Source of the DNA: a virus
Taxonomy: Duplodnaviria > Caudoviricetes
IMG/VR virus record: IMGVR_UViG_3300011337_000669
DNA: 64,000 bases
Reading direction: 5' to 3' (one strand)
The position numbers were made by a program, and so were the translations under genes. Position 1 is the stretch's first letter. Each line of letters opens with the position of its first letter. The notes below the pieces were generated by a model. The model saw only the letters and a program-made list of their open reading frames with translations, had not been told where the DNA came from and searched no databases. Positions 1 through 64,000 of the stretch are shown piece after piece.

Positions 1-3000
1 TGTTATTGTTGACTTATAAGACCTATATTTGTATATGTCGTATAAACTAATATTTTGTGTCGACACAGGACGACCAGATACTTGATTTGACATATCAAGT
101 ATGGCGTTTATTGATTCTGACGTAGCCTTTCCATTATCTTGTGAAACTGTCATCGAATAAAAAATATTTTGATTTCTTGTCCCGACATCAACATTAAATC
201 CTACACATCTATTAGAAAGTGCCCAATCTTTTTTTCCTTGTTGATTTTCAATCAAAGGATTAGGTTGTCGACTCATGTCAAATCCATCACTTCTAAATTT
301 GAAAGTCTCTTTTTGAAGGTTTGGATATTGGGATGGTTTACCAACATAAAAACAAACTAACTTTGGACTCGCGTTCCTATAATCTACGTTCAAAAAAGTA
401 CCCCACATGTCATTTGCGAATTCGGAAGAAGCTTGCGCTTTAGGTGTTGCAGTGACATCCACATCTTGAATACCATAGAAGTTTACATAAGCTGGAAGTG
501 GCATCACAGTGAAGTTATTATTCATCAAAATTGTGCTGATGAAGGTATATACACTCATCGTTTGATTCAATGAGTTTGTATTAAACATGTTTTGGAGACT
601 GAATATATCCAATATTATTGTTTCCCCTATGTTTCGGGATGCTCTATCCAAAAATAAAAAGTCCTCAAACAAAGTTTTTGATTTGTAATCCCCACCAGCA
701 ATCCATTTGTCGTTAAGGGTTTTGAATACTTCATACATTTCCACTTTACCTTGTTCACCTGAAATCACACTATTAATTGCCCGTTCAGGTAATTGTTGTT
801 GTTTTGGAAGTACTGCTCTTAAGCCACTTAATACTCCATCCAAAAAGTTATTTTGAATTCCAGTTTCTCTTTGTAGATATTGACTCAATTGATTTTGAAA
901 TTGGGATGCACTCAAATTTGGATTGACTAACTTTTGAGTTGCGTACATTTTGATAATAGGTGCCAACAATGTGATGTTTCGGCTTGAGAACTCAATATTA
1001 TTATCAATAAAAAAATCTGTAATATATGACCCTAAAGAACTATATCTAACATTAGGGATTGTTGAAAACCCTACCTCAGTTTCTAATGTAGTCCATGCCT
1101 GTCTATTATTAATTTGAGATTGACTTAATGTTAAATTACTACCCACCTGTGGTAATGAATTCGGAACATATGGTTCAAACTTAATTGGGTCGACGACAAC
1201 TTGTAAATTGTTGTGAGACAAATAAGAATCGAAAATTCTTCTTTCATAGTTAGATGGATTACCATATTTGAATATAATATCAAACTCCATAAAGGATTTT
1301 ATCCCATTTTGAAAGACACCAAATTGATTGTTGATTGTATTTGTAAAATATTGTTCCTCTGTTTCTGATTGTGTTTTTCTTGGTACTGTCATCAAACTTT
1401 TGAACAATGATTGGAAGTTTTTGAAGTTTGCATTAGTATTGACTGTGGATTGTCCAAATGTAGTTACATTAGTCCCAACAGTTGCATTAGCCATTGGTTT
1501 ACAGAAATTCAAAAATTCAAGTTCGAATGAATCTAAAATTTTCTTTTCGAAAACAGAAAAGACCTCTTCAATTTTTGTGTAATTGTCTTGAGTTAAGAAG
1601 TATAATGGAGTTTGGTTATTATCAGTTGTGATAAAGTTCAAATAAGAATCTGGTTCAGGAAATGCCAATTGGTTGTTATCAAAATATCCAAAGTTTGGTG
1701 CTGACCATAAACATCTGACCGTTCCGTTATACATGTTCGGATTACTAGTCAAATTTACTTTAGTCGTAGGTGTTGTCGTTTGATTTACGATACAAGAATC
1801 AATTGTTTGATTGAATGGTGTACCAAATGAAGGTACCACAAAATAATCGTCTCCTTGAGTATTATCCTTAGGATTACAATCAATCGGAAGTTGTGGTGTT
1901 ATATTTGGTAGTAACACAGACCAAGTCGTCAATCTTAAATTTTTATCCCCTTGTTTTACATTATTAATATTAGAGGAACTGAAATTATATAACTTCATAC
2001 CTGAATTAATACTATTCTGTATTTCCTCATTTGTATAAAATTGATACAAATCATATCCAGTATAAAAGACATTCAAATCGTTAATCACTTTAGGATAAAA
2101 CCCGACTTGCATTCCTATACTAGCAACACCTTCACTTTGTAATTGAATATCTTTTGTAGACCCTTGATATTTGAAAAAATATACTTGAGTAGTTGAACTT
2201 GTGGGAGGATAGTAATTTCCCGCATAATCAAAGTTTTTCCAAGCACTTTCTAAGATATCAACATTAGTTTCTTTGTATTTTTTGTACCTGTGCCAAATTG
2301 AACCATATTTCAAAATCCAAGCATAAGGTAGTTTGTGGATAGCCCCAAATTTTTTCAATGCTGACGAAATATAATCCAAATCACTTGTAACATCATTTGT
2401 TAAAGATTTGTATTTTTCTCTCAATGTCGCCAAAGGTAATGAGTTCAAAAACAAATATGCCGCTTGTACATATGGATAGGTATTCCCTGATACCCTTGAA
2501 TTATAAACACCGTTTTGTATTGCGTTTATAAAGTAAGGAGTATTCAACATTGAAGTAGTACTTCTCGGGCTAAACACACCTGTTGGGGTAGTCCCGTTGA
2601 CATATCCTTCAGTCGGAACAAAAGTATTAGGAGTTCTACTTAAATAAAATGCGTTTAGTCCAACAGGACCATATGTAATATAATCAGAAAGTCCTGATAG
2701 GTCGATGAGTGAAGTTGGGTTTTCATTTAATATATAAGAAAAATTAGTTACAGGTCTATTGGTCGTATAATTATAAACGTCTGTAAAGTTGGCAATAATT
2801 TTCCTTGGCTCGAAAATAGTTAAAGACTTGTTTGTATTATAAACCTGATTTGATACCGCGCTATTTCCTTGATTCAAATTGTTTAGACACCAAGTTTGAT
2901 CAGTATAAGGTAAAGTATCCACAATGAGAGGGTCATTCGAAGCATTCAAAACTAAAGACCTTAATGCATCAGACTTCGTTGTGACTTGTGGTATCTTTCC

Positions 3001-5577
3001 AATATCTAATGTATTTAGAATTCCGAAAGAATTCTGAGTTAATCCTTTAATATACGGAGTGACAAAGAAATCCCTGATATAATCTTGATATGCTCGTCCT
3101 GTGCCTGAGTTCGAAATGTTTTCGAGAAAATCAGGATAATTTGCTGCTGTGAGGTTAAAGTTTTTTAATTTTAGTGTTAAATATGGAGAACTAATACCAA
3201 GTTTCTTCTGTAGGTTATTAACTTCAGTCTCAATATTCAATCTATTCAATTCATCAACTTGGCTGGAATTAGCACGAATCAATCCTGAATAATGTGAAGT
3301 CAAAAACTGACGTTCCCAAATTTCATAGAAAAATTTAATTTCTTCTTTGTTTGAATACGCAACTCCTGTTGATGGAAATTCTATGGCGTTGATGTTAATA
3401 ATACTTGTGTCTCTCTCACTTTCCAATGGTGGAGGTGAAATAGGACTTTGAAATTTTTGGGTTAATCCCCTCAAATATTCCTCGACAAACTCGACTTCAG
3501 GCCACTTGTCAAAAAGATACCCTTGAGTCAAATTAACAACAGAAGGATCTGCAATATATTTTAATTGAAATTTATTTTTATCCTCAGAAGATTCCACCGA
3601 GAATTGTGGCCAAGGATAAACTGGTATTTGGGAATTCACCGCATCCGCATTCAATTGATTTTCGTTGAATAATAAAAATTCATCTCTTGAAACCAAATCT
3701 CTCGAATCACTACTCGGAGCAGATGACGGGTTATAAAATATTGCCCTACTACGAACTGGGTCATATTTTACATTCCAAGCATTAGTATGAACATCATCCA
3801 ATAATCGAATAAAACCCTCAGCTGATGCCATTATCACAGCAATCATGTTTCTAACAGTAGGCTTAAATCCAATACCTGTATCAGTGTCTTCAATTTTTCT
3901 TAAAAGTAACGCAGAAATCTCACTTTCGGCCTCGGACAATTTTTGGTTTGCTTGTGACTCCATTGAAGAAATTTCTTTGATAAATCTTCCTTCTCCCTCA
4001 AATATAAACCAAGATTGAGGAACTGGTTTTGAGTTTGATAAACTTAAAAGTGTATTTATCGCTCCTACAGGATTTGTTGAGGATTCACGTTCAGTTGGTA
4101 TAAACAAATATGCGAGACTATTTTTCAAATTAATTTGGTCTTCTATTGTTGGATTACTAATACCTGTTTGTATTCTAACCGTTTCAAACCAATTAAGACT
4201 ACTCGTCTCAGGAGCAGTTATTGAAATCATGTCGTACTTTATTGGATTAGGAATTGGTGCCGTACCTTTTGAACCTAGTGTAGGGTTTTCGGATAAACTC
4301 TTATTATATTCGATAATGTCTCCTTGTAATTTAGAAATGGCAGTGTCTTTAACTTCACGCGACAAATCTTTGAAGACATATGCCCTCTCTCCCGATTTCA
4401 ACACTATCGGTTTCGGATTCATGTAAGTCTTGAACCAAGAGTTTTCTCCACCAACAATAGCAGTAAAATATCGATTTATAGTATCTTTATAATTTCTAAT
4501 GTTCGTTAGAGGTTCTACGTCAGCCTTTTCAAAAGACCTAAAGATGTTTGCCTCGAATTGTTGCAACTTATTCATAAGTTGTACCAAAGTAAGTTCAGGA
4601 AAATCTAAAGGGATTAAACCCTTGGACTTATACTCACTATAAACTTCAATTATTTTTTGATAACCTTTTTCAGCAACTAATTGTGTCACCACAGCGGTGT
4701 CCGACCCTAAATTGTTTGCACCCTTTTCAGCTTGTGTACTTGCTTGTGATTCAGCCGCTTTATTAGGTTGTTGTGGGCCATCTAAAGTTTGTGTAATATC
4801 AAACCTTTGGCTATACATGTGAGGAGCAGCAATAAGATGTCCCATTGAAATTTCCCCCAATATGTTAAATTTATATCCGATAAATTTTAATCTTACCTGA
4901 TAATTCCCGCTAAACCCATTGAATGAAGCGTGGAATGTTTGTAAGTTAAGTTGATACCTAATTGCTTGTCCATAATACCCTTTTAGTGTAAGATAGAATG
5001 GAGGATAAGGCATGTTGAAGAATGCCGCATAAGGTGAACTATCACCAAATTCAAATAGTCCTCTACCTTGTACATCCTCCAAAAGTATTTCAACTGTAGG
5101 CACAAAACTTGTGTTTGTCACTATATTGATTGAGGTAATACCCAATAATCCAGTATCAATAATTTCTCGTTGATTTACGGATGTATTAAGTAAGTAAGGA
5201 TCTTGAGAACTATTAGTAGTATTTGCAATTTCGTTTGGTTGGTTAACTGCATTAAATTGGGTTGAGTTTTCTCCAGTCAATTCATCATAATATCCTGCAC
5301 CTAAAGATGAATTTTTTGTTGGTTTTAGAAAATTCATTTTAGCAACTGAAATAGTTACTAATCTATTATCAGGACTTCCACCAACCGCTAGTTTAGTTCT
5401 TGGAACCACATCAGCTTCCAAATTGGCATACATAACGAGATTTTCATGGTCAACAAGTCTTTCTCGAATATTTCCAAAATCATCGGTAGTCTTGTTTGGG
5501 TCAACCACAATAATATTGTTTTCGTCAACTTCAACAAAAATATTTCCACTTGTGTCTGCCTGTATGTTACCTGCCAT
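1..5577 (-). CDS. Large (>1859 aa) putative baseplate/tail structural protein, runs off the window edge (C-terminus missing)
   Basis: Absent from the ORF track because no stop lies in the window. ATG at 5577 (MAGNIQADTSGNIFVEVDENNII...). The frame was open at every point sampled (e.g. PVYPWPQF near 3610, YLFLNSLPLATLREKYK near 2410, ...YKYRSYKSTIT at position 1). Overlaps the upstream LysM-like gene by 11 nt, in baseplate context. Confidence 0.75.
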   Translation of the reverse strand, partial: MAGNIQADTSGNIFVEVDENNIIVVDPNKTTDDFGNIRERLVDHENLVMYANLEADVVPRTKLAVGGSPDNRLVTISVAKMNFLKPTKNSSLGAGYYDELTGENSTQFNAVNQPNEIANTTNSSQDPYLLNTSVNQREIIDTGLLGITSINIVTNTSFVPTVEILLEDVQGRGLFEFGDSSPYAAFFNMPYPPFYLTLKGYYGQAIRYQLNLQTFHASFNGFSGNYQVRLKFIGYKFNILGEISMGHLIAAPHMYSQRFDITQTLDGPQQPNKAAESQASTQAEKGANNLGSDTAVVTQLVAEKGYQKIIEVYSEYKSKGLIPLDFPELTLVQLMNKLQQFEANIFRSFEKADVEPLTNIRNYKDTINRYFTAIVGGENSWFKTYMNPKPIVLKSGERAYVFKDLSREVKDTAISKLQGDIIEYNKSLSENPTLGSKGTAPIPNPIKYDMISITAPETSSLNWFETVRIQTGISNPTIEDQINLKNSLAYLFIPTERESSTNPVGAINTLLSLSNSKPVPQSWFIFEGEGRFIKEISSMESQANQKLSEAESEISALLLRKIEDTDTGIGFKPTVRNMIAVIMASAEGFIRLLDDVHTNAWNVKYDPVRSRAIFYNPSSAPSSDSRDLVSRDEFLLFNENQLNADAVNSQIPVYPWPQFSVESSEDKNKFQLKYIADPSVVNLTQGYLFDKWPEVEFVEEYLRGLTQKFQSPISPPPLESERDTSIININAIEFPSTGVAYSNKEEIKFFYEIWERQFLTSHYSGLIRANSSQVDELNRLNIETEVNNLQKKLGISSPYLTLKLKNFNLTAANYPDFLENISNSGTGRAYQDYIRDFFVTPYIKGLTQNSFGILNTLDIGKIPQVTTKSDALRSLVLNASNDPLIVDTLPYTDQTWCLNNLNQGNSAVSNQVYNTNKSLTIFEPRKIIANFTDVYNYTTNRPVTNFSYILNENPTSLIDLSGLSDYITYGPVGLNAFYLSRTPNTFVPTEGYVNGTTPTGVFSPRSTTSMLNTPYFINAIQNGVYNSRVSGNTYPYVQAAYLFLNSLPLATLREKYKSLTNDVTSDLDYISSALKKFGAIHKLPYAWILKYGSIWHRYKKYKETNVDILESAWKNFDYAGNYYPPTSSTTQVYFFKYQGSTKDIQLQSEGVASIGMQVGFYPKVINDLNVFYTGYDLYQFYTNEEIQNSINSGMKLYNFSSSNINNVKQGDKNLRLTTWSVLLPNITPQLPIDCNPKDNTQGDDYFVVPSFGTPFNQTIDSCIVNQTTTPTTKVNLTSNPNMYNGTVRCLWSAPNFGYFDNNQLAFPEPDSYLNFITTDNNQTPLYFLTQDNYTKIEEVFSVFEKKILDSFELEFLNFCKPMANATVGTNVTTFGQSTVNTNANFKNFQSLFKSLMTVPRKTQSETEEQYFTNTINNQFGVFQNGIKSFMEFDIIFKYGNPSNYERRIFDSYLSHNNLQVVVDPIKFEPYVPNSLPQVGSNLTLSQSQINNRQAWTTLETEVGFSTIPNVRYSSLGSYITDFFIDNNIEFSSRNITLLAPIIKMYATQKLVNPNLSASQFQNQLSQYLQRETGIQNNFLDGVLSGLRAVLPKQQQLPERAINSVISGEQGKVEMYEVFKTLNDKWIAGGDYKSKTLFEDFLFLDRASRNIGETIILDIFSLQNMFNTNSLNQTMSVYTFISTILMNNNFTVMPLPAYVNFYGIQDVDVTATPKAQASSEFANDMWGTFLNVDYRNASPKLVCFYVGKPSQYPNLQKETFKFRSDGFDMSRQPNPLIENQQGKKDWALSNRCVGFNVDVGTRNQNIFYSMTVSQDNGKATSESINAILDMSNQVSGRPVSTQNISLYDIYKYRSYKSTIT

Positions 5578-5890
5578 AATAATAAAAATGATTTTCTAAT
5601 GCCCCTTTATAGTCTTGTAATGATGGTAGAAGAGGAAATGGAATAATCAATACTGCCCCATCATAAATATTATTTTCAAGACCCCCGAATTGTGGATTCG
5701 CCTGAAGAATTAACCATCCAAACACAGGTGAGTTATAATATTCTTGTGAAACTTTATCTAATCTACTTTTTGCCACTTTATAAATAAATGCCTTATCCGT
5801 TGGTTTTTGAGGCAAAGAAATATATGGGACTACTGTTTGTTCCCCATTAATAATAAAATCACTATATCTATTCCAATATTGATATGCCAT
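5567..5890 (-). CDS. LysM-like baseplate protein (T4 gp53 / P2 GpX-like)
   Basis: RLDKVSQEYYNSPVFGWLILQANP...IYDGAVLIIPFP pattern; 107 aa; baseplate context. Confidence 0.75.
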   Translation of the reverse strand: MAYQYWNRYSDFIINGEQTVVPYISLPQKPTDKAFIYKVAKSRLDKVSQEYYNSPVFGWLILQANPQFGGLENNIYDGAVLIIPFPLLPSLQDYKGALENHFYYYGR

Positions 5891-8800
5891 TAGTTTAGTT
5901 TTGCTTTTGATATATATGCATTAGGTAGATTTCCATTCAAATCATTCCAAGTTAATACATTCGTATTTTGGTTTGTTGTGTTAGCTAATCCTTTTATCAG
6001 ATTTTCTTTTGTTTGTTTTTCTGATGGACCAGAAGGGTCGACACTTGTAAAGGTAAAGTTCCTCTGTTTGTTTGAATCGAATGGAGTATAAATTAAATAA
6101 TTTTTCAAATCGGTTTTTTCCAAATTTTCAATAAATGATTTTGTGATATTATTTTCCTCCAAGAAAACTGGTCTTACAGTTTTAGTCCAATATGTATCAA
6201 ATATTGCCTCAATGTCAACAGACCCGTTACCAAGCAATGATTGATTTCCAATAATGTTACCAATAAGTTCTTGTTTGAACGTTTCGTATTTTTTTTCATC
6301 GATAACATCATCAGACACAATCATATAAACTCTTCGGAATGGTTGACTACTAAACTGTGGATTGGTGCTAAACGGTTTGAAAACTTCTTGGACAGTAACC
6401 TCGTTCGATTTTCCATTAATAGTTTTATATACTAGAACTCCTTCATACTCTGTGCTAGTCGCAGGATAAATAAACTTTGTCTTACGTTCAATTACAGTAT
6501 TAAATTTTTTAATATCATCTTGAATTTTTGCGGTATCTTGAACCAACTCCAAATAAGTATTTGAACTTGTAGATGATTTATGTACATCTGTTGTTCCTGA
6601 GGTTACATATATTGTTACCGGTCCATTTTTAGCTTGAAAACCATCGGTTCCATTACTACTACTCACAGGACTATAAAGTATAGTATTCAACCTACCGAGA
6701 GTTTGAAGATAATTTTGTTCTTCATTCACTAAACTTTGAGTTATTGTCGATATTGCATTTTCAAATGACCCACGTTTTCTTGACACAAAATTGGAATAAT
6801 TTTGTTTAATCGTTCTGATTAGTTTTGGTGATAAGTTTTTGGATGGATCAGAAATATATTCTATAAATCCTTCTGTATTATCCGTTATATTTTTAACTAA
6901 TTCACCAAATATGGTATCGAACCTTTTTTCAACATTGTTAGGTTTTCCAAATAATATTACATCATCTGTATTAATTTCAAAATTACCTTTAGTATAATTT
7001 CTTTCCAACATCCATTGTTGTCTTACCGCATTATTATATTGATTAACACTCTCTTTAGATTTATTTACAATATTTGTGAAATATGTTTGGGTGGTACTTA
7101 CTACTTTATTCATAAAAGTACTGTAACTCAAAATTCCTGTTGTATTTCCACTTGTATCCGTAACATTACTAAGAATATTTCCAATAGTACTATTGTTATC
7201 TTGACCGTTATTCGGAGCACCGTTATTAATACCAGGTATTGGTGGAGGAACTTCGCCTGCTAAAAATATTTGGTCTAATATTCTTGAAGACTCAATATCT
7301 GTAGCATCCGCTCTATCGTCATAAATCTCAGTGTTGGCATAGTAGTTAAATGTCAATGCGTTCTGTAACTTATCAACCGACTCTTTTAACCCACTACCTC
7401 CGACAAATTTGAAATTCATCGAAATATTCGCAATCATAGGTTGTACACCAATACCCTCAGGATTGATATCTAAACCTTCGTATGTGATTGAAAGTCCATC
7501 AGGGATAATCTTTGTATTATAAAAATCCCCTACTCTCAACACCAATACTGGAGGTGCACCAAATGATGTATTACTAGCGTCTTTGTTATAGTTTAGAGTC
7601 TGTGTCTCACCATCTTGTTTAACTGTAGGAATAGTATCACCAGGCCTCATACATTGCTGTAAGAATGTCAGTCTTGAGTTTAACCCTTCTGGTGTTATTG
7701 AATGGAATGACGGTTGGAAAAACTTCAACTTGTCTTTCAAATTATCAAAAACCATTGGTGTTGTTTCCTTAATAACTTCGAAATAATCACACTCTGATAA
7801 CAAGGCTCTCACAACTCTTTTAGTTATATTATCTCTTGGTTCCCATCGTTGTTCAATGACAGGTTCTGTTACAGTTTGTGTGACGACATTACCAATCAAC
7901 ACTGGAACTGTGCCTGAACCCGAATTTGGGTTTGTCTGTCCTCCTGGAATTGATTGGGTATTTGGACCAGTTTGAGGATTATTCAGAGTTGATTTAATAT
8001 TGGAAATGAAAGATCTTCTACATGCCATGGCTGGCACAGTATATATATCTTTAGATCCTGCTTGAGTATCCCCACCTACAGTATTTACATCTTTATCTGT
8101 ACAATTGACCCTTTTTCCTGTATCAAACGGAAGAGTATACGGAGCGGATGTTGTTTTAGAAACTAATGGTTCAGCATTTGTGTTTTCCCCAAAAGCGTTT
8201 TGTGGTTTAACTAATAACCTCTGATTGGCCACGTACTTTGATGTCGCAGGATTTTCAGCAAAAAATTTAATCATTGATTTAATTCTTCTATCCGATAATT
8301 CTTTGTTATATCCTTGAGTCGCAGGTGCTGAACAACTAGAATCAATGTCTATCGTTACTGTTCCTTGAGTATTAACTTCAAGTTGTTTACCTAACTCGAT
8401 AGCAAATTGATTAATTACATCATAATTTGGGGTGACTACTGTGTCAAAAAATGTCGCGGTTTCACTAGCGTTTGATTTAGTAGCGTATTCTGGTTTTTCT
8501 CCAATATATCTTACATATTCTTCTGTATAATTTACTTCGGTTTTCGGTTTTGGATAATCATTTCCAAAATAAAATCCAAGTTGTACATACTTCTTAAAGT
8601 CTAAGTCTGTGTTACCCCCTCCACCCGATTGAGCAACTGGTACATCATATCCATTAGGAGAGAAAGCACCTGATTCTATTGTTCCACGAGTATATATAAT
8701 TTGTTCTCGTGACATTTCTTTCGAAGTAATCGCTTGTTGCAATTCAAACAAATCATTTGGATTTACATTGGAATACAATTTTGCCAATTCATAGATGTCG

Positions 8801-10980
8801 TACTTTCTACATCCTGCAAAAAAAGATTCCAAAATACTATCAATACGAGTCTTATTAATTTCATTACCCAAAACTTTATTAACAATGACATTTAGAACTG
8901 ATGGATGGTCTACAACAATTTTCCATTGAAGAGTTCCAGTTCTCGATGTATTTTTGTAAGTATAAATTGGTTCAGGTCGACCCAAAAAATCAGATTGATT
9001 CCAGTTTGTGGATACGCTTTCAGTAAATGTCAATCCATAAGGTGGAAACCACATAACTCTACCACCATTAGGACCTCTCTCACAAACAGGTAAATCAGAC
9101 GTAGAAAAACCTGGAGTACTAGATGTTCTCCATGCCAAGTTTTCCAATGAGAACATATATTTCTTTGCAACCGCATTGTTCACGGTTCCAATTATATTTG
9201 TGGAATCCTGACCACCTTCTTGTTTATTTGGGGCTATGTTTAAGTTATATGTCTTATCAAGAACGGAATACGCAAATCTTCTTCCTTCAGTTGTAATACC
9301 ATCTGTTTTTTGTAAATCGTTATATTGTAAGTATGGTAAATCTTTGGCAAACACACGACAATATTCTGTACCAACTTCTTGGCCAATAGCACCGACATAT
9401 TTATAAACTCTTGAACCTTTAGTAAGTTCTTTATATCCATCATGGAATACTTTACTTACTTGGTCTATTGCATTTCCTACGTGTTGAAGACGTTTACCTC
9501 CTTGTGGTTGGCTATCAATTAATCTTTGTGTGTCATCAAGTATCGAACCTTGTCTGAATTCGTTGTTTACTGATTCGGTATCAACATAAGATGAGGCCAG
9601 ATTCGAAAGGGCTGAATCTGATGATGCGGGTATAATCTCACCACCAATACCTACTTTCTTACCAGCGTTACCTTTATACTTTGGTGAAACCCAAGTGAAA
9701 CCACCTTCGATTCCACCTCCATTACTGTAGGTAGGACCGTTCGCTCCCAATCTAATAGATCGACTTGGTCCTTCATATAACTGTGCCAACTCTGAAGGTC
9801 CATAAACTGGTGATTGTTGTTCAACCCCAAATTGATTAACGGGTACATCTCCAACAGGAGAAAATACTTGGGAAGGGTTGGAAGTTATACTTCCAACATA
9901 AAAATTACTATTGTCTGATACAGTACCCAATAGAGCTCCTCCTACTCTTTGGAAAAAGTTTCTTGGAAAATTTGGTTTGTATCTATTGAAATCTATGTTT
10001 TTGAACAATCGAGACCTTTGTCCCGCTCCCATGTTATTGAACATGATTTGAGAACCAGTCTCTCCTCCACCCATTAACCTATTAACAAACTTACCAACAC
10101 CACTTCTTCTAAAAGCGTTGGAAATTTGTTGTATCGTCGTTGGTTGTCCTAAAGTCGTATTTGGGTCAAAATATGAACCTGGTATAGGTGAAACAGGTAA
10201 TATACTTCCTCCCAATCTTAGTGCAAAGTTTGCTGCGGCAAGTATTGGGTTTGCAGTTACTGTAATGGTATAAACAGGTTCTATGATAGGTACCACACCT
10301 GTCAAAATGTTAACAAGGTCAGTACCACTACTAACATTAAGGATGTTTGCTCTTCCTAAAGTATCTTGTCGTATCTGCGCAGCAATTCTTTGTTCAAACT
10401 CTCTTCTCAAAGTTTGAGCACCTAAACGAGCAATAAATGAATCTTGACTCAATAAACCATTATTTCCACTTGGATCAGGGGACAATAATATTGATACAGG
10501 AGTATAATTAGAGGATACAAATGTTGTTGGATATGGTTGATTGTTGGAAGTATTCGTTGTAATCGGCCTATTTAACGAACCAAAAAACTCAGCACTATCT
10601 AATGGAAGTTGGTTTCCATTTGAAAAAACGTTTAGAGGTTTCCACTTTTGAGATTCTGGTAACGATTGACCTACAATATTTGCGTCTTGGTATCCGTATT
10701 CTCCCTCATTTGATTTTGTATTTAATAATGATCCAGGGTCAGGTACTTGTTCATAACCACCCTCATTACCATATTGGTTCAGTGGATATAGTTTGTTTGC
10801 AAAAGATGGTACATCAATTAATTGATCGGGACTATCTTGTACAGAAGTATCTGACTGAATATATTCAGTATTAATAGCTTGGGTTGGTCTATTGGGAGCC
10901 TTAGCATATGGAGTTAAGTTCCTAACAATAAGTTTCTTTCTAAACCCATCTGAATTTACAAAATCTAACGGACTTGCCAT
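5890..10980 (-). CDS. Baseplate tube-initiator-like protein (two gp48/gp54-type tube domains) with an internal OmpA-like domain
   Basis: WFPPYGLTFTESVSTNWNQSDFLGRPEPIYTYKNTSRTGTLQWKIVVDHPS and FGAPPVLVLRVGDFYNTKIIPDGLSITYE...QPMIANISMNFKFVGG tube-like motifs; FYFGND...YNKELSDRRIKSMIKFF...FGE...RR OmpA-like motifs. Confidence 0.65.
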   Translation of the reverse strand: MASPLDFVNSDGFRKKLIVRNLTPYAKAPNRPTQAINTEYIQSDTSVQDSPDQLIDVPSFANKLYPLNQYGNEGGYEQVPDPGSLLNTKSNEGEYGYQDANIVGQSLPESQKWKPLNVFSNGNQLPLDSAEFFGSLNRPITTNTSNNQPYPTTFVSSNYTPVSILLSPDPSGNNGLLSQDSFIARLGAQTLRREFEQRIAAQIRQDTLGRANILNVSSGTDLVNILTGVVPIIEPVYTITVTANPILAAANFALRLGGSILPVSPIPGSYFDPNTTLGQPTTIQQISNAFRRSGVGKFVNRLMGGGETGSQIMFNNMGAGQRSRLFKNIDFNRYKPNFPRNFFQRVGGALLGTVSDNSNFYVGSITSNPSQVFSPVGDVPVNQFGVEQQSPVYGPSELAQLYEGPSRSIRLGANGPTYSNGGGIEGGFTWVSPKYKGNAGKKVGIGGEIIPASSDSALSNLASSYVDTESVNNEFRQGSILDDTQRLIDSQPQGGKRLQHVGNAIDQVSKVFHDGYKELTKGSRVYKYVGAIGQEVGTEYCRVFAKDLPYLQYNDLQKTDGITTEGRRFAYSVLDKTYNLNIAPNKQEGGQDSTNIIGTVNNAVAKKYMFSLENLAWRTSSTPGFSTSDLPVCERGPNGGRVMWFPPYGLTFTESVSTNWNQSDFLGRPEPIYTYKNTSRTGTLQWKIVVDHPSVLNVIVNKVLGNEINKTRIDSILESFFAGCRKYDIYELAKLYSNVNPNDLFELQQAITSKEMSREQIIYTRGTIESGAFSPNGYDVPVAQSGGGGNTDLDFKKYVQLGFYFGNDYPKPKTEVNYTEEYVRYIGEKPEYATKSNASETATFFDTVVTPNYDVINQFAIELGKQLEVNTQGTVTIDIDSSCSAPATQGYNKELSDRRIKSMIKFFAENPATSKYVANQRLLVKPQNAFGENTNAEPLVSKTTSAPYTLPFDTGKRVNCTDKDVNTVGGDTQAGSKDIYTVPAMACRRSFISNIKSTLNNPQTGPNTQSIPGGQTNPNSGSGTVPVLIGNVVTQTVTEPVIEQRWEPRDNITKRVVRALLSECDYFEVIKETTPMVFDNLKDKLKFFQPSFHSITPEGLNSRLTFLQQCMRPGDTIPTVKQDGETQTLNYNKDASNTSFGAPPVLVLRVGDFYNTKIIPDGLSITYEGLDINPEGIGVQPMIANISMNFKFVGGSGLKESVDKLQNALTFNYYANTEIYDDRADATDIESSRILDQIFLAGEVPPPIPGINNGAPNNGQDNNSTIGNILSNVTDTSGNTTGILSYSTFMNKVVSTTQTYFTNIVNKSKESVNQYNNAVRQQWMLERNYTKGNFEINTDDVILFGKPNNVEKRFDTIFGELVKNITDNTEGFIEYISDPSKNLSPKLIRTIKQNYSNFVSRKRGSFENAISTITQSLVNEEQNYLQTLGRLNTILYSPVSSSNGTDGFQAKNGPVTIYVTSGTTDVHKSSTSSNTYLELVQDTAKIQDDIKKFNTVIERKTKFIYPATSTEYEGVLVYKTINGKSNEVTVQEVFKPFSTNPQFSSQPFRRVYMIVSDDVIDEKKYETFKQELIGNIIGNQSLLGNGSVDIEAIFDTYWTKTVRPVFLEENNITKSFIENLEKTDLKNYLIYTPFDSNKQRNFTFTSVDPSGPSEKQTKENLIKGLANTTNQNTNVLTWNDLNGNLPNAYISKAKLN

Positions 10981-11054
10981 TTATAATTCTTTTTTAATAA
11001 ATAGAGAAAAAGTAATTTTTATACGAATTGTATTGTCTCCGTTTTAGATTTCCG

Positions 11055-12854
11055 TTATGCATCCTTTTTGGATATCTCCTTTATAATATTTTCGAATTCT
11101 TGACTTGCAAATTTATCTTTTAATATCATTGACAATTCATCTTTTTGTTGGATACTAAGTCCGATAGGAAAATTATCAAAGTTTACATTAACATCTATTT
11201 CTCCATCTAAGTTAAGATTTGTAGGATTCCCTTGGTTTTGTGGTTGTGTTGTTCCTAATGGACTTGAACTATTTGGGACAATTGGAATTGTTTGGTATTT
11301 TGTAGTTCCCTGTTCTGTAGTTGAAGCTTCGGTTTTGAACATATTTCGAGATAAATTTCTGAGAGTTTCATCTAAATTAGGAATCTCTCCACCACTTTCC
11401 CTCAATTTTTCTTTAATACTTTCTGAAGCTTTATTAATCAGTCCTTTAGTTGATTCCGTAAGATCTCCAAATTTACTCATAGCAATAGCTCCAATACTAT
11501 CCGCTATTTCTTCTGGATTTATGTCTCCCTTCGCAATTTTACCCTTGAGTTCATCAATAGCACCCGCCATTTGGTTAGTCAATGTTTCAGATTTTTCCCT
11601 AACATCTTTTGTTGTGACTTTTTCTCCAGCTCCTCTCAAAAACGCATCTGATGCCGTTCGTGCTTGTTCTGTCAATTGTTGAATATTTTTATCTGTCAAA
11701 AGTCCACCAGTAAGAGCATATTTGATTGCGGCAACATCATTTTTTACTATTTCATCAATACCCAATTGAGCTCTAGCATAATCTTCAAGTGTTTTAGGCC
11801 CATTTTTTTGAGCTTCTATTAATTTGTTGAATTCATCTTGTTGTAAGTCTGCTAATTGTTGTGGTCTCCCGTCCTCCAATGTAACTGTGTAAACTCCATC
11901 CTTTAACTTAAGAATGTTTGCTAAATATTGTTTGTCTTCTTCGGTTGCAATTTTAAGACCCGCAGCATCAACTGCTGAAAGTCTTTGGTCCAATTCAGCC
12001 GCCGAAACCCCCAACTTTGCCATTTCAGCTGCCGAGATTCCTGTGGTTTCAGCCAATTCTCTGAATCTTAAGATTCCATCTTGACTTACTTTGAAAGATT
12101 TTGTTTTATCGTCAAAATAAGTAAACTGTTTAGAAATTTCAATCAAACTATCTTGTATTCCTGATGGGTCATTTAGTGATTGACTCAGCAGTTGAAGTGG
12201 GTCTCCAAGTGAACCTACCGCCAATCCTAGTCTTTGAAATGAAGAGGCAGCTTCAATTGCTGCTTCTGGTGATAAAAGTTTATCCGCAAATGCAAAGGTT
12301 TTACCCATGTCAAATCTTAACATGGAAGCTTGTGCCGCCATCTTTGTTAAACCCAAAACACCATTATCAAACTGAAAACGATTCATTTGGTCCATGTTTT
12401 TCGACACATCTTGCATGACTTGTCTAGCATTCCCTCCAATACTCTGAACGTATTCGACAGATTCTTCAAGTGTTTCAGAAATGTGTTCCAAACCCATACC
12501 AACGTTCAAAAAACCATCAGTCAGATCTTTAGCACTGACACCTAAAACTTTAGAGGCGGCATATAACTTTTCAACATCTTCTTGATTTGCAATAACATTT
12601 CGTCTTGAGGCTTGTGCTACTTCATCGATTACTTTAGCGGTTGACCCGATATCTCCACCAAGTCTTCTAATATTTGGCAACGCATCCATAATAGACCGTT
12701 GGAACTCAAATACACGTTCTCTTCCTTGTGTGAACGTACCAATAATTTGATTACTATACTGGTCTAAAAGTTGTCTTGACTTATTAATGTCAAAACTTGC
12801 TAACGGGTCTAATTTTTCAGATTGTCCTCCAGGTGTTGCGTCTTGAAAAAACAT
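11055..12854 (-). CDS. Tape measure-like protein
   Basis: 599 aa, Ala/Gln/Leu-rich and apparently helical; lies directly downstream of the tail chaperone and upstream of the baseplate genes. Confidence 0.7.
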   Translation of the reverse strand: MFFQDATPGGQSEKLDPLASFDINKSRQLLDQYSNQIIGTFTQGRERVFEFQRSIMDALPNIRRLGGDIGSTAKVIDEVAQASRRNVIANQEDVEKLYAASKVLGVSAKDLTDGFLNVGMGLEHISETLEESVEYVQSIGGNARQVMQDVSKNMDQMNRFQFDNGVLGLTKMAAQASMLRFDMGKTFAFADKLLSPEAAIEAASSFQRLGLAVGSLGDPLQLLSQSLNDPSGIQDSLIEISKQFTYFDDKTKSFKVSQDGILRFRELAETTGISAAEMAKLGVSAAELDQRLSAVDAAGLKIATEEDKQYLANILKLKDGVYTVTLEDGRPQQLADLQQDEFNKLIEAQKNGPKTLEDYARAQLGIDEIVKNDVAAIKYALTGGLLTDKNIQQLTEQARTASDAFLRGAGEKVTTKDVREKSETLTNQMAGAIDELKGKIAKGDINPEEIADSIGAIAMSKFGDLTESTKGLINKASESIKEKLRESGGEIPNLDETLRNLSRNMFKTEASTTEQGTTKYQTIPIVPNSSSPLGTTQPQNQGNPTNLNLDGEIDVNVNFDNFPIGLSIQQKDELSMILKDKFASQEFENIIKEISKKDA

Positions 12855-12881
12855 AGTTGATTGTTATATATATAAATATAA

Positions 12882-12903
12882 AAGGACTGATTTTTCAGTC
12901 CTT
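12882..12903 (-). terminator. Intrinsic terminator
   Basis: AAGGACTGA-AAAA-TCAGTCCTT 9-bp stem followed by TTATATTT on the minus strand. Confidence 0.7.
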
Positions 12904-13074
12904 CTTATTATTTTCAACCCATTTATCCAAAAGATACTTCCTAACAAATATTGGCATAATTAAAAAATCCGAATATGATATGTTCAAAAGTGTTTTGAGA
13001 TAATAAAGTTCATCGATTTGACCTTTTCTATAATCAGAAGAAAGGGCGAAAAAAGTCAACCCCAAATCCAACAT
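12895..13074 (-). CDS. Tail assembly chaperone C-terminal part (GT / gp51-like), 59 codons in the +1 frame overlapping the chaperone 3' end
   Basis: Translates MLDLGLTFFALSSDYRKGQIDELYYLKTLLNISYSDFLIMPIFVRKYLLDKWVENNKKD; below the ORF-track length cutoff. Confidence 0.75.
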   Translation of the reverse strand: MLDLGLTFFALSSDYRKGQIDELYYLKTLLNISYSDFLIMPIFVRKYLLDKWVENNKKD

Positions 13075-13777
13075 TGACTGTTAGCTTCTCTCCTGATGGG
13101 GCCATTACTGTTCTCGTTAAATCTAATCTCGGTTCATTATCATCCATGAACTTTCTAATATATTTGGAATCTGCTATAGGCATCTGGTCAATAAATTTTG
13201 AAATTTCAGACCTATCAGTCACTCCATTAATTTCTATAATCTGTTTATTCAATCTCCAAGTTACTCTTGGAGCGGTTCTACCTTGTGGATACGACTCTGA
13301 CATTTTTTGAACTTCCAAAATTTCACCGTAAGTCATTGGTTTTAATTTTACTGTTGTTTGAGACTTTGGTAACTGAGTTATAAATGTACCATCGTCATTA
13401 GGTTGAACACCCTTAATAATATCTAATTCGTCCAATCTAACAGTTGATTTGAATGATTTTTTCGTAATCGGGTCGATTAAATTTAATTCCATTTCAGGAC
13501 CAAATGCTGTATTCCTTAAGAATATTAATATTGCCTCAATATCTCCTTCTAACATATCCTCAATACGAACATCTGGTTCATAAATTTTAGATCTCAATAA
13601 AATTTGAGTCATGTCATTACCACCAGCCATGAGAATGTTTTCATCATTTGCTGTAAGATATCCTACTTTAATAGACTTCTTTTTATTTTTGTAGAAGAGA
13701 CCTTGTGTCGGTAAAGGCACAACGTCGTGAGGTAACGAAAAATTCGATTGTCCGTGTTCTCTTGCTTGATTATCCAT
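13034..13777 (-). CDS. Tail assembly chaperone / T4 gp26-like baseplate hub protein
   Basis: VPLPTQGLFY...IKVGYLTANDENIL...EGDIEAILIFLRNTAFG; ends VGFGVDFFRPFF; located between tube and tape measure. Confidence 0.75.
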   Translation of the reverse strand: MDNQAREHGQSNFSLPHDVVPLPTQGLFYKNKKKSIKVGYLTANDENILMAGGNDMTQILLRSKIYEPDVRIEDMLEGDIEAILIFLRNTAFGPEMELNLIDPITKKSFKSTVRLDELDIIKGVQPNDDGTFITQLPKSQTTVKLKPMTYGEILEVQKMSESYPQGRTAPRVTWRLNKQIIEINGVTDRSEISKFIDQMPIADSKYIRKFMDDNEPRLDLTRTVMAPSGEKLTVNVGFGVDFFRPFF

Positions 13778-13783
13778 ATAAAA

Positions 13784-13818
13784 ATTTAACCGTAAAGTTT
13801 AGTTCTTTACGGTTAAAT
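13784..13818 (-). terminator. Perfect 14-bp hairpin (terminator/attenuator) just upstream of the chaperone gene
   Basis: ATTTAACCGTAAAG-N7-CTTTACGGTTAAAT followed by a T run on the minus strand. Confidence 0.7.
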
Positions 13819-13836
13819 ATAATTCTAATTAATTTT

Positions 13837-14745
13837 TTATAAAGACAATTTTTTTCTTAACTCTGAAATAACCCATTCTGGTCTTTCATTAATGTCTTTT
13901 TCCCAATAACGAATTAAAGTAATATTATGGTTTTCACACCAAGTATTTTTTCTTTTGTCATTTGATAAATTTTTTTTCTGTATATCGTATTCCGCAGTTA
14001 AGTATTTACTATTAGGGTTACAATGATAAAAATCCCCATCAACCTCTATTATTATTTTATTATTGGGAATGTAAAAATCAAAAAAAGTTTTTATATTAGA
14101 AACTAAATGATTATGAATATAATCAATATCTTTAATATACCCAATCTCATCTAGTATTTTCATAAACTTATCCTCTAATTTGGAGGTTTTCACTATTGAA
14201 TTTTTTCTCATCCACTCCAACTTATATTGAGACTGATTAATCCTCAACTGTGGATTATCTTCGTAACGTTTTTTTTGTGAAATAGATAACTTTCGTTTAG
14301 ATTCTTCTGTTTTTGGAACACCTTTTAATTTTTCAGATATTCGTTTCCCTCTTTCTTTATTGTTTCGTAATTTTTCTTTAATACCTTCTATTTTGGATAA
14401 AGTTTCTTCAGATTTAATTTCCCACCATCCTTTATACTTTCCCTCTTTCCAATTTTTCTTTTGGGTTTGGAGAGCCTTTTTATGGGTTTCAGGATTTTTA
14501 TGGTAATTATTTTTACCTAAAACCCTATTATGGTGTGATTTAATAAATCTTGAGAATCCTTTCCCTATTGAAATAAAGGGGGGTATACCTCCACAACCAC
14601 ATTCACACTTCGGTTCTACACCTTTCAAAGCATATTCGATATAAATCTTATCACCACTTATATTGTGTTTTTGTACAGAATGACTTCTTAATGAATTAAG
14701 ACTGTCACATTTTTTTTGGCATATATTACAAACAAAAATTCCCAT
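13837..14745 (-). mobile_element. Free-standing homing endonuclease: C2H2 finger + NUMOD3 + DUF559/Vsr-like nuclease domain
   Basis: CNICQKKC...HSVQKH, CECGCG, KTEESKRKLSISQK, FDFYIPNNKIIIEVDGDFYH...NDKRKN...LIRYWE. The ATG at 14745 is preferred over the TTG at 14775. Confidence 0.8.
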
Positions 14746-14767
14746 ATAAATAAATATATGGGAATTT
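14736..14767 (-). promoter_or_regulatory. 13-bp hairpin sequestering the endonuclease start codon, with the TATTTAT motif spanning the loop
   Basis: Minus strand AAATTCCCATATA-TTTATT-TATATGGGAATTT; the ATG lies in the 3' arm. Confidence 0.7.
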
Positions 14768-14806
14768 AACAACATTGTAAATGGTTAGATATATTTTAGT
14801 AGTAAA

Positions 14807-15295
14807 CTAGTAAACCAACACACAACGATCCATACGAAGTGTAGCGTTGATTGTTGCCAATCCATCCTGTGCGTAACTCAAAGAGTTGAAGTTAACGTCA
14901 GTCAAGAATGTTCCATAAAGAATCCATTTTTCTACAACAACACCAGTTGGGTCCAGCATTTCAAGGTCAATATCTTTTTTGTAACCCGCAGCATAACCCA
15001 TACGACCTGTCACAGATTCTGCATGTAAACGTACCCATTCCATAAGAGCTTGTGCCGCAGAAGGTCCAATTGGATCTCTAAACACCGCTGGAATTGTTTG
15101 CCAAGTGAACTTACCAGCAACATAAGTTTCAGTATTCAAGAAAGGAATTGGAACGGAGTTTATAATAATATGTGGTCTTGCAGAAGATTCAACAAACCAT
15201 TCATTTATACCAAGAGATGATGGAAACCTTAGGATAAAACGATTCTGTCGTTTTGGTTCGTAAGGAATCGGCATTTTCATTAACAAATCAGCCAT
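14807..15295 (-). CDS. Tail tube protein (T4 gp19-like)
   Basis: YEPKRQNRFILRF...WQTIPAVFRDPIGPSAAQALMEW...YKKDIDLEMLDPTGVVVEKWILYGTF. Confidence 0.9.
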   Translation of the reverse strand: MADLLMKMPIPYEPKRQNRFILRFPSSLGINEWFVESSARPHIIINSVPIPFLNTETYVAGKFTWQTIPAVFRDPIGPSAAQALMEWVRLHAESVTGRMGYAAGYKKDIDLEMLDPTGVVVEKWILYGTFLTDVNFNSLSYAQDGLATINATLRMDRCVLVY

Positions 15296-15388
15296 GTGTT
15301 TTTAATTTTTTTGTTTTTGTTATTTTATTGATAAATATATCCTTTCACAAAAATTTTTCTATTTACTTTTTTTTTGAAAATGATATTC

Positions 15389-16219
15389 TTATTTAACTTC
15401 CTGCTTAAATCCTCCAGCAGTAGAATAAGTCTTTACTATATTATCTGGTTTATTTTTGAAGTGCTTTTGCATTACTTCTATATTTTTTGGATCATCGTCA
15501 CTAAATCCTATTGATAAGTTTTCTGGATTAAATTTATTACTAATATCCTTTTTTAAGAATGCCTTTTTATTAAGTATTGCTGCCATAGCTTTTATGTAAT
15601 TTACAAAAGCCTCCATAGCCTCTACTTTAGCTTCTTCAGGATTGACAGCACCTTTGTCATCACCAAAAGAAACTGGATGGTACTTATTAAGTTCTAAATA
15701 TGACTTAATTAATTCTTCATCCGTCATTTCATCTTCACCTACAAAAGACCTATATTTTTTAAGATTTTTAATTAATTCGTCTTTATCTATCCCGTTGAAC
15801 CCTTCTATAATATAGTTATAAATTGCTTCTTTTATAGTGTTTGGGTTATGTCCCCTCGCAGTAATTATCGCAAATATCGAACCATTATTAATTGCTTCCT
15901 TAAAATCATCGAATGCCGGACCTTTTTTTGCTCTCATAGCATCCACCAAAAAATCTTTATCCCCATCGGTTCTAAAGTTTCTGAATGGTGAGTCACTATA
16001 ACCCACAATTGTATTACCTTTATAATTAAATGGTTCTTTTCCTATCTGATGTCTAAACTCCGCAAAATCATCAGTGGACATTCCAACTTCATTACCACTC
16101 TCATCTTTAACTAAAATTTTAGTTGGCATATGGACTATATTATCGTCCCAATCGAACGCATAATATTTTAAGTCTGGAGTACCCTCACTTTTGAATCCTT
16201 CTGTAAACTCTCTTTTCAT
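15389..16219 (-). CDS. HAD-superfamily phosphatase-like protein
   Basis: Motif I FDWDDNI, motif II ITARGH, motif IV GFSDDD. Confidence 0.65.
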   Translation of the reverse strand: MKREFTEGFKSEGTPDLKYYAFDWDDNIVHMPTKILVKDESGNEVGMSTDDFAEFRHQIGKEPFNYKGNTIVGYSDSPFRNFRTDGDKDFLVDAMRAKKGPAFDDFKEAINNGSIFAIITARGHNPNTIKEAIYNYIIEGFNGIDKDELIKNLKKYRSFVGEDEMTDEELIKSYLELNKYHPVSFGDDKGAVNPEEAKVEAMEAFVNYIKAMAAILNKKAFLKKDISNKFNPENLSIGFSDDDPKNIEVMQKHFKNKPDNIVKTYSTAGGFKQEVK

Positions 16220-16228
16220 TTGGCTAAA

Positions 16229-16247
16229 GGGGGGATATTATCCCCCC
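16229..16247 (-). terminator. Intrinsic terminator after the sheath gene
   Basis: GGGGGGAT-AAT-ATCCCCCC followed by TTT on the minus strand. Confidence 0.7.
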
Positions 16248-16258
16248 ATAAATTGTTA

Positions 16259-19200
16259 TTAGATATTTTCGAACGAAGCTCCTGTTGGAGTGATAAAGAA
16301 TTCGATATCGATGAATTCTAATGCCTTCGTTGGTTTTAAGTATATCTTACCTGTTAATGTATTTCTATCTAAGTCTTCAGGTGTTGAAGAAACTGTTACT
16401 CTGAAGTCATAAAGACCTCTGTCTCTTCTGATTGAATCTAAGATAGGGTTAACACTATCTAAGAATTGTTGTCTAACGATTTGGTCGTTTTGTTCGAACA
16501 ATAATCTTACAGCTACTGCTGAAATTAACTTTCTTGCTTGAAGTAACAATCTTCTTACGTTCAATCTGTTAAGTGCGGTATCAGCAACTTGTAAAGTTTT
16601 GTTACCCCAAATTACAGTTCCTACATCAGAGAAAGTTGCGATAGGGTTAATTCTACCTTGATACAATGTATCTCTATCTTCCTGAGTCAGTTTAACTCTT
16701 GCCTTGATTGAGTTCACAAGACCTCTTGTGTAACCCGCTGATGCGAACCAAGGGAATGCAATGTTATCTGTCAATGCTAAGTTTCTACAAACTTCACCTG
16801 TCGCAGGTAAGTAAATTTGTGTATTATTAACAGTATCTCTTGTAAGAATCCAAGGATAGTAAGTTGCAGTGTAGTTAGAATCAATTCCTGTGTTATCCAA
16901 GTTATCAACTGCTTCTTGAGAATAAATGATATCTTGAGGATTAGTAGCATCAGGAGTATACATGTTGTAATCAGGAGTAGTTGCAATGTAAACTGAATCT
17001 GCTCTTGAGAATTGTACCATGTCGATAGCTTCTTCTACAAGGTTAGAGTTGTTTACATAATCAATACTTGATGTTGCGAATACGTTGATGTTAGTTGATT
17101 CAGGATTTGCGAATGTCAAGATACCAAGTAAGTAAGCATAGTAGTCGGTGTTTGCAAAATCTTGAGTATTGTTTTGAACTACAATTCTTTTGAATAGACC
17201 ATCACCAGTTGCATTTGGATATCTTGTTGAAGCGGATGCTCCTGCCAAGTAACCTGCAGCTCCTAATTGGAATCTATCTTGATTAGTTCTAAACTCTCTA
17301 TAGATATCCCATCCATCAAATCCACCCGCAAAACATACTGTATATTTTCTTGAGTAAATAAAGTAGTAAGGGTTTTCTTGAGTTTCAGGATCAGTTGTGA
17401 AGTTTGCTACACCACATTCAAAAGCAGTTTGACCACTAGTTAAAAACGAATTAGCAATTGTTACAACAGTAGCACCTGAATCCATATGGAAACCTTTACT
17501 TAAGTAATTCCAAGATGAACCATCAACAGGTACTGGAGACGCAATCCAGTTCAATGGATTTTGTGTTCCTTTATATTGTAAGAATGAATCATCAACCCCA
17601 AATTGACTTGAGAAACCTAAATAACTTCTTCTCACAATGTCACCTGAAGATTCAACAACGTCAGTCGGTGCTCCGAAAGGAGGATTATAAATTACTTCAC
17701 CAGGGAAATAATATTTTGTTTTGAAAATTGGAACTGGTGAAGGGTTCGTTACTGATGAGTATTCTCTTTGAGTATACCCGTAGAAACCACAAGGAATTGC
17801 ATCAATTGGTGCTTCATCCGCCAATTCAATCATTATATATCGTGAAATCAAAGCGTATTCACCATCAGTAGAACCTATTTTCTTAGCAACAAAGTTGTTA
17901 GAAGATGGGTCCATGTTACAGTTAGTAAATTTCTCAATAACAACTGGATTTGCATCGGTGTCGAAGAAATTTCTTACCAATACGTCAAACGTCATATTAT
18001 TAAAAGATAAATTAGCAATTGAAACTTTCACCTCAGTGTTTGCTGCGTTACCGTCAGAAATTGAAACAAATTTGAATAAGTTATAAACTTTATTACCTCT
18101 TAATTCAGAAACTAAGAATGGTGTACTTGGTGCTTTATATTGTGTTACGTTATAAGCGATTGATGTTGGGTCTTGACTTCTTGCGTCTGGTAGATTAATT
18201 AAATTACAACTTAAACCACGAATATATCCTTGGTTATAAGCGTAATTCAAAGTATTAGGGTAAATCTCTTCAACATAAACAGGAACCTCGTTTCTTGATT
18301 TACCGAAGTTATCAACACCAAGAACTTTAGTGATGAACTTAGAAGACGATGCCGCCATTGAAGTCTCAAAAGAGAAATTGTCTCCGTCTTTTGTTACACC
18401 TGAAATTAAGAATGATTCAAAAGGAGATTGAGTAACACCCGAGTATTGTCCACTACAATTCAAAATTAAATCTGATAATGTGTTAACTTCATAAATCGGC
18501 CCGTGGTTGTCACTTGTAGAACTATTAGTGTATAAAGATATACCTCTTGAACGTAAAGTCGCAACAACCATGTTGTTGTATTCTGAATACGCAGTTCCTG
18601 AGTAATTGTAAACACTTCCAGATATTGTACCTGAGAATGTTGAAGATGCTCCCGAAGTTAATGAAGAAACGTAATAGAAGAATGAATATCCGGAATATGC
18701 GTTACCTGATGTAATATCAAAGTTAGCATAATACCATGGGTCATTCGCGTCAGATGATAAGTCGTTAGTCGCAAGATTAACTGTATCACATCCATATTCA
18801 TTTATTACGTTTGAATAAGTTGCTGTCAAGTCATAAAAGTCAGATTCAGGCATCGCTCCATAAACAACCGCAGTATTAGCGGATAAAGAAGGAGTATCCA
18901 TGATATTGTCAAGGTTACTTGTGAAATCTAATCCTAAAGTTGATGTACTACCATCAGACAATCTATATTGAGTGTTAAAGTTTGCAAGAACTTGCGGAGG
19001 TAATGCCCCACCTGTAAATGTTACAGTATTTCCTGAAGATGAACCTGAGAAATTTGCCGTCCATGTAGTTCCAGTCGCAGGATTAAGACCGATAGTTAAC
19101 GGGTCAACGTTTGCGGTTACTTTAATACTCCAAGAAGGTCCGGCATCATAACCTGATAGACCTAATACTCTTGTTACAAAAAGTTGATTAGATTGTTGTA

Positions 19201-19459
19201 AATATGATTTTGCAATATATGCCGCCTCATATTTCGGAATTTGTGTGTTTATAAATTTTGTAGGTTCAGTCCCCCCAAAATATGCTTGAAACTCATCGTA
19301 GTTTGTGATAAAAATTGGTTCGAATGCGGGACCTTTAATTGTTTCTCCCACTAAACCTAATGTAGTTACACCTACACTTTGAGCTACAAATGATAAGTCA
19401 GTTTCAGACGTATATACTCCAGGCGATACGTATACCTTTTGATTTACTTGTGTTGCCAT
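16259..19459 (-). CDS. Contractile tail sheath protein (T4 gp18-like)
   Basis: VSPGVYTSETDLS N-terminus; FPWFASAGYTRG, RDTLYQGRINPI, IWGNKTL, LNVRRLL, LFEQND, PTKALEFIDIEF C-terminal motifs. Confidence 0.95.
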   Translation of the reverse strand: MATQVNQKVYVSPGVYTSETDLSFVAQSVGVTTLGLVGETIKGPAFEPIFITNYDEFQAYFGGTEPTKFINTQIPKYEAAYIAKSYLQQSNQLFVTRVLGLSGYDAGPSWSIKVTANVDPLTIGLNPATGTTWTANFSGSSSGNTVTFTGGALPPQVLANFNTQYRLSDGSTSTLGLDFTSNLDNIMDTPSLSANTAVVYGAMPESDFYDLTATYSNVINEYGCDTVNLATNDLSSDANDPWYYANFDITSGNAYSGYSFFYYVSSLTSGASSTFSGTISGSVYNYSGTAYSEYNNMVVATLRSRGISLYTNSSTSDNHGPIYEVNTLSDLILNCSGQYSGVTQSPFESFLISGVTKDGDNFSFETSMAASSSKFITKVLGVDNFGKSRNEVPVYVEEIYPNTLNYAYNQGYIRGLSCNLINLPDARSQDPTSIAYNVTQYKAPSTPFLVSELRGNKVYNLFKFVSISDGNAANTEVKVSIANLSFNNMTFDVLVRNFFDTDANPVVIEKFTNCNMDPSSNNFVAKKIGSTDGEYALISRYIMIELADEAPIDAIPCGFYGYTQREYSSVTNPSPVPIFKTKYYFPGEVIYNPPFGAPTDVVESSGDIVRRSYLGFSSQFGVDDSFLQYKGTQNPLNWIASPVPVDGSSWNYLSKGFHMDSGATVVTIANSFLTSGQTAFECGVANFTTDPETQENPYYFIYSRKYTVCFAGGFDGWDIYREFRTNQDRFQLGAAGYLAGASASTRYPNATGDGLFKRIVVQNNTQDFANTDYYAYLLGILTFANPESTNINVFATSSIDYVNNSNLVEEAIDMVQFSRADSVYIATTPDYNMYTPDATNPQDIIYSQEAVDNLDNTGIDSNYTATYYPWILTRDTVNNTQIYLPATGEVCRNLALTDNIAFPWFASAGYTRGLVNSIKARVKLTQEDRDTLYQGRINPIATFSDVGTVIWGNKTLQVADTALNRLNVRRLLLQARKLISAVAVRLLFEQNDQIVRQQFLDSVNPILDSIRRDRGLYDFRVTVSSTPEDLDRNTLTGKIYLKPTKALEFIDIEFFITPTGASFENI

Positions 19460-19579
19460 GCTTTAATTATTCTATTGCAGATTTATTTTAATGATAAATA
19501 TTCATATCTATGTGAAAAAACTTGACTTTTGAATATCTATTTGTAAGGAGTATGAATTTATTCTACCTTTTTTCTACCT

Positions 19580-19741
19580 ATGAAAACAATTAAAGAAATA
19601 AAGAATATAAAAATATCCCCAGAATCACACGAGATATTAAAAAAGTACTGTGAAAAGCGTGGGATAAAAATTTATAAGTTTTTGGAAAATCTTATAGTGG
19701 AGAAGTGTAAAGAAAAGAAAGATATCTATGGAGAGGATTAA
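19580..19741 (+). CDS. Small ribbon-helix-helix DNA-binding protein (53 aa)
   Basis: MKTIKEIKNIKISPESHEILKKYCEKRGIKIYKFLENLIVEKCKEKKDIYGED; below the ORF-track cutoff; divergent from the sheath gene. Confidence 0.7.
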   Translation: MKTIKEIKNIKISPESHEILKKYCEKRGIKIYKFLENLIVEKCKEKKDIYGED

Positions 19742-20778
19742 ACCAACTGAGATTCAAACTTAATGGTGGACTCTAAGTCATTGTCTGTCTTCACAACATC
19801 TATCCTCAAAATATCATTTGTTGTTATTTGAATTTCAGAAACGTCAGTTCCAAAATAATCTCCATTAATGTAGACATCAAAACTATCTACGTTGGTCGAC
19901 CCTAATAAAGAAAGGTTCGCAGTGAAATCAATAATCTCACTTAAAGTATCATTTCCAACTCTGTATAAAAAGTTGGATAAAAATTCATCGGGATTTTCAG
20001 GAAACTTTGGTCTCCTTCTTTTTAATACGGTGGTATCCAACTCCATAATTTGGGCAACTCTGGCAATCGCAGGTTTAACTTCGAACTCCTCCTCATCAAT
20101 CAAATAACCTAACATTGTAAAATCATAATTTTGAACAAAGTATTTTCTCGATTCAAATCCAAGTTGAGATTCATCCGAAATGTTATTTAATACAATAGGA
20201 ACATATTGTCCTTTAATAAAAGTATATGCTTGTCTTGAAGAAAACTTTTGCATAATAATCTTATTAAGTTGGTTCAACTCCCTCATTCTATTACAAACAA
20301 TTTTGACACTATAATTAATATCTACCGGAACAGGTTGGGGTATTGTATAGATATCCATTCCTTGTACGTTCCCATTCCAAGTTGGAACTGAAGCGTAATA
20401 AAATTGTTTTCTATTTGGTATTGTATATTGTAAGGAGGGATTTGTACCGAATTTAACTTCAGGTTGTCTAACCACAGTTATGAATGGAGGTTCAGGGTTG
20501 AAGTCGAGATTGGTAAATAATGCCGTCTCTACATACTGAGTCCAATTTTGTGTAGTAATAATGATATCAAGCATAGGAATAATTTTCCCAGCAGTTATTA
20601 CTTGAAGGTCTTCTTTAACAAAATCCAGCATACCCCTATCCAAATCAGCATGTAATACTGACTTAGGTAAGTAAGTTCCATCTTTGTTTATAAACTCAAG
20701 AAGTTGTTCTCTTCTGGCGTACAAAGTTTTCTTCGGAACTAAAGGTAATGTAGGTTTAACTTGTTTTGGTAAAGGCAT
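19738..20778 (-). CDS. Tail terminator / sheath stabilizer (T4 gp15-like)
   Basis: DIYTIPQPVPVDINYSVKIVCNRMRELNQLNKII...LGYLIDEEEFEVKPAI; position next to the sheath gene. Confidence 0.65.
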   Translation of the reverse strand: MPLPKQVKPTLPLVPKKTLYARREQLLEFINKDGTYLPKSVLHADLDRGMLDFVKEDLQVITAGKIIPMLDIIITTQNWTQYVETALFTNLDFNPEPPFITVVRQPEVKFGTNPSLQYTIPNRKQFYYASVPTWNGNVQGMDIYTIPQPVPVDINYSVKIVCNRMRELNQLNKIIMQKFSSRQAYTFIKGQYVPIVLNNISDESQLGFESRKYFVQNYDFTMLGYLIDEEEFEVKPAIARVAQIMELDTTVLKRRRPKFPENPDEFLSNFLYRVGNDTLSEIIDFTANLSLLGSTNVDSFDVYINGDYFGTDVSEIQITTNDILRIDVVKTDNDLESTIKFESQLV

Positions 20779-20779
20779 T

Positions 20780-20953
20780 TTATTTATTGTCTAAATCTTC
20801 AGAGTTATCATGTCCACATTTGTGACAAGTGTACGGGTCATCCCCCCCATCAGATAATTCCCATGACCAACCACAATTATCACAGATAACCTCACCATTG
20901 GTGATTACTTCCATAATTTTATTTAATTGTGATTCTGTTATAATGTAATTCAT
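20780..20953 (-). CDS. Small zinc-ribbon protein (57 aa) with N-terminal ITESQL motif
   Basis: MNYIITESQLNKIMEVITNGEVICDNCGWSWELSDGGDDPYTCHKCGHDNSEDLDNK; TAATG coupling to the upstream gene. Confidence 0.7.
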   Translation of the reverse strand: MNYIITESQLNKIMEVITNGEVICDNCGWSWELSDGGDDPYTCHKCGHDNSEDLDNK

Positions 20954-21468
20954 TATATTCCTCTAAATTCATTCTCACTCACATAGTTGGCGATAATTGT
21001 TCTGTAAAAAGGCTTGTATCCACCGTATGTATGTTTATTGTCTGATTTCACATAACCATCGTCATTAACTACATAGTATCTAACTCGGTCCTCAGATTCA
21101 TAGTAACCAATATAATCTCCCAAGAATATTTCAACCCCCATGTCTTCGAGAGTTTTTTGGTAAATACTAAACTGCATGTTACCAGGTTCTTTTAGTTCAA
21201 CTTTCGAAGTACCAATAAATTTAGTTGTAGGCGCATTGACTTTGACTAACCCTTTTAACTCCACAGGTGCTAAAAATTGAATTCCATCTTCCAAAACTTC
21301 ACCATAAACATCATCAGTTTTGGTCTTTCGTCTATCTATACGATAAAGAACTACGGTGAAATTCATATCACCAACCAACCATTCTTCACCCATACCAATA
21401 TCTAAACTATAATCTTCAGCCCCGAAGAACTTACCTAATCTTGTTATTGGAACTAACTTTTCTGCCAT
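20953..21468 (-). CDS. Neck / head-completion protein (T4 gp14-like)
   Basis: VVLYRIDRRKTKTDDVYGE...GDYIGY...YYVVND; neck/tail context. Confidence 0.6.
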   Translation of the reverse strand: MAEKLVPITRLGKFFGAEDYSLDIGMGEEWLVGDMNFTVVLYRIDRRKTKTDDVYGEVLEDGIQFLAPVELKGLVKVNAPTTKFIGTSKVELKEPGNMQFSIYQKTLEDMGVEIFLGDYIGYYESEDRVRYYVVNDDGYVKSDNKHTYGGYKPFYRTIIANYVSENEFRGI

Positions 21469-21543
21469 TATATTATATGATTACCTATATGTTGATAAAT
21501 ACTCAGTTTATAACTATATTTAAGCCAAATATTTTTCTTATAG

Positions 21544-23295
21544 ATGGATGTAAGTCTAGAATCGAAAGCATTATCACTATTGGAGTCTTATGAAGGTGGA
21601 AATAACTATTTACTTGAACTTAAACGAAAGTCTCAAATAAATAAAAAATTCTACCCTACAAGAAGCCAATCCGAGTATATAATCAATAACCATAAAAACC
21701 AACCTAAGGTTGCAAAGAAGTGGGTAATTTTAGACGCATATTTTGCGAAAAAGTTAGCGGATGACAAACTCTATACCTTAATACCTGATAAGGTGTGGGT
21801 TGAAAAGTTATTATGTGACACTGAAAAGGCTTTTCACATTTGGGGTAGAGTTTTTGAAAGTGAAGAATATCACGATTTTTGGTTACCAAAAGCCGCAATT
21901 ATAAAAGACAATTCAGTCAAAGATGTTGTAATTGATTACGAAAAATATTCTCACAGACCTCCACTACAACATCAAAAAGAGGCAGTACAAAAACTTGTTG
22001 AAAACAAAAAATTCATATTAGGGGACGATATGGGTTTGGGGAAAACTACTTCAACTATTATTGCAGCATTAGAGACAGGAGCAAAGAAGATTCTTATCAT
22101 TTGTCCTGCAACTCTTAAGATTAACTGGAAACGAGAAATTGAAAATTATTCAGACAGGTCGATATTCATATCTGAAGGAAAAACATTTAGTACCGAACAC
22201 GATTTTGTCATCATAAACTACGACATTATTAAAAACTTTCATGACACTAAGAAAAAAGATGAATCGCAAGTTATTGCTGCCAATTTTGATTTGGTGGTCG
22301 TTGACGAAGCTCACTATATCAAAAATCCTACAGCCCAAAGAACAAAACTAATAAACGACATTGCCAAAAATGTTGATAGATTATGGTTGTTAACAGGTAC
22401 TCCGATGACATCTCGTCCAATTGATTATTATAATCTATTAAACCTTGTTGAATCACCTGCCGCTAGAAATTGGATGGCTTACGCCATCAGATATTGTAGT
22501 GGATATCAGTTCAATGCTGGAGGTAGAAAAATATGGAATGTAACCGGATCCAGTAACCTTGAGGAGTTGAGAGATAGAACATCAGGAACAATATTAAGAA
22601 GACTCAAAGAAAATGTTTTGGATTTACCTGAAAAAATAATTACCCCTGTTTATCTTCGATTGAAATCCAAAGCATATGAAGAAGTTATGGGGGAGTATTA
22701 TGATTGGTATGATAAAAATCCAGAAGAGTCAAAGTCATTGACAGTTCAATTCACAAAATTGACGAAAGTTAGACAAATCATTGCGGATGAAAAAATACTT
22801 CAAACAATCGAACTTGCGGAAAATATTATCGAACAGGGTAAGAAAGTAATTATTTTTTGTAATTTTACAGATTCGTTAAATAAGATTGTGGAACATTTTG
22901 GTAAAACATCGGTTAAACTTGACGGATCAATGACCCAACACCAAAGACAATATAGTGTCGACCAATTCCAAGAAAATGATAAAATAAAAGTTTTCGTCGG
23001 TAACATAAAAGCATCTGGAACTGGAATCACTTTAACCGCTGGTGAGGCCGCAATATTTAATGACCTATCATTCCTCCCTTCAGATCACGCACAGGCGGAA
23101 GATAGGAGTTATCGATACGGTCAGAAAAATAACGTTTTGGTTTATTACCCTATTTTTGACAACACTATTGAGGCAATAATTTATGATATTGTAAACGCAA
23201 AGAAAAAAGTTATTGCTACTGTAATGGGTGATGACAAAAATTCTGGAGATATTGCCGAAGAAATATTAAATAAAATAAATAATTTAAGAAAATAA
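21544..23295 (+). CDS. SNF2-family (SMARCAL1/HARP-like) helicase
   Basis: GDDMGLGKT, DEAH, LTGTP, QAEDRSYRYGQ motifs. Confidence 0.92.
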   Translation: MDVSLESKALSLLESYEGGNNYLLELKRKSQINKKFYPTRSQSEYIINNHKNQPKVAKKWVILDAYFAKKLADDKLYTLIPDKVWVEKLLCDTEKAFHIWGRVFESEEYHDFWLPKAAIIKDNSVKDVVIDYEKYSHRPPLQHQKEAVQKLVENKKFILGDDMGLGKTTSTIIAALETGAKKILIICPATLKINWKREIENYSDRSIFISEGKTFSTEHDFVIINYDIIKNFHDTKKKDESQVIAANFDLVVVDEAHYIKNPTAQRTKLINDIAKNVDRLWLLTGTPMTSRPIDYYNLLNLVESPAARNWMAYAIRYCSGYQFNAGGRKIWNVTGSSNLEELRDRTSGTILRRLKENVLDLPEKIITPVYLRLKSKAYEEVMGEYYDWYDKNPEESKSLTVQFTKLTKVRQIIADEKILQTIELAENIIEQGKKVIIFCNFTDSLNKIVEHFGKTSVKLDGSMTQHQRQYSVDQFQENDKIKVFVGNIKASGTGITLTAGEAAIFNDLSFLPSDHAQAEDRSYRYGQKNNVLVYYPIFDNTIEAIIYDIVNAKKKVIATVMGDDKNSGDIAEEILNKINNLRK

Positions 23296-23347
23296 AATAA
23301 TTTTGTGAATATTCACACTTTTACCACATTTGTGGATATTTATTATT

Positions 23348-23509
23348 ATGGGAAGAAAATTGAAAACAGAAGAAGAAAAAAAAACTAAAGTATCGGTTGC
23401 TCTTGAACCAGAATTATTATCATATTATAGAAACCTTCATATTAATTTATCGTCACTTGTTAATAAATTACTCAAAGATTATAGAGAAGATGGGAAGAAA
23501 AATTTGTAG
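23348..23509 (+). CDS. RHH (CcdA/CopG-like) protein, cassette copy 1
   Basis: MGRKLKTEEEKKTKVSVALEPELLSYYRNLHINLSSLVNKLLKDYREDGKKNL; overlaps the HNH gene by 20 nt. Confidence 0.8.
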   Translation: MGRKLKTEEEKKTKVSVALEPELLSYYRNLHINLSSLVNKLLKDYREDGKKNL

Positions 23510-24158
23510 TAAATGTAAAATTGAAAAAGATATTTGTAATTTCAGTCGTAAAAAATCAAACCAATCAGAACTTCGTTCAGAATGTAAAGAATGTAATAGA
23601 ATAATCAGTAAAAAATATAGAGAGGAAAATAAAGTAAAAGAAATAAATAGAAGTAAAAAATACAGAGAAGAAAATAAAGAAAAACTCAAAAAAACCTATA
23701 TCGATAATATAGATTATTTCTTATCTTATAGACAAAAAAATAAAGAGTACTTCGAAAATTATAATAAAATCTACTACGATAATAATCGAAGTAAAATTAT
23801 CGAATATAAGAAAGAGTATCAGAAGAAAAAAAGAGATTCAAATCCAACATATAACTTTATTTGCAACATTAGAGGTCGGGTTTATCATTATTTGAAATTA
23901 AAAAACATTACAAAAAAAAATAAAACTTTCGACATTGTTGGGTGTTCCCCTACTTTCCTCAAAGAGTACATTGAAAAAAAATTCACCAAGGATATGTCTT
24001 GGGATTTGGTGGGAAAAGAAATACATATTGACCACATAATACCATTATCTTCAGCAAAAACAGAGGAAGAAATTTATAAATTATGTCATTATACAAATCT
24101 TCAACCCCTGTGGGCTGAAGATAATCGGAAAAAATCTAACAAGTTGGATTATTTATAG
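23490..24158 (+). mobile_element. HNH homing endonuclease with N-terminal CxxC...CxxC finger, copy 1
   Basis: MGRKICSKC...CKEC; HIDHIIPLSS...HYTNLQPLWAEDNRKKSNK. Start 23490 chosen by alignment with the two paralogs. Confidence 0.85.
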
Positions 24159-24174
24159 TAAATTAAAGCCAACA

Positions 24175-25713
24175 ATGACAAAAATACAACAGAAGATTGA
24201 ACAACTTGAATTACAAATTGTAGAACAAAAAGTGACGAGAGAAAAAGAGTTTTTAATCACAGAAATGAAAAAAATTGGAATAGAAAAACTACCTTATTCC
24301 TACACTGCTCTCAAACAATTTATTGACCCCGAAACAATGGAGATACATTATTCGAGGCACTACAAAACTTATGTTGATAAATTAAATGATGCTCTCTCCA
24401 AAAAAAAGTACGGAGATTTGGAGTTAGAACAAATAATCAAAACAATAAGTCGGTTTGACAAAACAATCAGAAACAACGCGGGTGGAGCATTTAACCATGC
24501 TTTGTTTTGGAATTTTTTAACTCCCGAACCAAAAAGACTCAAAGGAGATTTACAGAAAAAAATTATTAAAGAGTTCGGTAGTTTTATTTTATTCAAGAAA
24601 AAATTCGAAGAGATTGCCAAAGAAAGATTTGGTTCAGGATGGGTTTGGTTAGTTTTGACAGGGAGAAATAGTTTGAAAATTATGTCTACACCAAACCAAG
24701 ATAATCCTTTGATGAATATTATTGAAGGTGGAGGATTTCCGTTATTAGGTTTGGATTTATGGGAACACGCATACTATCTCAAGTATAAAAACAAAAGGGA
24801 TGAATATATTTCTAACTTTTGGAAAGTGGTGAATTGGGAATTTGTTTCCAAACTTTATGATATGAAAACAGAAACAAAACTTTTGGAATCTGTTGAAATG
24901 AAAAAAATTATCAAAGAGTTCAAAGAACCAAAATTTTGTGATTCAAATGAAATTACTTTTTATAAGGAATTAATCAACAATCCAAAGATAAAAAAATTAT
25001 ATCAAGATGGTGTCACTGATGTTTTGAAAAAAGTATTTCATGAATATTGGGTGGAGAGTAATGAGAAAGAAATGTCAGGATTTTATGGTATTGAATCCGA
25101 CAGTGCTAGATCTGTTTTGAATAACTTGAATACCAACTTCAATACTTTTTGTTTATTAACAAAAGCAATCAATAGACAAATAGAGTCAATTAACAAACCG
25201 AACAAAAAATTCGATTTTTCCATCAAAGAGAAACGAACAATTAGTGAGGTCAATAGACTTATAGCGGCATTAGATTATTTCAAAAAAGAAATTTTTACAA
25301 AAAACAACGAAGATTTTGTTAACATCATTAGTGTTTTGTTAAAACTTTGGGATAGAGGACAAAAATCTGAAGACAAAGTTCTTTCTAAAATAGAACAATA
25401 TTTCGGTAAAGATTCTTCAGTTGAAAAGATAGGTGGACATGGCCAAAAGAGTGACGCATTCAAAGGTATTGATTTGATTGTTAATGTTGGTGGTAAAAAA
25501 CACACCGCTCAAGTGAAACCTTTTTCTTCTATAAAAAAAGAAGGAGACAAAATCACAGTTTTGAATACAGGCAACGTTAAACCATATAACGTAGATTGGA
25601 TGATATTTATAAACACTAAGTCTAATAAAATTCTAATTATCGAGAATAATCCAATTCAGAGTCGTGGACAATATGTTTTCGACGCTTCTTCTCTTATTCA
25701 CGAAATAGATTAA
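24175..25713 (+). CDS. sod: Mn-type superoxide dismutase fused to a ~280 aa C-terminal domain with a PD-(D/E)xK-like motif
   Basis: EIHYSRHYKTYV, GGAFNHALFW, FGSGWVWL, NQDNP and DLWEHAYY retain the four metal ligands; the C-terminal part has SDAFKGIDLIV...TAQVKPF. Confidence 0.85.
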   Translation: MTKIQQKIEQLELQIVEQKVTREKEFLITEMKKIGIEKLPYSYTALKQFIDPETMEIHYSRHYKTYVDKLNDALSKKKYGDLELEQIIKTISRFDKTIRNNAGGAFNHALFWNFLTPEPKRLKGDLQKKIIKEFGSFILFKKKFEEIAKERFGSGWVWLVLTGRNSLKIMSTPNQDNPLMNIIEGGGFPLLGLDLWEHAYYLKYKNKRDEYISNFWKVVNWEFVSKLYDMKTETKLLESVEMKKIIKEFKEPKFCDSNEITFYKELINNPKIKKLYQDGVTDVLKKVFHEYWVESNEKEMSGFYGIESDSARSVLNNLNTNFNTFCLLTKAINRQIESINKPNKKFDFSIKEKRTISEVNRLIAALDYFKKEIFTKNNEDFVNIISVLLKLWDRGQKSEDKVLSKIEQYFGKDSSVEKIGGHGQKSDAFKGIDLIVNVGGKKHTAQVKPFSSIKKEGDKITVLNTGNVKPYNVDWMIFINTKSNKILIIENNPIQSRGQYVFDASSLIHEID

Positions 25714-25731
25714 CAAAGATATTTATATTAT

Positions 25732-26859
25732 ATGTCAGCAATACCAGAACCAGAACGAAGTAGGATATACACTAGAATTAAACACCAATTAGGTGCTCCA
25801 CTCAGAAGTGTAGAACTTGAAGACGAAATGTTGGATTCACTAATGGAATTAGCAATAGGGGATTATGAAGAATATATCCTTCAATGGTTAATTGATTCTC
25901 AGTGGGTTAATCTTGTAAACTTAAACATGAACGAGAGGTCCGTAGCTAGAGCATTAGTCACGAGGACAATGGATTTCGAACAACAATTCAGTTACTCATA
26001 CTCCAAAATTGTGGGTCTCCAAACCGTAGGTCCGTGGGTTCTAAAGAAAGATTATTTCATTTTAAGCGCAAACACACAAACTTATGAAATACCTGCAGGA
26101 CGAGAGGTTAATGAACTATTATGGTTTTCTAATCAAGCCTGGAACGCATTTGGTTTGGGGGGAGTCGGTGGATTTGGTATGGGTGGTGTTGGATTAGGTG
26201 CCAGTGAAGCGGGTTATGCTCAAATGGGCTATCAAGGATCTTATTTTATGATGTCAGGGTTTGATTACCTAATTAGAATGCAAGAGGCTAACATTCTTAA
26301 CAGAATTCTTGGAGGTTCATTGACTTATAGAATTACAGGTCTTCCTGATGGTAAAAAACTTATTCACTTATACAATACCCCTGGTGGAAGATTCAATTGG
26401 AACAATTATAGTTTATATCAAGGGAAGGCAGTTTGGTATTGGTATTATGATGTTGAACCAGATAGTAGAGCTGATTGTTTAAAAAACAATCCTGATATTA
26501 TCAAACTTCCTACTGACGTACCAATCGAAGAACTTACTTGGACAGACATAAATGTACCAGGTCAACAATGGGTTAGACGATGGTTTACCGCGTATTGTAA
26601 AGAAACATTAGCGAGAGTGAGAGGAAAATACTCAGGTAACCTTAAGACTCCTGATAGTGAAATTACAATGGACTATCAGAGTTTGTTAACTGAAGCTAAA
26701 GATGAAAAAACTAAATTGATTGAAGAATTAATTGGAGCTGAAGGATGGTTAACAAGATTAAGACCTGAAAAAGTAATGGAAAGAGAAGCATTAATCGCAG
26801 AAAACCTAAATAAACAAATGAAATTTAGAGCAATGCCTCGACAAATTTACGTAATATAA
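25732..26859 (+). CDS. Neck / head-tail adaptor protein (T4 gp13-like)
   Basis: RIKHQLGAPLRSVELEDEML...QQWVRRWFTAYCKETLARVRGKYSG...EAKDEKTKLIEEL. Confidence 0.8.
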   Translation: MSAIPEPERSRIYTRIKHQLGAPLRSVELEDEMLDSLMELAIGDYEEYILQWLIDSQWVNLVNLNMNERSVARALVTRTMDFEQQFSYSYSKIVGLQTVGPWVLKKDYFILSANTQTYEIPAGREVNELLWFSNQAWNAFGLGGVGGFGMGGVGLGASEAGYAQMGYQGSYFMMSGFDYLIRMQEANILNRILGGSLTYRITGLPDGKKLIHLYNTPGGRFNWNNYSLYQGKAVWYWYYDVEPDSRADCLKNNPDIIKLPTDVPIEELTWTDINVPGQQWVRRWFTAYCKETLARVRGKYSGNLKTPDSEITMDYQSLLTEAKDEKTKLIEELIGAEGWLTRLRPEKVMEREALIAENLNKQMKFRAMPRQIYVI

Positions 26860-26860
26860 T

Positions 26861-27196
26861 ATGGCAATTATTAAATCTATATCATCCAAAAGAATAATTA
26901 GAGGTGAAGTTATCAACGCTTCCGAAATTTCTGTAGTTTCAGAAACCACTTACAGAACTAACGGAGAAAGTTGTGTTATTGTAAGAGGTGTTGCTCAATC
27001 AGTAATCATATTAGATTCAACTAACACAGACCACGTGGTTGTTAAAGCAATGACTAACCTCACCATACTTCCTGATGTCGGGCTAATCGACGAAGAATAT
27101 GATGAGGTTGTTGTTGATAAATTTGCCTGTATTGAATTCAGATTTGTTGGTGGTAACTGGTATGTGTTGAGCTCAGATGGACTTAAACAATCATAA
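26861..27196 (+). CDS. Hypothetical protein (probably structural, beta-rich)
   Basis: 111 aa ORF directly following the neck gene. Confidence 0.6.
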   Translation: MAIIKSISSKRIIRGEVINASEISVVSETTYRTNGESCVIVRGVAQSVIILDSTNTDHVVVKAMTNLTILPDVGLIDEEYDEVVVDKFACIEFRFVGGNWYVLSSDGLKQS

Positions 27197-27224
27197 AAAA
27201 AAGTGGATATAATCCACTTTTTTT
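27195..27224. terminator. Bidirectional intrinsic terminator between convergent genes
   Basis: A8-GTGGAT-ATA-ATCCAC-T7. Confidence 0.8.
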
Positions 27225-27822
27225 ATGTCACTCTATTTCCCTTTTTCATATTATCCTTTCCCCACAATGGTTGTAGATTAGTATAATTAGATAGTCTGAT
27301 AATATCTTCTTCATTTTTTGCGGAAGATAATGGAATTATATGGTCAATATGCCATCCGTAAAATCCCTTGTTATCCCAGGTCATACCTTCACTAAATTTA
27401 TCTTCTAAGTATTTTTTCAAAAATGTTGTATCACACCCTAAATAATCTATCGAGCGATTTTTTTTAATAAGATTATTATCTCTAAAAATATCTTTTAACC
27501 TATTTCGATAATTTGTAATTAATTTAAATAATATATCTTTGTTATATCTTTCTTTATTTTTCTTTGACTGATAATTCCTAATTTTATCTTTGTTTTTATC
27601 TCTCCATTTTTTATTATATTCGTATAATCTTCCCGGATTTTTTTTAAGAAATTTTTTTTTAATGTCGTCAGATTTTTCCTGATTATTTTTTCTCCAATTC
27701 ACACTGTTCTTATTTTGACATTTTTTACAGTTAGACCTTAATCCATCATGAGAATCCCCATTTCTATAAAATTCACAAACATTTTTTTCCTCGTTACACT
27801 TACTACAAATTTTTGTTTCCAT
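27223..27822 (-). mobile_element. HNH homing endonuclease, copy 2
   Basis: METKICSKC...CKKC; WHIDHIIPLSS...YTNLQPLWGKDNMKKGN. Confidence 0.85.
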
Positions 27823-27964
27823 TTTTTCTATAATCTTTAAGTAATTGACTAACTAATGAAGATAAATTAATATGAAGCCCTCGATAATAAGTTAATAGTT
27901 CAGGGTCTAACGCCACTGATACTTTAGTTTTTTTTTCTTCTTCCGTTTTTAATTTTCGTCCCAT
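27803..27964 (-). CDS. RHH protein, cassette copy 2
   Basis: MGRKLKTEEEKKTKVSVALDPELLTYYRGLHINLSSLVSQLLKDYRKNGNKNL; 45/53 identical to copy 1; 20-nt overlap with the HNH gene. Confidence 0.8.
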   Translation of the reverse strand: MGRKLKTEEEKKTKVSVALDPELLTYYRGLHINLSSLVSQLLKDYRKNGNKNL

Positions 27965-28015
27965 ATTAATAAATATCTACAAATATATCAAAAGTGTGGT
28001 AATTCACAATTTTAT

Positions 28016-30796
28016 TTACATAAATTTTTCCCACCCTTCTTCAGCTAAGTCATACATATAATCAGGACTTAGACCTCTTTTTTCCCAATACTTGAGTTCC
28101 AACTCAGTAATATCCAATACGTCTTCTTTTAACCTGTCTTGGTCTCCATCACTTAATGGATGACCATTAATAAGTTCACACTGAGATGTTGTGAAGATAC
28201 CTCTTTCTGATGGGTTATTAACAATTAATCCATTTCTTACCTCATCCTTGAAAACAACCATTAAAGGTTCAATTCTTTTGTTAAATGTCGCAATTGCTCT
28301 TGGAACATTATAGTCCCCTGTTAAATCAGGGTTATTGTCTAAAATATCTTTATCCAACATATAACAATTAATCATAACTCCATCCGTAATGGGTTTTGTT
28401 TTGACCCCATTAAACTCATTAAGGGCATTAATATCTTTAATTTGTTTTGGAGTCATCTTCTGAACATCACCTTGTGATGATTTAGTCCCATTATTAACAT
28501 ACATAATAACATCACCTAAACTCACATTCAAATTATTTTGTATTGCCAATTCCAAATATGCCATCCGGCTCATACTATTACCCGATTTAGTTTTGGTGTT
28601 TAATCTTTTTTTATATTCTTCAATAGTCAATTTAACCTTGGCTCTTTGGGCTATCTTACTTAACGGAATCTTTTTATCATAAATGGTTTGAAGATACTCA
28701 TAATAGTATTCAACGAATGCTTTCCCATCCCCTTGTAATAACATCTTAATCCCCTTATCTAAGAATGTCTCAATATAAATCGGAAGTTTTTTTGACTTGA
28801 TACTGTTACCTGTAAGTTTGATTTTACCCTTCGCATCCATAACCGCATAGTTCTTACGAGCCAAGTTGATACATGATGGCCAAACACCATCGGTATCCAA
28901 AGCCATTTCACCTCTCATGAATATATCGTTATACTCCGCAACATCCGCCTCAGGCCCGAAATATTCTTTACCCAACTTAACCTTCCAATTCAAACCACGT
29001 CCAACGTATTTACGATTCTTAGCATCCTCAGGTGTAGAAAAGTTCACACCGTCAGTATCCATTACCAACGGAACATATCCTTTCGACATAAAAAACTTAA
29101 TCATCTGACGAAGATATTGTCTTCCAGTGCAGGTAATCTGCTCGCCCATGTACATGTCACCCCAAGCATAAACCTGAGGGGCGGATAACGCACCGAACAT
29201 CGAGTTGATAAAAATTTTAATCGGTAATTGTTTGTTACCATAGGACTCTGACTTTTTACGATCGGTCTCATAATATTGCTCCGCCAAGTTCTTGTACTTG
29301 ATACGAGTATCTCGGAACCACTTTAACATACCTTTCATCGCGCCTGTTACGTCACAGTCAGGAAATACGTCGTGCACCAACTGAATGGAGGGGTATAGAG
29401 ACGAGAAGTCAAGCTTCAGTACGTCCTTACTATATCCCACCTTAAGTAGTCGTGAGAGACCTCCTACGAAGTCAGTCTTGGATTCCTTGGCAGGAATTGC
29501 TATGTTGTGTTTATATGACCACGCCATCATTAGCATCTTCCACAAAGTTGCCGTACCCATAGTGGATACTCTCTCATAGGTAGTCGGAATCATCGCCGCA
29601 AGTAAGAATGAACCTTGATTGAATTCTTGGTCAACTTTCAAGGTTTCGTCCAAGTCATCGTCAAGATATCTTTCAACCAAGTTGTCTCCCGTTACTTTAA
29701 GATAAACATCACTTCTACTCTCACAAATCTCATCTATCTTAGGGTCTTGTCCAACCTTACGGTAGTTTCCATTCTGTGTATTCAACCAAAACTCTTCTTT
29801 CTTGGTATAGAATGGAGCAATGTCCAAGTGGTCAATATAAACTCGGTCAGGGGCTTCAGCATTGATATACTGTGTAATATATTTCAAACCCGCAGACTTA
29901 ATACTTGAATTGATTGCTTGTGCTCTACGAACCGCATGAATAATATCAATAACATTATATCCCCAAATTGAAGTTTGAGTATATAACTCAACTTCGTTGG
30001 CAAGTTTTAACATACCTTCTTTTCTTGTGAATGAATGGTCGGGGTGTAGGGAACGACAAATCTTCTTGGGGTCAATACCCAAGATTTTACATCGTTCAAA
30101 TATCCAATGCCAGTCGAAGTTTGCTGAATTGTATCCACCAATAATGCTTGGTTTCAACTCATTAATGATACTAAAAAACTCTATGATGGCACCTCGTTCT
30201 TGAGATTCGTCAATACATTCAATTACTTTATGGTATCCTTTGTTTGTTTTAATTCCAATCATGAATATACGACCGTCTTTGGGTTCCAATGCGGTCGTTT
30301 CCAAGTCAAATACCAATCGGGTTACTTGATTATAATCCTCAAATCCTTTGAACAATCTTTTTTCTTTTGAAACAAGATATTGTTCAACAGGAGACAAAAT
30401 AATTATTTTATCTTTTGTTCTCTCACCCCACGGATCACATCCACCTTCTCTAAAAAATTGCACAAGTTCACGGTAACCTTTAAGAGATTTGACCATAAAG
30501 GTCATACCCTTTTCTAATCTTTTATTACCGTATGTTTCAAGTTTATCAATCATGATACCATGTTTGGTCATGGCTTCCTTCTGTGCGGCTTTTGAACCTC
30601 CATAGAAGTTAATATCCCGTAAGTCGCCAACCCAAGCGAATGGCGTAAAATTGTCTTTACGAATTTCTTTACCTTTGCCTGGAATTTCCTTGATCTTGAA
30701 GATAGTGTTGGAAGCGTAGTCGAACTCGATGGCGACTATAAATTCTTCGGGATCGTTTCCATGTAGGAACGATTCAATTTCTTTTTCTGTAAACAT
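28016..30796 (-). CDS. polB: Family B DNA polymerase with 3'-5' exonuclease domain
   Basis: Exonuclease motifs FDLETT and YNSANFD; polymerase motif A DFSSLYPS, motif B KIFINSMFG, motif C DTDG. Confidence 0.95.
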   Translation of the reverse strand: MFTEKEIESFLHGNDPEEFIVAIEFDYASNTIFKIKEIPGKGKEIRKDNFTPFAWVGDLRDINFYGGSKAAQKEAMTKHGIMIDKLETYGNKRLEKGMTFMVKSLKGYRELVQFFREGGCDPWGERTKDKIIILSPVEQYLVSKEKRLFKGFEDYNQVTRLVFDLETTALEPKDGRIFMIGIKTNKGYHKVIECIDESQERGAIIEFFSIINELKPSIIGGYNSANFDWHWIFERCKILGIDPKKICRSLHPDHSFTRKEGMLKLANEVELYTQTSIWGYNVIDIIHAVRRAQAINSSIKSAGLKYITQYINAEAPDRVYIDHLDIAPFYTKKEEFWLNTQNGNYRKVGQDPKIDEICESRSDVYLKVTGDNLVERYLDDDLDETLKVDQEFNQGSFLLAAMIPTTYERVSTMGTATLWKMLMMAWSYKHNIAIPAKESKTDFVGGLSRLLKVGYSKDVLKLDFSSLYPSIQLVHDVFPDCDVTGAMKGMLKWFRDTRIKYKNLAEQYYETDRKKSESYGNKQLPIKIFINSMFGALSAPQVYAWGDMYMGEQITCTGRQYLRQMIKFFMSKGYVPLVMDTDGVNFSTPEDAKNRKYVGRGLNWKVKLGKEYFGPEADVAEYNDIFMRGEMALDTDGVWPSCINLARKNYAVMDAKGKIKLTGNSIKSKKLPIYIETFLDKGIKMLLQGDGKAFVEYYYEYLQTIYDKKIPLSKIAQRAKVKLTIEEYKKRLNTKTKSGNSMSRMAYLELAIQNNLNVSLGDVIMYVNNGTKSSQGDVQKMTPKQIKDINALNEFNGVKTKPITDGVMINCYMLDKDILDNNPDLTGDYNVPRAIATFNKRIEPLMVVFKDEVRNGLIVNNPSERGIFTTSQCELINGHPLSDGDQDRLKEDVLDITELELKYWEKRGLSPDYMYDLAEEGWEKFM

Positions 30797-30891
30797 TTTT
30801 CATATACGAGTGGTTTATTGGCTTTCACACTAACGTGAAGTTTACCTTACTCATCGTCTATAAATATAAAAGAAATTTGTGTCTTGTCAAA

Positions 30892-31269
30892 TTAACAACA
30901 AGCAGTTTCGGAAATGAAACTGTCTTGGATGTTGATGTATAGTTCCTCTCGGATTGGAAGAATCAGGTTTCCTTCGTCATTCTTAATCAAGAATTGACCC
31001 TGATATCTACCAGGAGTATTTGTATCTCTTGAACTGAACTTGAAATAAATGTAGTACTCAGGTGCGGCACCTAAAGGTAGAATTAAATTAACGATTTCGC
31101 AAGGTGCTGAAACAATCTTCGGAATTCCCGTTTCCACATCAATCATGGTAAAAAATATTGTCGAGACCTCAAGGTCTTCCATGAGTTGTTGGTAACCTGA
31201 TCGTCCATCTTTTACAACTTGGAGTTTCAAAATTGGTAAGGTAGCCCCTTTTTTAATATACCATTCCAT
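30892..31269 (-). CDS. BppU N-terminal-like (Ig-type) structural protein
   Basis: IKKGATLPILKLQV...SRDTNTPGRYQGQFLI...ILP pattern. Confidence 0.5.
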   Translation of the reverse strand: MEWYIKKGATLPILKLQVVKDGRSGYQQLMEDLEVSTIFFTMIDVETGIPKIVSAPCEIVNLILPLGAAPEYYIYFKFSSRDTNTPGRYQGQFLIKNDEGNLILPIREELYINIQDSFISETACC

Positions 31270-31350
31270 TCTTTTTCTTTATTAATAAATATATAGCACA
31301 TTTGTTTTGATAAAGTGAAACTTTTACTATCTTTCGGATATTTATAAAAT

Positions 31351-31506
31351 ATGGCAAGACCTACAAAATTAGAAGAAGACCGAAAAGTAAAATTTGGTAT
31401 CAGTTTAGACCCCGAAATTTTTAACCGAATGGTTAAAGACAAAATAAAAAAATCTACCTTAATCGAAAAATTACTGAAAGAATATTATGGAAAAAAAGAT
31501 TTGTAG
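31351..31506 (+). CDS. RHH protein, cassette copy 3 (divergent)
   Basis: MARPTKLEEDRKVKFGISLDPEIFNRMVKDKIKKSTLIEKLLKEYYGKKDL; 20-nt overlap with the HNH gene. Confidence 0.75.
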   Translation: MARPTKLEEDRKVKFGISLDPEIFNRMVKDKIKKSTLIEKLLKEYYGKKDL

Positions 31507-32098
31507 TAAGTGTAAAATTGAGAAGGAGGTTTGTGAATTTTATAAAAAAAATAAAAACTCAAACTTATATAGGGGACAATGTAAAAAATGTACGGACATA
31601 ACTTCATCTGTATATAAGAAAAACAATGCCGAAATTATATCTGAAAAATCTAAAAAATTCAGGAAGGAAAACCCTGAAATTAACAAAGAGAAATGTAGAA
31701 TTTATAGGGAAAAAAATCCTAAATCATTCAAAAAGTGGTTAGAAAAAAATAAAGAACATAGAAGAATCTATATAAATAATTATAACCAAAATCCTAAAAA
31801 TAAAATTAAAAATTCTTTGAGGTCAAGAATAAATGAACTGATGAACAAAAAATATGACAACCCAAGAACCATTAATTTGGTCGGTTGTGATTATGATTTT
31901 TTGATAAAATATATTGAGAGCAAGTTCACTGAAAACATGTCTTGGGATAATTACGGATATTATGGTTGGCATTTAGACCACATTATACCTTTATCATCGG
32001 CAAACACTAAAAAGGAAATTTATGATTTATATCATTACACCAATCTTCAACCATTATGGGGGACAGAGAATATGAAAAAAGGGTGTAAAATTGTTTAA
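31487..32098 (+). mobile_element. HNH homing endonuclease, copy 3
   Basis: MEKKICSKC...CKKC; WHLDHIIPLSS...HYTNLQPLWGTENMKKG. Confidence 0.85.
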
Positions 32099-33771
32099 GA
32101 TTCCTTCCTTAAATCACGGGAATAGTGGTCAAAACGGTCATGTTCGGTTGGAGTTAACAATAACAATCCAGGATTCAATTCTCCTTTTTTCAACAGCTGA
32201 TACATATGACTCATCCAGGTTTGTTCGAAAACATGGGCCCAAGTAGTATCTAAAAACATTTTTTGATTACCTGGTCTACTGACAATCTGAGGCCAGTTTG
32301 AGTAATAAATTTCACCTTTAGCATAAGGAACCCCCTTATGTGATAAGACAGCATTAAATTGTGTTTTAGGCGCATTTGGGTCTAAACCAATTTCAGGTAA
32401 TCTTGGTTTATCTGGCCAAAATTCTGTCCTAACATGTTGTGGAACGTTATACCATGACCACTGAGTACCATTATCACCATAAAACTCAGAATAGTTGAGT
32501 TTCAAGAAGTCGAAGTTTTCTTTTTTGATAATTTCTAATGACTTACTATATAAGTTTGGAACATATCGGTTGAATCCATTTCTACAAACTTTACCTTCGT
32601 TTGGATAAAAAAACATGTCATCTTCGAAGAACAAATAATAATCCAAATTTGTTTCATTTTGGAAGTGTTCGGCAATCCATTGCCTTCCCCCGCATATTCC
32701 TAAGTTATCTTTCTTAATATGTTCGAATCCGAATTCTTCACAAATTAGTGAATATTCCTCAGTAGTTGATAAATCACTCGAGTTGTCTAACAAAAATTTA
32801 GTTGTCTTGTTAAGATAATCTTTGTCGTATGCCAACATGGAGTCAATCAAAGTTCTAAATTGTTTCGGACTATTGAACGTGATTACGTAGAGACCTACTT
32901 TGTTGGTGTCCAAGTTATTTACAACTTGTACAGAACTTTCGTTTTTAACCTTGAGGTCATCATTTTTCAAGTCCTCAAAAAATTTACCAAATAATCCATT
33001 CCCTTCGATTTCAAAATAATTGAATAGGTCTGAATGTTTATAGCACATGATGCTGAATATTGATTCTTCAGTACCCATGTATCCTTCTTCTAAAGTGCTT
33101 TTTAACAATCCATAATAAATTCCATTAACATCACCAATTGTGTGTTTAGGACCTCCAAAAAAACCACCTCTTGCAACTTTGGTTACTTTATTACCGGCGA
33201 TGGAATTTAACTTGTTATATTCAAATCCATGAATTTCTCTTTCAGCATCATAAGGAAAACTAACAAATGAAAATTTGGAAATATATTTAGATAAGTTGTT
33301 CAAAACTTTATCGTGAGTAAAATAACCTGGATGTACTGTATTAGTTAATCCACCATCAATCCAAAACATATATTCCGAATTGAATTGGTCCATGATTTTG
33401 GCATCGTGTAATAAAAACATTTTTGACATGACCAAAGGATTGTAGTTTTCCAAACGACTTTGCGTAGATTCCTTTAACCACCCCGCCAAATTATGCCATT
33501 CGGGATTTGTTCTAATTTTTTGAATTAACGGAAAAAATTCAGAGTTGGTAAACCAACTAAGTGGTCGGGTAACGAATTGAGTATTTTCAGTGTTTCTTCT
33601 TTTAAAAACAAATTCTTTTAGTTCTTCATCTCCAAAGATGATTAAGTTTTCCTCTACTTCTAATAGTTTTTCAAACTTGTCTAAATAATGTTGATAAGGC
33701 CTTGACCATCCTTCTGTTAATTCTCCACGACCGATATCCCAAATACCTGTTACTAATGTTATATTACTCAT
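32095..33771 (-). CDS. WlaTC/HtrL-like glycosyltransferase fused to a GT-A-type domain
   Basis: TLVTGIWDIGRG...YNPLVMSKMFLL...YMFWIDGGL...MGTEESIF; C-terminal half has YYLFFEDDM. Confidence 0.7.
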   Translation of the reverse strand: MSNITLVTGIWDIGRGELTEGWSRPYQHYLDKFEKLLEVEENLIIFGDEELKEFVFKRRNTENTQFVTRPLSWFTNSEFFPLIQKIRTNPEWHNLAGWLKESTQSRLENYNPLVMSKMFLLHDAKIMDQFNSEYMFWIDGGLTNTVHPGYFTHDKVLNNLSKYISKFSFVSFPYDAEREIHGFEYNKLNSIAGNKVTKVARGGFFGGPKHTIGDVNGIYYGLLKSTLEEGYMGTEESIFSIMCYKHSDLFNYFEIEGNGLFGKFFEDLKNDDLKVKNESSVQVVNNLDTNKVGLYVITFNSPKQFRTLIDSMLAYDKDYLNKTTKFLLDNSSDLSTTEEYSLICEEFGFEHIKKDNLGICGGRQWIAEHFQNETNLDYYLFFEDDMFFYPNEGKVCRNGFNRYVPNLYSKSLEIIKKENFDFLKLNYSEFYGDNGTQWSWYNVPQHVRTEFWPDKPRLPEIGLDPNAPKTQFNAVLSHKGVPYAKGEIYYSNWPQIVSRPGNQKMFLDTTWAHVFEQTWMSHMYQLLKKGELNPGLLLLTPTEHDRFDHYSRDLRKES

Positions 33772-34645
33772 AAATTCTATTTAATTCTTCTAATATTTTA
33801 TAAAAACTTTTATTTTGTTCAAACATTTCATCTGATACACCTTGTGGAGAATTACCTTTGAACCACCATATATCAAAATCTTTTCTTTCGAATAATTCTC
33901 TATGGTTTACGTTCATTAAACTCATAATAATTTCTTCATGTAAAATTGATTTATCCTCACTTATAATCTTTTGAAGATAATCTTCAAATATATTTACAAC
34001 TTCATCCCACCTGTCTCTATGACCTCCGAACAGTCCTCCGATAATATGAATATTTCTATCATATTCTTTATACCATTTAGGGTCAACAGTTCCAGACCAA
34101 TAATTCCTATCATTTTCTTTACCAATAAGGAAAAATTTATCTCCTGTATCTTCAATTAGATTATGTAAAAAATCATTATTAAATAAATTACTTTCATAAT
34201 AACATCTCATTGCACCAACCGCAGTTAAGTATTTATCAGGAATTAAACCACAATGAGATAATCCTGCATCAATCCAATAATAATAATCATAACTCTTATC
34301 TTCTTTCCACCACCAATGAAATTTACTGTATTGTATTTCAACACATCTATCAGATTTTTTTGAATCATCAATATTTTTATATTGATTAATTAATTCTTTA
34401 AACTTGGTATTTGAGATATCAAATACTTCAAATACTAATTTATCTGAAGATATGTTATGTTGGGTATAAAAAAAATCTTTTAAATCTTCAATTTCTCTAT
34501 CTGAAGTATAACATAAAAAATCCGCGTCACTCATTTTTAATAATGATAATAAACTAAATTTGTAATGACCTCCCCTACTTGGTCTTCCTCCAAATTCGGT
34601 TCCATGTAAATCACTGTAAATCGATGTTATAAATTTAATTTTCAT
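33764..34645 (-). CDS. WlaTC/HtrL-like glycosyltransferase
   Basis: FITSIY...YSKFHW...YYYWIDAGLSHCG...IIGGLFGG...HEEIIM; start 34645 gives ATGA coupling. Confidence 0.65.
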   Translation of the reverse strand: MKIKFITSIYSDLHGTEFGGRPSRGGHYKFSLLSLLKMSDADFLCYTSDREIEDLKDFFYTQHNISSDKLVFEVFDISNTKFKELINQYKNIDDSKKSDRCVEIQYSKFHWWWKEDKSYDYYYWIDAGLSHCGLIPDKYLTAVGAMRCYYESNLFNNDFLHNLIEDTGDKFFLIGKENDRNYWSGTVDPKWYKEYDRNIHIIGGLFGGHRDRWDEVVNIFEDYLQKIISEDKSILHEEIIMSLMNVNHRELFERKDFDIWWFKGNSPQGVSDEMFEQNKSFYKILEELNRIYE

Positions 34646-35367
34646 ATATTTTCTATAAATCTTTGTGAATAATTTATATTCCCCCAATCCGAAAAATGTG
34701 GTAAATGAAATGGGGCAAAATTATTTGTTGGTTTAATTTTATGTGGAATTTCTGAATAGTAAATTCTACCCATCATATCTCCGTCCTCAGCACCCCACCC
34801 AACATACTTTTCATCAAACCCACCCAAAGATGTTAATAGATTAGTATCGGAAATATAAACTCCGCCTAATCCACCAGTATGATGTCTTAATGGTCCATTT
34901 TCTTTAGGTCCTGAATAAGCATAAGACCAATCGGAATTTTCGATAATAAATTTATCATCAACAATATAATCGGATACATTACTATCTAATTTTGCTAAAT
35001 CAAATGTACAAACATCTCCTTTATCTAAAGATTTAATTAATTCTAAAAGTTTTTCATAATCTTGTTCGTGGAAGAAAGCGTCGCAATCAATTACCATAAA
35101 AAAATCATAATCTTGTTTATCTTTTAGAATTATGTTAGTCTTTTCTGATTTTTTATATACTCCTAAAGGATATGAGATGTGAATTGAGTCGGAAATTATT
35201 TTTTTGGGAGAAAAGTCATATAAAGATGCTTCAGCGGTAATACCGTTGTTATTAAGATAACTTGATAATTTTTTTAATTCTCTCCAAGAAAAATTAACAT
35301 TTCTTATTCTTGTTGAATCAGGTTGCCCGTCATCCCAAAATTTCATATTTAAGGAAATACTATTCAT
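34642..35367 (-). CDS. GT2/GT7C-like (galactosyltransferase C-terminal type) glycosyltransferase
   Basis: IDCD DxD motif; GGFDEKYVGWGAEDGDMMGRI. Confidence 0.75.
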   Translation of the reverse strand: MNSISLNMKFWDDGQPDSTRIRNVNFSWRELKKLSSYLNNNGITAEASLYDFSPKKIISDSIHISYPLGVYKKSEKTNIILKDKQDYDFFMVIDCDAFFHEQDYEKLLELIKSLDKGDVCTFDLAKLDSNVSDYIVDDKFIIENSDWSYAYSGPKENGPLRHHTGGLGGVYISDTNLLTSLGGFDEKYVGWGAEDGDMMGRIYYSEIPHKIKPTNNFAPFHLPHFSDWGNINYSQRFIENI

Positions 35368-36295
35368 TTACTAATAATTTAATTCTTTCCCAAACATTAT
35401 ATGTTGGGTTTATAAAAAAATCTTGTTTTAACATTTTAATGTTTTCAACATATTGGGAATATAAGTCTGATTCATTACTAACAATTGATTTAATTTTATC
35501 AATCATTTCTTCCATACTCATGTTGTTAAGTGAGATATAACATCCATCAGGTATTAATTCTGATATGTTTGAACATCCTAAATAAATTGGTACGGTTTCA
35601 GTTAAAATAACATCCCAAAATTTTTCGCTAATATAATTTTTTTGAATTGTGTTTTCGCAGGCAATTGAAAATTTGTATTCATCAAGTCCAACATGTTTAT
35701 TCCACACTTCTCCTTTAATATTTTTACCATTATTTTCCCAATAAGTTCCGTAGATGTCAATTCTTTCATCTGTGGATAAATTAATTCCTAAGTTTGTTCT
35801 TTCTTCGTAATTTATTTTATTAGTATTTGGGTTCTGTAAATGATTGTAGTGACTGTAAGTGTCTTTTCTAACTATGATAGAAATTGGTTTATTCTTTGAA
35901 TAGGTTTTATTTTTTAAATTTAAAGACCAATCCCATTCTTCTCTACTGTCATTTTCTCCTCGTCCAGCATAAAACATAGGTAATAATGTTTCAATATATT
36001 CTTCTCTATCAGGATATTCTAATTTATCGGATATTAATATTTTTGAACAATAATCATGTATCCCATCTTTTGGTTGATTTGGGGACCATAAAGGTTCTTG
36101 TGAGATATAAAAAGTTCTTTCTTTTGGTGTCTCAATTTTATCCCAATCGGTTCTACCAAAAACTATTGTATAGTCTGGATTTTCTGTAACAAATGAATAT
36201 TGATTTAAATCATCATTTGTTACAAATTGTTTTATCATTCTTGCATTTATTGAAGGTGTATTTGTCCACCAACATTCTAATTTTATTTTAATCAT
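35360..36295 (-). CDS. GT10 alpha-1,3-fucosyltransferase-like protein
   Basis: YKFSIACENTIQKNYISEKFWD...VPIYLGCSNI. Confidence 0.8.
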   Translation of the reverse strand: MIKIKLECWWTNTPSINARMIKQFVTNDDLNQYSFVTENPDYTIVFGRTDWDKIETPKERTFYISQEPLWSPNQPKDGIHDYCSKILISDKLEYPDREEYIETLLPMFYAGRGENDSREEWDWSLNLKNKTYSKNKPISIIVRKDTYSHYNHLQNPNTNKINYEERTNLGINLSTDERIDIYGTYWENNGKNIKGEVWNKHVGLDEYKFSIACENTIQKNYISEKFWDVILTETVPIYLGCSNISELIPDGCYISLNNMSMEEMIDKIKSIVSNESDLYSQYVENIKMLKQDFFINPTYNVWERIKLLVNE

Positions 36296-36312
36296 AATTT
36301 ACTTTATTTTAA

Positions 36313-36912
36313 TTATATAATGTCTAAAGATAAACTATTATATCTAACAAATTTATCAGGACAGTATTTAAAAATATGTTCGTCTTTTAATTGTTTAATA
36401 TCTAATGCGTAATGCCCGTCAGCGTTTCTATAACTGATGTTATGTATATATGTTTTTTTTAACATACGGTATCTAATAATAAAGGACCCAATGTCAAAAA
36501 GACCTAAATTTAATCTATGTTCACCATCACCATACAATCTAATTTTTTCCGTTAAACCTGCTTTTTGTGAAAATAAAACTAAATCAACATCAGAATCCTT
36601 TTCTTCATTATAAGTTGAGATTAAATCCCAAGTAACAACATTATCGTCGTCTAAAAAATAACACCAATCATTATCATCTACTAGTATATTAGTAATAAAA
36701 TAATTCCTTTGTTCATGACCCCAAATATGTAAAGTATCTATCTTATAAAATTTAACTCTATCATCTTCTTTTAAAAAACTAAAATCATCTTCTCCAATGG
36801 TATTGCTGCCCTCAATTAAATGCCAATTAAAATCATCGACTTGATGTTTAATTGTTGAGTATATTGCCTTTAAATTATTATATCGATAAAGAGGAGTGAT
36901 AAAATGTATCAT
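36313..36912 (-). CDS. GT-A glycosyltransferase resembling GT43 beta-1,3-glucuronyltransferases
   Basis: IHFITPLYR...WHLIEG...QRNYFI...CYFLDDDN. Confidence 0.55.
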   Translation of the reverse strand: MIHFITPLYRYNNLKAIYSTIKHQVDDFNWHLIEGSNTIGEDDFSFLKEDDRVKFYKIDTLHIWGHEQRNYFITNILVDDNDWCYFLDDDNVVTWDLISTYNEEKDSDVDLVLFSQKAGLTEKIRLYGDGEHRLNLGLFDIGSFIIRYRMLKKTYIHNISYRNADGHYALDIKQLKDEHIFKYCPDKFVRYNSLSLDII

Positions 36913-37763
36913 ATTATGTAATTTTTGAAAATTAAAGACATTTCATTGTCCGAATCATTCTTCATTTTTTTTAAAGTTAAATTTAAATCAGTTAAATATT
37001 TTTGTCTAAAAAAATCGTAATTCTCTAAAATGTTATTTATGGTTTCAACCATCTTATCATACGGAGACCATATGATATGTTCATGATATGGAATATGTTC
37101 TTTATATGGAGATTCTTCACTAATAACTAATATTCCTGTCATTAATGCCGGTAAAACTCTTAATTCTTCTAAAGTACAATATTTGTCTGTTTGGTGTATA
37201 TTAACTAATACTTTATACTCATCCATGACACTTTTAATAATATCCTTAGAATACATAACACTACCTCCACACACATTATGAAAATAGTCCATATCAACTT
37301 TTTGATGGATGTTACGTCTTCTTGAACTTGAACTATGGATTGTTAAACAATTTTTAACCCTATTACCAATGTTATCTATATTGGTAATATCATATATTAA
37401 CGGGGGATAATATCGAAAAACATCAAAATTTTTTTTAAAGTGTTCTGATGTTTTTATATTGTTAATATTTGCGTTTGAGTATTCAAAAACCGATTGTAAT
37501 TTAATTAATTCTTCAAATCTATATACCTCACAAGAATAAATACCATTCCCATTATTAGTAATTGTGTGTTCATATTGAAAATCTAAATTAATATCTTTTA
37601 ATATATTATCACATCCAAAATTAATTGAATATGGAATATTATTTTTAGTTAAAAATAAAATTATAGTATTAAGAATATATTGATAATATTCGTTTAAATT
37701 TGAATTATCATATTTAGTTTCATAAAATAATTCACTGTTATTAACTATTTTACTTTTAATCAT
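36909..37763 (-). CDS. GT-B-type glycosyltransferase (CgeB-like)
   Basis: KVLVNIHQ...LEELRVLPALMTGILVISE. Confidence 0.6.
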   Translation of the reverse strand: MIKSKIVNNSELFYETKYDNSNLNEYYQYILNTIILFLTKNNIPYSINFGCDNILKDINLDFQYEHTITNNGNGIYSCEVYRFEELIKLQSVFEYSNANINNIKTSEHFKKNFDVFRYYPPLIYDITNIDNIGNRVKNCLTIHSSSSRRRNIHQKVDMDYFHNVCGGSVMYSKDIIKSVMDEYKVLVNIHQTDKYCTLEELRVLPALMTGILVISEESPYKEHIPYHEHIIWSPYDKMVETINNILENYDFFRQKYLTDLNLTLKKMKNDSDNEMSLIFKNYII

Positions 37764-38506
37764 AAATTTTCTTTATTATCCATAAAAAATTTTTCGTAAG
37801 GATATAATTGAACATCCTCCAATAATTGATCACATTCTATTTCTTCAGGAAAATAATATATATCCCCATTACATTTATACTTTTGGTTGAAAATATAATC
37901 CCTGTTAAAGAAAGAATATTTACCTATACCACTTTTTATATGTTCATGTCTTATATCTGAAATAATATTTTCAATCCCTCCGGAGTTTAATCTAAAAACT
38001 TTTTTTCCTTTTTGTTTATTTAACCGATACATAATATCCCCATCTTCTTCTCCAAACCCAATTAATCGTTCATCAAAATATCCTAACTCATCAATAAATT
38101 TTTTATTAGCAACAAAAAATGAGAATGTATTGTTAATAGTACTTAATCCAAAATATTCGGGGTTTTTAATGTGGTTAGAGACAATTTCAAACATCTCATC
38201 AGAAGTAACATTGATGTCATCATTTAATATCAATAAATCTTCTTTAGTTGAGTGTATTAATAATGTGTTCCACATTTTAGATAGTCCTCTAGTCTCAACA
38301 AAAAATATTGGAAATACATTTTTATAGTTAAGGCATAATGACAACATTTTTTGTCTGTATTCTTCAGAAAAGTTTGAATCCTTTTCTCCGTTAATACATA
38401 TTAAAATATTGTTATCAACACCTAAAGTTCTAATACTTTTCACTAATGATTCCACAAAATCATATCGTAATGAAAAAGTTGTAATGCCAATATCAAAATT
38501 ATTCAT
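37760..38506 (-). CDS. GT2-family glycosyltransferase
   Basis: LILNDD; LGYFDERLIGFGEEDGD. Confidence 0.75.
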   Translation of the reverse strand: MNNFDIGITTFSLRYDFVESLVKSIRTLGVDNNILICINGEKDSNFSEEYRQKMLSLCLNYKNVFPIFFVETRGLSKMWNTLLIHSTKEDLLILNDDINVTSDEMFEIVSNHIKNPEYFGLSTINNTFSFFVANKKFIDELGYFDERLIGFGEEDGDIMYRLNKQKGKKVFRLNSGGIENIISDIRHEHIKSGIGKYSFFNRDYIFNQKYKCNGDIYYFPEEIECDQLLEDVQLYPYEKFFMDNKENL

Positions 38507-38507
38507 A

Positions 38508-39896
38508 TTATAAATTATTTTTAATTTTTTGATTTATTTGAATTTTAAACTCTTTATACCAATTAAAAACATTAGTATGTAATTTTACATAATCTTCTTC
38601 GTTCATTTTATAATAATTAGTAATTTCATCCCAAGAATTAACTACAGGTAATGGAGAATTTCCCCAAACTTTAGTAAAATATTCTAAGTTATTATAATTT
38701 TTTAAAATTGGTATTGACCCTGATTCTAAACTCTCCATCAATCTAAATGAGTCAGGATGAACCCATCCCATAGGACATGGAACAAATTTTGTTTTATTGT
38801 AAATTGAAATACATTCATCTTGTGTTAAAGATGTTGAACAATTCCAAGAATTTGTTTTATGTATAAAAGTATTTTCCATATTTTCCATTACAGATAGTAA
38901 CTCTTGTCTATCTGATTTTGGTTGTCCAATAAAGGCAAATTCATATTCTTTTGTCTCTAAATAATTTTCATTTTTGTTAACAAACCCTGTTTTTACTCCT
39001 AAAGGAATAAATGTAACATTTTCATGATTAATATTTGAGTCATAATAATTTCTAAATACATGTTTAGCTTTTGAGTAATAATCACAGTTATGACTTAAGT
39101 TCTCATTAGAGAAATGTAATAAATAAAAAGTATAACCGAGTTCGACAAATTTATTTAAATAGTTATTAAAATCATCAGATATGTTATTTGAATTATTGGA
39201 ATAAATTATTACAGAATTATCTAATACTGTTGATAGTTGACCATCGTCAAATATTTTGTTGTGTTCAATATTTTTAAATAAAACTTCTGTGGTATATTCA
39301 AATTCAAAAGTCGTTTGGTCTCCATTAAATGTTTGCCAAATTAAGTTAAGAGGTTTTGTTTGCTTTCTATGAATTAAAAGTTTATTGTTATTATGTAATT
39401 CAAAAGGAATGTTTTTTTCTTTAAACCATTCTATAGTATTTACACAATCATATGCGTGTAAATCCTCAATAATGTATAAACCATTTTCTTTTAACTGAGG
39501 ATATAATGCCTCAAAACTTTTAATATGGTGAAAATGAGTATGAAGTCCATCATCAATGACGATATCATAATCACCTCCATATTCGACAACACATTTGTTT
39601 AAATCCTCAGTTACACTTTGATCGCCAATGAATATTCGAACATTTCCTTTTTCATAATTTTTACAATCTTGGTTTATATCAAAACCAATAAAATCTATGT
39701 TTGAAAAAAACTCAGTCCACATTTGTATTGAAGCTCCAGGAAATCTTGGGTCGGCAATACCTATTTCTAACATTTTAATTTTTTCGTCTTTTAATGGATA
39801 AAATAATTTTTGATATGTTTCGGTATAAGAGTGATATTCAAAATGTTGAGTACCTTTATCAGTACCAAGTCTATTTGCTATTTCTGTTAGTGTCAT
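38508..39896 (-). CDS. SAM-dependent sugar O-methyltransferase fused to an exostosin (GT47)-like domain
   Basis: GTDKG...MLEIGI...GFDI...GDQ...VIDDGLH...GLYIIEDL; C-terminal FVPCPMGWVHPDSFRLMESLESGSIPI. Confidence 0.7.
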   Translation of the reverse strand: MTLTEIANRLGTDKGTQHFEYHSYTETYQKLFYPLKDEKIKMLEIGIADPRFPGASIQMWTEFFSNIDFIGFDINQDCKNYEKGNVRIFIGDQSVTEDLNKCVVEYGGDYDIVIDDGLHTHFHHIKSFEALYPQLKENGLYIIEDLHAYDCVNTIEWFKEKNIPFELHNNNKLLIHRKQTKPLNLIWQTFNGDQTTFEFEYTTEVLFKNIEHNKIFDDGQLSTVLDNSVIIYSNNSNNISDDFNNYLNKFVELGYTFYLLHFSNENLSHNCDYYSKAKHVFRNYYDSNINHENVTFIPLGVKTGFVNKNENYLETKEYEFAFIGQPKSDRQELLSVMENMENTFIHKTNSWNCSTSLTQDECISIYNKTKFVPCPMGWVHPDSFRLMESLESGSIPILKNYNNLEYFTKVWGNSPLPVVNSWDEITNYYKMNEEDYVKLHTNVFNWYKEFKIQINQKIKNNL

Positions 39897-39907
39897 AGAT
39901 TAATGAG

Positions 39908-40513
39908 TTACTTCTTTTTTATTATTGATGTAACACTTTGATTATACTCTGGAGTTTTAGACCATATTCTAATATCGGAGACATTATTTTTTATGTATTC
40001 CTTTTCATCATCTAAGATATGATTGGACGCAATGTTGTTAGTAAATTTAAATGATTGTAACATATCTAAAGTAGTTATTAAATCATCAGGAAAAATAGTT
40101 CCAAAATTTTCTAATCTTGATGTATGTAAGTCTTCTAAAATATAAATTCCACCTTTCTTTAATCTTTTAAATAATATTCCAAACGATACTTGTTGTTGTT
40201 TCATTGTGTGACCACCATCATCAATAATTATGTCAAACTCAACATCAACTTCTTTTAAAAAACCATCTAAAGAGTTTCTATCTTCTTGATTAACAATGTA
40301 TGTTTTAACTCTTTCTTCATCATATTGAGTTTTATCTTCAATGTCAATTCCGTAAATGTTACCATCTTTAAATTTATCTGATAGGTATTTAAGACTTCCA
40401 CCATAATATACTCCAATCTCTAATATATGTTTACTATTACTTAAATCATTAAAATATGGTTCGTAAACATCTATGAATCCATGTTCGTATTTATCCGTAT
40501 TATATTTTTTCAT
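39908..40513 (-). CDS. SAM-dependent sugar O-methyltransferase (MycE-like)
   Basis: TDK..HGF...ILEIGVYYGGSL...GIDI...IIDDGGH...GGIYILEDL. Confidence 0.8.
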   Translation of the reverse strand: MKKYNTDKYEHGFIDVYEPYFNDLSNSKHILEIGVYYGGSLKYLSDKFKDGNIYGIDIEDKTQYDEERVKTYIVNQEDRNSLDGFLKEVDVEFDIIIDDGGHTMKQQQVSFGILFKRLKKGGIYILEDLHTSRLENFGTIFPDDLITTLDMLQSFKFTNNIASNHILDDEKEYIKNNVSDIRIWSKTPEYNQSVTSIIKKK

Positions 40514-40524
40514 ATATTTTTTTT

Positions 40525-50083: not shown

Positions 50084-53000
50084 TTATACCCCGTAAAGAT
50101 ATTTGGTGGCCAAATAATTATCCCTAATTTGTGCTGTTGATAGTAATGATTTATAAACAAATACGCTTCCAAATCTACCACTGAAATACTCAGAATTTTG
50201 ACTAAAAAATTCGTCTCTAGTAACTCCAAGAGTAAACGCGGTACCAGAAAGACCTCCGGCATTGGTTATTTCAGGACTAAAAAAACTGTATGTTGAAATT
50301 AAAGTACCGTTCTTATACATAGAAGAGGTATTAATATCCATCGTAATAGTTACCATTTGCCAAGTGTCGGCGCTATATGCAAGAGAGAAGGTTTGGGTGT
50401 TGGACTGACTAGGAGAGCTACTTTGGTATATTGTCTGACCACCATTTGATAGGTAAGTAGTTCTATATTTAAGATATTCATACTTACTCATAATAGTATA
50501 ATTTGCAGAACTGGTATTTGAAGGACGCACCCATGCCATTATCGTCAACGGTACTTCAAAGCTAAAACCATCAGTATAGTTATCTACCTTGAAATATTGA
50601 GTAAACCCATCAAGAGTGAAACCAGAATTTGCAGTGTATGTTGGTCCACCAACTATTGTAGCATTATTACCGTTTCCTGATTGGTCCGCCCACACATTTC
50701 CAACAGGTGCAACCGCACTATTCAAATATAAATCGTAGCCTGGCTCTATCTGAGGTATAATTGTTGGTGTTGGTGTTGATGTTCTGGTAGGTGTTGGAGT
50801 TCGTGTTGCTGTTATGGTAGGTGTTGGAGTTCGTGTTTGAGTTGCCGTTGGGGTTAATCCAACAGTTACTGTTGGAGTTTGGGTTTGAGTTGGTGTATTT
50901 GTTGGAGTTTGTGTTGGAGTTTGTGTTCTTGTGTTAGTCGGAGTAGAAGTTTGTGTTCTTGTGTTAGTTGGAGTGGCAGTATTTGACGCAGTATTTGACG
51001 CAGTATTTGTTGGGGTTTGAGTTGGGGTTTTAGTTTGAGTATTTGTTGGTGTGGAAGTGTTTGATGTTGTATTAGTTGGTGTTTGAGTAGGTGTTTCACT
51101 TGCAGTTTGTGTTGGAGTTACTGTATTAGTTGGTGTTTGAGTTTGAGTTGGAGTCTCAGTATTAGTTGGTGTTACGGTATTAGTTGGAGTTTGAGTAGGT
51201 GTTTCACTTGCAGTTTGTGTTGGAGTTTCAGTTGGAGTAACTGTTGGTGTCTCTGTATTAGTTGGTGTTTGAGTTTGAGTTGGAGTCTCTGTATTAGTTG
51301 GTGTTACGGTATTAGTTGGAGTTTGAGTAGGTGTTTCACTTGCAGTTTGTGTTGGAGTTTCGGTATTAGTTGGTGTCGGAGTTTCAGTATTAGTTGGTGT
51401 CGGAGTTTCGGTATTAGTTGGTGTTACGGTATTTGTTGGAGTCTCTGTGTTAGTTGGTGTTACGGTATTAGTTGGTGTTACGGTATTTGTTGGAGTCTCT
51501 GTATTGGTTGGTGTTTGAGTAGGAGTTTCGCTAGCAGTTTGCGTAGGAGTTTCAGTATTAGTTGGTGTTTGAGTAGGTGTTTCACTTGCAGTTTGTGTCG
51601 GAGTTTCAGTATTAGTTGGTGTCGGAGTTTCAGTATTGGTCGGAGTTGGTGTTTCACTAGCGGTTTGAGTTGGAGTTTCTGTATTAGTTGGAGTTTGAGT
51701 TACAGTATTAGTTGGAGTTTGTGTTGGTGTTTCTGTATTAGTTGAAGTTTGAGTTTGAGTTTGAGTATTAGTTGGAGTTTGAGTTGGAGTTTCTGTATTA
51801 GTTGGAGTATTAGTTGGAGTTTCAGTAGGCGTTGGAGTTTGTGTTTCAGTCGCCGTTGGAGTTAATCCAACAGTTACTGAAGGAGTTGGAGTATTTGTTG
51901 GAGTTTTAGTAGGTGTTGGAGTTTGCGTTTCAGTTGCCGTTGGAGTTAATCCAACAGTTACTGAAGGAGTTGGAGTATTAGTTGGTGTTTGTGTATTAGT
52001 TGGAGTATTAGTTGGTGTTTGAGTATTGGTTGACGTTTGAGTTTGAGTTATAGTATTAGTTGGAGTATTTGTTGGAGTTTCAGTAGGCGTTGGAGTTTGT
52101 GTTTCAGTTGCTGTTGGAGTTAATCCAACAGTTACTGTTGGAGTTTGGGTTTGAGTTGGTGTATTTGTTGGTGTTTGTGTTTGTGTTTCAGTTGCCGTTG
52201 GAGTTAATCCAACAGTTACTGAAGGAGTTGGAGTTTGTGTTGGAGTCTGTGTTGGAGTTGGTGTTGCGTTAAATACAAATTCTGGTGTAAAATCAAATGT
52301 TGTTGTTTCAGAAGTCACATAACTGATATTTGTAAAACTTACGGTTTGATTTAGACTATCATAGTCTCCATTCTCAAAAGTTTGAGTAAATCCTGACAAT
52401 TCACCTGTAGGAATTACTACAGTTATAGGTATTGAAATTGTTCCTCCAGATGTTATGCCTAAAACCGCAGTAAAGCTAGTTGTAAAATCACTATCCATAA
52501 CTCTTTCAGATAATGCTGAGAATCCAGATCCAATAGAACCAGCGAAGAAATATCCTGTTAGGATAATATTATTGTTTCCCGCTGTTGGAGTTTGTGTTGG
52601 AGTTTGTGTTTGAGTTGCTGTATTAGTTGGGGTTTGTGTTTGAGTTGAAGTATTCGTTGGTGTAGGTGTTTGAGTTGGTAATACAGAACATAAACTAAAC
52701 GGACTAGTAACCTGACCATTAAAGTCAATCTCAACTAAAATACCTAAATAATTATAAAATCCCGTAATGTTACCAACATTTCCACCATTTGGCGTATCAA
52801 AGAAATGAGTGTTTTGGTCAAATTCTTGATTCTCACCGTATATAAGTACACTATATTGGTTATCACAGGCGTCGTACTGGCTTAATTCACTATAGAAACA
52901 ACTAAATTCATATAATATAACTCCTGAAGGTGTTACAGTTTGAGTTGGTGTTGCAGTTTGAGTTGGTGTAAGTGTTGGAGATTCGATAGGTGTTTCTGTA

Positions 53001-53317
53001 TTAGTAGGAGTATTGGTTGGAGTCTCCGTAGCAGTGCTAGTTGGAGTTTCAGTAGGTGTTGGTGTTGGAGAGGTTTCAGTAGGTGTTACCGTTGGAGTTG
53101 GTGTCGTAGTAGGTGTGGGACCTAGTACTACAACAGAATACATCGTAGCATAAGTAGGTACATAACAGTTGTAAGTTCCGAAATAATAATCCGAAATATA
53201 ATTAAATGGGAAAGTTTGTACCCCCAAATCTATTGTTCCACCAGATATTGGTAGATACGTTACGTTGGTTGTTAAACCACTCAAATTATCACTTAATATT
53301 CTTACACCTATTGCCAT
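50084..53317 (-). CDS. Mucin-like protein (1077 aa) with C-terminal LamG domain
   Basis: About 500 aa TP tract; [13 protein letters not shown]...TIMAWVRP...WQMVTIT...[25 protein letters not shown]. Confidence 0.85.
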
Positions 53318-53347
53318 ATCTATAAATACTCAAAAAAAATTATTCAT

Positions 53348-53911
53348 TTAACATACTCCAACATTTATTATTAATGTACCGCTTAACTGAACAAATTTTG
53401 CTCCGTCTGAAATTGTAAAATTAGCTCCGATTGGTGGGATCGTTAATTCTCTATTACCATAAACATTATCACCAACTTCTAAAATATCAAATGGTTTTGT
53501 TGTAAATATTTTTACATTTGCGGGATTTGCAAACGAATTAACTGATTGACAAACATTTTGATACCATCCACCAGTTCTTAAATTTCTTTCATAAACTGAT
53601 GACGGAGTAACTGATGGTGTCACAGTATTTGTTGGAGTTGGTGTTTGGGTTGTTGGTGTTGCGGATAAACTAACTGATGGAGTTATTGTAGGCGTAACCG
53701 TTGGAGTTGGTGTACTACTTGGACATAGCCCTATATTAGTTATACTTAACGGCCCACTGTAACTTTCTTGTATTAAATCTTCTGCACAAACAAACTCCGT
53801 GTTTAATGGTGTTATGGTTCCAACACTTACAACACTAGTACAACCTGTATATCGATAATATCCATCTTCAACACTATTGTAGTTTATTATTTGGTAATAG
53901 TTACATGCCAT
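53348..53911 (-). CDS. Short mucin-like protein with Cys-containing terminal modules
   Basis: MACNYYQIIN...[12 protein letters not shown]...CQS...VGVC. Confidence 0.75.
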   Translation of the reverse strand: MACNYYQIINYNSVEDGYYRYTGCTSVVSVGTITPLNTEFVCAEDLIQESYSGPLSITNIGLCPSSTPTPTVTPTITPSVSLSATPTTQTPTPTNTVTPSVTPSSVYERNLRTGGWYQNVCQSVNSFANPANVKIFTTKPFDILEVGDNVYGNRELTIPPIGANFTISDGAKFVQLSGTLIINVGVC

Positions 53912-55865
53912 ATATTAACTCATAAGTCAAATCATTATCAGGTATTAAAACATAATCCAAATCATTATCAGGTATTAATTCATAAGTTAAATCATTACTA
54001 GGTACAACAATCACACAATTAGGACAATCAGGATTCAACAATCCATATCTATTCTTTAGAATCTTAAAGTTGTGTTTTACCTGAGACGCATTCAATGGTT
54101 CAACATACATTCTAAACGCACTGACATCTCCAATCATACTACCACCAAAATATTCTTCTAACTTAATATGTGTGGTTAATCCCGAATATATTGTATTATC
54201 TAAATCATGAGTAGTCAAACACTCAGGGTCTTGTTGATATTCAATTTCATTAATAGTTTCAGGACATCCTCCTGAGAATGTTAAGTTGTCATGAAGACCT
54301 TGAGTACCTCCACCAATTGAAATATTATATCCAACACCAATTTGTTTTTCTTTTTGAACATCTAATAGTCTCGGAATAATCTCTTCAAAATTTTCGGCAA
54401 CCATAAACAACTTACCGTTAACAAATATTTTGAGAGCTCCTAATCTATATTTTTTCTCTTCAGTCCAATTATCATTAAAAGTTACAATTTCGGTTGTTGC
54501 CGGATCATAAGGTAATTCATGAGTCAGTGGAGGTTCAATTAAACTAACACTATTGTTTGCCGGTGTTGCAGTATAAATTGTATCAACAAGAAGACCAAGT
54601 CCTCCCTTTTCATAAAGGTCGCATGTATCCAACCACTGATTTCTTTGGAATACAGCGTCAATTTGAACCCAATGTTCTAAATTAATATACGGAGTATTCT
54701 TACATTCATCAAAAATACCTCTTGTTGAACACCATTCCGTTACGGAGGTTCCTGTCGCATAAGTCAATCCCGTCAAACAAGTACCACTTGTTTCACAACC
54801 TCCAGTTATTCTATATGTCTTGATACAAACTCTTGGGTTACCCGTGTCTCCACTCAATCGTATCGACAATCCATTAGATACACCATCATATAACGGGTCT
54901 TTTTCAGGGTATTGTGCGTTAACCTGGCATTCACAATTACATCCACACGAACAATTTTTTGATGTACCACCTGAAATCTGATATACTTCAAGGCAATCTG
55001 AAGAGGTATTGGCCGAACTAGCACATCCACAAGTATGCATACAAGTCAAACCTGAAGTTACTCTTGTATATCCTGTATCTTGTTTAGGTGACCCATCAGC
55101 ATAATGGTAGAATTTGTTTTCCGCTCTCGACCCCATATAAAAGAACGTACCTTTATTATTAGGGTATCGATTGTTCAGTCCGACACTTGTGTCTCCTGTC
55201 CATCGGTATCTTAACATAAACTCAGCAGTCCATCCTAACGGAACTCTCTGTGGAAAAATTTGGTAATCATATCCAGGTATTTTGTAAAACCCTTGAAAGA
55301 ATCCACCATTTAATCTGGCAAAGTATCCAACATCACCGCCATCAGTTGCATAGTTCAAATCGTAATTGTAAGAATCATCATTCCAAAGTCGATTTTGTGT
55401 GGTAGTAAATCCTGTGATAGGGTGAAGTTTCATTCTCCTATCGTACTTATACCTACTATATTTGTCGGAATTATTTATGTAAAGTCCTGTGGTTATTTGG
55501 ATTGTCTCCCCTGACATTTTTTTAACCAAACCATTATCAATACCTGTTAAACCAACATCACAAAGGTCAGTTACTTTAGGACAAAAGTTAGGGTCAATGT
55601 CATCTGGATTCCAATAATTTTCAGAAACAATAACATCATTATCAAAAGTACAAGAACCTGATTGGCATATCGTTGTTCCTGTACTATTGAAATCAAATCT
55701 GAATGGCATTCTATTTCCATCGACTTCACCTATTAATAATGGTGAAAAAATTACCTCTTGGTCATAGTCCTTCTCGTCTGAAGCCAAACAGATATCGGTA
55801 ATTTCATTGACGGGTTTAATACCCCAACGCCTAAAATTATACTGATTAATATTTTGATATGCCAT
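53901..55865 (-). CDS. Large Cys-rich LamG-like putative structural protein
   Basis: GWTAEFMLR, LKIFVNGKL, FGGSMIGDVSAFRMYVEPLNASQVKHNF; C-terminal 10-aa tandem repeat (NDLTYELIPD) x3. Confidence 0.6.
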   Translation of the reverse strand: MAYQNINQYNFRRWGIKPVNEITDICLASDEKDYDQEVIFSPLLIGEVDGNRMPFRFDFNSTGTTICQSGSCTFDNDVIVSENYWNPDDIDPNFCPKVTDLCDVGLTGIDNGLVKKMSGETIQITTGLYINNSDKYSRYKYDRRMKLHPITGFTTTQNRLWNDDSYNYDLNYATDGGDVGYFARLNGGFFQGFYKIPGYDYQIFPQRVPLGWTAEFMLRYRWTGDTSVGLNNRYPNNKGTFFYMGSRAENKFYHYADGSPKQDTGYTRVTSGLTCMHTCGCASSANTSSDCLEVYQISGGTSKNCSCGCNCECQVNAQYPEKDPLYDGVSNGLSIRLSGDTGNPRVCIKTYRITGGCETSGTCLTGLTYATGTSVTEWCSTRGIFDECKNTPYINLEHWVQIDAVFQRNQWLDTCDLYEKGGLGLLVDTIYTATPANNSVSLIEPPLTHELPYDPATTEIVTFNDNWTEEKKYRLGALKIFVNGKLFMVAENFEEIIPRLLDVQKEKQIGVGYNISIGGGTQGLHDNLTFSGGCPETINEIEYQQDPECLTTHDLDNTIYSGLTTHIKLEEYFGGSMIGDVSAFRMYVEPLNASQVKHNFKILKNRYGLLNPDCPNCVIVVPSNDLTYELIPDNDLDYVLIPDNDLTYELIYGM

Positions 55866-55874
55866 AAACTAATG

Positions 55875-55902
55875 ATAAATACCTTATGTCATAGTATTTA
55901 TA
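55875..55902. promoter_or_regulatory. Back-to-back TATTTAT promoter-like motifs at a divergent junction
   Basis: ATAAATA at 55875-55881 serves the minus-strand gene; TATTTATA at 55895-55902 serves the plus-strand gene. Confidence 0.55.
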
Positions 55903-55917
55903 GATAAAAAAAACGCT

Positions 55918-56739
55918 ATGATTCCTGTAGATACTGAATTTTTTTCATCACCATATTATTTCTTGATGAGAGACAAGGGAAATAAGTATTCGTTATATTT
56001 CTCTGTTGAGAATACTTTGACCGAAGCACGTAAAAAAGATGAGGTAATTCACTTCTCAAAAGAAAAAGGTGAAAAAGTAAAAAAACATTTGAAAAAAGTT
56101 GCAAAAGAGAAAAAAATCAAAGACACAAAAACTTTGAAGACCGACTTAGAGGAATTAGTGAATTCTGATGGAAGTATGTCAAATTCCAAAATTCCAATTT
56201 TGGACCCAAGATTACATCCAAGAAAAACTATGGACCAGACTGTTTCAGCGGCTCGTATCACAAACGACCCAATTTCTCGTGGTTATAGAACATACTACGG
56301 AGAAAGTGAAGTTAAGGAAATCGATATGTCAGGGGCATTTGGTTATGAGGAAACCAAAGATATGGATGGATGTGAAACTTACAAATATTTTGTAAAAGAA
56401 TTAGGAATGGAAAAAGATGAGGCTAAAGACCGAGTATCACAACAAGGTAAAGATTGGACGTGTAAAAAAGATGAAAAGTCAGAATATTCTGATGATCCAA
56501 ATTTTATAACAAGAGCAACACTATCTGAAATTCAAAAACAGAAGGCTATTAAGGTAGTTGAAGATATGTTGGCAAAAAAGAAAGATTCTAATTCTGCTGA
56601 CGTAGGTAAAAAAGATACTTCAAAAGATTTGGACAATTTATCTCCTGTGTTGAAAAAAAATCTTCAGTCTTTGATGAAACAAGCTGAAAAACACGGATTT
56701 TCTAAAAAAGACTTAATAAAAATAATTCAAGGTGAATAA
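55918..56739 (+). CDS. Hypothetical protein
   Basis: 273 aa ORF, Lys/Glu-rich, preceded by TATTTATA. Confidence 0.7.
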   Translation: MIPVDTEFFSSPYYFLMRDKGNKYSLYFSVENTLTEARKKDEVIHFSKEKGEKVKKHLKKVAKEKKIKDTKTLKTDLEELVNSDGSMSNSKIPILDPRLHPRKTMDQTVSAARITNDPISRGYRTYYGESEVKEIDMSGAFGYEETKDMDGCETYKYFVKELGMEKDEAKDRVSQQGKDWTCKKDEKSEYSDDPNFITRATLSEIQKQKAIKVVEDMLAKKKDSNSADVGKKDTSKDLDNLSPVLKKNLQSLMKQAEKHGFSKKDLIKIIQGE

Positions 56740-57208
56740 AGATTTATATAATTCGGCAAAAGGTGAAATTGAATTTCCATCTACCATGAGGGACCATATG
56801 AAAAAAAGTTTCCATATGGTAAAAGGTGCCGATGAAAATACTGAAGGATTTAACCGTAATCAAGAATTACAGGATAAAAATTTTATTGAATATAAACAAT
56901 TAAAAAGAATAAAAAACTTTTTTGACAATTTTATCGGAAATCAAAAAGAGCCTTCATTCATTTTGAATGGTGGTGTTGAAATGAAAAATTGGGTTAACAA
57001 TGAGTTAAGGAAAATGAGGGATTACACCAAAATGACCAAAACAAATAAAATGGATGCTGGAATGATGAATCAATTTATCAAACCTCATGAAAAAAAGAAT
57101 TTCAACAATGTTAGACCATCTCAACAACACGATAACACATTCAACAAACATGATGCGGCGGTAACTGAAAGTCTTAAAAGAATAAACGAAATAATGAAAC
57201 AATTATAA
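56732..57208 (+). CDS. Hypothetical protein
   Basis: 158 aa ORF overlapping the upstream gene. Confidence 0.7.
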   Translation: MNKDLYNSAKGEIEFPSTMRDHMKKSFHMVKGADENTEGFNRNQELQDKNFIEYKQLKRIKNFFDNFIGNQKEPSFILNGGVEMKNWVNNELRKMRDYTKMTKTNKMDAGMMNQFIKPHEKKNFNNVRPSQQHDNTFNKHDAAVTESLKRINEIMKQL

Positions 57209-57210
57209 TT

Positions 57211-57504
57211 ATGGGAAACGAACTCGCAATCGATTTATCTCAAGATATACCAAATGCATTGACAGCAATTGGTGATGTAGAAAGAGCAAAACTAATACCT
57301 AAAAATGATTTTAACGCAGTTGGTAACGAATACTCTGTGGTTAACAGAGACGCTGTCGCTGATGGTGATTCTATGGGTAGAGGTACTGGAGCATTTTTGG
57401 ACGTTTATAATGTTAACGCGGGAACTATTACTGACGTTGTTGAACGAAAAAATGAAATAAAAATTAACAAATTTAATTCATCAAAAACTTACCCTAACTT
57501 TTAA
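57211..57504 (+). CDS. Hypothetical protein
   Basis: 97 aa ORF in the same operon. Confidence 0.65.
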   Translation: MGNELAIDLSQDIPNALTAIGDVERAKLIPKNDFNAVGNEYSVVNRDAVADGDSMGRGTGAFLDVYNVNAGTITDVVERKNEIKINKFNSSKTYPNF

Positions 57505-57884
57505 TGAAATTACAAGAAACACTTAAAGGTTTAATTTGTGAAATCGCTTCTGTCGATAGCGTCGTTAACGCTATTAAAAATAAACAGAAAGTGGTTATCT
57601 ATTACGATGGTGATGAACCAGGTGGTAGAGGACTCAGAGAAATTGAACCTGTGTGTTTAGGTACAAGTAAAGCAGGAAATAAAGTTATGAGAGCGTGGGA
57701 TGAGGAAGGTTCATCTCACACAGCCTACAAAGGAGAACAGCCTTTACCGGGATGGAGACTTTTTAGATTAGATAAAATTCTATCGCTGAAACCAACTGGA
57801 GAAAATTTCACAGAAATGAAACCTAATTTCAATCCAAATGGTGACAAAAGCATGACTTCAATTATTATTATAGCAAAATTCTAA
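57504..57884 (+). CDS. Stand-alone WYL-domain protein
   Basis: VVIYY...REIEPVCLG...VMRAW...WRLFRLDKILSL. Confidence 0.8.
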   Translation: MKLQETLKGLICEIASVDSVVNAIKNKQKVVIYYDGDEPGGRGLREIEPVCLGTSKAGNKVMRAWDEEGSSHTAYKGEQPLPGWRLFRLDKILSLKPTGENFTEMKPNFNPNGDKSMTSIIIIAKF

Positions 57885-57886
57885 TT

Positions 57887-58525
57887 ATGGACCAATTAAT
57901 GCAAAAACTTATGATTTCTAAAGCCATCATGGATAAGACTGATGGTATCAAAAGAATCGATAATAGAGAAATGAACTCCCCATCAAATATGGTGGAATCA
58001 TTCAATATGCCACAAGCAAAATACAATATACCTCAAGAGTATCTTCAGGAACAACCATCGCAACAAATGAGTCAACCTTATTTATCATCTTTACCCGTTG
58101 AAAATACAAAGCCGGTTGGAGTACCTACAATAGATGCTATCAAAAATTCAAGACTTCCTGATGAGATTAAAAAACTTATGATGGAACACCCAATCTCACA
58201 ACCACAACAACAAACCGCAACCCTCTCTAATGATTTGATAGAAAGAGCTTCAAGATTAATGAAAGAAAACCCAAGTGGATATGTTCCAGAATCTGCGAAA
58301 CCAAAACAACAAACTCAGGTATCACAACAAACTCAGGTGTCACAACCAACAGGAAATATTGACTATAAGGTTTTACAGAAAATGATTAATGAAGCAGTTA
58401 ACAATGCACTAAAAGAAAATGGATTGTTAGTAGAATCGACCGACAAAACGAATGAGTTATTTAGTTTCAAAGTTGGTAAACACATATTTGAAGGTAAAGT
58501 AACAAAGATTAAAAAATTATCTTAA
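57887..58525 (+). CDS. Hypothetical Gln/Pro-rich protein
   Basis: 212 aa ORF. Confidence 0.65.
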   Translation: MDQLMQKLMISKAIMDKTDGIKRIDNREMNSPSNMVESFNMPQAKYNIPQEYLQEQPSQQMSQPYLSSLPVENTKPVGVPTIDAIKNSRLPDEIKKLMMEHPISQPQQQTATLSNDLIERASRLMKENPSGYVPESAKPKQQTQVSQQTQVSQPTGNIDYKVLQKMINEAVNNALKENGLLVESTDKTNELFSFKVGKHIFEGKVTKIKKLS

Positions 58526-58532
58526 CTAATTA

Positions 58533-58559
58533 GACCCACAATAAAATGTGGGTTTTTTT
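58533..58559 (+). terminator. Intrinsic terminator
   Basis: GACCCACA-ATAAAA-TGTGGGTT followed by a T tract. Confidence 0.8.
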
Positions 58560-58570
58560 CTGATATTTAG

Positions 58571-58792
58571 TCCCCTTTTGATGACTATTGGCATTGTAAT
58601 CCAAACAAATATAATCCCGATTATATACATCCTCATAAAAAAAAGACATCATTTCAAATATGGAGTGAGGATAAAATTAGAATTGACAACATTATAAAAT
58701 ATAATTATAATTTGGAAGTGGTATGGGAATCAAATTTTGACGAAAAAACCACAATTCAAAATATAATTAAAAAATATGAAACAAAAAATTAA
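58571..58792 (+). pseudogene. 5'-truncated DUF559/Vsr-like homing endonuclease remnant
   Basis: Open frame without a usable 5' start: FDDYWHCNPNKY...IWSEDKIRIDNIIKYNYNLEVVWES..., homologous to the DGDFYHCNP...LIRYWE end of 13837-14745. Confidence 0.75.
58683..58711 (+). promoter_or_regulatory. Perfect sigma70-type promoter consensus
   Basis: TTGACA (58683-58688), 17-nt spacer, TATAAT (58706-58711); 65 nt upstream of the GT start at 58776. Confidence 0.6.
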
Positions 58793-59999
58793 TGTTGTTG
58801 TAATCCCCAGTGACAAAAGTGGAGTCGGGAAATTTAGATCGGTTGACCCCCACATTTTTCTCCAAAATCAATATTCCGATGAATTCCACGTAGATATTGT
58901 CTATGAACCTCCATATGACGATGTCAATTTTTGGACTCAATATCAAATAGTTGCATATCATAGAAGTATCGGACCCGATTTTGATAGAGCAAACAGATTA
59001 ATCCAAATGTTAAACTCTTTGGGAGTTGTTACCGTTTGCGATATTGACGATTATTGGATGCCAGGTAAAGAGCACCCTATTCACGATATTATTCGAGTTA
59101 ATAAAATTAACGAAAAGATTGTTGCGAACCTTAAGGTTTCTAAATTTGTAACAACGACTACTGAAATATTCGCTGACGAAATTCGTAAGTACAATAAAAA
59201 CGTTATTGTGTTTCCAAATGCCATCAATCCAAATGAGGCTCAATTCAAAGAAAAAACTGAAGAATCAGACAAAGTTAGAATTGGGTGGTTAGGTGGTTCA
59301 TCTCACTTACACGATATTCAACTGTTAGATTCAGGGTTCTCCAAAATATTACATCTCAAAGATAAAGTACAATATGTATTGTGTGGATTTGACACTAGAG
59401 GAACTGTGACTGAAATCAACGCACAAACAGGTGAACAAACAAAAAGAAATATTTTGCCAGCAGAGACTGTATGGGCAAGATATGAAGAAATTTTTACACA
59501 AAATTATAAAATAGTTTCCGAGGGATACAAAAACCATTTATTAAAATATAGTCAAGAAGAGTACGTTAGTGACAAAAATGAATCATACTTGAGAGTTTGG
59601 ACTAAACCAGTTACAGGTTATGCCAAAAACTATTCAAAGTTTGACATTTCATTATCTCCAATCAAAAACACAATGTTTAATAGAATGAAATCACAACTCA
59701 AAGTAATTGAAGCTGGTTTCTATAAAAAAGCAATTATTGCATCCAATATTGGTCCTTATACTATTGATTTGAAACATTGTTTGGATAATGGGAATTTTGT
59801 TGACGGAAATGCTATTTTAGTTAATGAGGCTAGAAATCATGCGGATTGGGCAAAATTCATCGAAAAATTAGTTAAGAACCCAAATCTTATTAAAGATATG
59901 GGTGAAAGGTTATATGAAACAGTTAAAGACAAATATGACTTGAATAATGTAACGAATGATAGAAGACAATTTTATATAGATATTGCAAATAAATCATGA
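58776..59999 (+). CDS. GT-B (GT4-like) glycosyltransferase
   Basis: CDIDDYW, RIGWLGGSSHLHD, SLSPIKNTMFNRMKSQLKVIEAG. Confidence 0.85.
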   Translation: MKQKINVVVIPSDKSGVGKFRSVDPHIFLQNQYSDEFHVDIVYEPPYDDVNFWTQYQIVAYHRSIGPDFDRANRLIQMLNSLGVVTVCDIDDYWMPGKEHPIHDIIRVNKINEKIVANLKVSKFVTTTTEIFADEIRKYNKNVIVFPNAINPNEAQFKEKTEESDKVRIGWLGGSSHLHDIQLLDSGFSKILHLKDKVQYVLCGFDTRGTVTEINAQTGEQTKRNILPAETVWARYEEIFTQNYKIVSEGYKNHLLKYSQEEYVSDKNESYLRVWTKPVTGYAKNYSKFDISLSPIKNTMFNRMKSQLKVIEAGFYKKAIIASNIGPYTIDLKHCLDNGNFVDGNAILVNEARNHADWAKFIEKLVKNPNLIKDMGERLYETVKDKYDLNNVTNDRRQFYIDIANKS

Positions 60000-60697
60000 T
60001 TAACATTCCATTAGAAAAATTACTTTTTATTGACATTGAAACCGTAGGAGTACAATCTGATTGGGAATCTTTAAAAAAATCCAACCTCGAACTTTCTTTC
60101 GTATTCGAAAATTATATCGATTGGTTTCAAAAAAGATTCCCTGAGGATGCTGATAAACCAGTTGGACAAATGTTTATTAATAGATCGGCATTGGTTCCTG
60201 AGTTTGCAAGAATTGCTTGTGTTAGTGTTGCTTTTGTCACAGAAAAAGGTGAAACAAAGATGCAATCATTTAGTAACGAAAATGAAAAAGATTTGTTACA
60301 AGATGTTCAAAAACTATTACGTAGAGTTGGTGAATTAGGATTTTTCTTGTGTGGACATAACGTCAAGGGATTTGATATTCCGATGTTAGCAAAACGAATG
60401 ATTATCAATGGTTTACTACCTCCAAAAATATTACCTGGTCATGATACAAAACCATGGGAAATTAAGGCGTTAGATACCAAAGAACTTTGGCAATACGGAG
60501 GATATGGCACAATCGCATCATTAGAATTGATGTGTGTTTCAATGGGAGTTGAATCTTCAAAAAATATGGAAGTCACAGGAAATAAAGTACATGAAGCGTA
60601 TTGGATAAATAAAGACATCAAAGGTATAGTAGAATACTGTGAAAAAGATGTGTTAGTATTAATTGATGTCATAAAAAAAATAACAACTTTAACATAA
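59996..60697 (+). CDS. Stand-alone 3'-5' exonuclease (PolB exonuclease-like, DEDDy)
   Basis: FIDIET, GHNVKGFDIP, YCEKDV. Confidence 0.85.
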   Translation: MINIPLEKLLFIDIETVGVQSDWESLKKSNLELSFVFENYIDWFQKRFPEDADKPVGQMFINRSALVPEFARIACVSVAFVTEKGETKMQSFSNENEKDLLQDVQKLLRRVGELGFFLCGHNVKGFDIPMLAKRMIINGLLPPKILPGHDTKPWEIKALDTKELWQYGGYGTIASLELMCVSMGVESSKNMEVTGNKVHEAYWINKDIKGIVEYCEKDVLVLIDVIKKITTLT

Positions 60698-61314
60698 TGC
60701 AGAAATTAAACGAAAACATTGACGATGATATTTGGAAACAAATCCAAGAAACATTCAATCAAATAAAACAAGATACGGGAATTGAACCTGAAGAAAATTA
60801 TGTAAAAGAACTGGAAGACTTGTTAGGAATGTCTGTTGATGAAATGAACGAAACTCATATAACAGCGATGAAAACCAGAACAATTGGAGTTCAGCTAGTT
60901 CATGATGACGCAAAAATACCATCATATGCTTATACTTCTGATTCTGGTTTTGATTTACGTTCAACAACAGAAATTAACATTCCTCCATTCGGAAGAGCTT
61001 TAGTTCCAACTGGTTTAGTATTATCTATCCCTGAAGAATATGAAATTCAAATCAGGCCTAAAAGTGGATTAGCACTAAATCAAGGAATAACAGTATTAAA
61101 TACTCCCGGTACGGTCGACTCAGGATACGTTGGTGAGATTAAAGTTATTTTATTTAACACTAACAATCAAACGGTTACAATATCAAAAGGAATGAAAATT
61201 GCTCAAGCGGTTTTGTGTCCTGTGATGTGTGGAAAATATGTTTCATTTGAATTGACGAATAAAGTTGATGATAAAGATAGAGGTAGTAATGGTTTTGGAA
61301 GTACAGGATTATGA
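60697..61314 (+). CDS. dut: Trimeric dUTPase with an acidic N-terminal extension
   Basis: SGFDL, IRPKSGLA, GTVDSGYVGEI, KIAQ, RGSNGFGSTG. Confidence 0.95.
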   Translation: MQKLNENIDDDIWKQIQETFNQIKQDTGIEPEENYVKELEDLLGMSVDEMNETHITAMKTRTIGVQLVHDDAKIPSYAYTSDSGFDLRSTTEINIPPFGRALVPTGLVLSIPEEYEIQIRPKSGLALNQGITVLNTPGTVDSGYVGEIKVILFNTNNQTVTISKGMKIAQAVLCPVMCGKYVSFELTNKVDDKDRGSNGFGSTGL

Positions 61315-62936
61315 TAACAGTAGGATATTCAACAAGAGAAAGTAAACCTGAGTTTATCGAGTATCTTAAAAAAAGTTCGGGGTTTAAAAAACTTGAAGTT
61401 ATTGAAAAAGTTAATGACGGCAAAAAATCCCTTGCTCAGGTTTACAATGAAATTTTATCCGAAGCGAAAACAGATATAGTTCTTCTTTGTCATGATGACA
61501 TTTATTTTGATACTCCCGCTTGGTATAGTAAACTCCTTAAACATTTTGAAAAAACTGATTTTGGTATTATCGGAATGGCGGGTACTACCTCAATGCCCGC
61601 AAGTGGGATGTGGTGGGAAGATAGAAAAAAAATGGTGGGTATCGTCAATCATGAAAAAGATGGGAAAAAATGGGAATCAAAGTATGCCGATGCTTTAGGT
61701 AATACTATATGTGAAACAGTTGTTGTAGATGGTTTATTCATTGCAATACATAAGAAAAGAATTAAAAAAACATTCAATGAGGAGTTTAATGGTTTTCACT
61801 TTTATGATATTCCATTCTGTTTTGAAAACCATTTAGAAGGAGTTAAAATTGGTGTTATCACTAACATTAGAATGACTCACAAGTCAATAGGTCAAACCAA
61901 TCAACAATGGGAAGAAAACCGTAAAATCTTTGAAGAAAAGTACAAATCTCATCTCCCAATAAAATTACCTATAGACCCTAATAAAAAACTCAAAGTATTA
62001 ATTAGTTGTTTATTTTTTAGAACATTTACAGGTTCCGAACTCTATGTATATGAGTTGGCAAAAAACTTAATTAAACAAAATTGTGATGTTACGGTCCTAT
62101 CTCAAATAGGAGGACCTTTGACTGATTTAGCGAAAAAACAAGGAATTAAATGTTTTTCATTTGAACAATCTCCAGGATTTAAGTTGGGGGATGGTAAGTG
62201 GGGTCTTACAACTGAAAATGGATTTCAAGCATCTCAAGAAAATGTCATGTACCGAATTGGTGAAGTGAATTTTGATTTGATACATATGCAACATAAACCA
62301 GTTGCGGAAAGAATGATTCAATTTTACCCTGAAATAGATAAAATTTATTCTATCCATTCTGAGGTGATTGAATTAGAAGATCCAATCAAACACGAGTCAA
62401 TCAAAAAGTATATTGCAATAAGACCTGAAATAAAGGAACATATTATAGATAAATTTGAAATTGATGAAAATTTGATTGAGGTTATTTATAATCCAGTTGA
62501 TAATGAAAAATTCAAACCCAAATCGGTAAAAGAAGAAAACTATGTTTTATTTGTAGGTACTATCGATTATCTAAGGAAAGAAACAATTATGGACTTAATC
62601 GATTATACATCAGACAATGGTAAAGAACTTTGGATAGTCGGTGAAGATAAATCCAATTATCTTCCCGCAATATTGATGAACTCACATGTAAAACACTTTT
62701 CTCCAACATGGAACGTAGAACCTTACGTCCAAAAATGTTCTGAGACTGCGGGTATCCAATTAGGAAGAACAACTATAGAAGGATGGATGTGTGGAAAACC
62801 AAGTTGGATTTATAAAGTTGACTCTGGTGGGTTTATTTTATCTAAAGAAAAATTCAATCCACCTTCAGATATTGAAAAATATTATGCCTCTAATGTCGCA
62901 TCTCAAATAAAAGAAGAATATAGAAAAATATTATAA
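61311..62936 (+). CDS. Two-domain glycosyltransferase (GT2-like + GT4-like)
   Basis: LLCHDDIYF...VVVDGLFIA...FHFYD; C-terminal TGSELYVYELAKNL...GRTTIEG. Confidence 0.8.
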   Translation: MITVGYSTRESKPEFIEYLKKSSGFKKLEVIEKVNDGKKSLAQVYNEILSEAKTDIVLLCHDDIYFDTPAWYSKLLKHFEKTDFGIIGMAGTTSMPASGMWWEDRKKMVGIVNHEKDGKKWESKYADALGNTICETVVVDGLFIAIHKKRIKKTFNEEFNGFHFYDIPFCFENHLEGVKIGVITNIRMTHKSIGQTNQQWEENRKIFEEKYKSHLPIKLPIDPNKKLKVLISCLFFRTFTGSELYVYELAKNLIKQNCDVTVLSQIGGPLTDLAKKQGIKCFSFEQSPGFKLGDGKWGLTTENGFQASQENVMYRIGEVNFDLIHMQHKPVAERMIQFYPEIDKIYSIHSEVIELEDPIKHESIKKYIAIRPEIKEHIIDKFEIDENLIEVIYNPVDNEKFKPKSVKEENYVLFVGTIDYLRKETIMDLIDYTSDNGKELWIVGEDKSNYLPAILMNSHVKHFSPTWNVEPYVQKCSETAGIQLGRTTIEGWMCGKPSWIYKVDSGGFILSKEKFNPPSDIEKYYASNVASQIKEEYRKIL

Positions 62937-62973
62937 TGGATAGAATTATTGATTTGAAAGAAAACGAAATTAT

Positions 62974-64000
62974 ATGAGAATAGGTATTATCGGTGCAGGA
63001 AGATTAGGTCTTACTTTTGCACTATTATGTAAAAAAGCGGGATACGAAGTTATTGTGTCTGATAAACGTGAAGATTACGTATTTAACTTGAATAACGGAA
63101 TTTGTAATACAAACGAACCATTAATTCAAAAAATGTTGTTTGAAATTGAAAATTTCAGTGCGACAACTAACAATATTGAAATCATTGAAAACTCAGACAT
63201 TATATTCACATTTGTTGCAACACCATCTACAACTGACGGTAGTTATGACACGTCCGCAGTTTTTGAAGTTGCTAATGATTTTTTTGAATCTTCTAAATTA
63301 GATATACCGGTTTTTAATAAAAAATTCATTATTGGTTGTACGACTAATCCTGGTGACGTTGGACAAATTCAAAATAAACTATCCATGTTTAGTATACAAG
63401 TTGCATACAATCCTGAATTTATAGAACAAGGAGAAATAGTCAAAGGGTTGGAACAATCCGATATAGTTTTAATTGGCACCGAATATCAAGAATTGTCCAA
63501 TGAGTTAATTCAAATATACAATAGAATACAAACTACCCCTGTCCACGCGCATATAATGTCACCAAAAGCCGCAGAAATTACTAAAATTGGTATAAATTGT
63601 TTTTTAACCACCAAAATTAGTTATGCCAATATGATGGGAGATATTTTAACAAAATCAAATTTGGGTAATGAAATTGATTCTGTTTTGAATGCGGTAGGTG
63701 GTGATAGTCGCGTTGGAAAAAAATATATGAAGTATGGATTTGGATTTGGGGGTCCATGTTTACCAAGAGATAATAGAGCTTTGGGTCATTATTCTAACGA
63801 ACTTGGATTAAAATTAAATCTTCCTCTCACGGTAGATGAATTTAATAAAGAACATGCGGAGTTTATCAAGAATTTTTTTATCGGACAAAATCCTGACAAG
63901 GGTATACCTTTTGTCATGAATTACGTAACATATAAACGAGGAACCGATATACTGGAGGAGTCACAACAATTAAAATTATGTTTGGATTTATTGGAAGAAG
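62974..64000 (+). CDS. ugd: UDP-glucose/GDP-mannose 6-dehydrogenase, truncated by the window end
   Basis: Absent from the ORF track. MRIGIIGAGRLG Rossmann fold, FVATPS, YNPEF, AEITKIGINCFLTTKISYAN, GFGGPCLPRD with catalytic Cys. Confidence 0.9.
   Translation, partial: MRIGIIGAGRLGLTFALLCKKAGYEVIVSDKREDYVFNLNNGICNTNEPLIQKMLFEIENFSATTNNIEIIENSDIIFTFVATPSTTDGSYDTSAVFEVANDFFESSKLDIPVFNKKFIIGCTTNPGDVGQIQNKLSMFSIQVAYNPEFIEQGEIVKGLEQSDIVLIGTEYQELSNELIQIYNRIQTTPVHAHIMSPKAAEITKIGINCFLTTKISYANMMGDILTKSNLGNEIDSVLNAVGGDSRVGKKYMKYGFGFGGPCLPRDNRALGHYSNELGLKLNLPLTVDEFNKEHAEFIKNFFIGQNPDKGIPFVMNYVTYKRGTDILEESQQLKLCLDLLEE

Follow-up and report, generated by a model that had tools for sequence, protein, structure and literature searches.

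Homing endonuclease genes are abundant in phages, and how their carriers are protected from the nuclease is only partly understood. In T4-like phages, the free-standing seg and mob homing genes have starts that overlap the upstream ORF by 11-24 bp, which has been read as low-efficiency re-initiation, and their expression is limited at several levels (Edgell et al., 2010; PMC2988022). The homing endonuclease I-TevI of the T4 td intron binds an operator over its own promoter, thereby shutting off transcription (PMC2988022). An Arc-type RHH micro-protein of IS605-family elements binds and represses the element promoter that drives a homing-type nuclease (Moon et al., 2026, bioRxiv 10.64898/2026.09.24.754181).

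The 64-kb stretch of DNA analysed here (the window) belongs to an uncultured freshwater phage and contains three RHH-HNH cassettes, each consisting of its own promoter, an RHH gene of 51-53 aa and an overlapping HNH nuclease gene. Like the T4 seg and mob genes, these are intergenic nuclease genes with overlapping starts and presence/absence polymorphism among related phages; the ORF upstream of the T4 genes is, however, a resident phage gene and no regulator is carried, whereas the cassettes bring their own promoter and RHH gene. The repressor in the I-TevI system is the DNA-binding domain of the nuclease itself, whereas in the cassettes a separate RHH protein of 51-53 aa would repress. The IS605 Arc protein appears comparable in that its gene is often unannotated, belongs to a selfish element and overlaps an adjacent one, but that element is a TnpA/TnpB transposon of cellular genomes, outside any phage setting and free of HNH, LAGLIDADG or PD-(D/E)XK homing nucleases. 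Known solutions draw on host-gene signals or on the nuclease itself, whereas here control seems to travel as a portable head made up of promoter, candidate operator, RHH micro-gene and overlapping start.

Proteins of the RHH superfamily (Arc/MetJ/CopG) characteristically work as dimers and contact a repeated operator through an antiparallel beta-sheet placed in its major groove. Its minimal repressors, of 45-53 aa, include Arc and Mnt of phage P22 and CopG of plasmid pMV158, whose operators overlap promoter elements and which govern phage immunity or plasmid copy number; unlike the RHH proposed here, they control no nuclease cassette. A profile search of PDB sequences with the cassette RHH gave no match to them and returned only designed repeat proteins, which were discarded as spurious. 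The antitoxins CcdA, ParD and RelB share with the cassettes an N-terminal RHH, a small first gene and an overlap with the gene of a potentially harmful enzyme, but the cassette RHH has neither a C-terminal toxin-binding region nor a cognate toxin family, and its partner folds are mutually unrelated.

Cassette layout and the two gene products

The initial annotation had described an RHH-like ORF of 51-53 aa ahead of each of three HNH genes, and all three were recovered (Table 1). Its comparison of copies 1 and 2 also stands: their RHH proteins are identical at 45 of 53 positions (85%), the leaders of ~55 nt, called near-identical, align closely, and the HNH proteins, whose middles had been described as much more divergent, are only 44% identical to each other. 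RHH copy 3 shares 43% identity with copy 1. Cassette 1 is bordered by an SNF2 helicase gene (ending at 23295) and a SOD-fusion gene (starting at 24175), and its RHH gene is taken to begin at the conserved ATG at 23348 rather than at the upstream TTG at 23330. Cassette 2 sits where the ends of polB and ORF 26861-27196 converge, with a TTATG repeat at both junctions, and the insert supplies the polB stop codon. Cassette 3 lies between a divergent ORF (30892-31269) and a convergent HtrL_YibB-family gene (32095-33771), whose stop codon overlaps that of HNH 3 by 4 nt. Chance does not explain the arrangement: in the window, RHH and HNH profiles match only the ORFs of these cassettes, the 64 kb contain the composite leader motif exactly three times where 0.26 would be expected, and the layout recurs in 219 cassettes on other viral contigs. 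Among cultured phages, no DNA match to the window and, by tblastn, no RHH match was found; the window polB is at most 26% identical to the polB of isolates.

Table 1. Positions of the cassettes and their parts, counted from the first nucleotide of the window.
Feature	Position	Strand	Remarks
Cassette 1, insertion	23307..24147	+	junctions relative to the empty sites of L079/L078
Leader/promoter 1	23304..23347	+	
RHH gene 1, 53 aa	23348..23509	+	class A, beta-strand TKVSVAL; Pfam CcdA; family profile E 3e-31
HNH nuclease gene 1, 222 aa	23490..24158	+	phrog_1035 E 2e-17
Cassette 2, insertion	27192..28018	-	junctions relative to empty sites
Leader/promoter 2	27965..28015	-	box region 27995-28009; GATATTTAT 27969-27977
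RHH gene 2, 53 aa	27803..27964	-	class A; Pfam CcdA 24.3 bits
HNH nuclease gene 2, 199 aa	27223..27822	-	phrog_1035 E 1.5e-18
Terminator-like hairpin	27196..27224	-	13 pairs then T run, directly 3' of HNH 2
Cassette 3, insertion	31296..32098	+	
Leader/promoter 3	31296..31350	+	class-B hexamer GTGAAA 31315-31320; GATATTTAT 31337-31345
RHH gene 3, 51 aa	31351..31506	+	class B, beta-strand VKFGISL; weak RHH_3; family profile E 2.9e-29
HNH nuclease gene 3, 203 aa	31487..32098	+	phrog_1035 E 2e-18

RHH copies 1 and 2 match Pfam CcdA (PF07362) with 25.6 and 24.3 bits, above the curated cut-off of 22.4, over profile positions 1-35 of 71 only, which constitute the DNA-binding (RHH) part. Copy 3 stays below the Pfam cut-off (RHH_3, 17.1 against 21.6 bits) and is placed in the same family by the family profile; further matches, to BrnA and to an Arc-like phrog (E 0.025), are weak. 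In the monomer model, with a pLDDT of only 70, an extended segment at residues ~12-19 is followed by helices at 21-30 and 34-48, and the protein ends five residues past helix 2. Foldseek found no match to this model in the PDB, so the fold assignment rests on topology and sequence: by the sequence cut-off and the predicted strand-helix-helix topology of ~45 residues, the micro-protein is a member of the RHH superfamily. The gene is under purifying selection, with dN/dS, calculated with the overlap left out, of 0.13 (660 pairs) and 0.17 (227 pairs); four of the five alternative frames are closed in nearly all of 155 RHH loci. A survey upstream of homologous nucleases on other viral contigs found the small RHH ORF conserved, its frame being intact in 219 IMG/VR cassettes (126 unique). 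Together with the CcdA matches of copies 1 and 2, these data bear out the earlier view of the small ORFs as genuine RHH-type genes. A pattern-limited scan of one genome per prokaryote species did not find RHH relatives. An RNA library from an estuary yielded a 194-nt contig that crosses from the RHH into the HNH gene (23446-23639) and may be DNA carry-over.

HNH 1 consists of an N-terminal four-Cys zinc finger, a variable helical middle and a C-terminal HNH motif. Invariant among 56 HNH sequences are C6/C9/C32/C35 and D160-H161...N182...N191, the latter including what would be the catalytic His and the Asn/Asn metal site of HNH (beta-beta-alpha-Me) nucleases. The Pfam HNH match of the nucleases is weak (17.8-18.3 bits, below the cut-off), and phrog_1035 matches all three (E 1e-17 to 1e-18). 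Foldseek matched the AlphaFold model of HNH 2 (pLDDT 91) only weakly, to Cas9 HNH domains and to Hpy99I.

Leader, candidate operator and gene overlap

Leader 1 contains the palindrome TGTGAATATTCACA (23304-23317), which includes the class-A hexamer TTCACA (23312-23317), and the -10-like sequence GATATTTAT (23335-23343), with the RHH ATG 4 nt downstream. Across 126 unique cassettes GATATTTAT is invariant, whereas the hexamer preceding CTTT varies with the class of the RHH beta-strand: TKVSVAL is paired with TTCACA or ATCACA in 33 of 40 cassettes, VKFGISL with GTGAAA (23/25), VKIGVSV with ATTC(T/C)A (10/11), VKVSVAI with TTAC(T/C)A in all eight, and QSISIAL with TAACAA in all four. Between L035 and L208, whose flanks and HNH genes are 90-98% identical, everything from the box through the RHH stop codon has been exchanged as one block. 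The -10-like TATTTAT is only 4-6 nt upstream of the RHH ATG, a spacing that makes a leaderless or nearly leaderless mRNA probable. TATTTAT is also found upstream of many ordinary genes in the window, indicating a promoter that is not cassette-specific; the class-specific box is confined in the window to the three leaders.

The class-specific hexamer at the -35 position is a possible operator for the RHH protein. Its match with the RHH class could also reflect co-inheritance of neighbouring DNA, since there are only about six classes, related by descent, and its position at -35 means that it may be a mere drifting promoter element. In classes A and B, inverted repeats of the leader have arms no longer than those of shuffled AT-rich sequence; only the small classes C and D exceeded shuffled sequence in arm length, and the copy 1 palindrome is not kept across class A. 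A promoter of the Bacteroidota type (TTTG ... TAnnTTTG) can be read in copies 1 and 2 but was rejected, not being conserved in the family.

In the three window cassettes the nuclease gene, read in the +1 frame, overlaps the end of the RHH gene by exactly 20 nt, and the Cys-Ser-Lys codons of the nuclease (TGT AGT AA(A/G)) are read as TAG TAA in the RHH frame, both as initially annotated; where Cys-X does not form a stop, the RHH gene uses the next TAA. The description of the overlap as invariant holds for these three copies and fails for the family, in which overlaps of 23, 17, 14, 11 and 4 nt occur as well. All 70 complete loci of a first set overlap by 20 nt (53) or 23 nt (17), a third set shows 11, 20 or 23 nt, and in other members the overlap is replaced by a gap, of 43 or 141 nt. 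No GGAGG-like run lies ahead of the three nuclease ATGs; a start that lacks a Shine-Dalgarno sequence and is at most about seven codons away from the preceding stop is the configuration predicted for termination/re-initiation. A re-initiation window of this size has been discussed for T4 segC (20 bp), mobA (23 bp) and mobC (24 bp) (PMC2988022), and the cassette overlaps fall inside it. No consistent RNA hairpin hiding the nuclease start, of the kind seen in T4 I-TevI, was detected in the three overlaps, whose folds gave z = +2.0, +0.55 and -2.4.

Mobility and exchange of heads and nuclease bodies

Comparison with relatives identified by polB, a check that had been suggested with the initial annotation, showed most of them to be empty at all three sites, with exact junctions readable: site 1 is empty in 66 of 69 relatives, site 2 in 76 of 80 and site 3 in 55 of 64, the other nine being filled. 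A lake metagenome contig also carries the empty junction at 24149 (site 1). Cassette 2 is 95-100% identical to its counterpart in L007, where the flanks are only 65-75% identical, and HNH 2 has a 97% identical copy in these divergent phages (the L007 group), demonstrating horizontal transfer. An identical RHH 2 protein occurs at the same site in L013/L156, and 90% identical copies of HNH 3 at the same site in L052/L053. The proposal that promoter, RHH and nuclease genes form one mobile unit is upheld, as they insert together and are transferred whole between divergent phages. Presence/absence polymorphism and an element more closely related than its flanks are both hallmarks of free-standing homing endonucleases. 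Different HNH bodies can, however, be found at one site, where identical RHHs accompany HNHs only 42% identical, a poor fit with one nuclease per site.

The promoter-plus-RHH head is not confined to HNH genes. Hundreds of phage contigs from the environment have it ahead of homing nucleases of several unrelated kinds, and members of the RHH family (profile E 1e-19 to 1e-27) also head NUMOD3+TnsA-like, LAGLIDADG_3, C5 methylase and 5'-3' exonuclease genes, so that at least three unrelated nuclease folds carry it. Heads and nuclease bodies have been swapped independently, and the occurrence of one RHH family before unrelated enzymes suggests that the RHH protein acts on something common to all cassettes. 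No description of such a head before unrelated homing nucleases was found in the literature.

Proposed mode of action and alternative readings

The cassette is probably a free-standing homing endonuclease unit in which the RHH protein represses its own promoter and nuclease is made at a low level by re-initiation in the overlap. A phage-type promoter would drive the RHH gene from a leaderless or nearly leaderless transcript, and the RHH dimer would then bind the class-specific -35 site of that promoter, shutting the cassette off after a short burst. Ribosomes finishing the RHH gene would re-initiate a few codons upstream as the sole route to the nuclease, giving a low, fixed nuclease:RHH ratio, and the nuclease would cleave empty sites. 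Dosage would then be independent of the landing site, which would account for three differently oriented intergenic sites. HNH relatives that have no RHH gene (33 of the 80 closest, and L099 at site 1) suggest that the regulator is dispensable in some contexts. If the RHH protein is a repressor, the cassettes would offer a model, simple and open to test, of how the dosage of selfish nucleases can be controlled regardless of context, and a natural set of orthogonal repressor/operator pairs. An ORF of ~50 aa that gene callers usually miss would in addition serve as a marker for mobile nuclease cassettes in metagenomic phages. It can be suggested, tentatively and with doubt prevailing, that the head is an exchangeable control module that defines 'immunity classes' of homing elements and provides a recombination handle by which heads and bodies are shuffled among phages; a resident RHH would then shut down any same-class cassette, whether incoming or a sister copy, as with copies 1 and 2, while the class of copy 3 would escape.

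The toxin-antitoxin-like pair that had been raised as an alternative, in which the RHH protein would bind and neutralize the nuclease, as do CcdA, ParD and RelB, and also autoregulate, would explain why the top Pfam match is to an antitoxin family (CcdA, besides weak BrnA) and why a small RHH gene comes first and overlaps a potentially toxic nuclease, the typical type II order. It is nevertheless quite improbable, since the CcdA match and the end of the protein just past helix 2 leave no toxin-binding tail, and there is no constant pairing with one toxin family, the same RHH family preceding three unrelated nuclease folds, a methylase and an exonuclease. The RHH gene is, moreover, missing from the HNH relatives noted above, and it is retained intact beside truncated HNH genes in L173 and L204. 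A complex prediction for the RHH dimer with HNH 2 scored 0.02, a value that weighs neither for nor against binding. The RHH protein might instead serve the phage, or competition between phages, by binding promoters elsewhere or in a co-infecting relative, same-class cassettes included, its linkage to the nuclease being incidental. The TATTTAT promoter type is common to many phage genes, RHH heads also precede resident genes such as those of the C5 methylase and 5'-3' exonuclease, and cassette 3 and the ORF 30892-31269 promoter are arranged back to back. This is unlikely, however, given the restriction of the class-specific box in the window to the three leaders and the absence of the RHH gene from empty-site relatives, by which no core phage function depends on it.

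Homing nucleases are modular, joining a catalytic domain to separate DNA-binding modules (NUMOD3 in relatives), and the RHH is a DNA-binding fold, so that it could be a targeting or helper subunit that recognises the homing site or shields the resident genome. Near-identical RHHs (copies 1 and 2) at different insertion sites, identical RHHs paired with divergent HNH bodies at the same site and the many HNH relatives that do without an RHH make such a role highly improbable, as does the lack of a fused RHH-nuclease among the best 150 of 270 family clusters. A single gene expressed as an RHH-HNH fusion through a programmed +1 frameshift was rejected as barely conceivable. In copy 1 the A-run of the overlap reads AAG AAA AAT in the RHH frame and AGA AAA ATT in the nuclease frame, on which a Lys-tRNA could slip +1; the run is not conserved, however, being for example ACA AAG ATT in many loci, and no in-frame fusion of ~250 aa was seen among the best 150 of 270 RHH clusters, nearly all of 45-85 aa. 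Overlap lengths, moreover, range from 4 to 23 nt or give way to gaps, and every nuclease ORF retains its own start codon.

RHH genes ahead of the HNH nucleases

The 51-53 aa open reading frames upstream of the three HNH nuclease genes are genuine ribbon-helix-helix (RHH) genes. As the initial annotation had described, the ORF listing places each of the three in an overlap of exactly 20 nt with its nuclease gene, which is read as Cys-Ser-Lys (TGT AGT AAA/G) in the nuclease frame and as TAG TAA in that of the small ORF; RHH copies 1 and 2 also proved identical at the reported 45/53 residues, and copy 3 shows 43% identity to copy 1. Copies 1 and 2 exceed the curated cut-off of Pfam CcdA, the match being confined to profile positions 1-35 of 71, which make up the RHH DNA-binding part, and copy 3 gives a weak match to RHH_3. 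In a monomer model of moderate confidence the N-terminal segment is extended and is accompanied by helices spanning 21-30 and 34-48.

The initial annotation had made its reading depend on conservation of the small ORFs upstream of homologous nucleases elsewhere, and such conservation is observed in 219 cassettes (126 unique) collected from IMG/VR using the RHH protein, a family alignment and the leader pattern as queries. The RHH frame is open in all of them, four of the five other frames are closed in nearly all, and RHH dN/dS outside the overlap is 0.13 for class A (beta-strand TKVSVAL, copies 1 and 2) and 0.17 for class B (VKFGISL, copy 3). When 1.8 billion representatives were searched by profile, the RHH family was found in 270 clusters; the best 150 include no RHH-nuclease fusion, and almost all of them have lengths of 45-85 aa.

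The three nucleases, with a mutual identity of only 44%, follow a common plan of conserved N-terminal zinc finger, variable middle (~21-120) and conserved catalytic end, and all retain the four zinc-finger cysteines and the catalytic D-H...N...N. The RHH and HNH family profiles match the window at these three loci only.

Cassette copies, insertions and associated features
Feature	Coordinates	Strand	Remarks
RHH gene, copy 1	23348-23509	+	conserved start is the ATG at 23348
RHH gene, copy 2	27803-27964	-	
RHH gene, copy 3	31351-31506	+	
HNH gene, copy 1	23490-24158	+	
HNH gene, copy 2	27223-27822	-	
HNH gene, copy 3	31487-32098	+	
Insert 1	~23307-24147		flanks SNF2 / SOD-fusion gene; empty in 66/69 relatives
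Insert 2	~27192-28018		flanks polB / ORF 26861; empty in 76/80 relatives
Insert 3	~31296-32098		flanks HtrL-like gene / ORF 30892; empty in 55/64 relatives
Shortened polB end	28016-28021		ends ...EKFM through the insertion
SOD-fusion gene	24175-25713	+	512 aa
HtrL-like gene	32095-33771	-	558 aa
Genes with (A/G)TATTTAT 4-25 nt before the start codon, examples	5890-10980, 16259-19459, 20953-21468, 25732-26859, 41863-42921, 43173-47846, 50084-53317, 53901-55865, 55918-56739		
Other insertions in relatives	L078:5531-6138, L076:2733-3340, L077:13807-15522, L128:6495-7038		0.4-1.7 kb long, at or close to the intergenic sites of the cassettes

Insertion sites in related phages

The window (G+C 33.5%) is part of an uncultured phage that is present in public runs from river, lake and aquifer metagenomes; its DNA found no match among cultured phages, and the identity of its family-B DNA polymerase to those of isolates does not exceed 26%. 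Gene order in the polymerase region is the same in 80 close relatives, and the empty-site comparison suggested at the outset identified relatives lacking the cassette at all three sites (see table), with junctions read against the contigs L078 and L079. The insert at site 2 has TTATG at each end and provides a new polB stop codon, and the empty junction of site 1 is carried by a lake metagenome contig. Cassette 2 and its counterpart in contig L007 share 95-100% identity, against only 65-75% in the flanks, a pattern characteristic of horizontal transfer into the same site. These comparisons indicate that the cassette is a mobile unit.

Where site 2 is empty in relatives (L079:10730-10830), the 3' ends of polB (...EEKLMTV) and a convergent ORF overlap. 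The other insertions listed in the table match neither the window RHH nor the window HNH and may be further mobile genes. Decayed nucleases lie downstream of intact RHH genes in L173/L174 (HNH cut to 82 aa) and L204 (in-frame stop in HNH), the state expected of a homing element late in its life cycle. Beside site 1, residues 37-226 of the SOD-fusion protein form a complete Fe/Mn superoxide dismutase (matching Pfam Sod_Fe_N and Sod_Fe_C), joined to a C-terminal part of ~280 aa without a family match; identity of the protein among relatives is 51-96%, and some relatives (e.g., L106, L107) lack it. The HtrL-like protein matches the HtrL_YibB family in its N-terminal half, and the stop codons of its gene and of HNH copy 3, which lie on opposite strands, overlap by 4 nt.

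Exchange of heads and nuclease bodies

Between the window and contig L013, flanks and RHH are ~100% identical, whereas nucleotide identity in the nuclease is 40-50% from ~40 nt into the gene to its end; the head (promoter plus RHH gene) has thus stayed constant while the nuclease body behind it was exchanged. Conversely, contigs L035 and L208 have flanks ~90% and nucleases 96-98% identical and differ in a block that starts at the -35 box and ends with the RHH stop, so that box and beta-strand are both changed. On this alignment evidence, heads and bodies are separate modules. RHH family members (profile E 1e-19 to 1e-27) also precede NUMOD3 plus TnsA-like nucleases (overlaps 14 and 20/23 nt), a LAGLIDADG_3 protein (L400, 17 nt), 5'-3' exonucleases and a C5 DNA methylase with a LAGLIDADG-domain intein (L322:179-2460, 17 nt). 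Like the HNH proteins, the methylase starts with METKI, which gives it the appearance of a resident gene fused to a cassette 5' end.

The initial annotation had also entertained a type II toxin-antitoxin-like pair, in which RHH would counteract a toxic HNH partner. This reading is disfavoured, since the RHH protein is too short to include a toxin-binding tail, its partners include unrelated folds and non-toxic enzymes, and truncated HNH genes adjoin intact RHH genes. Many HNH relatives, moreover, do without RHH: 33/80 of the closest in IMG/VR, the Flavobacterium phage homologues, and L099, where site 1 holds promoter and HNH with RHH absent. The parts of the cassette are of known kinds; full-text literature searches returned no account of phage homing endonucleases to which an RHH gene is coupled, and the combination, as a portable head common to several nuclease families, appears to be new.

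Leader and proposed regulation

In essentially all cassettes GATATTTAT is located 4-7 nt upstream of the RHH ATG. TATTTAT occurs window-wide 4-25 nt ahead of many ordinary genes and therefore looks like the general promoter-like element of the phage, its spacing to starts suggesting very short or absent leaders for several genes. A hexamer followed by CTTT lies ~17 nt further upstream and varies with RHH class: among the 126 unique cassettes, TKVSVAL is accompanied by TTCACA or ATCACA (33/40), VKFGISL by GTGAAA (23/25), VKIGVSV by ATTC(T/C)A (10/11), VKVSVAI by TTAC(T/C)A (8/8) and QSISIAL by TAACAA (4/4). Because the hexamer tracks class, and given the L035/L208 block swap, this box is the best candidate operator, although co-inheritance could also produce the hexamer-class match; inverted-repeat statistics in the leaders are weak.

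It is proposed that the cassette promoter would fire to give a short-leader or leaderless mRNA from which RHH is translated, and that ribosomes ending at TAG/TAA would re-initiate 20 nt upstream at the ATG of the nuclease, a distance inside the window of ~seven codons discussed for T4 segC, mobA, and mobC (PMC2988022). RHH dimers would then bind the -35 box and turn the promoter off, in parallel with I-TevI autorepression and with the RHH repressor Arc, recently shown to silence IS605 promoters. The same leader pattern is found in contigs L367 (1348-2167) and L369 ahead of a 47-aa non-RHH ORF, which is rich in a basic YYERNKE-type repeat also found in the HNH middle region and shares 23 nt with the gene of a GIY-YIG-like nuclease that carries NUMOD3.

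Follow-up and report, generated by a model that had tools for sequence, protein, structure and literature searches.

A candidate phage-encoded cytoplasmic O-glycosylation system with mucin-like Thr/Pro-rich substrates in a freshwater jumbo phage

Results

The window, a 64-kb stretch of DNA from an uncultured freshwater jumbo phage, carries on its minus strand five genes (41863-53911) for mucin-like modular Thr/Pro-rich proteins. They lie directly upstream of a soluble glycosyltransferase of family GT60, itself the first of ten soluble glycan-enzyme genes on the same strand (32095-41787; Table 1). All of these genes lie where a sequence-only reading of the DNA had placed them. No signal peptide or membrane segment is predicted in any of the 16 tract, trunk and glycan-enzyme proteins, and all proteins of the cluster are cytoplasmic, as that reading had held. 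An exonuclease and a dUTPase sit between the plus-strand sugar genes (58776-63999).

Table 1. Features of the gene cluster and of the neighbouring plus-strand sugar genes
Feature	Position	Strand	Description
654-aa trunk protein	53901-55865	minus	conserved, Cys-rich; heads the gene run
187-aa protein	53348-53911	minus	N-terminal Cys module, 40-aa TP(S) tract, C-terminal module
1077-aa protein	50084-53317	minus	four TP tracts (624 aa), three small modules, C-terminal Laminin_G_3
637-aa protein	48144-50057	minus	230-aa N-terminal domain, 137-aa TP tract, six-blade Kelch-like propeller
1557-aa protein	43173-47846	minus	68-aa N-terminal module, five TP blocks (974 aa), Cys-bracketed modules, C-terminal Kelch-like propeller
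352-aa protein	41863-42921	minus	68-aa N-terminal module, two TP tracts, two small Cys-bracketed modules
GT60-family soluble glycosyltransferase	40525-41787	minus	PF11397, 3.7e-64; first of ten downstream genes
Methyltransferase	39908-40513	minus	Pfam; island
RXYLT1_C-like protein	38508-39896	minus	methyltransferase-like N-terminus; Pfam; island
GT2-like protein	37760-38506	minus	below Pfam cut-off; island
Protein without family match	36909-37763	minus	island
Protein without family match	36313-36912	minus	island
GT10 fucosyltransferase-like protein	35360-36295	minus	Pfam; island
Glyco_transf_7C-like protein	34642-35367	minus	Pfam; island
307-aa protein	33764-34687	minus	conserved, no family match; probable true start ATG at 34645
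558-aa two-domain HtrL-type enzyme	32095-33771	minus	conserved; HtrL_YibB PF09612, 8.7e-23, residues 3-257
Glycosyltransferase	58776-59999	plus	divergent strand, outside reported span
GT2_5+GT4 two-domain transferase	61311-62936	plus	divergent strand, outside reported span
UDP-glucose/GDP-mannose dehydrogenase	62974 to window end (63999)	plus	outside reported span

The long TP tracts total 1,911 residues across the five proteins (T 45%, P 19%, N 8%, Q 7%, E 5%, S 5%) and make up 21-63% of each. No further ORF of at least 100 aa in the window contains one. The tract DNA is built of degenerate tandem repeats whose periods are multiples of 6 nt; these repeats cast antisense shadows, the plus-strand ORFs at 43342-43992, 48148-48984 and 51083-51745. 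The tip modules named in the sequence-only reading are present: a Kelch-like propeller in two proteins, Laminin_G_3 in one (residues 906-1064 of the 1077-aa protein; Pfam PF13385, 1.5e-13) and Cys-bracketed modules. The propeller of the 637-aa protein matches phrog_27227 (3e-52), the 'Kelch protein' PDB 9tsn (E 1.5e-8) and KLHL20 (3e-5), and is 55% identical to that of the 1557-aa protein. The latter shares an N-terminus with the 352-aa protein (85% identity) and holds two Cys-bracketed modules that are 99% identical to each other plus one further module, while small modules of the 1077-aa protein recur in the 352-aa and 637-aa proteins. Modules have been shuffled between paralogues. A family of 241 representative clusters is defined by the 68-aa N-terminal module, which nearly always occupies residues 1-68 of its proteins, themselves 51-1602 aa long.

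The trunk protein of the source phage lacks a TP tract. It has 1,474 homologues, with identities of 80-96% among the best 120, and in many relatives a 650-aa trunk core is fused directly to a TP tract that is followed by small modules and LamG. The fused stalk is seen in P0279 (1131 aa), which ends in LamG, and in P0277 (953 aa). An Atlas feature search with the trunk likewise indicated viral LamG-type proteins; its AF2 model has a pLDDT of 26. Judged by sequence, the extreme N-terminal position of the 68-aa module, the trunk-TP-LamG fusions and the shuffling of modules suggest a fibre-like build. The label of virion protein that the sequence-only reading had attached to the five tract proteins was not borne out, as neither they nor the trunk match known virion or structural families, and the cluster adjoins PolB and other replication genes, at least 12 kb from the sheath, tube and baseplate genes.

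The first glycan gene is indeed GT60-like, matching PF11397 with 217.9 bits where the cut-off is 21. In the AF2 model (pLDDT 88.5), residues 2-324 form a GT-A catalytic domain, and an additional C-terminal beta domain spans approximately 325-415. The DSH metal motif (D92-S93-H94) and H229 are invariant in both GT60 alignments, and H223 is invariant in one and approximately 95% conserved in the other. In Swiss-Prot the best fold match is Q8T1C6, the Dictyostelium Skp1-hydroxyproline GlcNAc-transferase Gnt1 (E 2.2e-23, TM 0.63). The remaining 29 matches listed are either polypeptide GalNAc-transferases or inactive or putative relatives of these, and the top 47 PDB chains are ppGalNAc-transferases, so that almost all near relatives of the enzyme start glycans on protein. 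GT60 enzymes initiate mucin-type or Skp1 O-glycans (PMC8724618, PMC6939170), which agrees with the sequence-only reading, and enzymes of the GT60 and GT27 families classically act on Thr/Pro repeats (PMC8724618). The nearest characterised GT60 relative acts on hydroxyproline and not on threonine, and the acceptor here could also be hydroxyproline; no hydroxylase gene is present in the cluster or the window.

All ten glycan genes are in place, but conservation among 80 close relatives is limited to GT60, the 307-aa protein and the HtrL-type enzyme. The other seven (34642-40513) form a strain-variable glycan-tailoring island, found in 3/80 close relatives only (L055, L057 and L078, the last without the 284-aa gene). 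A typical relative, L035, has one GT25 gene at this site, and among lake metagenome contigs some carry the whole island and others skip all or part of it. Earlier description of the cluster as complete was an overstatement: three genes match no family, and nucleotide-sugar synthesis genes are absent from 32095-41787. The 307-aa gene adjoins GT60 and HtrL in approximately 74 of the 80 close relatives, and weakly similar proteins (24-28%) occur in loci of the XacN1-like and Gemmatimonas types. Two motifs of the 307-aa protein, WID.GL and GG.FGG, fall in register with the HtrL domain when the two are aligned (pairwise E 0.003), and it may be a distant HtrL-like transferase. The C-terminal domain of the 558-aa enzyme has no sequence match in the PDB and looks GT-A-like by motif. 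Near-identical metatranscriptome contigs that cover GT60, HtrL and island genes lend weak support to an active glycosylation system, given possible DNA carry-over, and a weak hint points to Bacteroidota as host.

These gene families also bear on the nature of the acceptor. HtrL_YibB and GT25 carry a lipopolysaccharide-related annotation, DNA-modifying phage glucosyltransferases are known (PMC5852040) and a dUTPase/dCTP-deaminase-like gene lies nearby, all of which would accord with a cluster that targets host lipopolysaccharide or capsule for superinfection exclusion, or phage DNA, with GT60 mis-assigned as a peptide transferase. We regard this as very improbable given the polypeptide transferases that dominate the fold relatives of GT60, the absence of membrane proteins and of matches to flippase, polymerase or lipid-carrier transferase families among the 16 proteins, and the lack of hydroxymethylase-type base-modification genes in the 64-kb window.

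Linkage of tract genes to GT60 extends well beyond the source phage. Tract ORFs lie upstream of GT60 in all 76 of the close-relative contigs that have upstream DNA (80 contigs in total), and in approximately 70 of these the nearest ends no more than 0.5 kb away from GT60. These relatives also keep GT60, the 307-aa gene and HtrL together, and both stalk genes and glycan island vary. On a 34-kb viral contig of a distant phage lineage, a lone GT60 (approximately 40% identical) directly follows a protein of (TP)n-linked Cys modules. In bacteria, where the HtrL-type enzyme adjoins GT60 in 36/80 loci, ORFs with an S/T/P tract of at least 80 aa are enriched within 1.5 kb of GT60 (15 in 219 kb, compared with 21 in the 982 kb that lie further away; binomial p 9e-4), although high-GC loci yield spurious S/T/P ORFs and the co-occurrence samples are small and phylogenetically non-independent. 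Examples come from Saprospiraceae (P0400), Jiulongibacter (P0399) and Gemmatimonadaceae (P0401). This recurrence in other phages and in bacteria independently supports a functional link between GT60 and TP tracts and makes a protein O-glycosylation system likely.

The Xanthomonas jumbo phage XacN1 and its relatives Xoo-sp13, Stenotrophomonas CM1 and RAS14 share the GT60 (42-47% identical; XacN1 45%) and the HtrL-type enzyme; XacN1 ORF330 is 41% identical to the 558-aa enzyme over its full length. This group also has several TP-tract proteins in which the N-terminus is conserved and the C-terminus varies (ORF232-237 and ORF350, the latter LamG-like by eye, with no family match). The source phage represents another lineage, its PolB having no match to XacN1-type PolB at an E limit of 1e-5; XacN1-type phages have a carbamoyltransferase after GT60 where the source phage has its island, and their tract genes are dispersed and not directly upstream of GT60. 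Co-occurrence in jumbo phages is seen at genome level, with TPTPTPT-coding DNA in 5/5 GT60-carrying XacN1-like jumbo phages versus 0/5 GT60-free ones, and in two complete relatives of the source phage, although these samples, like the bacterial ones, are small and phylogenetically non-independent. Adjacency is not universal, since tract genes in the XacN1-like clade are mostly more than 10 kb from GT60. XacN1 virions contain at least two Schiff-stained glycoproteins, and the published description draws no connection between GT60 and TP-tract proteins (PMC5852040).

The Schiff-stained bands carry no protein assignment and could be capsid or sheath. Together with the lack of tract genes within 10 kb of GT60 in most XacN1-like loci, they leave room for transferases that modify other proteins, such as major capsid, sheath or tube, with the TP tracts as unglycosylated flexible linkers. 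There are precedents in chloroviruses and in mycobacteriophages, whose capsid and tail-tube proteins are glycosylated by the phage's own enzymes in the cases that the source describes (PMC12363180). We nevertheless consider this unlikely. The tight order of tract genes and GT60 is kept among close relatives, the adjacency recurs beside a lone GT60 in a distant phage and in bacteria, which have no capsid, and Thr/Pro repeats are classical acceptors.

Glycosylated tract proteins might alternatively act away from the virion, in or around the infected cell or as decoys, matrix or debris-coating adhesins released by lysis. The missing structural-family match and the position among replication and metabolic genes are in keeping with this, as are the GT60-adjacent tract proteins of bacteria, which include membrane-anchored and PqqD-type proteins unrelated to virions. 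Docking fibres, however, typically combine a conserved N-terminal module with distal parts that vary, the structural neighbours of the small modules are viral throughout (with weak matches to phage tail-type protein domains), XacN1 ORF350 sits between two tail-tube paralogues and XacN1 virions do contain glycoproteins. A purely non-virion role appears unlikely.

Discussion

On balance, and by a modest preponderance, our results favour a phage-encoded cytoplasmic protein O-glycosylation system that comes with its own mucin-like substrates. From the sequence-only reading, the GT60, the cytoplasmic proteins and the gene link are retained, the virion placement becomes a prediction and the complete cluster is dropped; glycosylation, stiffening and a glycocalyx we infer only. 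That TP linkers also occur as plain spacers counts against this explanation.

The closest enzymatic parallels are the protist GT60 polypeptide alpha-GlcNAc-transferases of Dictyostelium and Trypanosoma cruzi, which share the Pfam/CAZy family, the GT-A domain and the D-x-H motif. No ricin-type lectin domain is detected in the phage enzyme, as in its protist counterparts, and the presumed acceptors of both are Thr/Pro-rich repeats (PMC8724618). The protist enzymes are Golgi proteins with secreted substrates, unlike the phage enzyme and its candidate substrates, and lack the extra C-terminal beta domain of approximately 95 aa; the phage activity is predicted. A soluble cytoplasmic precedent is the Skp1 pathway of Dictyostelium and Toxoplasma (PhyA, Gnt1, PgtA, AgtA), in which later transferases include a fucosyltransferase step, as in the phage cluster (PMC6939170). 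Complete relatives of the source phage resemble it further in carrying three prolyl-hydroxylase-family genes each, which are absent from XacN1-like phages. The Skp1 pathway targets a single residue in a single protein, whereas the phage tracts offer close to a thousand candidate repeat sites, and the post-initiation enzymes differ, with GT10, HtrL and GT25 in phage.

Mycobacteriophages such as Che8, Corndog and Myrna (Freeman et al. 2023) are described as glycosylating their own proteins in the host cytoplasm with phage transferases, the glycan shielding the particle (PMC12363180, PMC12582341). The acceptors in these accounts, as far as they extend, are capsid and tail-tube proteins and not long mucin-like repeat proteins, and the hosts are Actinobacteria; our phage comes from freshwater. 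Autonomous virus-encoded glycosylation also builds the fibrils of Mimivirus. In chlorovirus PBCV-1, virus-encoded soluble transferases and sugar-tailoring enzymes assemble a glycan specific to the virus on virion proteins and bypass the host secretory pathway (PMC5852040). These giant viruses are however viruses of eukaryotes with other transferase families, and the PBCV-1 glycans are N-linked to capsid protein. We know of no Thr/Pro repeat stalks of this kind in giant-virus systems. In bacterial cellulases and in S-layer proteins, globular modules are joined by extended PT linkers whose Thr residues carry glycans that protect the linkers from proteases. Such proteins are secreted and receive their glycans outside the cytoplasm from membrane-bound enzymes, in contrast to the phage cluster, and their linkers run to tens of residues compared with hundreds in the tract proteins.

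In our model, the soluble GT60 would place the first sugar, probably GlcNAc by family analogy, on hydroxyls lining the Thr/Pro tracts of the five upstream proteins and, in relatives, of the trunk-protein stalk. The glycan would be extended by the conserved 307-aa protein and the two-domain HtrL-type enzyme, and then tailored by the strain-variable island, which here comprises seven genes, a fucosyltransferase-like enzyme and methyltransferases among them. The predicted products are extended, protease-resistant stalks bearing Kelch, LamG and small Cys-bracketed binding modules. Such proteins would most likely be docked to the virion through their conserved N-terminal modules, where they may serve as adhesion or decoration fibres.

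Results

Genomic setting

The window derives from a jumbo myovirus that has not been cultured, and its glycan genes share the sequence with tail, baseplate and replication genes (see the table). No close DNA match to it was found among GenBank phages, and its sheath protein is closest to that of Microcystis phage Mel-JY01 (31%). Many relatives are present in IMG/VR, some of them as complete ~321-kb genomes bearing terminal repeats, and DNA of the phage recurs in river and lake metagenomes of several studies. Promoter and terminator scans of the window gave counts not above those of shuffled sequence.

Three large (-) strand proteins (>1859, 1696 and 599 aa) within 1-12854 adjoin the baseplate hub. 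None of the three has a Pfam match or a TP tract and the two largest also lack a PHROG match; they are likely to be baseplate or fibre proteins of unknown type. An HNH/homing-endonuclease-like gene (13837-14775) lies between the baseplate hub and tail tube genes. A 512-aa protein (24175-25713) carries a complete Fe/Mn superoxide dismutase at residues 37-226, its ~280 other residues having no family match. The second sugar-gene set, among which an exonuclease and a dUTPase are interspersed, could supply or extend the same glycan as the GT60 cluster.

Features of the window and of two complete relatives (G004 and G005) discussed in the text
Feature	Location	Strand	Details
Baseplate hub	13034-13777		
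Tail tube	14807-15295		
Tail sheath	16259-19459		
Family-B DNA polymerase (PolB)	28016-30796		
HtrL-type enzyme	32095-33771	-	558 aa
307-aa protein	33764-34687	-	
Island	34642-40513	-	seven glycan genes
GT60 gene	40525-41787	-	PF11397
TP-tract genes	41863-53911	-	five genes
Trunk gene	53901-55865	-	654 aa
Second sugar-gene set	58776-63999	+	glycosyltransferase, GT2_5+GT4 fusion, UDP-glucose/GDP-mannose dehydrogenase
PF13640 genes, G004	L108:1405-2145; L110:1480-2082		
PF13640 genes, G005	L109, L111, L113		

Architecture of the TP-tract proteins

The gene run, read on the (-) strand from 55865 down to 32095, is laid out as the sequence-only reading described it. The five TP-tract proteins (352, 1557, 637, 1077 and 187 aa) together hold 1,911 tract residues (T 45%, P 19%, N 8%, Q 7%, E 5%, S 5%) with ~950 hydroxyl side chains, and no other ORF of the window has a comparable tract. 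Their coding DNA is made up of degenerate tandem repeats, each with a period divisible by 6 nt. The tracts thus form the long Pro/Thr/Ser-rich tandem-repeat domain of a mucin-type protein. The secretory signal of a mucin is absent, as neither substrates nor enzymes have a hydrophobic N-terminus or membrane segment, and the TP-tract proteins are therefore mucin-like in build and not canonical mucins.

The tracts are separated and followed by 16 globular modules in all, with five module pairs common to paralogues. They include two copies of a conserved 68-aa N-terminal module, two Kelch-like six-blade propellers, one Laminin_G_3 domain and several Cys-bracketed modules of ~70 aa. The propellers comprise six repeats of ~45 aa (DNA repeat period 126-132 nt) and match PDB Kelch proteins at E 1.5e-8 to 3e-4. 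No Pfam Kelch match at E 0.01 or better was obtained in the TP-tract proteins, so the domain is divergent; a tblastn search of GenBank phages with it also gave no match, for which low-complexity filtering is a possible cause. Laminin_G_3 (PF13385) spans residues 906-1064 of the 1077-aa protein, with 51.6 bits against a threshold of 27.6. The 68-aa module recurs in 241 representative clusters, in proteins of 51-1602 aa, and with few exceptions among the 150 matches listed it occupies residues 1-68. A conserved N-terminal module combined with variable distal domains (Kelch, LamG) is a fibre-like arrangement, in which the 68-aa module may serve as attachment point.

Three sets of candidates were set aside. 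Matches of the 68-aa module to huge fn3/Ig-repeat proteins (P0145, P0175) look compositional or reflect a generic beta-sandwich and were not used. PHROG matches of the TP-tract proteins to phrog_15511 arise via the TP tract alone and not by homology. The (+) strand ORFs 43342-43992, 48148-48984 and 51083-51745 are antisense repeat shadows of Kelch repeats or TP tracts.

A GT60 enzyme at the head of a proposed soluble pathway

The ten genes downstream of the tracts encode GT60, a methyltransferase, RXYLT1_C-like, GT10 fucosyltransferase-like, GT2-like, GT7C-like and HtrL_YibB proteins and three proteins without family match. The GT60-like call made from sequence is borne out by PF11397 (217.9 bits against a cut-off of 21, E 3.7e-64) and by the fold. 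A search with GT60 returned 6,999 related protein clusters, all listed homologues also bear PF11397, and when 22 phage homologues (39-88% identical) are aligned, D92-S93-H94 is invariant, as are many other positions.

The AlphaFold model (pLDDT 88.5) has a GT-A fold with a D-x-H/D-x-D metal site. Its best match by far among reviewed proteins is a characterised GT60, the Dictyostelium Skp1-hydroxyproline GlcNAc-transferase Gnt1 (Q8T1C6, E 2.2e-23), aligned over phage residues 2-324. The other 29 listed reviewed matches, at ~1e-10, are polypeptide GalNAc-transferases or their inactive or putative relatives, and polypeptide GalNAc-transferases also account for the top 47 PDB chains. All near relatives of the fold therefore start a glycan on a polypeptide. 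The GT60 family comprises protist mucin-type pp-alpha-GlcNAc-transferases and the cytoplasmic Skp1 enzyme (PMC8724618, PMC6939170). Family and fold suggest that the phage protein would act as an alpha-GlcNAc transferase, from UDP-GlcNAc to polypeptide Thr/Ser or hydroxyproline. It begins directly at the first beta strand and has an extra C-terminal beta domain (~residues 325-415) outside the Gnt1 alignment. The sole PDB match by sequence, MdbA at E 0.05, is noise.

The HtrL-type enzyme has no PDB sequence match for its C-terminal half, and a pairwise E of 0.003 suggests that the 307-aa protein may be its paralogue. The earlier description of the tract proteins as free of signal peptides extends to the whole run, where none of the 16 proteins of 32095-55865 has a membrane segment or signal-like N-terminus. 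Flippase, polymerase and lipid-carrier transferase family matches are likewise absent from all 16. Given this lack of membrane segments and lipid-carrier enzymes, the natural reading is a soluble, cytoplasmic pathway acting stepwise on a soluble acceptor. That the glycan cluster has a non-protein target is highly improbable, given also the peptide-directed activity of GT60's near relatives.

Variation among relatives

In a tblastn comparison of the window genes with 80 close relatives (GT60 83-92% identical), a constant frame was observed: trunk, TP-tract genes, GT60, a small gene for a transferase (GT25 in the examined relative, L035), the 307-aa protein, the HtrL-type enzyme, a 125-aa gene and PolB. 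The seven-gene stretch is a variable island in place of the GT25 gene, found as a set only in the window and three relatives, one of the three without the 284-aa gene. In lake metagenomes of other studies, some contigs carry the whole island with 23-39 differences, others omit it wholly or partly, and depth is uneven along it, indicating that several island variants coexist. Metatranscriptome contigs leave parts of the island without cover, which says nothing on expression, and may be DNA carry-over.

The tract genes themselves vary strongly in number and length (~130 to ~1,800 aa). The trunk, at the head of the run, is 80-96% conserved and in many relatives continues uninterrupted into a TP tract, small modules and a LamG domain. 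These fusions mark the trunk as a base from which a stalk can emerge. An AF2 model of the trunk, built on a shallow 20-sequence alignment (pLDDT 25.8), holds no fold information.

Recurrence of the association between GT60 and tract proteins

Among cultured phages GT60 occurs only in XacN1 (ORF334), Xoo-sp13 and Stenotrophomonas phages CM1 and RAS14 (42-47% identical). XacN1 further resembles the window phage in its HtrL-type enzyme, 41% identical over full length, and in having several TP-tract proteins. One of these, ORF350, is LamG-like by eye, has no family match, and is flanked by two tail-tube paralogues with a head completion gene adjoining. ORF232-237 (L101:4049-13105) are six tandem paralogues of phrog_15511, whose N-terminal ~200 aa are conserved, whose TP(S) tract measures ~100 aa and whose C-terminal domains are variable and unrelated; this is a fibre-like family, though the phage is described as lacking tail fibres. 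XacN1 virions contain at least two Schiff-stained glycoproteins, in bands that were not identified, and the phage's own transferases were proposed as the cause (PMC5852040).

DNA coding for TPTPTPT is present in 5/5 GT60-bearing XacN1-like jumbo genomes (5-16 sites each) and in 0/5 GT60-free jumbo phages (RaK2, Atu_ph07, phiKZ, Mel-JY01, LR756508), a small sample in which the positives are related. It is also present in two complete relatives of the window phage. Adjacency of GT60 and tract genes recurs in a distant phage lineage and in bacteria; in XacN1-like contigs tract genes are mostly absent from the 10 kb around GT60. In the distant lineage (L098 and L100, 34-kb viral contig) a lone GT60, ~40% identical, comes immediately after the gene of a 402-aa protein, whose Cys-bracketed modules are connected through (TP)n linkers.

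A GT60 homologue is found in 255 bacterial species representatives, and an HtrL-type gene lies beside it in 36 of the 80 bacterial loci fetched. ORFs with S/T/P tracts (>=80 aa) number 15 in the 219 kb within 1.5 kb of bacterial GT60 against 21 in the 982 kb further out (binomial p 9e-4), a comparison in which related genomes are not independent and high-GC loci add noise. A Saprospiraceae protein of the same module-and-linker build lies directly upstream of GT60, and a Jiulongibacter tract protein has an N-terminal hydrophobic stretch that by eye is a membrane anchor. In Gemmatimonadaceae a PqqD-domain gene (Pfam 1.5e-7; L133:9212-9952, also L129, L132, L134 and L137) directly precedes the GT60-HtrL pair, and its product ends in an S/T/P-rich repeat tail; it may join a peptide-recognition element to the glycosylation substrate.

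The best 'bacterial' GT60 matches (63-71% identical in the best segment) come from MAG contigs L114-L122, assigned to Saprospiraceae, Bacteroidia and others, which are of low GC and mostly short. These may be phage contigs binned into MAGs, in which case their binning would be a weak pointer to hosts among Saprospiraceae or other Bacteroidota.

Discussion

The observation that tract proteins stand beside glycan genes is confirmed. The best-supported explanation, which we hold to be somewhat better than an even bet, is that the phage glycosylates its own mucin-like proteins in the cytoplasm, with GT60 starting the O-glycans and the products serving in the virion. Glycosylation taken by itself, wherever the products serve, is somewhat more probable still. 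Of the computational evidence, what most favours a functional link is that the GT60-tract association recurs across phyla and in two or three phage lineages. It is unlikely that the glycosyltransferases act instead on other protein acceptors, a reading that the remote tract genes of XacN1-like contigs would suit and that the recurrence speaks against. To our knowledge, glycosylation by a phage of its own proteins is documented in few phages only, with capsid and tail-tube proteins as acceptors.

Virion location of the TP-tract proteins is the weakest step. It is supported by the N-terminal module pattern, the trunk-stalk fusions and the distal binding domains, by the place of XacN1 ORF350 between tail-tube genes and the XacN1 virion glycoproteins, and by structural comparisons in which small modules weakly resemble domains of phage tail-type proteins. 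Against it, the neighbours of the cluster, PolB among them, are non-structural genes, and the TP-tract proteins have no Pfam or PHROG structural match to tail-fibre, whisker or decoration families. That they are glycosylated yet not bound to the virion would accord with these surroundings, and on balance we consider it rather improbable.

The acceptor of the glycan may be Thr or hydroxyproline; both are possible. The closest characterised GT60 relative requires hydroxyproline. Two complete relatives (~321 kb and ~326 kb) have three PF13640 (2OG-Fe(II) oxygenase) genes each, far from the GT60 cluster, and the best PDB matches of two from G004 include HIF prolyl hydroxylase and prolyl 4-hydroxylases. 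These enzymes could hydroxylate TP-tract prolines. No PF13640 gene was found in Pfam scans of the window or in XacN1-like genomes.

The system would be a form of virus-encoded protein glycosylation with several new features: its use of the GT60 family, its repeat-stalk substrates, the variation of its island between strains and its counterparts in bacteria were not found in the searchable literature. The GT60 and HtrL cassette occurs in jumbo phages and in many of the GT60-bearing bacterial species representatives, of several phyla. It is possible, if doubtful, that this cassette beside S/T/P-tract proteins marks an undescribed cytoplasmic mucin-type O-glycosylation system, working in the phage lineage perhaps via hydroxyproline, as the Skp1 enzyme and the prolyl-hydroxylase-family enzymes of relatives suggest. 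If so, a virus of bacteria would carry extensin-like glycosylated stalks, and its strain-variable glycans and stalk lengths would form a layer that evolves fast and serves in host range or masking.

A clade of jumbo phages abundant in freshwater appears to couple its own mucin-like repeat proteins to a peptide O-GlcNAc-transferase family of eukaryote type. The model would also imply that GT60-based cytoplasmic mucin-type glycosylation exists in bacteria. Should the model be right, these would build a phage 'glycocalyx' evolving rapidly in length, tip domains and sugar coat, relevant to the phage's host range and adhesion, to the stability of its particles and to immune or protease masking.
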